The position numbers and the translations under genes are program-made. The notes beneath the pieces are model-generated. The model saw only the letters and a list, made by a program, of their open reading frames with translations. It had not been told where the DNA came from and did not search any database. From assembly GCA_002269645.1 (NCBI GenBank), contig NIVC01001763.1, positions 62,001 to 126,000 on the forward strand: a DNA stretch of 64,000 nt. Reading direction: 5' to 3'. This document shows, piece after piece, positions 1 through 64,000 of this stretch (position 1 is its first letter; every line of letters begins with the position of its first letter). The DNA is from Macrostomum lignano. Lineage: Eukaryota.

Positions 1-200
1 GATGTCCCAGCGGCCCAGGCTCGATTCCAAGTGCAGTCACATTAATTTGGGGCTAAGTGAGAATCTCGCCTTGGCTCTGCTCGTGCAATTAACGGCCTTG
101 AGGGCCAACCCCCAAGGCACATGGCAAGGAAGTGTACATGCCTCATGATAAATAAAGTTAGGGCCGCTGTACACCCCTGTGTGAGTGTGACATGTTTAAA
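1..200 (+). mobile_element. tRNA-derived SINE-like repeat, family 2 (5' end cut by the window edge)
   Basis: B-box-like GGCTCGATTCC at 18-28; positions ~1-80 closely match the reverse complement of ~15770-15850. Confidence 0.55.
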
Positions 201-831
201 ATGATTTTGAAATAGTTAACATTTGAGATAGTTTTGAGAAATTTATAGTGTGAGGGGCTGTGAGCTACTTATAGGCTTTGAGGCAGTCGAAAGACCGAAT
301 TTGGTATGCAAGTTGTACATGTCGGTGCGGGTGGGGGCTGAAGGCCCTCGGGGACAACGATTTGCCAGAGGCGCCAGGTGTAAGAGAGCCTAATTTAGCT
401 AATTATAAAATCAACACGGACAAAACGGGACAAAGATGAAAAATGATTGCCCACCTTGAAGCACCTGGCAAGACATAATCGAACTAACTAGAGCATAATA
501 TTATTGACAAGTTATAGCATTTTTGGAAGGGAATAGGGGAAAAACAAGCATATATCCCCCACTCCAAGTCGCTTCAAGCGGTACCCTGCATAATTTATTG
601 GCCAACCTTGGCGGACACCTGCAAGTCACCTGCAAGTCTGGAATGAAAAGCGGAGAGTTGACGAAAATCGAGAAAGCGACCTGCCTAATTTTTTATTCAA
701 GAACTAACTGCTTGAAATAGGCGCATTTGTTAGGAGCAATAAAAATTGCCTCTAATTTCGACTTAACTATCAGTTTATTCGGGGGGGGCGCAAAGAGGCT
801 GGATGTAGAGTAATATAGAGAAGATAGCGAA

Positions 832-1070
832 GCGAGGCGTGAATGGGGCAGAGAGGCGAGGCGTGGAGTGGGTGCAAAGGGGCAGAGAGGCGAGGCGTGG
901 GGTGGGTGCAAAGGGGCAGAGGCGAGGCGTGGGGTGGGTGCAGAGGGACAGAGGCGAGGCGTAGGGTGGGTGCAGAGGGACAGAGACAAGGCGTGGGGTG
1001 GGTGCAGAGGGGTAGAGAGACAAGGCGTGGGGTGGGTGCTGAGAGGCAGAAGGACGAGGCGTGGGTGGGT
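832..1070. repeat. ~32-34-bp G-rich minisatellite, ~7 copies, in a TRHR intron
   Basis: Unit ggggcagagaggcgaggcgtggggtgggtgcaaa. Confidence 0.85.
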
Positions 1071-1154
1071 GTTTAAAGGCGTGAAGAGATATATTGAGAG
1101 CGAAAAAAGAAAATGATAACCCTTCTGAAGCCTTCCGGTTCGCTCCATCCGCAG

Positions 1155-1885
1155 GTAGTCAAGATGCTATTCGTGGTAGTGACAATGTTCGCTTTCCTGT
1201 GGCTGCCTTACCGCCTGATGGTCGCCTACAACAGCTTCGCCGCCGCGGATCGCCGCCTCAACTCCGAGTGGTTCGTGGCCGTGAGTCGCCTGCTGATCTT
1301 TGTCAATTCGGCCATCAATCCGGTGATCTACAATGCCATGTCGGGAAAATTCCGGCGCGAATTCAAACGTCTCCTTCGATGCTCCGGTAGATTCTTATTG
1401 CTTAAATTGAGTTACATTTTGAAATTACTTGGTTAAAAGCTGTGGAGAACGTTTGTGCCTCCGTCACGGACGACCAGAAGTGAAAATCAATCAGAGTGAA
1501 ATTTTTAATGGGCTTTAGGGAAAATGAATACCTCTTTGTTATTTCTATCAGGACTCCGATTTATCAAGCGAAATTGCTTTGATTACTTTTACGACATTTT
1601 AGCTCGCTCGTAGAATCCATTAAATTTAATCACACCCGAGGAAAATAAGCATGCAATTCTACTTTTACAATTTGTCACGATTCAATGAAATTAAAATTAA
1701 AAAATGCTTCAATCTATGCAGGGAGCCGCGGCTTGAATGTTGGAAAGGCCCCGCGCGTCCACAACGGCAGCCCCTGCAGCCACTCGGCCGCTAAGCCGGA
1801 GCTCTCAGGCGGCGACGCCAATGATGGCAATGTTCAGCAGCTGCGGGAGATGTTGCGCCGCATGGAGGGTGCCAGATTCGGTTGA
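1155..1885 (+). CDS. TRHR: Thyrotropin-releasing hormone receptor-like class A GPCR, last coding exons (TM6-TM7 and C-tail); 5' part lies upstream of the window
   Basis: Exon 1155-1386 (acceptor ccgcAG, donor GT at 1387, phase 1) encodes VVKMLFVVVTMFAFLWLPYRLMVAYNSF...NSAINPVIYNAMSGKFRREF, matching the TRHR TM6 WxPYR, TM7 NSAINPVIY and helix 8. Phase-compatible exon 1722-1885 ends ...GARFG*. Terminal exon choice is less certain than the TM exon. Confidence 0.85.
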
Positions 1886-1934
1886 ACTGAGGTGCGTGTT
1901 GTCCGTTGAAAGCAGCTTGGGCTCGAGTGGGGCA

Positions 1935-3242
1935 GATAGAGGGACATGGCGCGAGGTGCTGAACGATAGAGAATCGATTAATTCTAGGGGCAGAGGGACA
2001 GGGCGTGAGGTAGGTGCTGAAGGATAGAGAATCGGGTTATTCTAGGGCGGAGGGACTGGGCGTGAGGTGAGTGCTGAGGGATAGAGAATCCGATTATTCT
2101 TGAGGCAGAGAGACAGGGCATGAGGTGGGTGCTGAGGGATAGAGAATCCAATTATTCTAGAGGCAGAGAGACAGGGCGTGAGGTGGGTGCTGAGGGATAG
2201 AGAATTCGATTATTCTAGAGGCAGAGAGACAGGGCGTGAGGTGGGTGCTGAGGGATAGAGAATCCGATTATTCTAGAGGCAGAGAGACAGGGCGTGAGGT
2301 GGGTGCTGAGAGATAGAGAATCCGATTATTCTTGAGGCAGAGAGACAGGGCGTGAGGTGGGTGCTGAGAGATAGAGAATCCGATTATTCTAGAGGCAGAG
2401 AGACAGGGCGTGAGGTGGGTGCTGAGAGATAGAGAATCCGATTATTCTAGAGGCAGAGAGACAGGGCGTGAGGTGGGTGCTGAGGGATAGAGAATCCGAT
2501 TATTCTTGAGGCAGAGAGACAGGGCGTGAGGTGGGTGCTGAGGGATAGAGAATCCGATTATTCTTGAGGCAGAGAGACAGGGCGTGAGGTGGGTGCTGAG
2601 GGATAGAGAATCCGATTATTCTTGAGGCAGAGAGACAGGGCGTGAGGTGGGTGCTGAGGGATAGAGAATCCGATTATTCTTGAGGCAGAGAGACAGGGCG
2701 TGAGGTGGGTGCTGAGGGATAGAGAATCCGATTATTTTTGAGGCAGAGAGACAGGGCGTGAGGTGGGTGCTGAGAGATAGAGAATCCGATTATTCTAGAG
2801 GCAGAGAGACAGGGCGTGAGGTGGGTGCTGAGAGATAGAGAATCCGATTATTCTAGAGGCAGAGAGACAGGGCGTGAGGTGGGTGCTGAGGGATAGAGAA
2901 TCCGATTATTCTTGAGGCAGAGAGACAGGGCGTGAGGTGGGTGCTGAGAGATAGAGAATCCGATTATTCTTGAGGTAGAGAGACAGGGCGTGAGGTGGGT
3001 GCTGAGGGATAGAGAATCCGATTATTCTTGAGGCAGAGAGACAGGGCGTGAGGTGGGTGCTGAGGGATAGAGAATCCGATTATTCTAGAGGCAGAGAGAC
3101 AGGGCGTGAGGTGGGTGCTGAGAGATAGAGAATCCGATTATTCTAGAGGCAGAGAGACAGGGCGTGAGGTGGGTGCTGAGAGATAGAGAATCCGATTATT
3201 CTAGAGGCAGAGACTGGACCGTGTGAGGTGGGTGCTGAGGGA
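1935..3242. repeat. 58-bp minisatellite, ~22 copies
   Basis: Unit agagagacagggcgtgaggtgggtgctgagggatagagaatccgattattcttgaggc. Confidence 0.95.
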
Positions 3243-4061
3243 TTGAGTTCAGGCTTGACCTATCTAAAATATTGTACAGTCAGCAATGGAGTTGGATTTC
3301 AAGATTCATTAGATTCTGTTTTACCTTTTGTTTGCTCAAAACTGTAAAGTTTTTGTTGCATTAATTTCCTGTTTTCGAAACTCTGAGTCGAGACTGACAA
3401 AGACGAACGGCTTAGTTTTGGCTACTGACTGGGCATGCCCGCGGGAAATTAATCCGGCGGTAGGTAGCATTTGCAGTAGCTTAATAGGGATTTGGGATCT
3501 TATCATCGATTATCCATCTTCTTTAGCAATAAGAGTGGATTAGCCAGCACCACCCCGCCCCCTAGAGACTGAAATCAAAGCAACAGCTGCAGATATGGAA
3601 TTAGATGATTTCCTTTGCACAGCTGTGGCCCAACTGATACTCGTAAATATGTTTATTTCAATTTTCGATCCAATCTGGTAAATTTTTGCGCAATCAATTT
3701 GAGCGAATGTGATTCAATCCCCAAAGGGAATTATGCGATATCGAAATATTCTGCCGAAATCATTTCAGATCGCCGATCGACAATGGGATTTTAATGGGCG
3801 GTCGATGCAGCCCGGCCTGGCGGCAATCAGCAGTGACACTCTCAAGCTTCAGCACATCTGTATTTCATGCATCAAAATCATTATGCAAACTCGCACTCAC
3901 TTCAACTGTCTATTATTTTTTTGCCTCCTTGAAGAGAAAAGCATACAAACAGATCTTCAAGATACTCTGGACCATATGGTCACTTTACCCATATAGAGAT
4001 AGCGAATACTATGGGTGTAGTGATAGTGGGAGATGGAAGGGAGAGAGATACATGTATAGGA

Positions 4062-4396
<335 letters not shown>

Positions 4397-4734
4397 CAGT
4401 TCAAGCTGAGGTTTATGCTATTCTCCTACACTGTTATTCTTAGACCCGACCCGCTAAAGACGCCGAACCATCAAATATTACTCCATGTACTTAAAACCAG
4501 AACAAAGCACGGAGCCCTAAGCCCTAAAATTACTAACTGTAATCTGCATATTTTCGAAAACTTAATTTTGCTTTTGTTTTTCTCTCTGCTGCAGACGCGT
4601 GAAAATCCACAACGTTGCAAAATAAAAACAAAATATAGAAAGCAATAAATATGAAGCTCTCTCTTCTCTAGTTTTCTGTTTTATTTTACAACTTAAGGTT
4701 AGCAAGCGCTATAAAATTTTGCTGAGGTTTTCCA

Positions 4735-5482
4735 CAGTTCACCCGCAGGACTGCCTCACCCACCCAGTTCACGCACAGGACTGCACCACCCGCCCAGTTC
4801 ACCCACAGGACTGCACCACCCACCCAGTTCACCCACAGGACTGCACCACCCGCCCAGTTCACCCACAGGACTGCACCACCCGCCCAGTTCACCCACAGGA
4901 CTGCACCACCCACCCAGTTCACCCACAGGACGGCACCACCCACCCAGTTAATACACAGGACTGCACCACTCACCCAGTTCACCCACAGGACTGCACCACC
5001 CACCCAGTTCACCCACAGGACTGCACCACCCACCCAGTTCACCCACAGGACTGCACCACCCACCCAGTTAATACACAGGACTGCACCACCCACCCAGTTC
5101 ACCCACAGGACTGCACCACCCACCCAGTTCACCCACAGGACTGCACCACCCACCCAGTTCACCCACAGGACTGCACCACCCACCCAGTTCACCCACAGGA
5201 CTGCACCACCCACACAGTTCTCCCACAGGACTGCACCACCCACCCAGTTCACCCACAGGACTGCACCACCCACCCAGTTCACCCACAGGACTGCACCACC
5301 CACCCAGTTCACCCACAGGACTGCACCACCCACCCAGTTCACCCACAGGACTGCACCACCCACCCAGTTCACCCACAGGACTGCACCACCCACCCAGTTA
5401 ATACACAGGACTGCACCACTCACCCAGTTCACCCACAGGACTGCACCACCCACCCAGTTCACCCACAGGACTGCCTCACCCA
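4735..5482. repeat. 30-bp minisatellite, ~25 copies
   Basis: Unit cacccagttcacccacaggactgcaccacc. Confidence 0.95.
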
Positions 5483-5938
5483 CTTTTCGAAGTACTCGTA
5501 AATAAGGTCAGAAGCCGGCGCATGAAAAATTCTTTAAAATCTGTTTGACCTTTCGTGTGAGAGCCGCATAGGTGCATGTTCTATCTCTATCAGTCAGTTA
5601 GAGTAAATAAAGTTTGGGATCAGCTGGCAGACGGGTTTAAACAGGATCTGGAGTTCAGCTTAGTCAGGGAAGTTGCCTTCAGCTCGCAGATGAAAATCCG
5701 CATTCTTATGGGAATTCGCAAACGGAGAGGGAGGCATTTAATTGAACCAGTTTGCCATCGCTACAGAATGCAGCGGCAGACTCTCTCGACTGAAGTCAAA
5801 GATGATGTAAAAAGAAATTGGCGGACGCTGGAGGCCCAGGCCCCACTTCATTGGTTATTTTGCGATGAAATTTCATTCCTAAATGACTGCAGAGTTTTGA
5901 AGTGCAGCTATTGAATTTAAAAACTGCGAAGAACTGCC

Positions 5939-7187
5939 ACGGCGACCCTGGACTTTTAAATCAACCCTGGATTTCTAAATCTACCCATGGGGGGATTTAA
6001 TAGGCGACCCTGGATTTCCAAATCTACCCATATATTTAATAGGCGACCCTGGATTTCTAAATCTACCCATGGATTTAATAGGCGACCCTGGATTTCTAAA
6101 TCTACCCATGGATTTAATAGGCGACCCTGGATTTCCAAATCTACCCATGGATTTAATAGGCGACCCTGGATTTCCAAATCTACCCATGGATTTAATAGGC
6201 GACCCTGGATTTCCAAATCTACCTATGGATTTAATAGGCGACCCTGGATTTCTAAATCTACCCATATATTTAATAGGCGACCCTGGATTTCTAAATCTAC
6301 CCATGGATTTAATAGGCGACCCTGGATTTCCAAATCTACCCATGGATTTAATAGGCGACCCTGGATTTCCAAATCTACCCATAGATTTAATAGGCGACCC
6401 TGGATTTCCAAATCTACCCATGGATTTAATAGGCGACCCTGGATTTCCAAATCTACCCATGGATTTAATAGGCGACCCTGGATTTCCAAATCTACCCATG
6501 GATTTAATAGGCGACCCTGGATTTCCAAATCTACCCATGGATTTAATAGGCGACCCTGGATTTCCAAATCTACCCATGGATTTAATAGGCGACCCTGGAT
6601 TTCCAAATCTACCCATGGATTTAATAGGCGACCCTGGATTTCCAAATCTACCCATGGATTTAATAGGCGACCCTGGATTTCCAAATCTACCTATGGATTT
6701 AATAGGCGACCCTGGATTTCCAAATCTACCTATGGATTTAATAGGCGACCCTGGATTTCCAAATCTACCTATGGATTTAATAGGCGACCCTGGATTTCCA
6801 AATCTACCCATGGATTTAATAGGCGACCCTGGATTTCCAAATCTACCCATGGATTTAATAGGCGACCCTGGATTTCCAAATCTACCCATGGATTTAATAG
6901 GCGACCCTGGATTTCCAAATCTACCCATGGATTTAATAGGCGACCCTGGATTTCCAAATCTACCCATGGATTTAATAGGCGACCCTGGATTTCAAATCTA
7001 CCTATGGATTTAATAGGCGACCCTGGATTTCTAAATCTACAAATGGATTTAATAGGCGACCCTGGATTTCCAAATCTACCCATGGATTTAATAGGCAACC
7101 CTGGATTTCCAAATCTACCCATGGATTTAATAGGCAACCCTGTATTTCTAAATCTACCGATGGATTTAATAGGCGACCCTAAATCCT
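5939..7187. repeat. 39-bp minisatellite, ~32 copies
   Basis: Unit ggcgaccctggatttccaaatctacccatggatttaata. Confidence 0.95.
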
Positions 7188-7717
7188 AGAGCTATAAGGG
7201 ATAGTTGAAGCCCTAATTGCGCCATCTCCAGGATTCTGACCGTCCTTATTAAAAAGGTTAACCTAAGATCATCAATCAATAATCATGAACAAGCCTATAA
7301 TTAAGGAAGAGCTACGGCTTCCAACGGGCTAGGCATATCATTTTGATCCAGCATAGCGACATCGTCTGCCTTCAACATCAAATACAAGATGTCTTGTTAG
7401 ACTGAGGCAGAGAGGCAACTGCAGCTGCAATCAACAGGACTTTAATACTCGTACCTGACAGAAAAGGGCTCCCAACTCGTCAAAAATACAGGAAGCAAAG
7501 TTTGCCTCTGAGAAAACGTAGCGCATCGTGAACGACACGCCTGACGAAAAACTTTCATCAAATTATCTGCCAAGTTATCTAACTTTTATCAAAGTCTGGG
7601 ACCGAGTTTTTATAAATGTCTTATTCTTAAGGAAAATGTTTTTTTTTAAAATGCAGCCCTTGAAACCGAAACCTTAATGTAGTTATCTGGGATATGATAA
7701 TCCGGTGGCCCAGCACT

Positions 7718-8408
7718 TAAGGATCTGGGAGGCTGACCAAGCAACTGAGGATCTGGGAGGCTGGCCCAGCAACTGAGGATCTGGGAGGCTGACCAAGCAA
7801 CTGAGGATCTGGGAGGCTGGCCCAGCAACTGAGGATCTGGGAGGCTGGCCCAGCAACTGAGGATCTGGGAAGCTGGCACAGCAACTGGCACTCTGGGAGG
7901 CTGGCCCAGCAACTGAGGATCTGGGAGGCTGGCCCAGCAACTGAAGATCTGATAGACTGGCCCAGCAAATGGGGATCTGGGAGGCTGACCCAGCAACTGG
8001 TACTATGGGAGGCTGGCCAAGCAACTGAGGATCTGCGAGGCTGGCCCAGCAACTGAGGATCTGGGAGGCTGGCCCAGCAACTGAGGATCTGGGAGGCTGG
8101 CCCAGCAACTGAGGATCTGCGAGGCTGGCCCAGCAACTGAGGATCTGGGAGGCTGGCCCAGCAACTGAGGATCTGCGAGGCTGGCCCAGCAACTGAGGAT
8201 CTGGGAGGCTGGCCCAGCAACTGGGGATCTGGGAGGCTGGCCCAGCAACTGAGGATCTGGGTGGCTGGCCCAGCAACTGAGGATCTGGGAGGCTGGCCCA
8301 GCAACTGACGATCTGGGAGGCTGGCCCAGCAACTGAGGATCTGGGAGGCTGGCCCAGCAACTGAGGATCTGGGAGGCTGGCCCAGTAACTAAGGATCTGG
8401 GAGGCTGG
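7718..8408. repeat. 28-bp minisatellite, ~24 copies
   Basis: Unit gaggatctgggaggctggcccagcaact; the same family occurs at 13870-14215. Confidence 0.95.
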
Positions 8409-9139
8409 CCGCTCAGTCCGACTAAGAATAGACAATAATGCAGCCGACAGCTGAGCCAGAAAGGCGAAGAATATAATGCGATCTTCGAACTTCAACAGCA
8501 CACGCTGTACACCGGTGGTCAGACATCTCAATAAAACCTCCCGAGATTCCATAGCTGCCCTGTCAGAGATCATCACCTTATCTAATGCCTCACGTGTGCG
8601 TTTCAGCACGTCTGACGCGATAAAGCTCGAGTGACAGTCCGGGAGTTGCAATAGTGCAGATGTACTAATAAGCATATGGATAGGTTTCGCCAGCTTTCAG
8701 CAGACAACTTGAAGACAAATGAAAAAAAGATAAGCCAGCACGGACGGAGACATCCAGCATATTTCGTGCACTGCTGATAAAGCTTAGATTATTATTTATT
8801 ATTGTACGAGTAAGAAACATTTGGCTCGCCTGAGCGAGTGAGAATCAGCAGCTCACTTCAGCGAGGCGGGCAATCACTCTGGATCAGTGCGGGTTTATTA
8901 CGATCATATTAATAGTACGGTGCTGGACAACAGAGGCAGTGAGAATGGTTAAAGCAGAAAACAGAGCCACAGTTGAAAAATAACATGGCCGCACAAATTT
9001 TCATAAACAGCCGGCACAACACTGAAGTTGACAACAGGAAGGAAGCAGGAAGCTGAGCAAACAGAGCGAAAAGGTAAATTGTACTGCGGTAAACAAACTG
9101 CCGACTGCCGGGGATTATAAAGCAACTGCTTAGGGAAAG

Positions 9140-9675
9140 AGGGGATGAGTCAGGGGATGAGTCAGGGGAGAGTCAGGGGATAAGTCAGGGGAGAGTCAGG
9201 GGATGAGTCAGGGGAGAGTCAGGGGATAAGTCAGGGGAGAGTCAGGGGATAAGTCAGGGGAGAGTCAGGGAGAGAAGAGTCAGGGGATAAGTCAGGGGAT
9301 AAGTCAGGGGAGAGTCAGGGGATAAGTCAGGGGAGAGTCAGGGGATAAGTCAGGGGAGAGTCAGGGAGAGAAGAGTCAGGGGAGAATAAGGGGAGAGTCA
9401 GGGGATAAGTCAGGGGAGAGTCAGGGAGAGAAGAGTCAGGGGAGAGTAAGGGGAGAGTCAAGGGATAAGTCAGGGGAGAGTCAGGGGAGAGTCAGGGGAT
9501 AAGTCAGAGAGTCAGGGGATAAGTGAGGGGAGAGTCAGAGGATAAGTCAGAGTCAGGGGATAGTCAGGAGATAAGTCAGGGGAGAGTAAGGGGAGAGTCA
9601 GAGGATAAGTCAGAGTCAGGGGAGAGTCAGGAGATAAGTCAGGGGAGAGTCAGGGGAGAGTCAGGGGAGAGGACA
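9140..9675. repeat. 13-14-bp purine-rich minisatellite
   Basis: Unit gagtcagggga(gag/taa). Confidence 0.9.
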
Positions 9676-10144
9676 ACACAAATCAGTCAGTCAGAAAGCA
9701 GCCAGCACAGGGGATGATGCCCAAGTGACTGACGCTTCACAAATAAAACGGTTTAAAACAGCCTGAAATCCAGGAATGCAGCACCAGTGAAAAAGTTGCG
9801 CATACAAAAGCGTCGTGAAATTTCAAAATTTTAATAAATTGAAGTCAAGCTAATATTAAACAAATGCTTTGTAAATGTAAATCAATAACAGTAGTAGAAA
9901 AAGGTTAATTAACAAAAATACCTGACCTATAATATTATTATAACCGGGAGATAACTATAGATTATAAATGTAGAAAATTGGTTATTAAAGTACATAAAAA
10001 TGCAAAACGCCAAGTCAATAAAAGCATTTTTAATGCATTGTAGTGCATGATAGTAAAGTTATTTATTTATTTATTTATTCTTTGGCTCTGCCCGCCAATC
10101 AGTGTGAAGTTCCCGCACACAGCCGCTGCTCTCGGTGAGACCAG

Positions 10145-13100
10145 CTAGCGACCCTGGCCGGTCACGGCGCCAGCATAAGAGCGGCCTGACGGAGCTCCGG
10201 CCTGCCGCTGCTGCTGCTGCTGCGGCGTCGGCAGCGACTTGGACGAAGCCGGCAGCGGTGGGGCGTCAGCAGCTCGATTGTTCACCGTCAGCGGCCGACG
10301 GTCGGGCAGGTCGCCAGAGGCGGACGCGGACTTTGTCGGGTCGGCCAGCTTGTTGGCGGCTACAGCGGCGAAAGTGGCGCGATTTGAAATTGCGCGCGCC
10401 TCCGAAGCTGAATTCTCCAACTCTGCAGCTTCAGGCTTCTTAACGACGGACTCGCCTGAATTAGCTTCAGGCTTCTTAACGACGGACTCGCCTGAATTAG
10501 CTTCAGGCTTCTTGGCGGCGGACTCGCCTGAAGCTTCATGCTTCTTGGCGGCGGATTCGCCTGAAGCTTCAGGCTTCTTTGCGGCGGATTCGCCTGAAGC
10601 TTCAGGCTTCTTAGCGGCGGATTCGCCTGAAGCTTCAGGCTTCTTAGCGGCGAATTCGCCTGAAGCTTCAGGCTTCTTAGCGGCGGATTCGCCTGAAGCT
10701 TCAGGCTTCTTAGCGGCGGATTCGCCTGAAGCTTCAGGCTTCTTGGCGGCGGATTCGTCTGAAGCTTCAGGCTTCTTGGCGGCGGCTTGAGGCTTTTTAG
10801 AAGCGCTTTTAGCTTTTTTCATAGATTTTTTCGAATTGTTGTCGCGTTTTGCCTTCGGCGCCTTCGTCTGAGCCGACGCTGGTCGTTCGGCAGACTTTGA
10901 CGCTGCCGACCTGCCACGGCCGCTGCCGCTATTGCCGCTGCAACTGCGCGGCAGCCTCAGCAGAGGCCGCGGCGGGCGAGGAATCTGCCGCAGCATTGAC
11001 ATCGGCTGCTGCTGCTGCTGCTGCTGCGGCCCGGGAGCCGTTGGGAACTTCGGCGACGAGGAGGCACGAAAACGCGGAACCTGCGGTCGCTGGCGGAACT
11101 GCTGATGATGCGGATTCTGGAACTGATGCTGCTGCCGCTGCGGAGGCGACGACTTGCTTGGAGCGGCAGCGTCGGCGCCGTTGGCGGAGGTCGCGACCAG
11201 TCGGCCGGCGAATTTCTCGTAGCCGGAGCGGCCGCGATTCTCCAGGGTGCGCTGGACTCGCTCGACCAGGCGCTGCATGGGCGGCACCAGCTGCTGCTCT
11301 TCCAGGCGCCTGGCGGAGGAGGAGGGAGCCAACGTTAAATGAATCGCCAACCAAGGCATAAACTGTTACAGACAGGATAACAGCAACTCAAGAGACTGTT
11401 ACAGACAGGAAAACAGCAACTCAAGAGGCTGTTACAGACAGGATAACAGCAACTCAAGAGGCTGTTACAGACAGGATAACAGCAACTCAAGAGGCTGTTA
11501 CAGACAGACAGGATAACAGCAACTCAAGAGGCTGTTACAGACAAAATAACAGCAACTCAAGAGGCTGTTACAGACAAAATAACAGCAACTCAAGAGGCTG
11601 TTACAGACAAAATAACAGCAACTCAAGAGACTGTTACAGACAGGAAAACAGCAACTCAAGAGGCTGTTACAGACAAAATAACAGCAACTCAAGAGGCTGT
11701 TACAGACAGACAGGATAACAGCAACTCAAGAGGCTGTTACAGACAGACAGGATAACAGCAACTCAAGAGGCTGTTACAGACAAAATAACAGCAACTCAAG
11801 AGGCTGTTACAGACAAAATAACAGCAACTCAAGAGACTGTTACAGACAGGAAAACAGCAAGGGCTCACTTGAAAGCGGGCAGCTGCTGCACCAATTTAGC
11901 CTTGCGCATCCCGTCCAGGTTGCGAGCGAAGCAGGCCGTGAACAAATCGTGGTCCTTGGCCAAGTTAAGCGCCGTCCGATAGAAGGGCTCCTCCGGTTCG
12001 GACACTCGTGAATAGGTTCGGCCAGCATTCTCTCCGGACACCGGACAGGGCAGGCTGACCCGGGCGCCGGGAAACGGATCCTCGCGGCCGCCCCGGTCCA
12101 GCAGGCGGCCGGTGAGGACGCAGACGGCGCTGGAAGCGAAGAAGCCGATGGTGGCGTACAGGCGGACCAGGCCGCAGAACTGCTCACCCAGCTGCTCTGT
12201 GCTCAGCGGCTCCGGCTGCCATTTGCGCAACGCCTCGGACACCTCGGATTTGCGATGGCCTCGGGCCAGGGCGCGAACTACGGACGGCGGTACCAGGCCG
12301 CCTGCGGCAGAGAGGACATGTGTTGATGTGAATAAACAAAGTGGCAGTGAGTCAGTGGGTCAATAATTCAGTGGGTCAATAATTCAGTGAGTCAATGATT
12401 TAGAAGGTCAATGATTCAGTGGGTCAATGACTTAATAGTGAGTCAATGATTCAATAGGTCAATGATTCAGTGGGTCAATGACTTAATAGTGAGTCAATGA
12501 TTCAATAGGTCAATGATTCAGTGGGTCAATTATACAGTGGGTCGATGATTCAGTGGGTCAATGACTTAGTAGTGAGTCAATGATTCAATAGGTCAATGAT
12601 TCAGTGGGTCAATGATTCAATAGGTCAATGATTCAATGGGTCAATGAATTGGTAGGTCAATGATTCAGTGGGTCAATTATACAGTGGGTCAATTAAAGTG
12701 GGTCAAGAGTGGGTCAATGAGTCAGTAGGTGAATGATTTATAAGGTCAATTATACAGTGGGTCACTGAGTGTGTCAATGATTCAGGGGTCAAGAGTGGGT
12801 CAACTAAAACGTGGGTCAGTGAGTGGGTCAATGAGTGGGTCATCAAGGCCGCACACTCACCCTGCTCCATGTGAAACAGCACCAGCAGGGCCACAGCGTA
12901 GCCGGTCAGCGCTCCCTTCCGCCTAATAAGCTGCCTGGACAGCGCCCACTCTCTCGTTACAACGGTCAGCAGGCGAAAAGCTTCGCTGAGCGAGGCCAGG
13001 CCGTTCAACAGGGCCGCGGCTCGCCTATGCTGCTGGCCGCCTCTGCCCAGCCTGACGGAGCAGCGCAGGTCAGCCTGCCGGTACACGCAGGTGACCACCG

Positions 13101-14515
13101 ACACCTGCCGGCTGTGCATTACCTGGACGCGGATGAATTCGCCTTCGCGACGCTGCAGCAAGCCAAAGATTTGGTCCGCCCGCTCGCGGTCGCGGCTGGC
13201 CGCGTCGGCCTGCGGAGCGGCTTCCGCTGCGGTGGCCGCATTGGCACCCGTTGGATCGTCATCCGGGATCTGCGGGGGGGGAAGAGGGGGAGCGGAGCAT
13301 TGAGTTTGGTAGCTGGTTCGTCTGAGCGGGACCTGTGAGGCTGAACTTGAGGATCTGTGAGGCTGAACTTGAGGATCTGTGAGGCTGAACTTGAGGATGT
13401 GAGGTTGACTTGAGGATCTGGGAGGCTGAACTTGAGGATCTGGGAAGCTGAACTTGAGGATCTGGGAGGCTGAACTTGAGGATCTGTGAGGCTGAACTTG
13501 AGGATCTGGGAGGCTGAACTTGAGGATCTGGGAAGCTAAACTTGAGGATCTGGGAGGCTGACTTGAGGATCTGGGAGGCTGACTTGAGGATCTGGGAGCC
13601 TGAACTTGAGGATGTGGGAGGCTGAACTTGAGGATCTAGGAGGCTGAACTTGAGGATGTGAGGCTGAACTTGAGGATCTGGGAGGCTGAACTTGAGGATG
13701 TGAGGCTGAACTTGAGGATGTGAGGCTGAACTTGAGGATGTGAGGCTGAACTTGAGGATGTGGGAGGCTGAACTTGAGGATGTGAGGCTGAAATTGAGGA
13801 TGTGAGGCTGAACTTGAGGATGTGGGAGGCTGAACTTGAGGATCTAGGAGGCTGAACTTGAGGATCTGGGAGCCTGGTGGCGACTCAGCAACTGAGGATC
13901 TGTGAGGCTGGCCCAGCAACTGAGGATCTGCGAGGCTGGCCCAGCAACTGAGGATCTGGGAGGCTGGCCCAGCAAATGGGCATCTAGGAGGCTGGCCAAG
14001 CAACTGGGGATCTGGGAAGCTGGCCCAGCAACTGAGGATCTGGGAGGCTGGCCAAGCAACTGGGGATCTGGGAGGCTGGCCCAGCAACTGAGGATCTGGG
14101 AGGCTGGCCCAGCCACTGAGGATCTGGGAGGCTGGGCAAGCAACTGGGGATCTGGGAGGCTGGCCCAGCAACTGAGGATCTGGGAGGCTGGCCCAGCAAC
14201 TAGGGATCTGGGAGATAACATCCCAAATAAACATGCTTAAAAGTGCGGCACACCGCGTGCAAGAACTCGCAAAGCTAAGGACAGAAGCCTCACCTCAATG
14301 GAGAGATCCACACTGGAATTCTTGGAGGCGATGCCGCTGGCCGAGGAGCCGACCAAGTGCACCGTGGCCTTGGGCAGGGTCTCCGACACCAGCTCGGTGA
14401 GTCGGTCGATGGCCAGCTGTCGCTGGGCGGCCTCCTCAGCCGACAGCAAAATGCAGTTATAAAACGCCTGCAGTTGCTCGCCCAGGCTGCGGTTGGACAT
14501 GTACTCAGTGCTCAT
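10145..14515 (-). CDS. Non-canonical poly(A)/poly(U) polymerase (GLD-2/TUT family) fold, predicted catalytically inactive, with low-complexity C-terminal tail; ~742 aa
   Basis: Exons 14515-14294, 13269-12861, 12301-11869, 11309-10145; all junctions GT-AG with matching phases 0/1/2; total 2229 nt. Motifs: HLVGSSASGIASKNSSVDL (GS loop), REWALSRQL...LTGYAVALLVLFHMEQ (PAP-associated helix), LPCPVSGENAGR (NRM position). AATAAA on the minus strand about 70 nt after the stop. Confidence 0.85.
10430..10795 (-). repeat. Coding minisatellite, 33/36-bp unit (AAKKPEASGES / VVKKPEANSGES), ~11 copies
   Basis: In frame within the last exon of the NTase gene. Confidence 0.9.
11362..11860. repeat. 33-bp intronic minisatellite (NTase intron 3)
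   Basis: Unit ctgttacagacaggataacagcaactcaagagg. Confidence 0.93.
12345..12840. repeat. Degenerate ~16-bp intronic minisatellite (NTase intron 2)
   Basis: Unit agtgggtcaatgattc. Confidence 0.88.
13335..14215. repeat. Compound 22-bp plus 28-bp intronic minisatellite (NTase intron 1)
   Basis: gaggctgaacttgaggatctgg (13335-13870) followed by gaggctggcccagcaactgaggatctgg (13870-14215). Confidence 0.93.
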
Positions 14516-14694
14516 GGCTGGCGGGCTGCGAGGCTTTCTTAGAAAATGAGGAAGGAGAAAACATACTGATTTTTAAATGGGAGCACTTCCCCTAGTCTAA
14601 GTTCCAAATATTCTCTCTATTCACTATTGTTAAAAGGCAAAGCTTTTTAAATCCACAAATTCTTTTAATTGCACTATTAAGAGAATTATGCCTA

Positions 14695-15045
14695 TAGCAA
14701 TTCTTAGAAACACACAGCTTCAACCACAGCAATTCTTAGAAACACACAGCTTCAACTACAGCAATTCTTAGAAACACACAGCTTCAACTACAGCAATTCT
14801 TAGAAACACACAGCTTCAACTACAGCAATTCTTAGAAACACACAGCTTCAACTACAGCAATTCTTAGAAACACACAGCTTTAACTACAGCAATTCTTAGA
14901 AACACACAGCTTCAACCACAGCAATTCTTAGAAACACAGTTTCAACTACAGCAATTCTTAGAAACACACAGCTTCCCCTATTGCAATTCTTAGAAACACA
15001 CAACTTCCCCTATTGCAATTCATAGAAACACACAGCTTCCCCTAA
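14695..15045. repeat. 32-bp minisatellite, ~11 copies
   Basis: Unit cagcaattcttagaaacacacagcttcaacta. Confidence 0.92.
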
Positions 15046-15659
15046 GTTGCTATTGCTAAGTTGCATTAGTTATTACAAAAATGTTTTGAAATAAGGACAC
15101 GAAGCGAGAGGCACCGCATCAATCCAAAAGGAGCATAACTGTTAAAGGAAGCGACTCTTAACTATCAATTCTGAACTGGTGTACTTGCCATTTAAAATTA
15201 CTAAGTTAGTCATAAATTAGCAACCAAAAAATCATTCAACCGCAAATATCAATCTAACATTCACGGGATTATAGCGATTACAATAAATGTTTCCTCGAAC
15301 ACATGGCACAAGTAATCCACGTCGCTTCTAAAAGCAACAATATTACTGTTGCAAAAATTGATTGAATACGTTTAAGCAGTTTACAGTTACACAATTCTGT
15401 TAATTTTTTTTTAATTCTGTTTCAGAAGCCCACGAAGAGACAAAGGCTTCACCGCTGCAAAGCTGTTTGTTTGAGTCCCATTTAAACAAAAAACTTTCTA
15501 TAGTAGGATTTGAAAAGCCTAATAACAACGGACTCTCAATTAGAGGGCATTAGCACAGTTGACTCGAGTGAGCTGATGCTGGTAGAAAAAGAATGGTCCA
15601 ATTAGCGATTTGACTGTCTTAGAATTACCGTAAAGTCTTTATATAGGGTCAGGCGCTGT

Positions 15660-15876
15660 GTACTGGCGCACTTTAAGCGACATTGCCATGTCACACAACC
15701 GACGAGAGGCATTACTGCCCATTCCGACTCCTCTGAGCAGGCACACATACTTCACTGTGCCTTGCTGGCAGAGCCAAGCCGAGATTCCAATTTAGCCCGA
15801 AACTAATTTGACTGCACTTGGAATCGAGCCTGGACCGCTGGCACATCAAGAGCGCCCACCAGACCATCAGGCTCTA
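15660..15876 (-). mobile_element. tRNA-derived SINE-like repeat, family 2
   Basis: Minus strand reads GAGCCTGATGG (A-box-like) ... GGCTCGATTCC (B-box-like, 15830-15820); the body matches window positions ~1-80. Confidence 0.55.
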
Positions 15877-16077
15877 GCTGTCTAGTGAGACACTGCGAAC
15901 TAACCAAAACCAAATCAGCTTAACTTCCATGTTTCTCAATTTCAAATTTCTAATTTTAGAAATCGGTATAAAGTGACTTTTAGTAAAGACCTTTCGAGTT
16001 TGTAAAACTACCTTTCCACATGCAGCTCACTTGAGCCAACGGACCAACGGACCAATAATTACAGTAAACCAACGTCT

Positions 16078-19000
16078 TTATTTCCCAACGTCTTCTTTCA
16101 GCGTGACAGTTCGATTAAAGATAAGCCGGCCAGGCGGGCTGGAGTCCTGATCCAGATAAAAATAGCCCAGCCGCTCGAACTGCAGGCGGCGCTGAATGGC
16201 GGCAGCAGTCAGCAGGTAGCGATCGGCCAGGGCGCCGGGCTTCACCGCCAGAGAGTTCGGATTCATGGCCGCTATGAGGCCGTCGGGATGCTCCTCGGGT
16301 TCTTCATGGTGAACAGCTGCTCGTATAAGCGGACCTCCACCTGGATTGGATATTGTGTGACAGACAGAGTCGTTGCAGGTAACCCAGGTAAAAAAGAAAA
16401 GAAGTGACTCTGGACGACTCTAAAACACGACGCGATGTCACGGTACAAGTCGCCAAAAAGTAGCCTAAGAGTCAATTTGAAGCCTTTTATTGTCTGTGAC
16501 TATGAAACGACTCTTGGGCCGTAAATTTGCACTTTAAAGCCCACAGCAGACATTTATTTCAATTTTTCTCTTGCCGCAAGAAAGGGGGTTGTTCTTTCTT
16601 CAGAGTTGTTAGCCTAGTGGTTGGAGCGTCGGGCTCACGACTTGAAGGTTGGGGGTTCGATTCCCGATCCCACTGGAACAGTTTGTGTCCTTGAGCAAGA
16701 CACTCAACTCTGCATTGCTTCAGTTCACGCAGCTGTAAAATGGGTGCCAGCATTAGCAGGGGGTAATTGAGGGTGAGTGTGGCCGTATGCAGCTTTAAAG
16801 ATGCGCCGCGCAATAGCTGCGGCTGAGCCTTCGGTTGCACAACTGGCCCAATTGGGACAGGGTGTTAAAAATTGTTATTATTATTATCATTATATTGGAC
16901 CAACACTACGAAAATAGTTTTCACTTTCTTTGCTTGCTACTAAATAAGTAGCAAGCGGATTTTATCATCTTTATTCGCAATTAGGCCCGATTCCCGCTCT
17001 CACCTGCACAGGATCCGCCACCCAATGCACAAAGCATTTCGGCTTGGCCGGCAGGCTGTCCAACGGCAGACAGGCCACTCGGAGCTCGGACACCTGTCCG
17101 GCAGCGTTCCGGACAACCTGACGCACAGCGATGGCCACATTGGCGTGCTTCAGGCCGACTGGCTGGTCCTCGGTGAGCCGTTTGAACCCGGCGCCAGCGC
17201 CCGCCTTGCCGCCGTCGCGAAAATCTTCTCTCTCCAAGTAGAGCACGCCGGATGAGGCGGAGAAGCTGGCAATGGAATGCGAGCCCCGCTCCGGACTGGC
17301 CGGATAGTCTGGCACCGTCAGGGCGGCCGATTTGACGGCGTCCAGGCCTTCAACTATGGTGACCTTCAGCGGATCGAGTACAACCATGGTGCGCGGCGCC
17401 GATGTGTTAAGGATCTCTCTGGTGCAGGCGTCAAGGAGGCTGGGATCGATGTAGGCCGATGCCATGGTGACGCCAACCTTGGCGGCGAATAGGTTCACAG
17501 CTTCTGGCGGGACACCGCGGCGGCGCAGCGCTGTGAGGGTGAACAGCCTGGGATCGTCCCAGTCAGCTACAGCTTTCTTCTGCACCAGGTTGAGAATCTT
17601 CCGCTTGGACATGACCGTGTTGCAGACGTTGAGCCGGCCGTACTCCCATTGCACCGGGCAGTACAGGTCCAGCGCGTTGCACAGCCAGTAATAGGAGGAC
17701 CGGCGGTTCTGGAACTCCTGCGATTGTTGTTCACAGATGGGGGATGAGATTTGCTTGCGCGGTTGCTATGCGGTTTATAATAAGATAACTGCAGCCAGAT
17801 GAGGGATCATTGAGGGAGGCGTCAGACAGCTGAAGGATCATGGAGGGGACACTAGGACATGAATAAGTATGGAGGGGGACATTAGACACATGAAGGATCA
17901 TGGAGGGGGCATCAGACACATGAAGGATCATGGAGGGGGCATCAGACACCTGAAGGATCATGGAGGGGACATCAAACAGGGAGCAATAGCATGGAGGGGG
18001 CAATAGCCCCAAACGCCCCTAAAGGCTCACCTTGGTGCACAGAGAGTGAGTAATGTTCTCAATGGAGTCGCACAAGCAGTGGGTGTAGTCATAGGTGGGA
18101 TAGATGCACCACTTGCTGCCAGTCCGGTGGTGCCGGGCATATTTGATCCTGTAAGCCACGGGATCCTGCTTGGAGTCCTCCATAGTGAGCCGCATTCTCA
18201 GGCAGGCCTCGCCCTCCGCGTACATGCCGGCCCGCATCGCCCTGAACAGCTGCAGCGACTCCTCGGCTGGCCGATCTCGCCAAGGCGACGGCGGCGGGTT
18301 GTGGCCCTTTAGCTGGTCTGGCGACTGATGGCACACGTAGGCCTTGCCGCGCATGATGAGGCTCTCAGCCCACTCGTACAGCTGGTCGAAGTTGTCCGAC
18401 GCGTACGTCACCTGGTTGATGGAAGGGGTGTGCGGGCTTGGAGTTAGGCGTTGGAGTGACGAGAGCAGTGAATTTGGTGACCCCAGAGTGACGAGAGCAG
18501 TGAATTTGGTGACCCCAGAGTGACGAGAACAGAGAATTTGGTGAACCGGAGTGACCAGAAAAGTTTAAATCGGCGTCGGAGTGACGAGAACAGTGAATTA
18601 GGGATCGGAGTGACAAGACAGTAGTCACAACTGGCTAATAAAGTTCCACCAACCTTATAAGGCGTGTAGCCGAGCCACTCCACTATGTCACGAATGGCTA
18701 CAAAGAATTTCTCCTCCTCTTTCTCCGGATTCGTGTCGTCATATCTGAAATTTTAACAAAGCGAGGGGATTCTGGATAGGGTTCAGGGCGATTTTGGATA
18801 GGGTTCAGGGCGATTTTGGATAGGGTTCAGGACGACTCTGGATAGGGTTCAGGGCGATTCTGGATAGGGTTCAGGTCGAATCTTGATAGGGTTCAGGAGC
18901 GATTATGGATAGGGTTCAGGGGCGATTATGGATAGGGTTCAGGGCGATTATGGATAGTGATCGGGGCAATTTTGGATAGGGTTCAGGGGCGATTCTGGAT

Positions 19001-20824
19001 AGGGTTCAGGGTGATTCTGGATAGGGTTCAGGGGCGATTCTGGATAGGGTTCAGGGCGATTCTGGATAGGGTTCAGGGCGACTCTGGATAGGGTTCAGGG
19101 TGATTCTGGATAGGGTTCAGGGGCGATTCTGGATAGGGTTCAGGGCGATTCTGGATAGGGTTCAGGGGCGATTATGAGTAGGGTTTAGGGGCTTCTAGCA
19201 ATCAGCGCACCTGAGATAGCAGTGCCCGTTGTGAGCTCGCGCGTAGCCGAAGTTAAAATTGATGGCTTTAGCGTGCCCGATATGGAGAATTCCGTTGGGC
19301 TCGGGAGGGAATCTCGTGAATACCTTGCCACCAGTCTGCTCGAGGTGCCGCCCGAGCAGAAATCGAGTCCGCGGCGTCATCACGTAGCCGTCAGTAAGGT
19401 AATTTTCGCCCGGCTTGTGAAATTTGGCCGCGTCGCCGCTGATCATCTGGTCGGCCAGGGAGCGGGTCTCTTCGCGGAAGACCTCCGCGTTCCCGTTGGC
19501 GGCGGCTGCGACTGCCGCTGGCTTGCCTCTGGCAGCTGGTTGCTTAGCAACTAAAGAGGCGTTGGCGGCGCCGGTTCGGTCAGCGTCGGTCTTGGGGCCA
19601 AGCAAGTGAAGGATTTGCACCTCGAATTCGCATTTCACCTGCTTGCCGTCGGCCCATTTCAGGTTGGATCTTTGATAGCGGGGTAAAGGTGGGTAGGATT
19701 GCGTGGGACAGGATTGGCTTTAAACATTTCTTGGCTAGATATCCTACTAGATCTGAGCTAGATAACCTACTAGATCTCAGCTAGATATCCAACTAGATCT
19801 CAGCTAGATATCCAACTAGATCTCAGCTAGATATCCAACTAGATCTGAGATAGATATCCAACTAGATCTGAGATAGATATCCAACTAGATCTCAGCTAGA
19901 TATCCAACTAGATCTCAGCTAGATATCCAACTAGATCTCAGCTAGATTTCCAACTAGATCTGAGATAGATATCTTACAAGATCTGAGATAGATATCTAAC
20001 TAGATCTCAGCTAGATATCCAACTAGATCTGAGATAGATATCCAACTAGATCTGAGATAGATATCCAACTAGATCTGAGATAGATATCCAACTAGATCTG
20101 AGATAGATATCCAACTAGATCTGAGATAGATATCCAACTAGATCTGAGATAGATATCCAACTAGATCTGAGATATATATCCAACTAGATCTGAGATAGAT
20201 ATCCAACTAGATCTGAACTAGATATCCAACTAGATCTGAGATAGATATCCAACTAGATCTGAGATAGATATACAACTAGATCTGAACTAGGTAATTAGAC
20301 ACAAGCACTACCTACGCCAAGACCCCCCAGAGAAGCTGTATGGACACAAACCTGGCCTCTCCGAGAAGCTTATTTATTCCAAACGCATAACGCTGTGCCA
20401 GCAGCTCCTGCTTATGCTTATTAATCACTTCTTCTACCGCCCGTTCGATATCTTCGGGAGTGATTGACACTCCGATGCCGCAGGCGGCTTTGAAGGCGTC
20501 CAAGTCGCCGCTGCCGATTTGCTTGAGGCAAAAATCGCAGGCGGCTGTTACCTGAGCCTCCGTGGCCAGATCGCCGTTAATAATGTGGTTGACAATCAGT
20601 TCATGACCGGCAAATGCCTGCTTTTTCAGCTTAGTGCCAGTGTGGTAAATCAAATTTCCCTGCACTTTACTCAACTCCTTGGAGCCCAGCTTGTCCTTGG
20701 CGCAGCGGACCAAGGCCACTAAGCGCTCGGTGAGGTCTTTGTTTCGCATTGTTTCTTCAATCTTAGGCCCAGATAGGCCTAGACTGGCCAGACATTCATT
20801 TGCCATGCTTGTTGAAGTGCTCAT
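16078..20824 (-). CDS. QARS1: Glutamine--tRNA ligase (cytoplasmic glutaminyl-tRNA synthetase), ~793 aa if the 1-nt deletion in the last exon is restored
   Basis: Exons 20824-20352, 19669-19211, 18744-18654, 18411-18031, 17717-17004, 16340-16078; GT-AG junctions, phases consistent. Motifs [18 protein letters not shown] (HIGH), [71 protein letters not shown]. Confidence 0.97.
16603..16895 (+). mobile_element. CORE-type (MIR-like) tRNA-derived SINE in QARS intron 5, antisense to the gene
   Basis: A box TAGCCTAGTGG at 16610-16620, B box GGTTCGATTCC at 16654-16664, CORE-like tgtgtccttgagcaagacactcaactc...cagttcacgcagctgtaaaatggg at 16683-16744, (ATT)n tail at ~16875-16895. Confidence 0.8.
17795..17990. 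repeat. ~30-bp intronic minisatellite (QARS intron 4)
   Basis: Unit catgaaggatcatggagggggcatcagaca. Confidence 0.85.
18452..18620. repeat. ~32-bp intronic minisatellite (QARS intron 3)
   Basis: Unit gagtgacgagagcagtgaatttggtgacccca. Confidence 0.8.
18765..19195. repeat. 22-23-bp intronic minisatellite (QARS intron 2)
   Basis: Unit ggatagggttcagggcgattct. Confidence 0.92.
19730..20290. repeat. 23-bp intronic minisatellite (QARS intron 1)
   Basis: Unit ctagatctgagatagatatccaa. Confidence 0.93.
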
Positions 20825-21660
20825 GGAAAATAATAAGCAGATTTTTATAGTTATACAGATATAGTCTACTTCAATATTTAGCTAGATGCTTAGTCTAGAA
20901 TGAAACTATAACATAATTTTGTCTATATCATGGGTCGGCACTATTTTTTACATTAAGGGCCAGATAAAGAATTCAGTTCATGGCTGCGGGCCACATGAGA
21001 AAGGAATTAAGGCGATAAAATAGTTGAGAGATAACAGAGAGGAGAGGCTACAGCTCCTGAATAAAAAAAGATATCAACATGATTTTAACTTTGTTTTCTT
21101 TGTGACAAAATTTCCTTTCATTTGACCCATGGGCATAAAATTTTATGGCTCTATTAAAGAGCTACGTTAGACATTCCAGGAACTTTTGGGACACCCCTCA
21201 TATGTTCATTTTTCAAGTGTATTTTAGGAATCTATCTTTACTAGGTTAACTTGCTAATAGACACTTTGTCTCTAGATGCATATGAGATATACTGACAGTT
21301 AACAATTAGTAACTCTAATTATGGACAAGCATTCAAGCAAGCATACAAACCTTAGAGATTTAGTATATTTAGATAGTAACTCTAATTTAATGCCCGTACC
21401 TTGTTGCTTAAAGCAAATAAAAGTTATTTCAATCAACTTTGCCTTGTTAAAGCTCTAAAATATAAATGTCAATATAAGATAATACTTGTTATACTTTTAA
21501 AAATTATCTTTGTAACCAATATATAGTTGATCTTACTAGTTAAAATAAAAATATAGATCTCATTTATTAAATTAAAATCTAATTTTATTTATATATTTAT
21601 GTTGTAGACTTTTTGCCTAAATGTCTTTCTTTTGTTGCTAAAGAAATAGGGTTATTACCT

Positions 21661-21710
21661 TATGGTTAGAGCATTAGACTTATGACTGAAAGTTTAGAAA
21701 TTTAATTCCC
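21661..21710 (+). mobile_element. Decayed tRNA-head fragment of the CORE-SINE family
   Basis: tatggttagagcattagacttatgactg...tttaattccc aligns to the 16615-16665 head, with the CpGs mutated. Confidence 0.55.
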
Positions 21711-21829
21711 TATTGTAGCCAATGACCATTATCAGATAATGTCTAGCACAGCACAGATTGGTCTCTAGCAATGAATATAGTCAGGTGTGCTGGTATAGTC
21801 TAGCAAAAAGGAAAAGGGAGCATCCCACA

Positions 21830-21934
21830 ACAGCATAGTTTAGAACTTGGCTGCAATAGGTTTGATTCTTAATCTTAATTTTTGTCCTTAAGCAGGACAC
21901 TTAACTTTGCTTGCTCCAGTTCACCTAGCTATAC
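21830..21934 (+). mobile_element. Decayed CORE-SINE copy
   Basis: B box remnant GGTTTGATTCT at 21859-21869, followed by tttgtccttaagcaggacacttaactttgcttgctccagttcacctagct. Confidence 0.65.
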
Positions 21935-22554
21935 CAATATTAGCTAAGATAAGTAAAAGTGTATATGTCAAGCCCTTAATCCTTGGACTGAACAGCCATG
22001 TGCAACCTTTAGATATACTATAGAATAACTATAGCTAAGCTGTCAATTGCATAATTGTCCATTAGGGCCTATGCAATCAATTATTTTTATTATTTTTATT
22101 GTAAATAGCTTGCAAATGCCAATATGGCAACTACTAGAACCTATCAACAAAAATGTTTATTACTTGCCCCTAATTTTTACTATAGAATATCTGTTGCCAA
22201 GTCTTATTGTTGGCTTCTAGTGAATTTGATGACAAGCTATTTTGGCAATAGCCAATTTGGCAAATGCTTAAGTTAAAAGAAAGCTATGACACTTTTATTA
22301 AAATTCAACATATTGTCATTAGACATTAGTCCTTGCCACTGAAATTAAGGTAATTTAGATGTAGTCATATTAAATAATACATTTTCAAAATGATGTCTAT
22401 AAAAGCTATACTATGCCTCTTTAGAGTATTTAACTAATAGCTAAATTAACAACTTATACATAAAACATTAGTAGAAGCTTAGACTTATACTAAATTTACA
22501 AGGGCTTATATAGACTTATACTAAAAATCAAAGTTTTTTAAAATAAATTTAACT

Positions 22555-24700
22555 AGGGTGTCCAGTGAGCCTATTCTTAGCATGTGCAAAAAATGTTAAA
22601 AAGTGGTCTTTTTTAGATGGCTATAACTTTTTAAATATTTCAGATATGACAACATTCTTATATTTATTGAAAAGTAGACAAACAGATCTTTCAAATGATA
22701 TATAGTTTGCATGTTCACTACATACAATTACAAGATACAGATTGTCAAACATTGCATACATCTTCAAAACTGTGCCAATTTTGCTTGAAAATATGGGATA
22801 GGGAGAATTCATTTTTTAGTAAATAAGTGCATAACTACTAAGAATGCTTGCATATTGGTTGTAGGTAACTTCCTGCAGGTCATTTTAAATAAAAAAAATT
22901 TTGTTCAAAAATATTTTTTATGTACATATAAAATTTAAAATGGACATAACTTTTAAATGGAAAGAGTGGCCACCCTAATTCTTCTTGCTACTTACTTCTA
23001 GTGAAAAAATGAAACTTTTAAGCAAGACAGGATGAGTGTAACTCCTGTCGCAGTATGCCTAACAGAAATTCCCAAAATGCATGCAAATCCCTATGAGACA
23101 AAAAATTGTTTAAGAAATTCTTAAAGAAATTTTTTAAGCTCAAAAGAATGGCCAGTTAGTTTCTTCAATAAAATGATAGCAAAACAGGCCAAGCTCTTAG
23201 CCTGATTGCAGCGCATGGGCATTTTGGCGGACAGCGTCCGGCGTGGATCTAATGTGGCGCGGCGCGGCGCGTACGGCGAGCAGCGATTAGTACGGCGCGG
23301 CGCGGTACTAATTAGATGCCGAGGCATTTAGGCTTGATAAGACAGTCATAGTTACTCCTGCCGTTTACCCAAACTGCGTTAATTTTGCTTTAGGGTTTCT
23401 TTCACAGGTAAGTCATTTCACAGTGTGGCGCAGGTTGTGTAGGCGTCTGGCGTACTTAAGCCATGCGCTGCAATAGGGGCTCTTAGCTCTTTGTCCTAAA
23501 GGCACATCCTGATAACTTTTGCCACACCAAAGTTATTAAGCATAGGGCCTATTTGGCACAGCTGTACATGCAAATACACTATGGAGATAGGAAAAATTTA
23601 CATTGAGGGGCTGTATGCTCCACAAATCAGTCACACATCCAATTTTTTTCCAAAAGAGGAAAGCTCTTTCAATAGACACAATTTTAGCGTATTGAACTCT
23701 AATTGCACTCTAACTAGCTTATTGAGTTAGTAGAAAGTTAAGCATCAGCACAACAATTCTTAGACAACTTTTTTATCAAGAGTTAAAGAGTTGTTTGGAA
23801 CAACTTTTTAGTGACTTTTATCACATTATCATTTTTAACAGGTTAAGATTTACATGAGCTACATAGATTTATAGACACTATTGACACCTAGAATGGTACT
23901 TTGGAAGACTTGTTTTCATGGAAATAATGGTCAAATCATTTGCATACTACTTACAGTAAGAAGTCAAGAATCTTACTAATTATTGTATACATGTATTACT
24001 TTGATATGAAAGTAATAAAAATAAGGTAACTGGAAAATATACTATGACACTATGACAAAGCCAAAGAATGATACTCCTGCAATTTTTTCTTCACCTCTTT
24101 TGTCTTAATCCCCAGATATCTAGAGATATAGAATAGTATATATATACAAAAAAGATCATAAAAAATTGTGGTAACAAAAATCTATAAAATAACACCTCAA
24201 ACACTAAAATCTTCATAAAATAAAAAAGTTACAGACATTTTACTGTTACAGACATGCTTTTTGCCCAAAAATGGCAAAGTTTTTAGTGTATTTGAGATAG
24301 GGAAAAAACACAAAACTTTTGAAACAAAAAAACTTCATAACTTTTTTATGCAATATTACTTGATCAATTTTCAAATTTTCTGTTGTGTATGCAGCTTGTA
24401 TGCTGGTTAGGGTTCTTGCATTCTGATTGGCTGGGGGTTTTGTCTGTCTGCCCAGACTGGCCTAGGCCAGGTAGGGAGTTTAATGTTTGCTAAATTATGC
24501 TAGTTAGTAGTTAACTATAATATAAGTGTGCACTGGCCTTTCAAAAGCCTTTGTGACTTTTTCTACCTTGCAATCGCTTCTCACATCTTATTCATTTGGC
24601 CACGCTGCTTCAAAGTACAACAATTTCACTTATAACACTTAGAGCTACAGTATGACAATTAAAATGTGATTTCAAAAAAAAATTTCTCACTGGACCCCCT
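22555..24700. mobile_element. Non-autonomous or decayed DNA transposon, 2146 bp, 15-bp TIRs, 9-bp TSD
   Basis: Left end AGGGTGTCCAGTGAG; right end CTCACTGGACCCCCT (reverse complement AGGGGGTCCAGTGAG, 1 mismatch). Flanked by AATTTAACT at 22546-22554 and 24701-24709. Confidence 0.75.
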
Positions 24701-24922
24701 AATTTAACTATTATAGGGGCCTATTGTATGTACATATATATTAGCAGTAGCAATAGCTAAGCAGTGTTCTTTTGTCATTGCAACATTGACTGTTTTTTTC
24801 TATTTCATTTTATACTTGCATTTGATGATTGCACTGCTTGCATTTCTAGTCAAATATAAAGCAACAGACTTAAGGTAGGTATAAAATATTTTGAAGATAT
24901 CTTTATAGACTATAGTCTAGAT

Positions 24923-25310
24923 CAGGGGTCCCCAACCTGTGGCCCGCGAGCCCTTTTTTGTGGCCTGCAGCATCTTCCAGTAGTTTGCATTACATGCAAC
25001 CCACCAAGTCTATCACTGGATTTCATTGCAGCCCCCAAAAATGTTAAAATTTTCCTAGCTGTATTGAAAATATTCCCAGAAATTTCTTACCCTCTCCACT
25101 GCTAGAAGCAAAGCTTCAATTCATTTGGATTGCTATTTTAGCCACTCCTACTGCACAAATGACATGTACACGCAGTCAAGAGTTGAAGTGAAAAGTAGGA
25201 AGGAATGCTAGCTTTGCTTGGCTTTGCGTATTTTATATTAGCATGTGGCCCATACACCCTAAGCCAGTTGTCAATATGGCCTGCCACCCATAGAAGGTTA
25301 AGGACCCCTG
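24923..25310. mobile_element. hAT (Buster/Charlie-like) MITE, 388 bp
   Basis: TIRs CAGGGGTCCCCAACCT and reverse complement CAGGGGTCCTTAACCT. Perfect 8-bp TSD GTCTAGAT (24915-24922 and 25311-25318) with a central TA. Confidence 0.9.
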
Positions 25311-28300
25311 GTCTAGATCATACTAGGTGCATGCCTAAAAAGAAAATGAATAGTTAAAAATGCATGCCAAAAAAATTAAGTGCATATCCATACCCTTAAA
25401 TCTAGGCTAGTGTTTTGACAATAAATTACCTTTTTACATTGAATAAAGGACCTTTTGGCTAATAATTTGGTTACTTATTTATGACTTGTCTATACTATTT
25501 ATAGCAGAAAATTGATATGTATAAACATTTGTTTAAATGCCTTTTAACAAAATAAAACACTAGGAAGCTTGAAATTTATGCTCAAAAATCAGCTTTTCAA
25601 TCTTTTTTCCACTTAACACTAACTCTGTATGATTTTATTAAGTGCATGCTAGGTATACATGCACACTATTTTCTTAGGGGTAATGCATGCCAACTTGTGC
25701 ATGCCTAACTTTTTGCGTGCAAAGCAAGGTCAATGCATGCCTGAAATTTAAGGCAATAGGCATATACTAAATGATCCCAAGTGTGCCATTGCATATAGAA
25801 ATGAATCATATTATTATACTATGACCGACCTTTCTCTACTTAATTATCCAGATCTCTTGAAGCAGATATTCAAATCTCTTGCAGTTGGTGTCATTTTAAA
25901 GAAGAGACTTGCCACTTTCAAATGACACCAGACTCATGCAAGTGCAACTTTCCATACGTCCACACTGAGTAATAGTAACACTACTTTCTAACTTTCCGGA
26001 CGCCCCTCGTATTTATTGTTGCTTTACTTTCAGAAGTTGTAGCTTTTCAAGCGACCAGCAGGCAAGCAAGCAACCATGAATGCTACGTACAACGTACAAT
26101 TATCATAAGTTTCATTAATTTAATACGCTGCATGCATGCATGCATGCGGTTACATCATATAATTCATGAACATTTATAACAAAGCATCAACATCAAGTAC
26201 GTTACTGCAGATAATGTTTTTTATTTTTTTATTTGACTAAAATTCAGTATGTCTTGTACGTATAAACTTGACCGCTTTAAGACAAATTGATTTTTGGAAA
26301 CTTATACCTGACCTGACCACTTTTGAGGGCTCCGCCTCCGCGCAATGAACAGGACTGCGTCTTACGAACTCACGCCGCGCGTCTCCGTACCTCTGCCCCT
26401 CGATCATTGTGCTTAATAAATGTATTAAATATAATTTGTCCCTTGCTCTTAAATAATTTTGTTTGATTATTAATTTCATGTAAGTTATAGCTGTATCAAA
26501 TTATTGTTTTATTAATGATGATCATTTGAACATTTCGTTACGATGAAATCGACCTAAAAATCGGGGTGCGCCGAAAGTAGTTCATTGGATTTATACATAA
26601 GCCCGCTTTTAATTGAGTAAAAGACATGTCACCGTGGCATATGACATAGCATTTACCCGATCTTATGCATTCGTTTTTGTACCTTTAGTCCGGGTTTTGA
26701 TCGATGCCACTCGGGTGAAAATCGATAGAGACATCTAAATCTATGTACAATTTTTGCGGCTCGCGTACAAACGTATTGGCGAGGCCAAGTAAAAAATAAG
26801 TAATTGATGAATTTGTGAGTTTGTCTATTTATTTAAAGAGAGACTGTGACAGCGCTGAAAGATGTGCTGCCCAATCAAAACTTTAAGGTTAAAAGTTGTA
26901 CCTCAACGACGGGGCCAATGCACCAATCAGAGAACGGCAAGTCGCCTCAACATGTGTAAACAATTTTCTAGCAGGTGAAATCCCGGTCATGCGGCTTTTT
27001 GGATGCGCGCTTCTTTTGCGAGGGCGACTGGTGATAGCAATGTTTGTGTAAAATCGTGCATCGCAAATACATGTATTATAATATTCAAAATTAACTAGCT
27101 CATATCGAAATCAGCTACCATAAGCAACATATGTTTTACACAATGCTAATCCATAGTCACCTTTCTATAGTGTCATTTTCATCCTCGCAAAACTTTTAAC
27201 TCTGTGTGTCAGTGTGTTAGCTCAAAAGTTAGTATGCATTCTGCAAATATTTAACCACTTATTGTTAACTTGCCACAATATTTGAAACTTTTAAACCAAG
27301 CCATTGACTCACTTGACTAACTGCATGGGGCTCCAGTATCCGGATGAAGCGGGGAGGGATCGGCACCAATTCCACTAACCCCTGCAGCGACAACGATCAG
27401 TAGTTATAGTGCTGCGGTGTCGCACAGGGAGATCCGCGGTGGTGCCAGAGTCTACGGAGCAGTCCATAGGCGCCTTGCAGCGGTTGAGAATTGTGTGATG
27501 AATTTGAGCACTGTACTCGAGAGGCGGTGGTTCGCTCAATGACGTGGATCACCGATTGATTCTCTGATGAGTGGACGATATGATCTTCTTCTCCCAGACT
27601 CGCGGAATGGAGTTGAGGAGCAGATCGAACTTCGTTCTGTGGAAGACGGTGCTGGGATCGAGAAGGACCAAGCAATTATATGTTGATTTCTGTAACTAAA
27701 ATTTCGAAAATAAATTTTTTCAATTTTGTTTTCTAAAAAAATTTTTTTTACCATTTTTATTCTAAAAGATGTTGAGTCAAGTAAATGAAATCTCTTTGAG
27801 TTAGATCGAAACAAAACTATTTAAATTCTCATGCTCTGGATGCGCGGGACCAAACAATACCCCCTCAACCTTGTTAGGATGGCAGCACAGCTAAGTGCTC
27901 GTTAACTATTCCCATATTTCATTTTTGCAATAAAGAACAGTGCCACTCTCTCGTCGATGCGTAAACTCTCTATTTGACTGTCTGTAAGCTTCCAACCTGC
28001 ATGGCTTCTCATTTCAATACTATAGTAAAGCAGGTGATTTCTCAGGTGACTGCATCTTCCACTTGTTTTCCTTGGTAACGTAATAAACACAAGGCACGAC
28101 AGCGATTGGCATCGAAAAAGCGTATGAATGCATGCATGCAGTCAAATGCGCTGCAGAGAGCTTTTCTCATTTCATCCTTTTTAAGGATAAGGAAACCCCT
28201 TGCAATGCAGTCCCACAGTCGGGGCGCCGTTCGTTCAGAAATTCATACACAATGCCCTATTGTTTTAACTAAAGAATGGCCTGTACACGTACAGGCTGTT

Positions 28301-28397
28301 GAGCATTCTGAATTTTCATCCCCAACCCTGCAGCATAGGTTTAGAAAACTGCTTCAGCTTTCAGTCTGACTAATTGAATTTTGGCTTGCTGACTAAA

Positions 28398-28440
28398 GAG
28401 TATATAAATATAACTGATCGGGAGGAATTGCTTTTCAGCG
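28398..28440 (+). promoter_or_regulatory. Candidate TATA core promoter of the 132-aa gene
   Basis: TATATAAA at ~28401-28408, about 30 bp upstream of a TCAG initiator-like site and about 100 bp before the ATG at 28501. Confidence 0.4.
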
Positions 28441-28500
28441 ATCGCGATCCCGCCTACGTAACAAGCGGAGCCTATATCCGTAACACTCGCTCTCCTTACC

Positions 28501-29494
28501 ATGCCTCTGAGAAAGAAGCTGTCAAGATCACAGGTGGCGTCCCGGCCAGTCAGGGTGTACACTGATGGAGAGATTCAGCGGCGCATTGCCGAGCTGCCGT
28601 TCAGCGTGCAGGTGTGCAAAATTTTAAATTAATTAAGGCTGCTACAGCCTAGCTGCCGGCTTATCTTTGTATTCAAAACCTGCTGAGTCAAATCTACCCA
28701 GTTTGAACCCAAATCTGCCCAATCTGAACCCAAAACTACTCAGTTTGAATCCAAAACTACCCAGTTTGAACCCAAATCTACCCAGTTTTAACCCAAATGT
28801 ACGAGTAACCAATCTGAACCCAAATGTAACCAATCTGAACCCAAATGTAACCAATCTGAACCCAAATGTAACCAATCTGAACCCAAATGTAACCAATCTG
28901 AACCCAAATCTACCCAAGCTGAACCCAAATCTACCCAGTTTGAACCCAAATCTGATTCACCTCACAAATCTACCCTAGTCCAACTGTATAGTCGCTAGTA
29001 CGTGCAAAACTACCCTAAACAAAGCGCAAAACTACCCTGAACAAAGCGCAAATCTACCTCTAAACAAAGCGCAAATCTACCTCTAAACAAAGCGCAAAAC
29101 TACCCTAAACAAAGCGCAAATCTGCCCCTAAACAAAGCGCAAAACTACCCTAAACAAAGCGCAAAACTACCCTAAACAAAGCGCAAACTACCCCCAACCC
29201 GAGCAGCTGGTGATGATGAGCGCCATGGAGAGCCTGATCCAGAGTGAGATTCGCGCATCGCTCAGCTCCCTGACGGCAGCCAGGCAGGATGTCCGCTCGC
29301 TTCAATCGCACCTGGACAGCCTGGTAGTTGACGGCTTTCAAGAGGCCGAGACCGCGCGTGAAGCCGCTAAGGGGGCCATCCGGTTGGAGGACTTTGCCGA
29401 CAGAAGCCAATCGACGCTGCCGAAGAACCCGGCTGGGCCGAGCAGCCAGCTGTCAATCCAGGACGAGGTTATCAACAAGACCAGCGTGGTCTGA
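28501..29494 (+). CDS. Putative small helical/coiled-coil protein of unknown function, 132 aa, 2 exons
   Basis: ATG at 28501 with an in-frame upstream stop; exon 28501-28611 (CAG|GT), exon 29207-29494 (cAG|CTG), phase 0. TATATAAA at ~28401 and AATAAA at 29555-29560. The intron is filled with minisatellites as in the neighbouring genes. Confidence 0.6.
28690..29195. repeat. Two adjacent 21-bp intronic minisatellites
   Basis: aatctacccagtttgaaccca and aaccaatctgaacccaaatgt (28690-28970), then aaactaccctaaacaaagcgc (29005-29195). Confidence 0.9.
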
Positions 29495-30190
29495 TGCGAT
29501 TAATAATCTCTATTTCGGGATCGATATAAACTAAAAATTTGCCTCAAAATATTTAATAAACTCGGAAAAATTTCATGTCCCTATGTATCGAATTTAATAT
29601 TTTTTTGAGAAGCCTCTATACTATTAGAAAAATCCCAGTGACCTGCAGAATATCGTAAAAAACCTAATATTCAACTTACAGGATATTTCCCTGCATCATT
29701 GCCGCTAGAAATATTCCCTCATGAACTAAATCATTGTGTGCAACATTTTTAACTACTATAAAGTCCTAATTTTAGTCTCATTTCGCACCAGTTTAAGAAA
29801 AATTTGTTTTATTGCCAGCTAAAATAAATACGCTTGTATACTATTAAATATCCAGAATCATAGTGATTTGGGTGTTGCCAATTTTGTTATATTCATTATG
29901 ACAAGCTATCAAAACCAATGTCTACTTTATTAGGTCAAAGTAAAAAAGGTTTTAAAACTTGACTCAATTTGTTTAAGTTTTTGCTAATATGTTTTTGGCT
30001 TATATTTGTTTTAAATTATTTAAATATTTCAGGTATTTGTTTATATTATTTATTAATTATTTATATTATGTTAATTTAGTATGATTTTTCTATATTTGAT
30101 TTGTTATGATAAGTTGCACTACACAAATTTCGTCTGGATTTATTTGTTTACGATATAGCGAATCGATCTAATAACTACATCTGAAAAGTT

Positions 30191-30222
<32 letters not shown>

Positions 30223-30817
30223 CATATAATCCATTTTAAAGGAATTTATCCAGTCGATTTTTTTCAAACTTGCACCATTCGATCAGAAATTCTTGCGAAT
30301 CGGTACAGTTCTCTTTGGCTAAGAGATTTCTTCATTTTAAAGGTGTTAAATATTCAAAAAACAGTATTTTCCCTATCTAATTAGTGTATTTTTCTTGCAG
30401 TGAGAGCTCAATACGTCTACGGCCATAGACTAAACTTCAACTTCTTGAGCTGATGCTCCGAGCTATAAATAATTAAATATGAGTATTCGAAAACATGCTT
30501 TTTTGCATAAGGGAGAGATATCAGCCAGTGCACTTTAAAAGCATTGAAGTATTGCGCCACTATATAGAATATGCAAGGGAGAGAGAAATGCTTAGTGGCT
30601 GCGTGCTGTTGAGGGGACGCTTGCTGTGTGGGGGATGCAATTGCTGTCTAGATCTGGGGGATTGTAAGTATCAGATTAAACCATAGACATAAAGACTTGA
30701 CGGGATTTTATTGAATATTACCAAATAAAATCCCGGGGAACGCAAATATTGTCACGGAAAGTCTTTATTTCTATGGATTATGTATAATTTTACCCAGACG
30801 CAATAACAAAATATTTT

Positions 30818-32110
30818 GGCCATTATTCCACAGTTTTGATGTGTACCATAGACATTTGGATTGAAAAAATCCATCGCTCAGTATTTTTGTTATTAAATAC
30901 AGAACAACAAGAAGTAAATGAACAAAAAGGAAAAATCATTAAAACTAAAGTACCAGCTACACGAAAAGAGTTAATAATAAATGTCACAGCTAGTGCAGTT
31001 TATCAGTTTGTAGTCGAAATTTGACAATGTAAAAATCAATTTGTCACCTAAAGTGAAACATGCAGTTCTCAAAGCTGCAGTTTCCAAAGATGCTCGACAC
31101 TTTAGCCTGATGATTTGGCACAATGGCACTGCAAAAGGAGTTGGTCTATGTTGAATGTTTTCTATGAAAGAGAAATACAGGTGCTCAAGTATAGTTGCCG
31201 AACTTACAATTTAAAAGATGCACGTCTTGGTTAAGTTGGCATGCGACTGATGAGCTTCGTCTGATGAGCTTCTTTGGTACCGCAGTATCCAAGTTGGGAT
31301 TCTTTGGGACTGTCGGCTGCTCGACTGAATCGATTGTCCGCTTTAAGGCATCGCTTATAGCCGTCGAGGCGTTGAAGACTGCATGGTCGCGTTTTCTTCC
31401 TAGGTAGCGCCGCACGGTTCGTTCAGTCGTCGACAGGAAGATTTTTCCAATTAATAAGCGCGGCTGTTTGACGAGATGCACCAGCCATTAGTTGTTTGAC
31501 AAGATAAATAGCTTTTTTCTCGCTCTACTCGCTTTCCTGATTTCTTGTAAGACGCAAGCAAAATCAGCACTCATCAGTGTTGTCTATGGTCAAACTAAGC
31601 CACGCAACTCAGTTGTCTTTGGGTAAAACAACTCTTAAAACAGCCAATTGAAGCATGATAAAAAGTGTGGAATAATGACAGCGACAAAAGTGTGGAATAA
31701 TGGCCGCAAGAGTGTGGAATAATGACTGAGCGCTGAGTGAAAGTATAAATACAATGCACTTGTATCGTATGCAACTTCGTTGAATAATGGCCATAGACAC
31801 TCGTGCGCTACGCGCACTCGAGTTTTGGCCATTATTCAACTCAGTTGCATACTATACATTGTCGGCTGATTTTCCATGCAAGAATGGCATTCTTGCACTC
31901 TTTTGCGTGCAGGAATGGATGTCTATGGTAAAATCTCACTGAAAAAGCATTAGGCGCAGAAATGCATTCCTGCACGGTTTTGTGCATTCCTGCACGATGA
32001 ATCATCCGACAATGGAATTCCTTCACGTTCACTCGTGCGTGAAGGACATCGTGCACTCGTGCGCTAGCGCGCACTCGTGCAGATGTCATTCCCGCACTCG
32101 TGACCGTGCA
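30818..32110. mobile_element. Palindrome-rich decayed DNA-element region (class uncertain)
   Basis: 20-bp inverted repeats at 30818-30837 and 31686-31705; 33-bp-arm hairpin at 31761-31858; repeated GTGTGGAATAATG and CATTCCTGCAC motifs. Confidence 0.5.
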
Positions 32111-34138
32111 GGAATATATCAATCTACCATTGCTTGCTGTCCATGGGATGCTTGCTGTCTGGGGGATCGCTAGCTACATTACATCATTATTAAAATTATT
32201 ACATTGTTTCTTTGCTCCCCAACGGGGGGCTTATATTGCTAGTATTTGTCTAAATTGAATCCTCACAGGCTAAAAAGAATTTCAGTTTGTCTAATTTGAA
32301 TTTGAATTTGAATATCGTCTTGTCTAAAAAGAACTGTTGTTTTGATGAAATTGAACGAGAAAAGCGAACTCATGTTTGCTGCGCGTGTAGCCTGCAACAT
32401 ATCGAATTGATCAATTGAAGTCTCCGGTTTCGAGGGATCAATCTTTGCTGAGTACAAGTTTGAAAACTGCACATTTCAATTTTCAAAGTGAGCTTCTCCT
32501 CCGCTTCAAGAATTTGAACCCGTATTGAAATAAAAAAATCGAAGTCATTCCCATGATTATTTTTACCGTTTCTCTGCAGAGAAAATATACGTTCATAGTT
32601 GTGTGTGACCAATTCCAAGAATTAAAAAAACGCGTTATTTTTACTGCGTAATTGCTTAAATTGATGCAATGCGGATATCATTGTAGCAATGCAGCTGTGT
32701 CGCCTTTAAGAACGGAATGAAAATGTAATGGAATGATCTGTATGGCGATCAACCCACCACTTATAGAATAAAACGGCGGCCAAGACTCCAAAAATCGAAA
32801 TGAAGTCCAAAATCCAAAAATCAAAAATCGAATTCTCTGCAGCTTTTAGCTATGCAAGCCATCGTATTTATAAGCAAACCGGTTCTCATCTCTGCCCCGA
32901 ATTTTCCACTGCAATAGTAGTTCATTCCTTTGTGTTGGCTGAGAATTTTCTGGCTTCTGTAATTTTGCTGCATTCATTTTGAAAGGGCTTGAATAGCTAA
33001 TGCTAAATGAATGCAAAACTCAGTTCGTCGCTTGCTGGGTTATTGTGCGACATTTCCACCTAAAATGCAGAGTAAAATGCATACGGTACAATTGGACACG
33101 TACATTAACTGATTTTAAATGATAGAAGGATAGGGCAGTGTTAGCCCAGCGGGGGTATGTATAGGTCTTGCTAGGGGAGAGATAAGGAAGGGGTTGTACA
33201 GGTAATTTGCGGAGGGTTGCACAGGCGCCAACCCTATAATTGGCAAGCGTGTTAATGGCTAGCCTTCACTGAACACTTAGAAAGGAAGGAAATGGGGCTT
33301 TGGTTATGCAATTCCTATGCCCTTGCTTTCAGAGAGGGGGGGGGGTAAATAAGGAATCATCTATGAGAGCACTTCAATTTGTAAATATGTTTGAATTTGT
33401 TTGTATTCTTGAATCTTGTACATTTGGCTCTAAGTGCGAGCTCCTAATTTAAATTAATTTGATTAGCATTAAACTGGGAGAGATATGTTTTTAAATTTGA
33501 GTCCCCTTACAATGGAATATTGAATACAATGTTTACGAGCCTGCCTTTGTGGTTAATTAAGTTTAAAACTTGTGTGTCTAGACTTGATATTGCGGGTAAA
33601 TCTTTATGGCGAATGGAGCAGGGAAGCGTTAGCTATCTAGTAATTACCGAGGCTCCGTTTATGACTCGAGGTTAAAATGGCCACCGCCAGCGTATGATAA
33701 TTTAATGAAAATAGTGAGTATAGCTATCAGTGTTGTGACTATGAGAAGAAATGTAACGGTATTGGACTCCTAAAAAGTTTTAAAATATTGTAAAAATAAT
33801 GTTGTAGATCCTTGAATGCAGTAACGATACCGCACTAGTAATATTAAGAAATCTTTATAAGGTGTGGAGCTGTGCGGGTATATAAGGGATGGAACAGAGT
33901 TGAGCAAATATATATATATAACCTACTACCTGATAAAATTCAGATTTGCAAAGCCTACAAAAGCACCTATAGTTATTCGGAAGTTTTGTGCTGCTATCAA
34001 CATAAGTTCAGTAAAAAGGCAAAAGAATTAACTAAAAATGGCGACCGAATGGCACTATGAAGTGTGCTTAGACTGTAAAAAGTGCAAGCAAGGAGGCCTT
34101 GACTCTAATCGCCATGCAAACTGGCAGAATTTAACAAA

Positions 34139-34470
34139 ATGGACTGTCTGTTGGCAGTGTTCGGAAGTCCTTCTTTTCTCGGAAAAAAGGAGACCAAGCA
34201 ACGCTCCAACCTGCTGAGCCAGGTAATTAATGGCGTCATTCGCCCGGCAAGTGCAGACAGAGGTGACAGCACCAACTCAGATGATGACTTTGAACTAATC
34301 CCAGGAGAAGGAATGCACTGCCAGGAGGAAGCGGAAAAGCAGTTGAAGGTATTGCATTTCCTATCCGTCAGGCGCCGTCAATTAGAGGGAAGGAAATGCT
34401 TCAACCTGAAAGCCCTATAATTTTTGAAGAAGAAGGCGACGACATCGAGCCTGGTGGAATCTCAGTTTGC

Positions 34471-34507
<37 letters not shown>

Positions 34508-35595
34508 ACGCTCCGGTTGGTGCCACCTCTGCTGCTGACGCCCTGGCTGGTGCCACCTCTGCTGCTGACGCCCTGGCTGGTGCCAGCTCTGCTGCTGACG
34601 CCCTGGCTGGTGCCAGCTCTGCTGCTGACGCCCTGGCTGGTGCCAGCTCTGCTGCTGACGCCCTGGATGGTGCCAGCTCTGCTGCTGACGCCCTGGCTGG
34701 TGCCAGCTCTGCTGCTGACGCCCTGGCTGGTGCCAGCTCTGCTGCTGACGCCCTGGCTGGTGCCAGCTCTGCTGCTGACGCCCTGGCTGGTGCCAGCTCT
34801 GCTGCTGACGCCCTGGCTGGTGCCAGCTCTGCTGCTGACGCCCTGGCTGGTGCCAGCTCTGCTGCTGACGCCCTGGATGGTGCCAGCTCTGCTGCTGACG
34901 CCCTGGCTGGTGCCAGCTCTGCTGCTGACGCCCTGGCTGGTGCCAGCTCTGCTGCTGACGCCCTGGCTGGTGCCAGCTCTGCTGCTGACGCCCTGGCTGG
35001 TGCCAGCTCTGCTGCTGACGCCCTGGCTGGTGCCAGCTCTGCTGCTGACGCCCTGGCTGGTGCCAGCTCTGCTGCTGACGCCCTGGCTGGTGCCAGCTCT
35101 GCTGCTGACGCCCTGGATGGTGCCAGCTCTGCTGCTGACGCCCTGGCTGGTGCCAGCTCTGCTGCTGACGCCCTGGCTGGTGCCAGCTCTGCTGCTGACG
35201 CCCTGGCTGGTGCCAGCTCTGCTGCTGACGCCCTGGCTGGTGCCAGCTCTGCTGCTGACGCCCTGGCTGGTGCCAGCTCTGCTGCTGACGCCCTGGCTGG
35301 TGCCAGCTCTGCTGCTGACGCCCTGGCTGGTGCCAGCTCTGCTGCTGACGCCCTGGCTGGTGCCAGCTCTGCTGCTGACGCCCTAGCTACCGCCAACTCT
35401 GCTGCTGTTCCAGCTGTTTCAGTTCTCAATGGTCAGGATGAGCTCAACGAGCTACTAGCGTCAATTGACTTACCAACGATGGCGCCGACGAATCATACAG
35501 GTGCAATTGATTACATGATTACATGTAATAATAATATTAATAACAATGCTAGTTGCCCAGTAAGCAGGGGACGATACGTGGATGAATCCCACTAG
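34139..35595 (+). CDS. Putative Ala-rich tandem-repeat protein (AGASSAADAL x ~30)
   Basis: Open frame 34372-35595 contains a 30-bp coding repeat. A plausible intron 34223-34371 (CAG|GTAATT ... tttcctatccgtcAG, phase 0) joins it to the ATG at 34139. No recognisable domain. Confidence 0.4.
34501..35400 (+). repeat. 30-bp GC-rich tandem repeat, ~30 copies
   Basis: Unit gctgctgacgccctggctggtgccagctct, nearly invariant. Confidence 0.97.
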
Positions 35596-36834
35596 CGGCT
35601 GCAGTAGGCAGAGGGGAAGGCCGGGGTCGGGGTTAACCGCGGCCGGAATACAATTTTTCAGCGATAATGCATACAACATACGAAGCCATGTATGATATCA
35701 AGCGTTATGTTCGTAGTTGTGTTAAAAAATATAATAAACAGGTACAACAAGCTTTTTAAATAAGTGGAAGCGCATAAATTCGTCATTCGTGATTTATAAA
35801 GATTTTGATTTGTTTCAAAAAATCCCACCCCAAAGATTAAATCCTAATTGCGCCACTGATCAAGCAAGAGTTTTATTCTGCAATAGAAAATTGGGTACTT
35901 GAGCTTTTATTGCTTTTGCAGAAAAAGTACAACAGACAGTTATTGTATTATAGCTAGCTAGTCATGTTCTTGAGTAGTATTGATGATGCTCATTCATCCG
36001 CATCTTCTTTTGCACACTGTTTTGTTATACCGTTTAACTATATACTAGCTATATTTCCAGTGCAAAATATTCTCTCTAATGTGATCTCAACTCGCTACTT
36101 GATAGTAGGAGGCTATGCATATACTTAATTTCTGCCATTCAAACCACAATACCAGCTCAACCTGCCATTGGCTCGCGTATCTGGAAAGCAATCGTTGGTC
36201 AGTCACCGTTGGTTGTGCCTTTTTAAGACTAAAGTTTTCTCTCTGAGAGGTCGCCTGCAGTGCTTTCGTCTGATCCAGCGCGCGGTACACAGCTAATAAA
36301 TTAATTAGCAAAGTTTGAGAACGCGCCTATAGAGACTGGCTGGCCACGTGAGAACTTGAAAATATTCTGAGCAGGTGAGACAGAGGGAGAGATGAAGTGA
36401 CAGGCGGTGCTGCTGCTACTCAGAGACAATAGCCTCCGCAGCTGTGAACGGTGAGTTTACTGTTGCCACTATAAACTCATCTAATTGTTGCATTGCTTGT
36501 TTCACTCGAACAATAAAAAAGTTTCGAAAATTTCTGCTCCAGTAATTCGTTGGTCGATTGTTCAACCCCCCCCCTCTAAGCCGACTCTCCAGGTTGACTG
36601 GGTCTGGTGGAAAATGCAGTGTTTGACAGGCAATGCTTGTTCTGCTTTTTCGATCCAACAAATAGATTGCACTGTAAGCTGCCTAGTTACCTAGGGAGAA
36701 TGTCAATGATGCAGAATGCACAGCAAGAAAATTGTTGCAAATATCGGAATCAAAATTCTGTCATTCTACGATTCTTTGGCGTTTTAATATTCTCCCAGAG
36801 TTATCCACTACCCAGCATTTTCCACCCTAAGAAC

Positions 36835-38270
36835 TAACCGCCCCCCAGCAGTATCCACCCCCTAGCAGTATCGGTCCCCAGCAGTATCCGCCCCCTGCAG
36901 TATCCGCCCCCTGCAGTATCCGCCCCCAAACAGTATCCGCCCCAGCAGTATCCGCCCCAGCAGTATCCGCCCCCAGCAGTATCCGCCCCCAGCAGTATCC
37001 GCCCCAAGCAGTATCCGCCCCCAGCAGTATCCGCCCCCAAGCAGTATCCGCCCCCTGCAGTATCCGCCCCAAGCAGTATCCGCCCCCAGCAGTATCCGCC
37101 CCCAGCAGTATCTGCCCCCAAGCAGTATCCGCCCCAGCAGTATCCGCCCCCAGCAGTATCCGCCCCAGCAGTATCCGCCCCACCAGAACCCACCTCCACC
37201 AGAATCCGCCCCTGCAGTATCCGCCCCAGCAGGATCTGTCCCCAAACAGTATCCACCCCCTGCAGTATCCGCCCCCAAGCAGTATCCGCCCCCAGCAGTA
37301 TCTGCCCCCAAGCAGTATCCGCCCCAGCAGTATCCGCCCCCAGCAGTATCCGCCCCCAGCAGTATCCGCCCCAGCAGTATCCGCCCCACCAGAACCCACC
37401 TCCACCAGAATCCGCCCCTGCAGTATCCGCCCCAGCAGGATCTGTCTCCAAACAGTATCCACCCCCAGCAGTATCCGCCCCCCAGCAGTATCCGCCCCAC
37501 CAGAACCCACCTCCACCAGAATCCGCCCCTGCAGTATCCGCCCCAGCAGTATCTGTCCCCAAACAGTATCCGCCCCCAGCAGTATCCGCCCCCAAGCAGT
37601 ATCCGCCCCCAGCAGTATCCGCCCCAGCAGTATCCGCCCCAAGCAGTATCCGCCCCCAGCAGTATCCGCCCCCAGCAGTATCCGCCCCCAAGCAGTATCC
37701 GCCCCCAGCAGTATCCGCCCCAGCAGTATCCGCCCCAAGCAGTATCCGCCCCCAGCAGTATCTGCCCCCAGCAGTATCCGCCCCAGCAGTATCCGCCCCC
37801 AGCAGTATCCGCCCCCAGCAGTATCCGCCCCAGCAGTATCCGCCCCAGCAGTATCCGCCCCAGCAGTATCCGCCCCAGCAGTATCCGCCCCAGCAGTATC
37901 CGCCCCAGCAGTATCCGCCCCCAGCAGTATCCACCCCCCAGCAGTATCCGCCCCCAAACAGTATCCGCCCCAGCAGTATCCGCCCCAGCAGTATCCGCTC
38001 CAAACAGTATCCGCCCCTAGCAGTATCCGCTCCAAACAGTATCCGCCCCAGCAGTATCCGCCCCTAGCAGTATCCGCTCCTGGGAAAATCCGCCTCCAGC
38101 AGTATCTGCCCCAGCAGTATCCGCCCCCTAACAATATCCGCCCCACCAGAACCCAGCTTCACCAGGATCCGCCCCTACTAGAATCCATCTTCACGAAGAA
38201 TCCGCCCCATTAGTAGCCGCCCTCCAAAAGTATCCGCCCCTGGGAAAATCCACCCGTCTCAAAAATCCGC
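36835..38270. repeat. 14-17-bp length-variable minisatellite upstream of APCDD1
   Basis: Unit agcagtatccgcccc(c), with cagaacccacctccaccagaatccg inserts. Confidence 0.95.
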
Positions 38271-38343
38271 CCGAATCTTATGAATGCTGCTTCCAAGGCT
38301 CCACAACACGCCTACACAGAGACGCCAAGGCTCCACTCCATCC

Positions 38344-51057
<12,714 letters not shown>

Positions 51058-52460
51058 AAGCAGAACTCGCTGATAAAAGCTCAAAAGAAAATGCTGAAAA
51101 TCTTTGAATTATTCCTAAACCCAAATGCTGCACTGCATCAATGCTTTTTTGTCGTAAAATTTCAATGTGTCTCAGTGTTATGCGCGTGTAAAATTTGTAA
51201 GAATAATACATTTCCAAACGCTTTACAATCTGCGCATTGTTGTCTCTCAATCCAAGTTTCTTTTTTCTGGCAGGCGACAGCTGATAAAACTGCGTATCGG
51301 ATCGGGGCGCTGCGAGAAGGAGAAATAGAGGTCAAGTGGCTCCAGATCCCACTACAAAGATTGGCGCAGCTCAATGGAATTTACGCGCCGCTCATGATTA
51401 ACGGCCTGTGTTAAGACATCGCGGCCCAACAGGGGGGTCACTGGGTCAGGAGCTGCTGCAGACAAAGAGGCGATTTATAGATAACGTCTCCTGATTGTTG
51501 ATCTGACAGGGTGAACACTTCGACAAGTGGATGGATTCTCTTAGACCAGAGCCCGGACTCTCGCACCGAGCCAACATTAATTTGGGGCCAAGGGGGTCGG
51601 GTTGTACGATTGTAAATCCCTGTGTGACCGCTTGCCACAGCTCCGCTGCAAACTATCTGATCTTGAATTCGATGGCAACAATCGCTGCTGTCTCAAAGCC
51701 TTTCCGCGGCAGCAATCAGGATACAGTTTGTTCCTGACAATTCTGTTTGTGACGCAACACCCTCGGCTTCAAATTGAACCAGTAGATGCAGATGCAATCA
51801 ACCCCCCAGTAAACGAAGACTGTGAGGAGGGGGATCGAGCCAGCGAGGGATTGGGGATTCTATACACCCCTAGTGTCCCAATTTCTCGCACAGGCACGCA
51901 AAATGCAATTTCCAACTCGAGCGGGGGGTGACCGCGTGAGAAGATTTCATTACGCCTGTTGCTTTGAGGCCTGAGAGACTGCACGAGGTCGCTAGAGAAT
52001 GAGAAGAGAAGGCCGAGTCCAGTTTGGTGTCAAAGTCAAGCGAAAGTGCGCGGACTCGGTCGGCTGGTGCTGCTGGCTGGAGGACCCTGGGAGCAGAAGG
52101 GAAAGATCCATAGAGCCAGACCGCGACCCGCGAACTTCACTACTTAATCCATTTTAACTTTACGTATTCAGATGGATAACTTTCATATGCCTCTTGGTGG
52201 TTGAGAAACAGAAACATTGAATATAAGTGCTGTGCACCGTCGCTTCATTGAAATTTAGTGTAAAATAGATGAATAATGGTTGCTATAGCCTACTTAAAGT
52301 AGGAAAATAGCAATTTACTTTTGTGACGCATCATTCTTATGCGAATTTTTTTGTCTCAAGGGTCGCATCTATTGCTTCAGCAGCGGGACTGACTTCTACT
52401 TGAAGTAATAAGAAAAAATGCCGCAAAACTTGCCTACTCCACGACTCTCCCAAATTCTGA

Positions 52461-55400
52461 CTCTCCCCAACTCTTTCCAACTCTCCCCGACTCTTCCCGA
52501 CTCTTCCCAACTCTCCTCAACTCTCCCCAACTCTTTCCAACTCTCCCCAACTCTCCCCAACTCTCCCCGACTCTCCCCAACTCTTCCCAACTCTCCCTGA
52601 CTCTTCCCGACTCTTCCCAACTCTCCCCGACTCTTCCCGACTCTCCCCAACTCTTCCCAACTCTTCCCAACTCTTCCCAACTCTTTCCAACTCTCCCCAA
52701 CTCTTCCCAACTCTCCCCAACTCTCCCCAACTCTTCCCAACTCTCTCCAACTCTCCCCAACTCTCCCCGACTCTCTCCAACTCTCCCCAACTCTTTCCAA
52801 CTCTTTCCAACTCTCCCCAACTCTCCCCAACTCTTTCCAACTCTCCCCAACTCTTCCCAACTCTTCCCAACTCTCACCAACTCTCCCCAACTCTTCCCAA
52901 CTCTTCCCAACTCTCCCCAACTCTCCCCAACTCTTCCCAACTCTCTCCAACTCTCCCCAACTCTCCCCGACTCTCTCCAACTCTCCCCAACTCTTTCCAA
53001 CTCTTTCCAACTCTCCCCAACTCTCCCCAACTCTCCCCAACTCTCCCCAACTCTCCCCAACTCTCCCCAACTCTCCCCAACTCTTTCCAACTCTTTCCAA
53101 CTCTCCCCAACTCTTCCCAACTCTTCCCAACTCTCACCAACTCTCCCCAACTCTTCCCAACTCTTCCCAACTCTCCCCGACTCTCCCCGACTCTCCCCAA
53201 CTCTTCCCAACTCTTCCCAACTCTTCCCAACTCTCCCCAACTCTTCCCAACTCTTCCCAACTCTCCCCGACTCTCTCCAACTCTTTCCAACTCTTTCCAA
53301 CTCTCCCCAACTCTCCCCAACTCTTCCCAACTCTCCCCGACTCTCTCCAACTCTTCCCAACTCTCCCCGACTCTTCCCGACTCTTCCCAACTCTCCCCAA
53401 CTCTTTCCAACTCTTTCCAACTCTCCCCAACTCTCCCCAACTCTCCCCAACTCTTTCCAACTCTCCCCAACTCTTTCCAACTCTTCCCAACTCTTTCCAA
53501 CTCTCCCCAACTCTTCCCAACTCTTCCCAACTCTTTCCAACTCTTCCCAACTCTTTCCAACTCTCCCCAACTCTTCCCAACTCTTTCCAACTCTCCCCAA
53601 CTCTTCCCAACTCTTCCCAACTCTCCCCGACTCTCTCCAACTCTTTCCAACTCTTTCCAACTCTCCCCAACTCTCCCCAACTCTTTCCAACTCTTTCCAA
53701 CTCTTCCCAACTCTCCCCAACTCTCCCCAACTCTTCCCAACTCTCCCCGACTCTCCTCAACTCTTCCCAACTCTCTCCAACTCTCCCCAACTCTCCCCGA
53801 CTCTTCCCAACTCTTCCCAACTCTCCCCGACTCTTCCCGACTCTTCCCAACTCTCCCCAACTCTTCCCAACTCTTCCCAACTCTCCCCAACTCTTCCCAA
53901 CTCTTCCCAACTCTCCCCGACTCTCTCCAACTCTTTCCAACTCTTTCCAACTCTCCCCAACTCTCCCCGACTCTCTCCAACTCTTCCCAACTCTTCCCAA
54001 CTCTCTCCAACTCTCCCCAACTCTCCCCGACTCTTCCCAACTCTTCCCAACTCTCCCCGACTCTTCCCGACTCTTCCCAACTCTCCCCAACTCTTCCCAA
54101 CTCTTTCCAACTCTCCCCAACTCTCCCCAACTCTCCCCAACTCTTTCCAACTCTCCCCAACTCTCCCCAACTCTCCCCAACTCTTTCCAACTCTCACCAA
54201 CTCTCCCCAACTCTCACCAACTCTCCCCAACTCTCCCCGACTCTTCCCAACTCTCCCCAACTCTCCCCAACTCTCTCCAACTCTCCCCAACTCTTTCCAA
54301 TTCTCACCAACTCTCCCCAACTCTCCCCAACTCTTTCCAACTCTTCCCAACTCTCCCCGACTCTTCCCGACTCTTCCCAACTCTCCCCAACTCTTCCCAA
54401 CTCTTTCCAACTCTCCCCAACTCTCCCCAACTCTCCCCAACTCTTCCCAACTCTTCCCAACTTTCCCCAACTCTTCCCAACTCTTCCCAACTCTTTCCAA
54501 CTCTCCCCAACTCTTCCCAACTCTTTCCAACTCTCCCCAACTCTCCCCAACTCTCCCCAACTCTCCCCAACTCTCCCCAACTCTCCCCAACTCTTTCCAA
54601 CTCTCACCAACTCTCCCCAACTCTCACCAACTCTCCCCAACTCTTTCCAACTCTTTCCAACTCTCCCCAACTCTTTCCAACTCTCACCAACTCTCCCCAA
54701 CTCTCACCAACTCTCCCCAACTCTCCCCGACTCTTCCCAACTCTTCCCAACTCTCCCCAACGCTCCCCAACTCTCCCCAACTCTTTCCAACTCTCCCCAA
54801 CTCTTCCCAACTCTCCCCGACTCTCTCCAACTCTCCCCAACTCTCCCCGACTCTTCCCAACTCTTCCCAACTCTCCCCAACGCTCCCCAACTCTCCCCAA
54901 CTCTTTCCAACTCTCCCCAACTCTTCCCAACTCTCCCCGACTCTCTCCAACTCTCCCCAACTCTTTCCAACTCTCCCCAACTCTCCCCAACTCTTCCCAA
55001 CTCTTCCCAACTCTTCCCAACTCTCCCCAACTCTTTCCAACTCTCCCCGACTCTTCCCGACTCTTCCCAACTCTCCCCAACTCTCCCCAACTCTTTCCAA
55101 CTCTCCCCAACTCTTCCAAACTCTTCCCAACTCTCCCCAACGCTCCCCAACTCTTCCCAACTCTTTCCAACTCTCCCCAACTCTTCCCAACTCTTCCCAA
55201 CTCTTTCCAACTCTTCCCAACTCTTTCCAACTCTTTCCAACTCTTTCCAACTCTTTCCAACTCTCCCCAACTCTTCCCAACTCTTCCCAACTCTCCCCGA
55301 CTCTCTCCAACTCTTTCCAACTCTTTCCAACTCTCCCCAACTCTCCCCAACTCTTTCCAACTCTTTCCAACTCTTCCCAACTCTCCCCAACTCTCCCCAA

Positions 55401-58400
55401 CTCTTCCCAACTCTCCCCGACTCTCCTCAACTCTTCCCAACTCTCTCCAACTCTCCCCAACTCTCCCCGACTCTCCCCAACTCTTCCCAACTCTTCCCGA
55501 CTCTTCCAGACTCTTCCCAACTCTTCCCAACTCTTCCCAACTCTTCCCAACTCTCCCCAACTCTTCCCAACTCTTCCCAACTCTCCCCGACTCTCTCCAA
55601 CTCTTTCCAACTCTTTCCAACTCTCCCCAACTCTCCCCAACTCTTTCCAACTCTTCCCAACTCTTCCCAACTCTCTCCAACTCTCTCCAACTCTCCCCGA
55701 GTCTTCCCAACTCTTCCCAACTCTCCCCGACTCTTCCCGACTCTTCCCAACTCTCCCCAACTCTTTCCAACTCTCCCCAACTCTCCCCAACTCTCCCCAA
55801 CTCATCCCAACTCTTCCCAACTTTCCCCAACTCTTCCCAACTCTTCCCAACTCTCCCCGACTCTCTCCAACTCTCCCCAACTCTTTCCAACTCTCCCCAA
55901 CTCTCCCCAACTCTCACCAACTCTCCCCAACTCTTTCCAACTCTTCCCAACTCTTCCCAACTCTCTCCAACTCTCTCCAACTCTCCCCGAGTCTTCCCAA
56001 CTCTTCCCAACTCTCCCCGACTCTTCCCGACTCTTCCCAACTCTCCCCAACTCTTTCCAACTCTCCCCAACTCTCCCCAACTCTCCCCAACTCATCCCAA
56101 CTCTTCCCAACTTTCCCCAACTCTTCCCAACTCTTCCCAACTCTCCCCAACTCTCCCCAACTCTCCCCAACTCTTTCCAACTCTCACCAACTCTCCCCAA
56201 CTCTCACCAACTCTCCCCAACTCTCCCCGACTCTTCCCAACTCTCCCCAACTCTCCCCAACTCTCTCCAACTCTCCCCAACTCTTTCCAACTCTCACCAA
56301 CTCTCCCCAACTCTCCCCAACTCTTTCCAACTCTTCCCAACTCTTCCCAACTCTCTCCAACTCTCCCCAACTCTCCCCGACTCTTCCCAACTCTTCCCAA
56401 CTCTCCCCGACTCTTCCCGACTCTTCCCAACTCTCCCCAACTCTTCCCAACTCTTTCCAACTCTCCCCAACTCTCCCCAACTCTCCCCAACTCTTCCCAA
56501 CTCTTCCCAACTTTCCCCAACTCTTCCCAACTCTTCCCAACTCTCCCCGACTCTCTCCAACTCTCCCCAACTCTTTCCAACTCTCCCCAACTCTCCCCAA
56601 CTCTCCCCAACTCTCCCCGACTCTCCTCAACTCTTCCCAACTCTCTCCAACTCTCCCCAACTCTCCCCGACTCTCCCCAACTCTTCCCAACTCTCCCCGA
56701 CTCTTCCCGACTCTTCCCAACTCTCCCCAACTCTTCCCAACTCTTCCCAACTCTCCCCAACTCTTCCCAACTCTTCCCAACTCTCCCCGACTCTCTCCAA
56801 CTCTTTCCAACTCTTTCCAACTCTCCCCAACTCTCCCCGACTCTCTCCAACTCTTCCCAACTCTTCCCAACTCTCTCCAACTCTCCCCAACTCTCCCCGA
56901 CTCTTCCCAACTCTTCCCAACTCTCCCCGACTCTTCCCGACTCTTCCCAACTCTCCCCAACTCTTCCCAACTCTTTCCAACTCTCCCCAACTCTCCCCAA
57001 CTCTCCCCAACTCTTTCCAACTCTCCCCAACTCTCCCCAACTCTTTCCAACTCTCACCAACTCTCCCCAACTCTCACCAACTCTCCCCAACTCTCCCCGA
57101 CTCTTCCCAACTCTCCCCAACTCTCCCCAACTCTCTCCAACTCTCCCCAACTCTTTCCAATTCTCACCAACTCTCCCCAACTCTCACCAACTCTCCCCAA
57201 CTCTTTCCAACTCTTCCCAACTCTTCCCAACTCTCTCCAACTCTCCCCAACTCTCCCCGACTCTTCCCAACTCTTCCCAACTCTCCCCGACTCTTCCCGA
57301 CTCTTCCCAACTCTCCCCAACTCTTCCCAACTCTTTCCAACTCTCCCCAACTCTCCCCAACTCTCCCCAACTCTTCCCAACTCTTCCCAACTTTCCCCAA
57401 CTCTTCCCAACTCTTCCCAACTCTTTCCAACTCTCCCCAACTCTTCCCAACTCTTTCCAACTCTCCCCAACTCTCCCCAACTCTCCCCAACTCTCCCCAA
57501 CTCTCCCCAACTCTCCCCAACTCTTTCCAACTCTCACCAACTCTCCCCAACTCTCACCAACTCTCCCCAACTCTTTCCAACTCTTCCCAACTCTCCCCAA
57601 CTCTCCCCAACTCTTTCCAACTCTCCCCAACTCTTTCCAACTCTCACCAACTCTCCCCAACTCTCACCAACTCTCCCCAACTCTCCCCGACTCTTCCCAA
57701 CTCTTCCCAACTCTCCCCAACGCTCCCCAACTCTCCCCAACTCTTTCCAACTCTCCCCAACTCTTCCCAACTCTCCCCGACTCTCTCCAACTCTCCCCAA
57801 CTCTTTCCAACTCTCCCCAACTCTCCCCAACTCTTCCCAACTCTTCCCAACTCTTCCCAACTCTCCCCAACTCTTCCCAACTCTCCCCGACTCTTCCCGA
57901 CTCTTCCCAACTCTCCCCAACTCTCCCCAACTCTTTCCAACTCTCCCCAACTCTTCCAAACTCTTCCCAACTCTCCCCAACGCTCCCCAACTCTTCCCAA
58001 CTCTTTCCAACTCTCCCCAACTCTTCCCAACTCTCCCCAACTCTTCCCAACTCTCCCCGACTCTCCTCAACTCTCCCCAACTCTCCCCAACTCTTCCCAA
58101 CTCTTCCCAACTCTCCCCGACTCTCTCCAACTCTCCCCAACTCTCCCCAACTCTCCCCAACTCTCCCCAACTCTCCCCAACTCTTTCCAACTCTCACCAA
58201 CTCTCCCCAACTCTCACCAACTCTCCCCAACTCTCCCCGACTCTTCCCAACTCTCCCCAACTCTCCCCAACTCTCTCCAACTCTCCCCAACTCTTTCCAA
58301 CTCTCACCAACTCTCCCCAACTCTCCCCAACTCTTTCCAACTCTTCCCAACTCTTCCCAACTCTCTCCAACTCTCCCCAACTCTCCCCGACTCTTCCCAA

Positions 58401-58940
58401 CTCTTCCCAACTCTCCCCGACTCTTCCCGACTCTTCCCAACTCTCCCCAACTCTTCCCAACTCTTTCCAACTCTCCCCAACTCTCCCCAACTCTCCCCAA
58501 CTCTTCCCAACTCTTCCCAACTTTCCCCAACTCTTCCCAACTCTTCCCAACTCTCCCCGACTCTCTCCAACTCTCCCCAACTCTTTCCAACTCTCCCCAA
58601 CTCTCCCCAACTCTCCCCAACTCTCCCCAACTCTCCCCAACTCTCCCCAACTCTCCCCAACTTTTTCCAACTCTCACCAACTCTTCCCAACTCTCACCAA
58701 CTCTCCCCAACTCTCCCCGACTCTTCCCAACTCTCCCCAACTCTCCCCAACTCTCTCCAACTCTCCCCAACTCTTTCCAACTCTCACCAACTCTCCCCAA
58801 CTCTCACCAACTCTCCCCAACTCTCCCCGACTCTTCCCAACTCTTCCCAACTCTCCCCAACGCTCCCCAACTCTTTCCAACTCTTTCCAACTCTCCCCAA
58901 CTCTTCCCAACTCTCCCCAACTCTCCCCAACTCTCTCAAA
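52461..58940. repeat. 10-bp satellite, ~647 copies, strictly in register
   Basis: Unit ctct(c/t)(c/t/a)cc(a/g)a; every printed 10-mer block stays in phase. Confidence 0.98.
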
Positions 58941-59613
58941 CCCTTAAAAAAGTCACTCAGTGTCTCTAATACTGTTATCCACAAATAGCAAAAAAACAAT
59001 ACGCTCTACTGAAAGTAGAAGTGTCAGTAGAAACGGAAGTTTCTGAGACTTTGAATTAAATTTAGCCACATAATAGTTTTCACATATATATTTAAACACT
59101 GTGATATTCAACATAAACGAACAAACTGATAAAGGTGATTTCTGACTGATTGTGTGAGCTCAATGAGAGTCTCCTGCGCGAACTTCTCAATTATGATTAA
59201 ATCCCTTACACCGAGGTAACCAAGAAGCAATGTTCGGGCCTATTGTACACAGATCAAATATAAGCAAAAAAATAGCAAATTATTAATGGAAGGAAAGCCA
59301 ACAAAGAAACGTGCACTTAAAAAAGAAAATAAGCAAAACTTCAAAACGCAAAGAAGAAGATTTCATAGCCAATTTGAGGAAAAAAACCCTTGTGCGCAAG
59401 CAGACGCAACTTCACAGTGCATTGTTGTTGGTGCATTGCGGAGTGTGTGGGGGTGGAGGCAAAATTTTAATAAACGATATAATGAGCTCAGGTGAAGCTG
59501 GGCAAAAAAAACACTTTTACATTTAAATTGGTTAATTAATTAGTTTATTTAATTAGAAATTTGATATTTTGTCTGTTTATCTTTGTGTACACTGCGGGAT
59601 GAGCCGTCGCTGT

Positions 59614-59765
59614 GGCGGCCTCAGAGACTGTAGGCGGCCTCAGAGACTGTAGGCAGCCTCAGAGACTGTAGGCGGCCTCAGAGACTGTAGGCGGCCTCAG
59701 AGACTGTAGGCAGCCTCAGAGACTGTAGGCAGCCTCAGAGACTGTAGGCGGCCTCAGAGACTGTA
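59614..59765. repeat. 19-bp repeat, 8 copies, overlapping the stop codon of the Q/H-rich ORF
   Basis: Unit ggc(g/a)gcctcagagactgta. Confidence 0.93.
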
Positions 59766-60558
59766 GGCAGTCGCTCCGGAGAAGCCCGGATGGAACAGCA
59801 GGGCGTCCGCCTCGGCCAGCTTCTTGTCCGGCTGACCACCGCTGGCTGCGGCCACGGCGGCGGCGGCAGCGGCGGCGGCCTGATGATGGAACGGATACAG
59901 GTGATGATGATGATGGTGATGCTGAGGATGTTGGGCATAGTCGTCCATCGGTTGAAAGTACTGCAGATGATGGTGCTGCTGCTGGTGCTGCTGGTGCAGA
60001 CTGTGACCCATCTGGTAGGATTGGTGTTCGTCTAGATGATGCGTAACCGGATGCTGCTGGTGATGGTGAAGATGGTGCACTGCGGTCTGGTGCTGGTACT
60101 GCGGGTACTGCTGCTGCTGAAGGTCTTCAACGGGCGAGGCGGAGGCCGCGCTGGCCCGGTCAGCGTGCGGCGGCGGTGACTCGACAGTCTGCTGGCCGGA
60201 GTACGGGGACATGATGGGGTAGAGATGCTGCGACTGCTGCTGCTGCAAGTAAGGCGCCATCTGCTGGTAGCCCATGGCAACTGGATGATGCGGCTGCGGC
60301 TGCTGCTGCATAAGCTGCTGGTGCCCCGGCAGGACCCCCGTCGCTGCTGCTCCATTGGACGAAATTGACGATGATCCCGACGATGTTGACGACGAGGAAG
60401 CGGCTGCGCCAACCGTTGGAGCTCGACGAAGTTCGTCCGGATTCTGAACCGGCATAGGCTTTGGATTTGGCCGATCGGGCAAATCTTCGAGTTTGAGATC
60501 GATTGAGTCGTCTGGGCTGCCCAGGCCGGGGATTCTGAAGGGGGGGGGAGATTTTCAT
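59754..60558 (-). CDS. Gln/His/Ala-rich low-complexity protein (transcription-factor-like disordered region); start uncertain
   Basis: Open frame from ~60548 to TGA at 59754 with poly-Q, poly-H and poly-A tracts. Acceptor cctgcAG at 60564-60565 follows a minisatellite-filled intron. The ATG at 60558 is one base out of frame across a C9 run; the next in-frame ATG is at 60455. AATAAA on the minus strand at 59544-59549. Confidence 0.55.
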
Positions 60559-60599
60559 GTATCTGCAGGTGTCTGATTTTGATTTGAATCGGGAATAAG

Positions 60600-61085
60600 G
60601 ATCAGCGATCAGGGATTAGGGAATGGGGATCAGGGAATGGGGATCAGGGAATGGGGATCAGGGAATTGGGATCAGGGAATGGGGATCAGGGAATGGGGAT
60701 CAGGGAATGGGGATCAGGGAATGGGGATCAGGGAATGGGGATCAGGGAATGGGGATCAGGGAATGGGGATCAGGGAATGGGGATCAGGGAATTGGGATTA
60801 GGGAATGGGGATTAGGGAATGGGGATCAGGGAATGGGGATCAGGGAATGGGGATCAGGGATCGGGAATCAGGGAATGGGGATCAGGGAATGGGGATCAGG
60901 GAATGGGGATCAGGGATCGGGAATCAGGGATCAGGGATCGGGGATCAGGGATCAGGGATCGGCGATCAGGGATCGGGAATCAGGGATCAGGGATCGGGGA
61001 TCAGGGATCAGGGATCGGGGATCAGGGATCGGGAATCAGGGATCAGGGATCGGGGATCAGGTATCAGGGATCGGGGATCAGGGGT
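60600..61085. repeat. 14-bp / 7-bp intronic minisatellite
   Basis: ggatcagggaatgg grading into gggatca(g). Confidence 0.93.
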
Positions 61086-62252
61086 CAGAGAATATAAAAT
61101 ATGAATTCGTTAACAAGGATTTTATTTTAATCAGCTGCAAAAACAGACCAGGACAGATTCCTGTGCGATAAGAATTGACAGTGAAACGCAGCTAATCAAG
61201 ACAGCTCGGTCAGGGGTCAAGGGTTAGCTATGGCCTGCCGCTTCGAAGTTCGAGTCGAGTTGTGCAAACGAATAGAGACGGAGAAAGCAGAGCCTCCAGT
61301 TCTGAGCACATCAAATCAAAACAGCTTTGAGCAGGCCCTCGCAACTTAAATAATTACCTTGCCAAATCTCATAAGCCCTAAAAACGGGTGCCGCCGCCGC
61401 TCCCCCACTCTCTCCGAGTCTGTTGGCAAACAAAGACCTTTAACGCATCGCGCTGGGCCTCGCAATGACTGGGGGGCTTTTTGTTGGCATTGTTAACTTC
61501 AGTTTGTCATTTAAATCATAAGCGCGCAATTGCTTCTTTCAAGTGCCTCAAAGTCAGCCAGACGTTTGCATCAAAATCAATTCTCCCCAGTAAGGCTCCC
61601 ATTTTAGAATCCCAGCTTGGACCTATGAGCTTCGAAATAATGAAGCGACTTTCACAGTTGGAATAAAAACCCGCAATCCCAGTTACTAGCCAAAGGGTAG
61701 AAATGAGCGGGAATAGAAGTGGCCCTTCACACTTCTCTCCAAAAAAGTGGTTGAGCAACAGTTGCACTGATTCCGCCACATCTCTCCCATTATTCCCAAA
61801 CTGCCCCCCGGGGGTTTGAGCTGGGTGCTCAAGAATCAACTCAGAAGCCATTATATGCAGCAATCTGGGCCAGAGTTAAATGAGCGCTCAAGTCAAGCGC
61901 CGTGGATTGCTGTTGATCTCACAGCGAGGGGGAGCTGCGTGTTGCCAAAAAAGTCCAGCATTCACTGCGACTGCATCCGGGAGGAGCGGAGAGCAAATAA
62001 ATGGAGTTGAGAAGCGAAGAGCACTCTCAAAGCCGGAGCGCACTCGAGAAGCCTAATTGCTTGGAGAGATGAGAGAGGGGGGCCGGACCGTATGTTGGTG
62101 CTCCCAGACTGGCAATCGAGTTAAAAATTGGAATCTTTGTGCCAAAACAATCCAATTTGGCTGTTTAGTAGGGGCTGGGGTGCACTATGGGGCACTGAGT
62201 GGCGAAATTGAAAATATTGATTGAGATTTTGCATTCGTTTCTTAAAGACTAG

Positions 62253-63348
62253 GGATAGGAGACTAGAGAATAGAGATATGGACTAGAGACTAGAGATAGG
62301 AGACTAGAGATGGAGATTAGATCTAGGAGACTAGAGATAGGATACTAGAGATAGGAGACTAGAGATAGGAGACTAGAGATAGGAGACTAGCGATAGGAGA
62401 CTAGAGATAGGAGACTAGAGATAGGAGACTAGAGATAGGAGACTAGAGATAGGAGACTAGAGATAGGAGACTAGAGATAGGAGATTAGAGATAGGAGACT
62501 AGAGATAGGAGACTAGAGATAGGAGATTAGATCTAGGAGACTAGAGATAGGAGACTAGAGATAGGAGACTAGAGATAGGAGACTAGAGATAGGAGACTAG
62601 AGATAGGAGACTAGAGATAGGAGACTAGAGATAGGAGACTAGAGATAGGAGACTAGAGATAGGAGACTAGAGATAGGAGACTAGAGATAGGAGATTAGAT
62701 CTAGGAGACTAGAGATAGGAGACTAGAGATAGGAGACTAGAGATAGGAGACTAGAGATAGGAGACTAGAGATAGGAGACTAGAGATAGGAGACTAGAGAT
62801 AGGAGACTAGAGATAGGAGACTAGAGATTGGAGACTAGAGATTGGAGACTAGAGATAGGAGACTAGAGATAGGAGACTAGAGATAGGAGACTAGAGATAG
62901 GAGACTAGAGATAGGAGACTAGCGATAGGAGACTAGAGATAGGAGACTAGAGATAGGAGACTAGAGATAGGAGACTAGAGATAGGAGACTAGAGATAGGA
63001 GACTAGAGATAGGAGACTAGAGATAGGAGACTAGAGATAGGAGACTAGAGATAGGAGACTAGAGATAGGAGACTAGAGATAGGAGATTAGAGATAGGAGA
63101 CTAGAGATAGGAGACTAGAGATAGGAGATTAGATCTAGGAGACTAGAGATAGGAGACTAGAGATAGGAGACTAGAGATAGGAGACTAGAGATAGGAGACT
63201 AGAGATAGGAGACTAGAGATAGGAGACTAGAGATAGGAGACTAGAGATAGGAGACTACAGAGATAGGAGACTAGAGATAGGAGACTAGAGATAGGAGACT
63301 AGAGATAGGAGACTAGAGATAGGAGACTAGAGATAGGAGACTAGAGAT
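62253..63348. repeat. 14-bp minisatellite, ~78 copies
   Basis: Unit ggagactagagata, with a recurring ggagattagatcta variant. Confidence 0.96.
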
Positions 63349-64000
63349 ACAAACAGAGAGCCATTCTATGCACTGGAAACAGTTTTTAATAATTTTACTG
63401 GCGCCGGTTGTCCTGCCCGCACTGACTAAAAATTTCTTCTTTTCATTATCAAAACCGGGCCGCCTCATCCAGAACTTCATCATGATGCGATGCTTCGCTC
63501 TGAAAACAGCACCAAGCCCAACAGTCTTTGGGAACCGTTTTTGCCACTCTCTGCTTGCAGAAGAAGGAGGAGACACGCCAGAACGCAGAGAAAAAAGAGC
63601 AAGTTAAGGGAAAAAACTTCTCTGTGAAACACGCATCGCACACGCATGCTTCTCTAGCAGAGCCAGAACACAAGACAGACAGTCGGGGCTTCCTCCTTGC
63701 ACCGCGCCGCGCAGGCAGGCGGGCAGGCCTTCGCCTCCAGACCCCCTCCCAGTTCCCTTGAAAGAAATTTGACACCAACACCCCCGGTCCCTAGCTCTGT
63801 GAGACACTGCAGTTGACCAGATGGAACAGTTCAGCGAGTCTCGATAAAGAGAGCGCGCGAGAGAGCGAAATCGTCTCATATTTCCGTCAGCCCACGAGCC
63901 CAGAAAGGGCCTCTGCTAACCCCCCCCCCCTTATCCTGTCCCCAGAGCCGCCGCCTCGGCAAAATTCCGACTCAAAAAATTCTCGCGCCTTCCCTGCGTC

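What the first reader, a model, noticed from the sequence alone, without database searches (positions are those of the whole stretch)
11869..14515. Stand-alone pseudo-TUTase: GLD-2/TUT fold with the catalytic triad DxD...D changed to SxD...S
Seen: the spliced protein reads HLVGSSASGIASKNSSVDLSI and VSVVTCVYRQADLRCSVRL. Known: GLD-2/PAPD4 has FLVGSSLNGFGTRSSDGDLCL and VPIVKFRDKVSCVEFDLNV. Aligned without gaps, the first and third metal-binding Asp are both Ser, and the nucleotide-recognition loop (normally IEDPF...N) reads LPCPVSGEN. The gene is otherwise intact (4 exons, correct phases, poly(A) signal), so it looks like a maintained pseudo-enzyme and not a pseudogene. Dead NTase domains are known as the N-terminal module of TUT4/7, but there an active domain follows. 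Here the protein ends in a disordered tail. Inference: a non-catalytic RNA-binding scaffold or regulator of RNA 3' tailing. This is the strongest candidate for an undescribed system in this window.
Basis: partly seen in the sequence, partly recalled or inferred. Interest (0 to 1): 0.8.

Follow-up and report, generated by a model that had tools for sequence, protein, structure and literature searches.

The report
Stand-alone dead GLD-2-like nucleotidyltransferase, flatworm
This Macrostomum lignano flatworm gene encodes a protein folded like an RNA-tailing enzyme (GLD-2/TUTase type) that has lost two of its three metal-binding residues and carries a long basic disordered tail, so it is probably a conserved non-catalytic relative of those enzymes, but its function is untested.

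Summary
The minus-strand gene encodes a Cid1/GLD-2-type nucleotidyltransferase (NTase) fold (Pfam PF22600; AlphaFold pLDDT 80.6; best Foldseek match GLD-2). Its metal triad reads S68-x-D70...S145 instead of D-x-D...D. Each Ser codon is two base changes from Asp.

A fourth exon (11309-10145) adds a 387-residue basic, repeat-rich tail, giving 742 aa. The window is GenBank NIVC01001763.1, where the gene is annotated as a hypothetical protein.

Only one relative outside M. lignano was found among 1.84 billion representative proteins. It is an intronless RNA-seq contig, 37% identical, with the triad D-D-T, a complete N-terminus and a basic tail. The third carboxylate was therefore probably lost before the two lineages split. 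Synonymous sites are saturated while blocks of 70-85% amino-acid identity persist, which argues for purifying selection.

No zinc finger and no second NTase domain exist in the window or in the orthologue. The closest solved relative by family profile is GLD-2/TENT2. A link to the dead N-terminal domain of TUT4/7 is not supported by a tree.

Inactivity and any RNA-binding or regulatory role are inferred, not shown. I rate it a lineage-restricted new variant of a known kind, of moderate interest.

The parts
14294..14515 (-). Exon 1 (aa 1-74). ATG at 14515. Carries the hG[GS] motif (G56-S57, 14350-14345), S68 (AGT, 14314-14312) in place of the first catalytic Asp, and D70 (GAT, 14308-14306), the retained second Asp. 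Donor is GAG|GTGAGG.
   Evidence: residues 4-15 align with the orthologue P0003
13270..14293 (-). Intron 1 (phase 0), almost entirely tandem repeats: 22-bp x 25.7 (13329-13876) and 28-bp x 11.8 (13886-14214).
12861..13269 (-). Exon 2 (aa 75 to the first base of codon 211). Contains a low-complexity palm insertion, S145 (TCC, 13059-13057) in place of the third catalytic Asp, and the conserved block REWALSRQLIRRKGALTGY (R180, L184, Y198).
12302..12860 (-). Intron 2 (phase 1), mostly a 16-bp tandem repeat x 28 (12348-12792).
11869..12301 (-). Exon 3 (aa 211-355, central/PAP-associated-like lobe). Contains the degenerate nucleotide-recognition motif LPCPVSGENAGR (aa 294-305) and the family-specific insertion RVSEPEEPFYRTALNL. 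The donor AA|GTGAGC overlaps a TGA, so retaining intron 3 would end the protein at K355.
11310..11868 (-). Intron 3 (phase 2), mostly a 33-bp tandem repeat x 14.7 (11363-11860).
10145..11309 (-). Exon 4 (aa 355-742 plus stop TAG at 10147-10145). Encodes a 387-aa basic low-complexity tail (68 K/R against 37 D/E, pI 10.4), including an 11-aa repeat KKPEASGESAA about 10 times, encoded by a 33-bp tandem repeat at 10423-10785.
   Evidence: (identical to PAA64307.1)
10061..10078 (-). Overlapping AATAAA poly(A) signals about 67 nt downstream of the stop codon.

Best explanation
This is a real, spliced gene of Macrostomum lignano. It is probably expressed, because its GenBank annotation was built from a transcriptome assembly. 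It encodes a very divergent GLD-2/Cid1-family (TENT) nucleotidyltransferase-fold protein that has most likely lost catalysis and has been kept as a non-enzymatic protein.

Shown: the protein has the bilobal palm plus central-domain fold. The metal triad is S68/D70/S145. Further residues that in Cid1-type enzymes contact the NTP are changed. The second Lys of the KxWAK helix is L184, the Asn-Thr pair before the 'LL' helix is Ala-Ala, and the second Ser of LSSY is Gly. The Asp of the EDP motif is Cys. The orthologue, 37% identical, also lacks the third Asp. Three blocks lining the former active-site cleft are the best conserved parts: GS...NS.DL, REWAL.R.LIRRKGALTGY and PV.G.NAGR.YSR.S.PEEPF. 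Both proteins carry a long basic disordered tail.

Inferred: the remodelled cleft, which has gained R190-R191-K192, still binds a ligand, most plausibly an RNA 3' end or a phosphate-bearing group. The lysine-rich tail adds non-specific RNA affinity or directs localisation. The conserved but low-confidence SEPEEPF insertion is a candidate partner-binding motif. The protein would then act as a non-catalytic RNA-binding adaptor, or as a competitor or regulator of active tailing enzymes.
For: Fold: Pfam PF22600 scores 45.6 bits against a cut-off of 27. The AlphaFold2 model has pLDDT 80.6 and pTM 0.80. The top Foldseek hits are GLD-2/TENT2 6lbk/6lbj (E 2e-14, TM 0.76-0.78 on the target), then TUT1, Cid1, the TUT7 catalytic module and the TUT4 LIM. 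The family profile best matches rat GLD-2 in one stretch across both lobes (E 9e-18).

Degenerate site. Both Ser codons are two substitutions from Asp.

Maintenance: the ORF is intact with canonical splice sites. GenBank product PAA64307.1 equals my model from Q16 onward, and that annotation derives from an RNA-seq-guided transcriptome (PMC5730564). Orthologue P0003 sits on an intronless 2764-nt RNA-seq contig (E 1.9e-53, triad D/D/T). dN is 0.72 with dS saturated, and 92 of 124 identical residues use different codons. Identity is 70-85% in three blocks and about 0-30% elsewhere.

Stand-alone.

Basic tails: pI 10.35 and 9.96.
Against: No biochemical data exist, so inactivity is inferred from sequence. 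S68 is seen only in this one assembly. The orthologue keeps the DxD pair, so the ancestor may have retained partial function for longer. I could not inspect model coordinates to rule out a displaced acidic residue. The only conserved candidate, D141, lies at the hairpin turn four residues before S145 and aligns with the canonical turn Gly, so it is unlikely to compensate. RNA binding, partner binding, tissue expression and phenotype are all untested. With only one orthologue, a site-wise test of selection is impossible.
Confidence: 0.6

Rival explanations
1. It is still an active nucleotidyltransferase that uses an unconventional active site, for example one-metal catalysis through D70 plus a relocated acidic residue or substrate-assisted chemistry.
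For: The GS motif, D70, R180, Y198, N302 and R305 are retained, and the cleft-lining blocks are the most conserved parts. The orthologue keeps both Asp of DxD.
Against: Two of three carboxylates are Ser here, and the third is Thr in the orthologue. Loss of two of these carboxylates is the stated reason TUT4 NTD1 is considered inactive (PMC6488673). The equivalents of the triphosphate Lys and the ribose-contacting Asn-Thr are also lost. E74 and D77-79, just after the strand, are not conserved in the orthologue.
Confidence: 0.08
2. It is a young, functionless duplicate drifting towards pseudogene status. The active-site changes would then reflect relaxed constraint, not a new role.
For: The family is very divergent, with every relative outside it at E >= 1e-9. 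It is confined to M. lignano plus one sample. M. lignano has a highly duplicated genome (PMC5730564). The window protein has degenerated further than its orthologue (S against D at position 68; Pfam PAP_assoc is lost here but passes the cut-off in P0003).
Against: The 742-codon ORF is intact across four exons. Homologous architecture and 70-85% identical blocks persist although synonymous sites are saturated. The annotation is transcript-derived and the orthologue was recovered from RNA-seq.
Confidence: 0.1
3. It descends from the non-catalytic N-terminal NTase domain (NTD1 of the Lin28-interacting module) of a TUT4/7-like gene that lost its zinc finger and catalytic half. It would then work as that module does, as a docking surface for an RNA-protein complex.
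For: With the single sequence, the best PDB sequence hits are TUT4/TUT7, mostly through NTD1. An HMM built from 13 NTD1 domains scores the protein at 87 bits, against 43 bits for an HMM of the matching catalytic domains. In 11 of 13 two-domain relatives the N-terminal domain scores higher.
Against: An HMM of single-domain family members scores far higher, at 174 bits. In a neighbour-joining tree the family is monophyletic in 100/100 replicates but never sister to NTD1. The family profile matches GLD-2 best and in one piece. The recognition loop is one residue shorter than in TUTases, a gap that in A2 only the query, P0003 and the GLD-2-like P0016 carry. The degenerate positions differ: S/D/S here against D412/N414/R468 in TUT4. 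There is no C2H2 zinc finger.
Confidence: 0.12
4. It acts mainly through proteins rather than RNA. As a dead GLD-2 paralogue it would bind the RNA-binding partners that recruit active GLD-2 (as GLD-3, RNP-8 or CPEB do in other animals), or it would pair with an active enzyme, and so tune cytoplasmic polyadenylation.
For: The closest solved relative is GLD-2. From general knowledge, GLD-2 has no RNA-binding domain and depends on partners. The insertion YSR.S.PEEPF is conserved yet predicted disordered (pLDDT < 50 at residues 307-322), which is typical of a linear interaction motif.
Against: No partner is known, and orthology to GLD-2 is unresolved. The strongly basic tail points towards nucleic-acid binding.
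Confidence: 0.2

Closest known systems
GLD-2 / TENT2 (PAPD4) cytoplasmic poly(A) polymerase, Cid1 family
   Same: It has the same bilobal palm plus central-domain fold. GLD-2 is the best Foldseek match (6lbk/6lbj, E 2e-14) and the best family-profile match, in a single stretch across both lobes (E 9e-18). The nucleotide-recognition loop has the same length (P-x-x-G-x-N-x-x-R), one residue shorter than in TUTases. There is no recognisable RNA-binding domain.
   Different: The triad is S/D/S instead of D/D/D, and the EEP/EDP acid is Cys. The triphosphate Lys and the Asn-Thr pair are lost. A 16-residue insertion follows the NAGR motif. A 387-aa basic repeat tail is added. Sequence identity is only about 16-20%. 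Orthology is not resolved by a tree.
Non-catalytic NTase domain (NTD1) of the Lin28-interacting module of TUT4/TUT7
   Same: It is a Cid1-type fold that has lost two of three catalytic carboxylates and serves a non-enzymatic docking role (PMC6488673). It gives the top single-sequence PDB hits.
   Different: NTD1 is one module of a protein longer than 1400 aa, preceded by a C2H2 zinc finger and followed by an active catalytic module. The flatworm protein stands alone. The lost positions differ (D/N/R against S/D/S). The tree does not group them.
Other stand-alone NTase-fold pseudoenzymes: MiD49/MiD51 and the DZF domains of NF45/NF90 (from general knowledge, not tested here)
   Same: The concept is the same: an NTase fold without the catalytic residues, reused for ligand binding or dimerisation rather than catalysis.
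   Different: These belong to other branches of the NTase superfamily (cGAS/OAS-like), not to the Cid1/TENT branch. No sequence or Foldseek hit to them ranked among the top matches here.
Drosophila Trf4-2 (TENT4 paralogue listed as 'Inactive' in the metazoan TENT review PMC7988573)
   Same: It is a stand-alone TENT-family paralogue reported to lack activity.
   Different: It belongs to a different subfamily (TENT4). I did not check whether its triad is degenerate. It is unrelated in lineage.

Membership tests
Cid1 / TENT non-canonical nucleotidyltransferase family (fold membership) | Pol-beta-type NTase palm with the helix-turn hG[GS] motif | tested here: met
   Pfam PF22600 MTPAP-like_central scores 45.6 bits (cut-off 27) over aa 12-145. 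G56-S57 are invariant in alignment A2.
Cid1 / TENT non-canonical nucleotidyltransferase family (fold membership) | Central / PAP-associated lobe following the palm | tested here: met
   Pfam PF03828 is not detected in the window protein at E <= 10. It passes the cut-off in orthologue P0003 (23.2 against 22.6 bits). The AlphaFold model aligns over about 350 columns with GLD-2, TUT1 and Cid1 chains covering both lobes. The family profile aligns to GLD-2 through the NxxR motif.
Cid1 / TENT non-canonical nucleotidyltransferase family (as an enzyme) | Three metal-binding carboxylates, DxD on strand 2 and D on strand 5 | tested here: not met
   The positions read S68, D70, S145. The orthologue reads D, D, T.
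Cid1 / TENT non-canonical nucleotidyltransferase family (as an enzyme) | Template-independent nucleotide addition to RNA 3' ends | not testable with these tools
   This needs a biochemical assay.
GLD-2 / TENT2 subfamily | Closest relative by profile and structure, with the GLD-2-length recognition loop | tested here: met
   Rat GLD-2 is the top hit of family profile A3 (67.6 bits) and the top Foldseek hit. The one-residue gap in the loop is carried in A2 only by the query, P0003 and the GLD-2-like P0016.
GLD-2 / TENT2 subfamily | Phylogenetic placement inside the GLD-2 clade (orthology) | tested here: inconclusive
   In the neighbour-joining tree of 71 domains the family is monophyletic in 100/100 replicates, but its sister is an unstable long branch. 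All distances exceed 1.9 substitutions per site.
TUT4/7 Lin28-interacting module (nc-NTD) | N-terminal C2H2 zinc finger packed on the dead NTase domain | tested here: not met
   No zinc-finger Pfam hit in the window protein or in P0003. The P0003 transcript has an in-frame TGA 6 nt upstream of its ATG.
TUT4/7 Lin28-interacting module (nc-NTD) | An active catalytic module with zinc knuckles follows in the same polypeptide | tested here: not met
   tblastn and an HMM of 30 domains find no other NTase segment in the 64-kb window. The product ends in a low-complexity tail with a stop and poly(A) signals. P0003 has the same layout.
Pseudogene (non-functional relic) | Frameshifts, premature stops, lost splice sites, or neutral evolution | tested here: not met
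   The ORF is intact with GT-AG introns in matching phases. Amino-acid blocks are conserved although synonymous sites are saturated. The annotation is transcript-derived.

The most novel reading that the evidence does not exclude
A conserved, stand-alone dead GLD-2 paralogue of macrostomid flatworms that has been repurposed as a non-catalytic reader or blocker of RNA 3' ends, or as a decoy for GLD-2 partner proteins. It would then control cytoplasmic tailing, for example in the germline or in stem cells of a regenerating animal. To my knowledge this would be the first free-standing pseudoenzyme of the Cid1/TENT branch with a defined regulatory role.
Probability: 0.25. Interest if true: 0.6.

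Novelty: new variant of a known kind. Interest (0 to 1): 0.4.

Why it matters
Dead copies of enzymes often become regulators of the pathways their ancestors catalysed. Within the RNA-tailing (TENT/Cid1) family, the well-studied dead domain is the internal NTD1 module of TUT4/7. A free-standing dead GLD-2-like protein, conserved across species and joined to a basic disordered tail, would be a compact natural example of how a tailing enzyme becomes an RNA- or partner-binding factor. M. lignano is transgenic and RNAi-tractable, so the idea can be tested. The limits are clear. The family is so far seen only in M. lignano and one unidentified RNA-seq sample. It is a fast-evolving orphan branch, and nothing is known about its expression pattern or phenotype. 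It could also be a minor lineage-specific paralogue of little general consequence.

Tried and rejected
1. dN/dS against the orthologue: synonymous sites are saturated (NG86 dS undefined; LWL85 and YN00 failed), so only a qualitative statement is possible.

2. More family members: a single-sequence search of 5.8 billion proteins, a search with P0003 (nothing), a family-profile search and a full HMMER scan of 1.84 billion representatives returned only M. lignano fragments and P0003. Models P0002 and P0064 are frame-shifted artefacts of the older assembly.

3. Independent DNA for S68: exact look-ups of P0001, P0002 and the exon-1 ORF found nothing. The P0061 locus is the window itself.

4. Literature: no paper mentions Mlig004094, SRR26183987, or Macrostomum together with nucleotidyltransferase. 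A search for pseudoenzyme reviews was unhelpful.

5. Origin from TUT4/7 NTD1: suggested, but not supported by the tree, the family profile or the loop length.

6. PEEPF...N as the true 'EDPF...N' motif: rejected. MAFFT and the profile alignment place LPCPVSGENAGR on the canonical motif and treat RVSEPEEPFYRTALNL as an insertion. The model is low-confidence at residues 307-322.

7. D141 as a relocated catalytic acid: it aligns with the hairpin-turn Gly four residues before the catalytic position, so rescue is unlikely. I could not check this on coordinates.

8. The UniRef names 'Pex2_Pex12', 'ELM2' and 'DUF4149 domain-containing' for the fragments: no such Pfam hits.


Full report
**Gene model.** The finding lies on the minus strand. 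Translation and inspection of the junctions give four exons: 14515-14294, 13269-12861, 12301-11869 and 11309-10145. All three introns are GT-AG, in phases 0, 1 and 2, and the product is 742 aa. The stop codon is TAG at 10147-10145. Overlapping AATAAA signals follow about 67 nt downstream. The intron-3 donor AA|GTGAGC overlaps a TGA, so an intron-retaining transcript would end at K355. The spliced form adds a 387-residue tail.

**Source and annotation.** The window matches, base for base over the 24.3-kb fetched locus L002, GenBank NIVC01001763.1 of the Macrostomum lignano Mlig_3_7 assembly. There the gene is annotated as 'hypothetical protein BOX15_Mlig004094g2, partial' (PAA64307.1, 727 aa). 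That product equals my model from Q16 onward. The GenBank annotation was derived from an RNA-seq-guided transcriptome assembly (PMC5730564). The splice junctions and exon 4 therefore have indirect transcript support.

The three quoted peptide strings are present. Four alignments place S68, D70 and S145 on the canonical D, D, D positions. These are phmmer against 60 relatives, a 30-sequence MAFFT alignment, a family profile against GLD-2 chains and a PDB search. The context L-R-C-S-V-R-L matches the canonical h-x-C-D-I-x-h. In TUT4 NTD1 the same position is R468, within LLCRVS (PMC6488673). The Ser codons are AGT and TCC, each two substitutions from an Asp codon, so a single base error cannot explain them. 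S145 recurs in four UniProt fragments from the older assembly. S68 has no independent confirmation.

**Other active-site positions.** Other positions that, from my knowledge of Cid1 and TUT7 structures, contact the NTP are also changed in alignment A2:
- The second Lys of KxWAK is L184.
- The Asn-Thr pair before the 'LL' helix is Ala-Ala.
- LSSY reads LTGY.
- The acid of EDP is Cys296.

**Fold.** Pfam gives PF22600 (MTPAP-like central palm) at 45.6 bits, above its cut-off of 27. PAP_assoc is not detected. An AlphaFold2 model built on a 30-sequence alignment has mean pLDDT 80.6 and pTM 0.80. Confidence is low only at residues 307-322 and beyond residue 348. Foldseek against the PDB returns GLD-2/TENT2 first (6lbk/6lbj, E 2e-14, TM 0.76-0.78 on the target). 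TUT1, Cid1, the TUT7 catalytic module, the TUT4 LIM, CutA, URT1 and mtPAP follow, with alignments of about 350 columns spanning both lobes.

**Relatives.** Word-indexed searches of 5.8 billion proteins found only M. lignano fragments. A full HMMER scan of 1.84 billion representative proteins found one real relative, P0003 (866 aa, E 1.9e-53, 37% identity over aa 4-357). Every other hit had E >= 1e-9.

P0003 sits on a 2764-nt Logan contig from run SRR26183987. The ORF is uninterrupted, an Illumina adapter lies at one end, and an in-frame TGA lies 6 nt upstream of the ATG. It is therefore a complete mRNA-derived sequence from another organism, which I could not identify. Its triad is D, D, T. 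Its recognition motif is the less degenerate IMDPVTGTNAGR, and it passes Pfam PAP_assoc (23.2 against 22.6 bits) as well as PF22600. It too ends in a 521-residue basic tail (pI 9.96; window tail pI 10.35).

The third carboxylate was thus probably lost before the two lineages split. The first Asp and the EDP acid were lost later in the M. lignano line.

**Constraint.** Over 335 aligned codons dN is 0.72 and dS is saturated. Of 124 identical residues, 92 use different codons. Identity is very uneven. It reaches 70-85% in three blocks and falls to about 0-30% elsewhere. The blocks are around GS...NS.DL, REWAL.R.LIRRKGALTGY and PV.G.NAGR.YSR.S.PEEPF..TA.NL.KD. This is the signature of purifying selection on a folded protein, not of a decaying pseudogene. 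The conserved blocks are those that line the nucleotide/RNA cleft in active family members. The family-specific 16-residue insertion (RVSEPEEPFYRTALNL) is conserved yet modelled with pLDDT below 50. That pattern is typical of a linear interaction motif.

**Stand-alone status.** tblastn with the protein, and an HMM built from 30 family domains run against all six-frame fragments, found NTase similarity only in exons 1-3. The next gene upstream on the same strand is glutaminyl-tRNA synthetase. No zinc finger or other domain is detected in either family member.

**Which known family is closest.**
- With the single sequence, the best PDB hits were TUT4/TUT7, mostly through their dead N-terminal domain.
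- An HMM of 13 such NTD1 domains outscored an HMM of the paired catalytic domains, 87 against 43 bits.
- An HMM of single-domain relatives scored far higher, at 174 bits.
- A bootstrapped neighbour-joining tree kept the family monophyletic (100/100) but attached it to unstable long branches, never to NTD1.
- The two-sequence family profile matched rat GLD-2 best and in one piece (E 9e-18), aligning PVSGENAGR with PFDGTNTAR without a gap.
- In A2, that one-residue-shorter loop is carried only by the query, P0003 and the GLD-2-like P0016.

I therefore describe it as an orphan, fast-evolving GLD-2-like branch of the Cid1/TENT family. Its exact origin is unresolved.

**Mechanism.** Shown: the fold, the degenerate catalytic and NTP-contact residues, the conservation pattern, the basic disordered tail, and the stand-alone architecture. 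Inferred: the protein no longer transfers nucleotides. It uses the remodelled cleft (with conserved R190-R191-K192, Y198, N302 and R305) and the tail to bind RNA or partners. It would then act as a non-catalytic adaptor, competitor or regulator in RNA 3'-end metabolism. I put about 0.85 on 'catalytically dead and maintained' and about 0.4 on the specific RNA-binding or regulatory role, giving about 0.6 for the combined statement. The rivals, with their weights, are residual activity (0.08), a drifting duplicate (0.10), descent from TUT4/7 NTD1 (0.12), and a mainly protein-directed decoy (0.20, which overlaps the main view).

**Novelty and score.** Dead NTase folds are well known: TUT4/7 NTD1, and from general knowledge MiD49/51 and NF45/NF90. 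The main metazoan TENT review lists only Drosophila Trf4-2 as an inactive stand-alone paralogue. A conserved free-standing GLD-2-like pseudoenzyme with a basic repeat tail is a new variant of a known kind, not a new kind. Given the narrow phylogenetic range and the lack of any functional data, I score interest at 0.4.

Noticed in passing
window 11310-11868, 12302-12860, 13270-14293; also 14692-15039: All three introns of the gene consist almost entirely of tandem repeats: 33-bp x 14.7, 16-bp x 28, and 22-bp x 25.7 plus 28-bp x 11.8. A 32-bp x 10.9 array lies just upstream of the ATG.
   Followed up: partly
window 7739-8383 and 13886-14214: The 28-bp satellite of intron 1 (CAGCAACTGAGGATCTGGGAGGCTGGCC) recurs in the same orientation as a larger array about 2 kb beyond the gene's 3' end. 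Its translation produces long spurious ORFs.
   Followed up: partly
window 10423-10785: A 33-bp tandem repeat (10.8 copies, 94% matches) lies inside exon 4 and encodes the 11-residue repeat KKPEASGESAA. A tandem repeat is therefore part of the coding sequence.
   Followed up: partly
window 11865-11870: The intron-3 donor AA|GTGAGC overlaps an in-frame TGA, so intron retention would give a 355-aa tail-less core protein. Whether such an isoform exists is unknown.
   Followed up: no
window 14468-14515: The GenBank CDS is 5'-partial and starts at Q16 (14470), although a genomic ATG at 14515 adds 15 residues that align with the orthologue. The locus-tag suffix 'g2' and the same-strand GlnRS gene upstream suggest the second gene of a trans-spliced multi-gene transcription unit, a class described for M. 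lignano (PMC5730564). This is an inference.
   Followed up: partly
window 16559-20824 (minus strand): The upstream neighbour on the same strand is a glutaminyl-tRNA synthetase. Pfam finds tRNA_synt_1c_R1, the catalytic domain and the anticodon-binding domain.
   Followed up: partly
window 1113-1436 (plus strand): This ORF encodes the C-terminal part of a rhodopsin-family GPCR, including the NPxxY region (Pfam 7tm_1, E 1.4e-12).
   Followed up: no
window 52460-58935: A 6.5-kb array of a 10-bp satellite (ACTCTCCCCA, about 648 copies, 88% matches) causes the extreme GC skew of -0.75 to -0.95. A related CT-rich repeat lies at 9400-9670, just beyond the gene's 3' UTR.
   Followed up: partly
proteins P0001, P0002, P0064 (UniRef entries for fragments of this gene): UniRef names these fragments 'Pex2_Pex12', 'ELM2' and 'DUF4149 domain-containing protein'. 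Pfam scans of the full product and of P0002 find no such domains, so the names look spurious. P0002 and P0064 are frame-shifted models from the older assembly.
   Followed up: partly

What the first reader, a model, noticed from the sequence alone, without database searches (positions are those of the whole stretch)
20900..25900. Sharply bounded CpG-depleted domain: fossil of germline DNA methylation on a transposon field
Seen: by eye there is no CpG between about 21400 and 23040 (~1.6 kb), and very few up to 25900 outside one island, while the flanking genes and other intergenic DNA are CpG-rich. GCATGC, the double-deamination product of GCGCGC, recurs about six times in 25325-25740. The domain holds at least four transposon or SINE remnants and begins within ~100 bp of the QARS start codon. 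Inference: long-term TE-targeted CpG methylation and deamination with a sharp boundary at a housekeeping promoter, which would be notable in a lineage thought to have little methylation.
Basis: partly seen in the sequence, partly recalled or inferred. Interest (0 to 1): 0.7.

Follow-up and report, generated by a model that had tools for sequence, protein, structure and literature searches.

The report
CpG-erased transposon pile beside flatworm QARS
A 5-kb stretch just upstream of a flatworm housekeeping gene is a pile of small DNA transposons that has lost about 90% of its CpG sites, which most likely records past DNA methylation of transposons in an animal group where methylation patterns are unknown; one locus cannot prove this.

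Summary
Between the CpGs at 20745 and 25957 there are 15 CpGs outside one 277-bp unit, against about 120 expected (P ~1e-34). One run of 1,654 bp has none. After masking tandem repeats, every 500-bp window with CpG o/e below 0.4 lies here. Equally AT-rich DNA elsewhere scores 0.65-1.2, and QARS coding DNA scores 0.77-1.18.

The stretch is a transposon pile. It holds a 2.1-kb hAT-like element, a 388-bp hAT-type MITE, and a 277-bp MITE nested in the first, all with intact target-site duplications. No SINE or tRNA remnant was detected. The GCATGC cluster is a same-strand repeated motif, TGCATGCC(T/A)A, not independent double deamination.

In 22554-25956, TpG+CpA excess accounts for about 70% of the missing CpGs, a deamination signature. 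The 1.7 kb next to QARS shows no such excess. QARS is closest to Macrostomum lignano (78%), a lineage that keeps DNMT1 and DNMT3.

Methylation-linked CpG erosion of transposon DNA is the best explanation (about 0.5). I could not tell whether it happened at this locus or before insertion. The "boundary at a promoter" is unproven.

The parts
20312..20824 (-). First coding exon of glutaminyl-tRNA synthetase (QARS). The start codon is at 20824. The open frame runs on into the intron, and the coding part ends near 20348.
   Evidence: Pfam PF04558 (tRNA_synt_1c_R1), E = 4e-39, residues 11-158. PDB glutamine-tRNA ligases, E = 1e-20. Further exons run down to about 16081. CpG o/e is 0.77.
20746..25956 (.). 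CpG-poor domain, defined as the span between the CpGs at 20745 and 25957.
   Evidence: 15 CpGs outside the nested MITE against about 120 expected. All low-CpG non-repeat windows of the 64 kb fall here.
20825..22546 (.). Left host DNA next to QARS. It is AT-rich (GC 0.29-0.33) and no transposon ends were recognised in it.
   Evidence: 5 CpGs with about 33 missing. There is no TpG/CpA excess (-17), but TpA is in excess (+50) and GpC o/e is about 2.0. No significant inverted termini remain after removing the nested elements.
22554..24701 (.). 2.1-kb non-autonomous hAT-like DNA transposon.
   Evidence: Terminal inverted repeat TAGGGTGTCCAGTGAG / TAGGGGGTCCAGTGAG (15/16). It is flanked by a perfect direct repeat, ATTTAAC at 22547-22553 and 24702-24708, which reads as 9 bp AATTTAACT if the ends are set one base inwards. 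Without its nested unit it has 4 CpGs against 45 expected and CA/TG rho 1.28, CI 1.20-1.36.
23202..23478 (.).
   Evidence: Inverted termini with ATTGCAGCGCATGG matching 14/14. Perfect direct repeat GCTCTTAGC at 23193-23201 and 23479-23487. 26 CpGs, o/e 1.2-1.3.
24709..24914 (.). Host DNA between the two hAT-type elements.
   Evidence: 0 CpGs and CA/TG rho 1.32.
24923..25310 (.). 388-bp hAT-type MITE.
   Evidence: Terminal inverted repeat CAGGGGTCCCCAACCT / CAGGGGTCCTTAACCT (14/16). Perfect 8-bp target-site duplication GTCTAGAT at 24915-24922 and 25311-25318. 4 CpGs, o/e 0.21, CA/TG rho 1.32.
25319..25956 (.). Right host DNA. It contains the cluster of the TGCATGCC(T/A)A motif (25328-25744) and a 16-nt-arm hairpin (25886-25930).
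   Evidence: 2 CpGs and CA/TG rho 1.36. Five same-strand matches to the motif lie here, out of 13 in the whole window. The hairpin is I21.
25957..26785 (.). CpG-replete block that ends the domain on the right.
   Evidence: 29 CpGs in 644 bp, o/e 1.38 at GC 0.36. o/e is 1.53 in 26286-26785. Composition other than CpG changes only mildly across this boundary.

Best explanation
The stretch is a pile-up of non-autonomous cut-and-paste transposons. A 2.1-kb hAT-like element carries a younger nested MITE, and a 388-bp hAT-type MITE sits nearby. They are inserted into about 2.6 kb of old AT-rich DNA between the QARS start codon and a CpG-replete block.

Everything except the youngest insertion has lost 80-100% of its CpGs. 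The most likely cause is cytosine-5 methylation of CpGs in transposon DNA in the germ line of a macrostomid-type flatworm, followed by 5mC deamination (CpG to TpG/CpA).

Shown here:
- the depletion and its limits;
- the transposon anatomy and nesting order;
- a TpG/CpA excess covering about 70% of the missing CpGs in 22554-25956;
- the absence of any such depletion in the housekeeping gene and in other non-coding DNA of the window.

Inferred:
- that methylation was the agent;
- that it acted in the germ line.

Unresolved: whether the erosion happened at this locus after insertion (a methylated domain) or along the lineages of the source copies, so that the elements arrived CpG-poor.
For: - Depletion statistics.
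- Three TIR+TSD elements found in the real sequence, against 0.03 per dinucleotide-preserving shuffle. None of 150 shuffles had three or more.
- Graded CpG o/e that fits the nesting order: host 0.00-0.26, 2.1-kb element 0.09, MITE 0.21, nested and therefore youngest MITE 1.2-1.3.
- TpG+CpA excess of +29 against 40 missing CpGs in the 2.1-kb element, +9 against 14 in the MITE, +20 against 18 in the right host DNA, and +51 against 72 overall.
- QARS coding CpG o/e is 0.77-1.18 and AT-rich control DNA is about 0.96. The genome background is therefore not CpG-depleted.
- The closest QARS is Macrostomum lignano at 78%, with the next best at 67% or less. That species retains DNMT1 and DNMT3 and has low-level 5mC (PMC11292947, PMC9246332).
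- Transposon-only methylation without gene-body methylation is documented in a few animal lineages (PMC12460157).
Against: - The 1.7 kb next to QARS has no TpG/CpA excess.
- The domain as a whole is not 'control DNA plus CpG decay'. In-silico deamination of control DNA predicts CA/TG rho 1.50, GC 0.357 and GpC 1.42. The domain shows 1.21, 0.316 and 1.71.
- Target-site duplications are perfect and the inverted termini are nearly so. Post-insertion loss of about 90% of CpGs therefore needs a CpG-dinucleotide loss rate at least 25-30 times the average site rate. That is the upper end of mammalian values (my knowledge).
- Zero CpGs in 1.65 kb is more extreme than a methylation-mutation equilibrium of about 0.2 (P = 0.001).
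- Dispersed repeats outside the domain keep their CpGs. A SINE-like pair at 89% identity shares 3 CpGs with 0 of 9 differences being CpG transitions, and an inverted-repeat element has o/e 0.73. Any methylation is therefore not aimed at all repeats.
- No other copy of the domain's elements could be obtained, so the mutation spectrum could not be measured.
- No methylation data and no DNMT gene are in the window.
Confidence: 0.5

Rival explanations
1. CpG-poor for reasons unrelated to methylation in this lineage. The elements and the old host DNA simply have this composition. Either they entered by horizontal transfer from a CpG-depleted donor genome, or the sequence is intrinsic to the families. 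The boundaries are then only the edges of the insertions.
For: - Perfect target-site duplications argue for little time since insertion.
- The domain differs from local DNA in dinucleotides other than CpG: GpC 1.71 against 1.43, GA/TC 0.73 against 0.94, TA 0.94 against 0.81.
- Three elements of apparently similar age have very different CpG o/e (0.09, 0.21, 1.2-1.3), as family-specific composition would give.
- hAT elements are known to transfer horizontally (my knowledge).
Against: - Four or five independent pieces (two elements, left host DNA, right host DNA) are all depleted side by side, while nothing else in 64 kb is.
- Non-autonomous elements amplify within the host, so their composition mostly reflects history in this genome.
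- The TpG/CpA excess still has to be explained.
- The right boundary is a CpG step with little change in other composition.
Confidence: 0.22
2. A local mutational or selective regime other than 5mC deamination. Examples are AT-biased decay of old non-functional DNA, or selection against CpG in transposons to escape a CpG-reading silencing system.
For: - The left 1.7 kb shows CpG loss without TpG/CpA gain and with TpA excess (+50).
- GC is lower than a pure CpG-decay model predicts.
Against: - Other equally AT-rich DNA in the window keeps CpG o/e at 0.65-1.2.
- General AT-biased decay does not remove one dinucleotide to zero while GpC rises to 2.0.
- RIP-type indices are not met: (CpA+TpG)/(ApC+GpT) is about 1.4.
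Confidence: 0.1
3. Consensus artefact. Heavily methylated CpGs were systematically miscalled as TpG/CpA in a long-read-only assembly, so the CpGs exist in the animal but not in the sequence.
For: - It would explain depletion down to exactly zero alongside intact target-site duplications.
- It would also explain a TpG/CpA excess in the right 3.4 kb.
Against: - There is no TpG/CpA excess in the left 1.7 kb.
- The excess covers only about 70% of the deficit elsewhere.
- 15 CpGs do survive.
- Systematic errors of that completeness are not usual with current basecallers (my knowledge).
- The sequencing platform is unknown.
Confidence: 0.04
4. A chance fluctuation in AT-rich DNA.
For: None beyond the low GC content.
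Against: P = 3e-15 for the CpG-free run and about 1e-34 for the whole domain. AT-rich control windows are not depleted.
Confidence: 0.001

Closest known systems
Transposon-only CpG methylation without gene-body methylation, reported for early-branching nematodes, ctenophores and the chaetognath Paraspadella gotoi (PMC12460157)
   Same: The footprint is confined to transposon DNA. A housekeeping gene body (QARS) shows no CpG depletion. The lineage, Platyhelminthes, uses trans-splicing, and that paper links trans-splicing with loss of gene-body methylation.
   Different: Here there is only a sequence footprint at one locus and no methylation measurement. Other repeats in the window are not depleted. 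The methylation toolkit of this species is unknown.
Methylation-driven CpG depletion of vertebrate bulk DNA and old transposon copies (CpG o/e about 0.2, TpG/CpA about 1.2; my knowledge)
   Same: There is a CpG deficit with partial TpG/CpA excess. The depleted DNA is bounded by CpG-replete segments. A young insertion is still CpG-rich.
   Different: The depletion is deeper (0.00-0.13). It is local rather than genome-wide. The CpG-rich 'island' is a transposon insertion, not a promoter.
hAT-superfamily non-autonomous elements and MITEs
   Same: There is an 8-bp target-site duplication, short inverted termini beginning YARNG (CAGGG, TAGGG), and no coding capacity.
   Different: The duplication of the 2.1-kb element can be read as 7, 8 or 9 bp. 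No transposase homology is available to confirm the superfamily.
Repeat-induced point mutation (RIP) of fungi
   Same: It is a repeat-associated loss of a C-containing dinucleotide with a drop in GC.
   Different: RIP removes CpA and creates TpA. Here CpA/TpG is normal or raised and CpG is the dinucleotide lost. No duplicate copies are present in the window.

Membership tests
Methylation/deamination CpG fossil | CpG observed/expected far below the local background at equal base composition | tested here: met
   o/e is 0.00-0.27 in the domain, against 0.52-1.53 (median 0.82) in all other non-repeat windows. P is about 1e-34.
Methylation/deamination CpG fossil | Reciprocal excess of TpG and CpA matching the missing CpGs | tested here: inconclusive
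   Met in 22554-25956 (+51 against 72 missing). Not met in 20825-22546 (-17 against 33 missing). For the domain as a whole the rho is 1.21, against 1.50 predicted by in-silico decay of control DNA.
Methylation/deamination CpG fossil | CpG-transition bias among copies of the same transposon family | not testable with these tools
   No second copy exists in the window or in the searchable collections. The source genome is not in the protein or contig index. Repeats outside the domain show no such bias.
Methylation/deamination CpG fossil | CpG methyltransferases (DNMT1/DNMT3) present in the genome, and 5mC on the sites | not testable with these tools
   Only indirect evidence is available. The nearest relative by QARS is M. 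lignano, which is reported to keep DNMT1 and DNMT3 with low 5mC (PMC11292947, PMC9246332).
Epigenetic domain with a boundary at a promoter | The CpG step does not coincide with a change of sequence origin such as an insertion edge | tested here: inconclusive
   On the right, the step at 25827-25956 lies at no recognised element end, and composition other than CpG changes little. On the left, the step lies at the QARS start codon, but the 570 bp upstream, the presumed promoter, are themselves depleted (o/e 0.26).
hAT superfamily (non-autonomous) | 8-bp target-site duplication | tested here: met
   GTCTAGAT matches 8/8 for the 388-bp MITE. The reading is 7-9 bp for the 2.1-kb element.
hAT superfamily (non-autonomous) | Short terminal inverted repeats starting 5'-YARNG | tested here: met
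   CAGGGGTCC... and TAGGGTGTCC..., 16 nt each, matching 14/16 and 15/16.
hAT superfamily (non-autonomous) | Relationship to a hAT transposase-encoding master element | not testable with these tools
   There is no coding capacity in the domain and no genome of the species to search.
CpG-island promoter (for 23212-23466) | A CpG-rich segment that is an original, protected part of the locus and drives transcription | tested here: not met
   The segment is bounded by inverted termini and a perfect 8-9-bp direct repeat inside another element, so it is an insertion. Transcription was not testable.
tRNA-derived SINE remnants inside the domain | A tRNA-like head detectable by tRNA models | tested here: not met
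   ARAGORN finds none at default settings and only noise at relaxed thresholds. Rfam gives no tRNA hit at E up to 10. The window's own SINE-like repeat has no significant match in the domain.
RIP-like mutation | Depletion of CpA/TpG with gain of TpA | tested here: not met
   CA/TG rho is 1.07-1.36 across the parts of the domain.

The most novel reading that the evidence does not exclude
A macrostomid flatworm methylates transposon clusters densely enough to erase their CpGs to vertebrate-or-deeper levels, while leaving housekeeping gene bodies untouched. That would make Platyhelminthes a further animal lineage in which methylation is aimed at transposons instead of gene bodies. It would fit the proposed link with trans-splicing. 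The nested CpG-rich MITE would be a natural reporter for whether the system is still active.
Probability: 0.3. Interest if true: 0.65.

Novelty: new member of a known kind. Interest (0 to 1): 0.45.

Why it matters
[quoted passage not shown] Animals with transposon-only methylation are few (PMC12460157).

If this footprint is general in the source genome, sequence alone would predict such a pattern in a flatworm. It would also supply ready test loci:
- 15 residual CpGs;
- a young 26-CpG insertion inside the eroded DNA;
- two sharp CpG steps.

If instead the elements arrived CpG-poor, the locus is an ordinary nest of transposon insertions.

Tried and rejected
- **Paralogues in the window.** blastn of the domain against the window gave none. 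Transition-tolerant alignment of the nested MITE against the rest of the domain scored 33.5 against a null of 31.2 +/- 3.1, which is not significant. The same test with the window's SINE-like repeat scored 28.5 against 29.9 +/- 3.4.
- **Copies elsewhere.** Exact-pattern scans for the MITE termini found nothing in viral contigs or in metagenome contigs, twice. Exact-protein look-ups of window ORFs found nothing. A word-index search with QARS exon 1 found nothing. The source genome is not in the collections. A literature search for the terminal repeat gave no hits.
- **RNA genes.** There was no tRNA and no credible Rfam match.
- **Coding remnants in the control DNA.** The ten longest frames of 26-34 kb gave no Pfam hits, so I cannot say whether the control DNA is transposon-derived.
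- **Termini for the host DNA.** After removing the nested elements no convincing inverted termini remained. Similarity beyond the termini was at null level for all elements.
- **Non-CpG composition as a boundary marker.** It was too noisy at 300 bp to place the right boundary.
- **Wasik et al. 2015** (the M. lignano methylation data) is not held in the library.
- **Rejected explanations.** Chance, RIP, a mitochondrial insert (no strand skew, no ORFs) and a minisatellite origin (only one 50-bp array in the domain).
Full report
**Observation.** I listed every CpG in the window. There is none between 21395 and 23049. That is 1,654 bp at GC 0.29, where 34.8 CpGs are expected. A tight cluster of 26 CpGs lies at 23212-23466. 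After it only nine more occur before 25957, where density returns to normal. To the left, QARS exon 1 has 26 CpGs, the last at 20745, and then only five follow up to 21395.

Without the 277-bp unit that holds the cluster, the span 20746-25956 has 15 CpGs. About 120 are expected at the background ratio of 0.96, giving P = 8e-35. The CpG-free run alone has P = 3e-15, and P = 0.001 even against a vertebrate-like ratio of 0.2.

The raw sliding profile shows other low-CpG stretches, but these are minisatellite arrays whose units lack CpG. With the arrays masked, all eight windows of about 500 bp below o/e 0.4 lie in 20786-25785. The other 56 windows range from 0.52 to 1.53. They include windows of GC 0.25-0.35 with o/e 0.65-1.22.

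**Context and organism.** The ORF at 20312-20824 on the minus strand is the N-terminal domain of glutaminyl-tRNA synthetase (Pfam PF04558, E = 4e-39; PDB matches). Further exons lie down to about 16081.

A 295-residue query from the catalytic exons finds Macrostomum lignano QARS as the best match at 78% identity. All other hits are at 67% or less. The window therefore comes from a macrostomid-type flatworm that is not itself in the searchable collections.

QARS coding segments have CpG o/e 0.77-1.18. This housekeeping gene carries no gene-body-methylation footprint.

According to the literature held here, planarians and probably schistosomes lack 5mC. M. lignano keeps DNMT1 and DNMT3 and has low-level 5mC (PMC11292947). 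[quoted passage not shown]

**Anatomy of the domain.** A scan for inverted termini directly flanked by perfect direct repeats finds three elements, all inside the domain. Dinucleotide-preserving shuffles give 0.03 per sequence, and none of 150 shuffles had three.
- **Element (a), 22554-24701, 2.1 kb.** Its termini are TAGGGTGTCCAGTGAG / TAGGGGGTCCAGTGAG. It is flanked by ATTTAAC on both sides, which reads as AATTTAACT if the ends are set one base inwards.
- **Element (b), 23202-23478, 277 bp, nested inside (a).** Its termini share ATTGCAGCGCATGG, and it is flanked by GCTCTTAGC on both sides.
- **Element (c), 24923-25310, 388 bp.** Its termini are CAGGGGTCCCCAACCT / CAGGGGTCCTTAACCT, with a perfect 8-bp duplication GTCTAGAT.

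Termini of the YARNG type and 8-bp duplications point to hAT-type non-autonomous elements for (a) and (c). The superfamily of (b) stays open.

The remaining about 2.6 kb has no recognisable ends. It comprises 20825-22546, 24709-24914 and 25319-25956.

No tRNA-like or SINE-like remnant could be detected in the domain.

**The GCATGC cluster.** All six GCATGC copies are real. Five of them belong to one 11-nt motif, TGCATGCC(T/A)A, on the same strand within 420 bp. They are copies of a repeated motif. This could be a set of subterminal repeats or a decayed minisatellite, which is inference. They are not six independent double deaminations of GCGCGC. One variant in the cluster reads TGCGTGC (25716), and a (GCAT)4.5 microsatellite sits in the CpG-normal flank at 26130-26147.

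**Is it a deamination footprint?** I compared each part with 7.6 kb of nearby non-coding control DNA (CpG rho 0.96, CA/TG rho 1.13).

| Part | Missing CpGs | TpG+CpA excess |
|---|---|---|
| 2.1-kb element without its nested unit (CA/TG rho 1.28, bootstrap CI 1.20-1.36) | about 40 | +29 |
| 388-bp MITE | 14 | +9 |
| Right host DNA | 18 | +20 |
| 22554-25956 together | 72 | +51 |
| Left 1.7 kb next to QARS | 33 | -17 |

The right-hand 3.4 kb shows the signature expected from 5mC deamination. The left 1.7 kb next to QARS is different. It has a TpG+CpA deficit, a TpA excess of +50 and GpC o/e of about 2.0. Either its erosion is much older or it has another origin.

Taken as a whole, the domain is not simply local DNA with its CpGs deaminated. 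That model predicts CA/TG rho 1.50, GC 0.357 and GpC 1.42. The observed values are 1.21, 0.316 and 1.71.

**At this locus or before insertion?** The duplications flanking (a) and (c) are perfect, and the termini differ at one and two positions. If the elements had background CpG content when they inserted, losing 91% and 79% of CpGs since then requires a high CpG loss rate.
- With CpG-dinucleotide loss at 10 times the average per-site rate, 18.7 mismatches are expected in the termini and duplications. Three are seen (P = 1e-5).
- At 24 times, P = 0.049.
- Only at 30 times or more is the fit comfortable.

That is about the upper end of mammalian CpG hypermutability (my knowledge). Erosion after insertion is therefore possible only with dense, efficient methylation. 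The alternative is that the elements were already CpG-poor when they landed.

The order of CpG content fits a time series at this locus. Host DNA scores 0.00-0.26, the two hAT-type elements score 0.09 and 0.21, and the nested, youngest unit scores 1.2-1.3. However, all three elements have perfect duplications, so their ages cannot be ranked except by nesting.

The right-hand CpG step lies between 25827 and 25956. It falls at no recognised element end and is accompanied by only mild change in other composition. This mildly favours a regional process. The block beyond it (25957-26785) is CpG-enriched, at o/e 1.4-1.5 with GC 0.36-0.40.

On the left, the step coincides with the QARS start codon. 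The 570 bp upstream of it, where the promoter should be, are themselves depleted (o/e 0.26). The picture is therefore not that of a protected promoter island.

**Repeats elsewhere in the window are not depleted.**
- An inverted-repeat element at 45092-46024 has o/e 0.73. Its 131-bp arms are 93% identical, with 2 of 9 differences at CpGs.
- A SINE-like repeat with a B-box-like GGCTCGATTCC lies at 1-80 and 15768-15847. The two copies are 89% identical, keep three shared CpGs, and none of their nine differences is a CpG transition.

If methylation is the cause, it is therefore specific to this locus or to these families, not to all repeats.

**An unresolved conflict.** The same scan finds a fourth pair, 24293-30380. 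It has termini AGATAGGGAAAA(A/T)AC and a perfect 10-bp direct repeat TTAGTGTATT. It interleaves with element (a), so both cannot be simple insertions. Pairs with a duplication of 9 bp or more are expected only 0.025 times per shuffle of this 14-kb stretch. I keep element (a) for two reasons: its termini are G+C-rich and canonical, and this choice needs only one CpG step. The second pair is unexplained. If it were the real unit, a single element would straddle the right CpG boundary, which would favour erosion at this locus.

**Verdict.** The finding is real and is the only feature of its kind in the window. The best explanation is methylation-linked CpG erosion of transposon DNA in a flatworm lineage that plausibly has the enzymes (confidence about 0.5).
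- the island is a nested young transposon;
- there is no SINE evidence;
- GCATGC is a repeated motif;
- the 'epigenetic boundary at a housekeeping promoter' is not demonstrated.

The main rival (about 0.2) is that the sequences were CpG-poor for reasons unrelated to methylation in this lineage. As a kind of phenomenon it is known. As a possible first indication of transposon-directed methylation without gene-body methylation in a free-living flatworm it has moderate interest. That interest depends on genome-wide and methylome checks that cannot be run here.

Noticed in passing
window 24283-24309 and 30364-30390: A fourth inverted-terminus pair, AGATAGGGAAAA(A/T)AC, has a perfect 10-bp flanking direct repeat TTAGTGTATT. 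It would define a 6.1-kb unit, 24293-30380, that interleaves with the 2.1-kb hAT-like element. The two cannot both be simple insertions.
   Followed up: partly
window 45092-46024: An inverted-repeat (foldback or long-TIR) element with 32-bp perfect termini and 131-bp arms that are 93% identical. No clear target-site duplication. CpG o/e is 0.73, so it is not depleted.
   Followed up: partly
window 1-80 and 15768-15847 (inverted): A dispersed tRNA-SINE-like repeat with a B-box-like GGCTCGATTCC. The copies are 89% identical and keep their shared CpGs. The left copy is cut by the window start.
   Followed up: partly
window 25957-26785: A CpG-enriched block (o/e 1.4-1.5 at GC 0.36-0.40) lies immediately right of the depleted domain. 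It could be a promoter region, but no gene was identified next to it.
   Followed up: no
window 23403-23413: The nested CpG-rich MITE contains a consensus 5' splice-site-like sequence, CACAG|GTAAGT, on the plus strand. It could act as a transposon-borne first exon or promoter, but this was not tested.
   Followed up: no
window 25886-25930: A hairpin with 16-nt arms (15/16 complementary) and a 13-nt loop sits just inside the right edge of the depleted domain.
   Followed up: no
whole window, e.g. 52460-58935, 38586-40514, 36842-38144, 1955-3247: The window is filled with about 36 minisatellite arrays of 4-58-bp units. They include 6.5 kb of ACTCTCCCCA, and many lie inside QARS introns. They dominate the raw composition and CpG profiles.
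   Followed up: partly
window 29210-29494 (+) and 14240-14572 (-): Two exon-like open frames start with ATG: MMSAMESLIQSEIRA... to the right of the domain and MSTEYMSNRSLGEQ... downstream of QARS. The first had no Pfam match. The second was not searched.
   Followed up: partly
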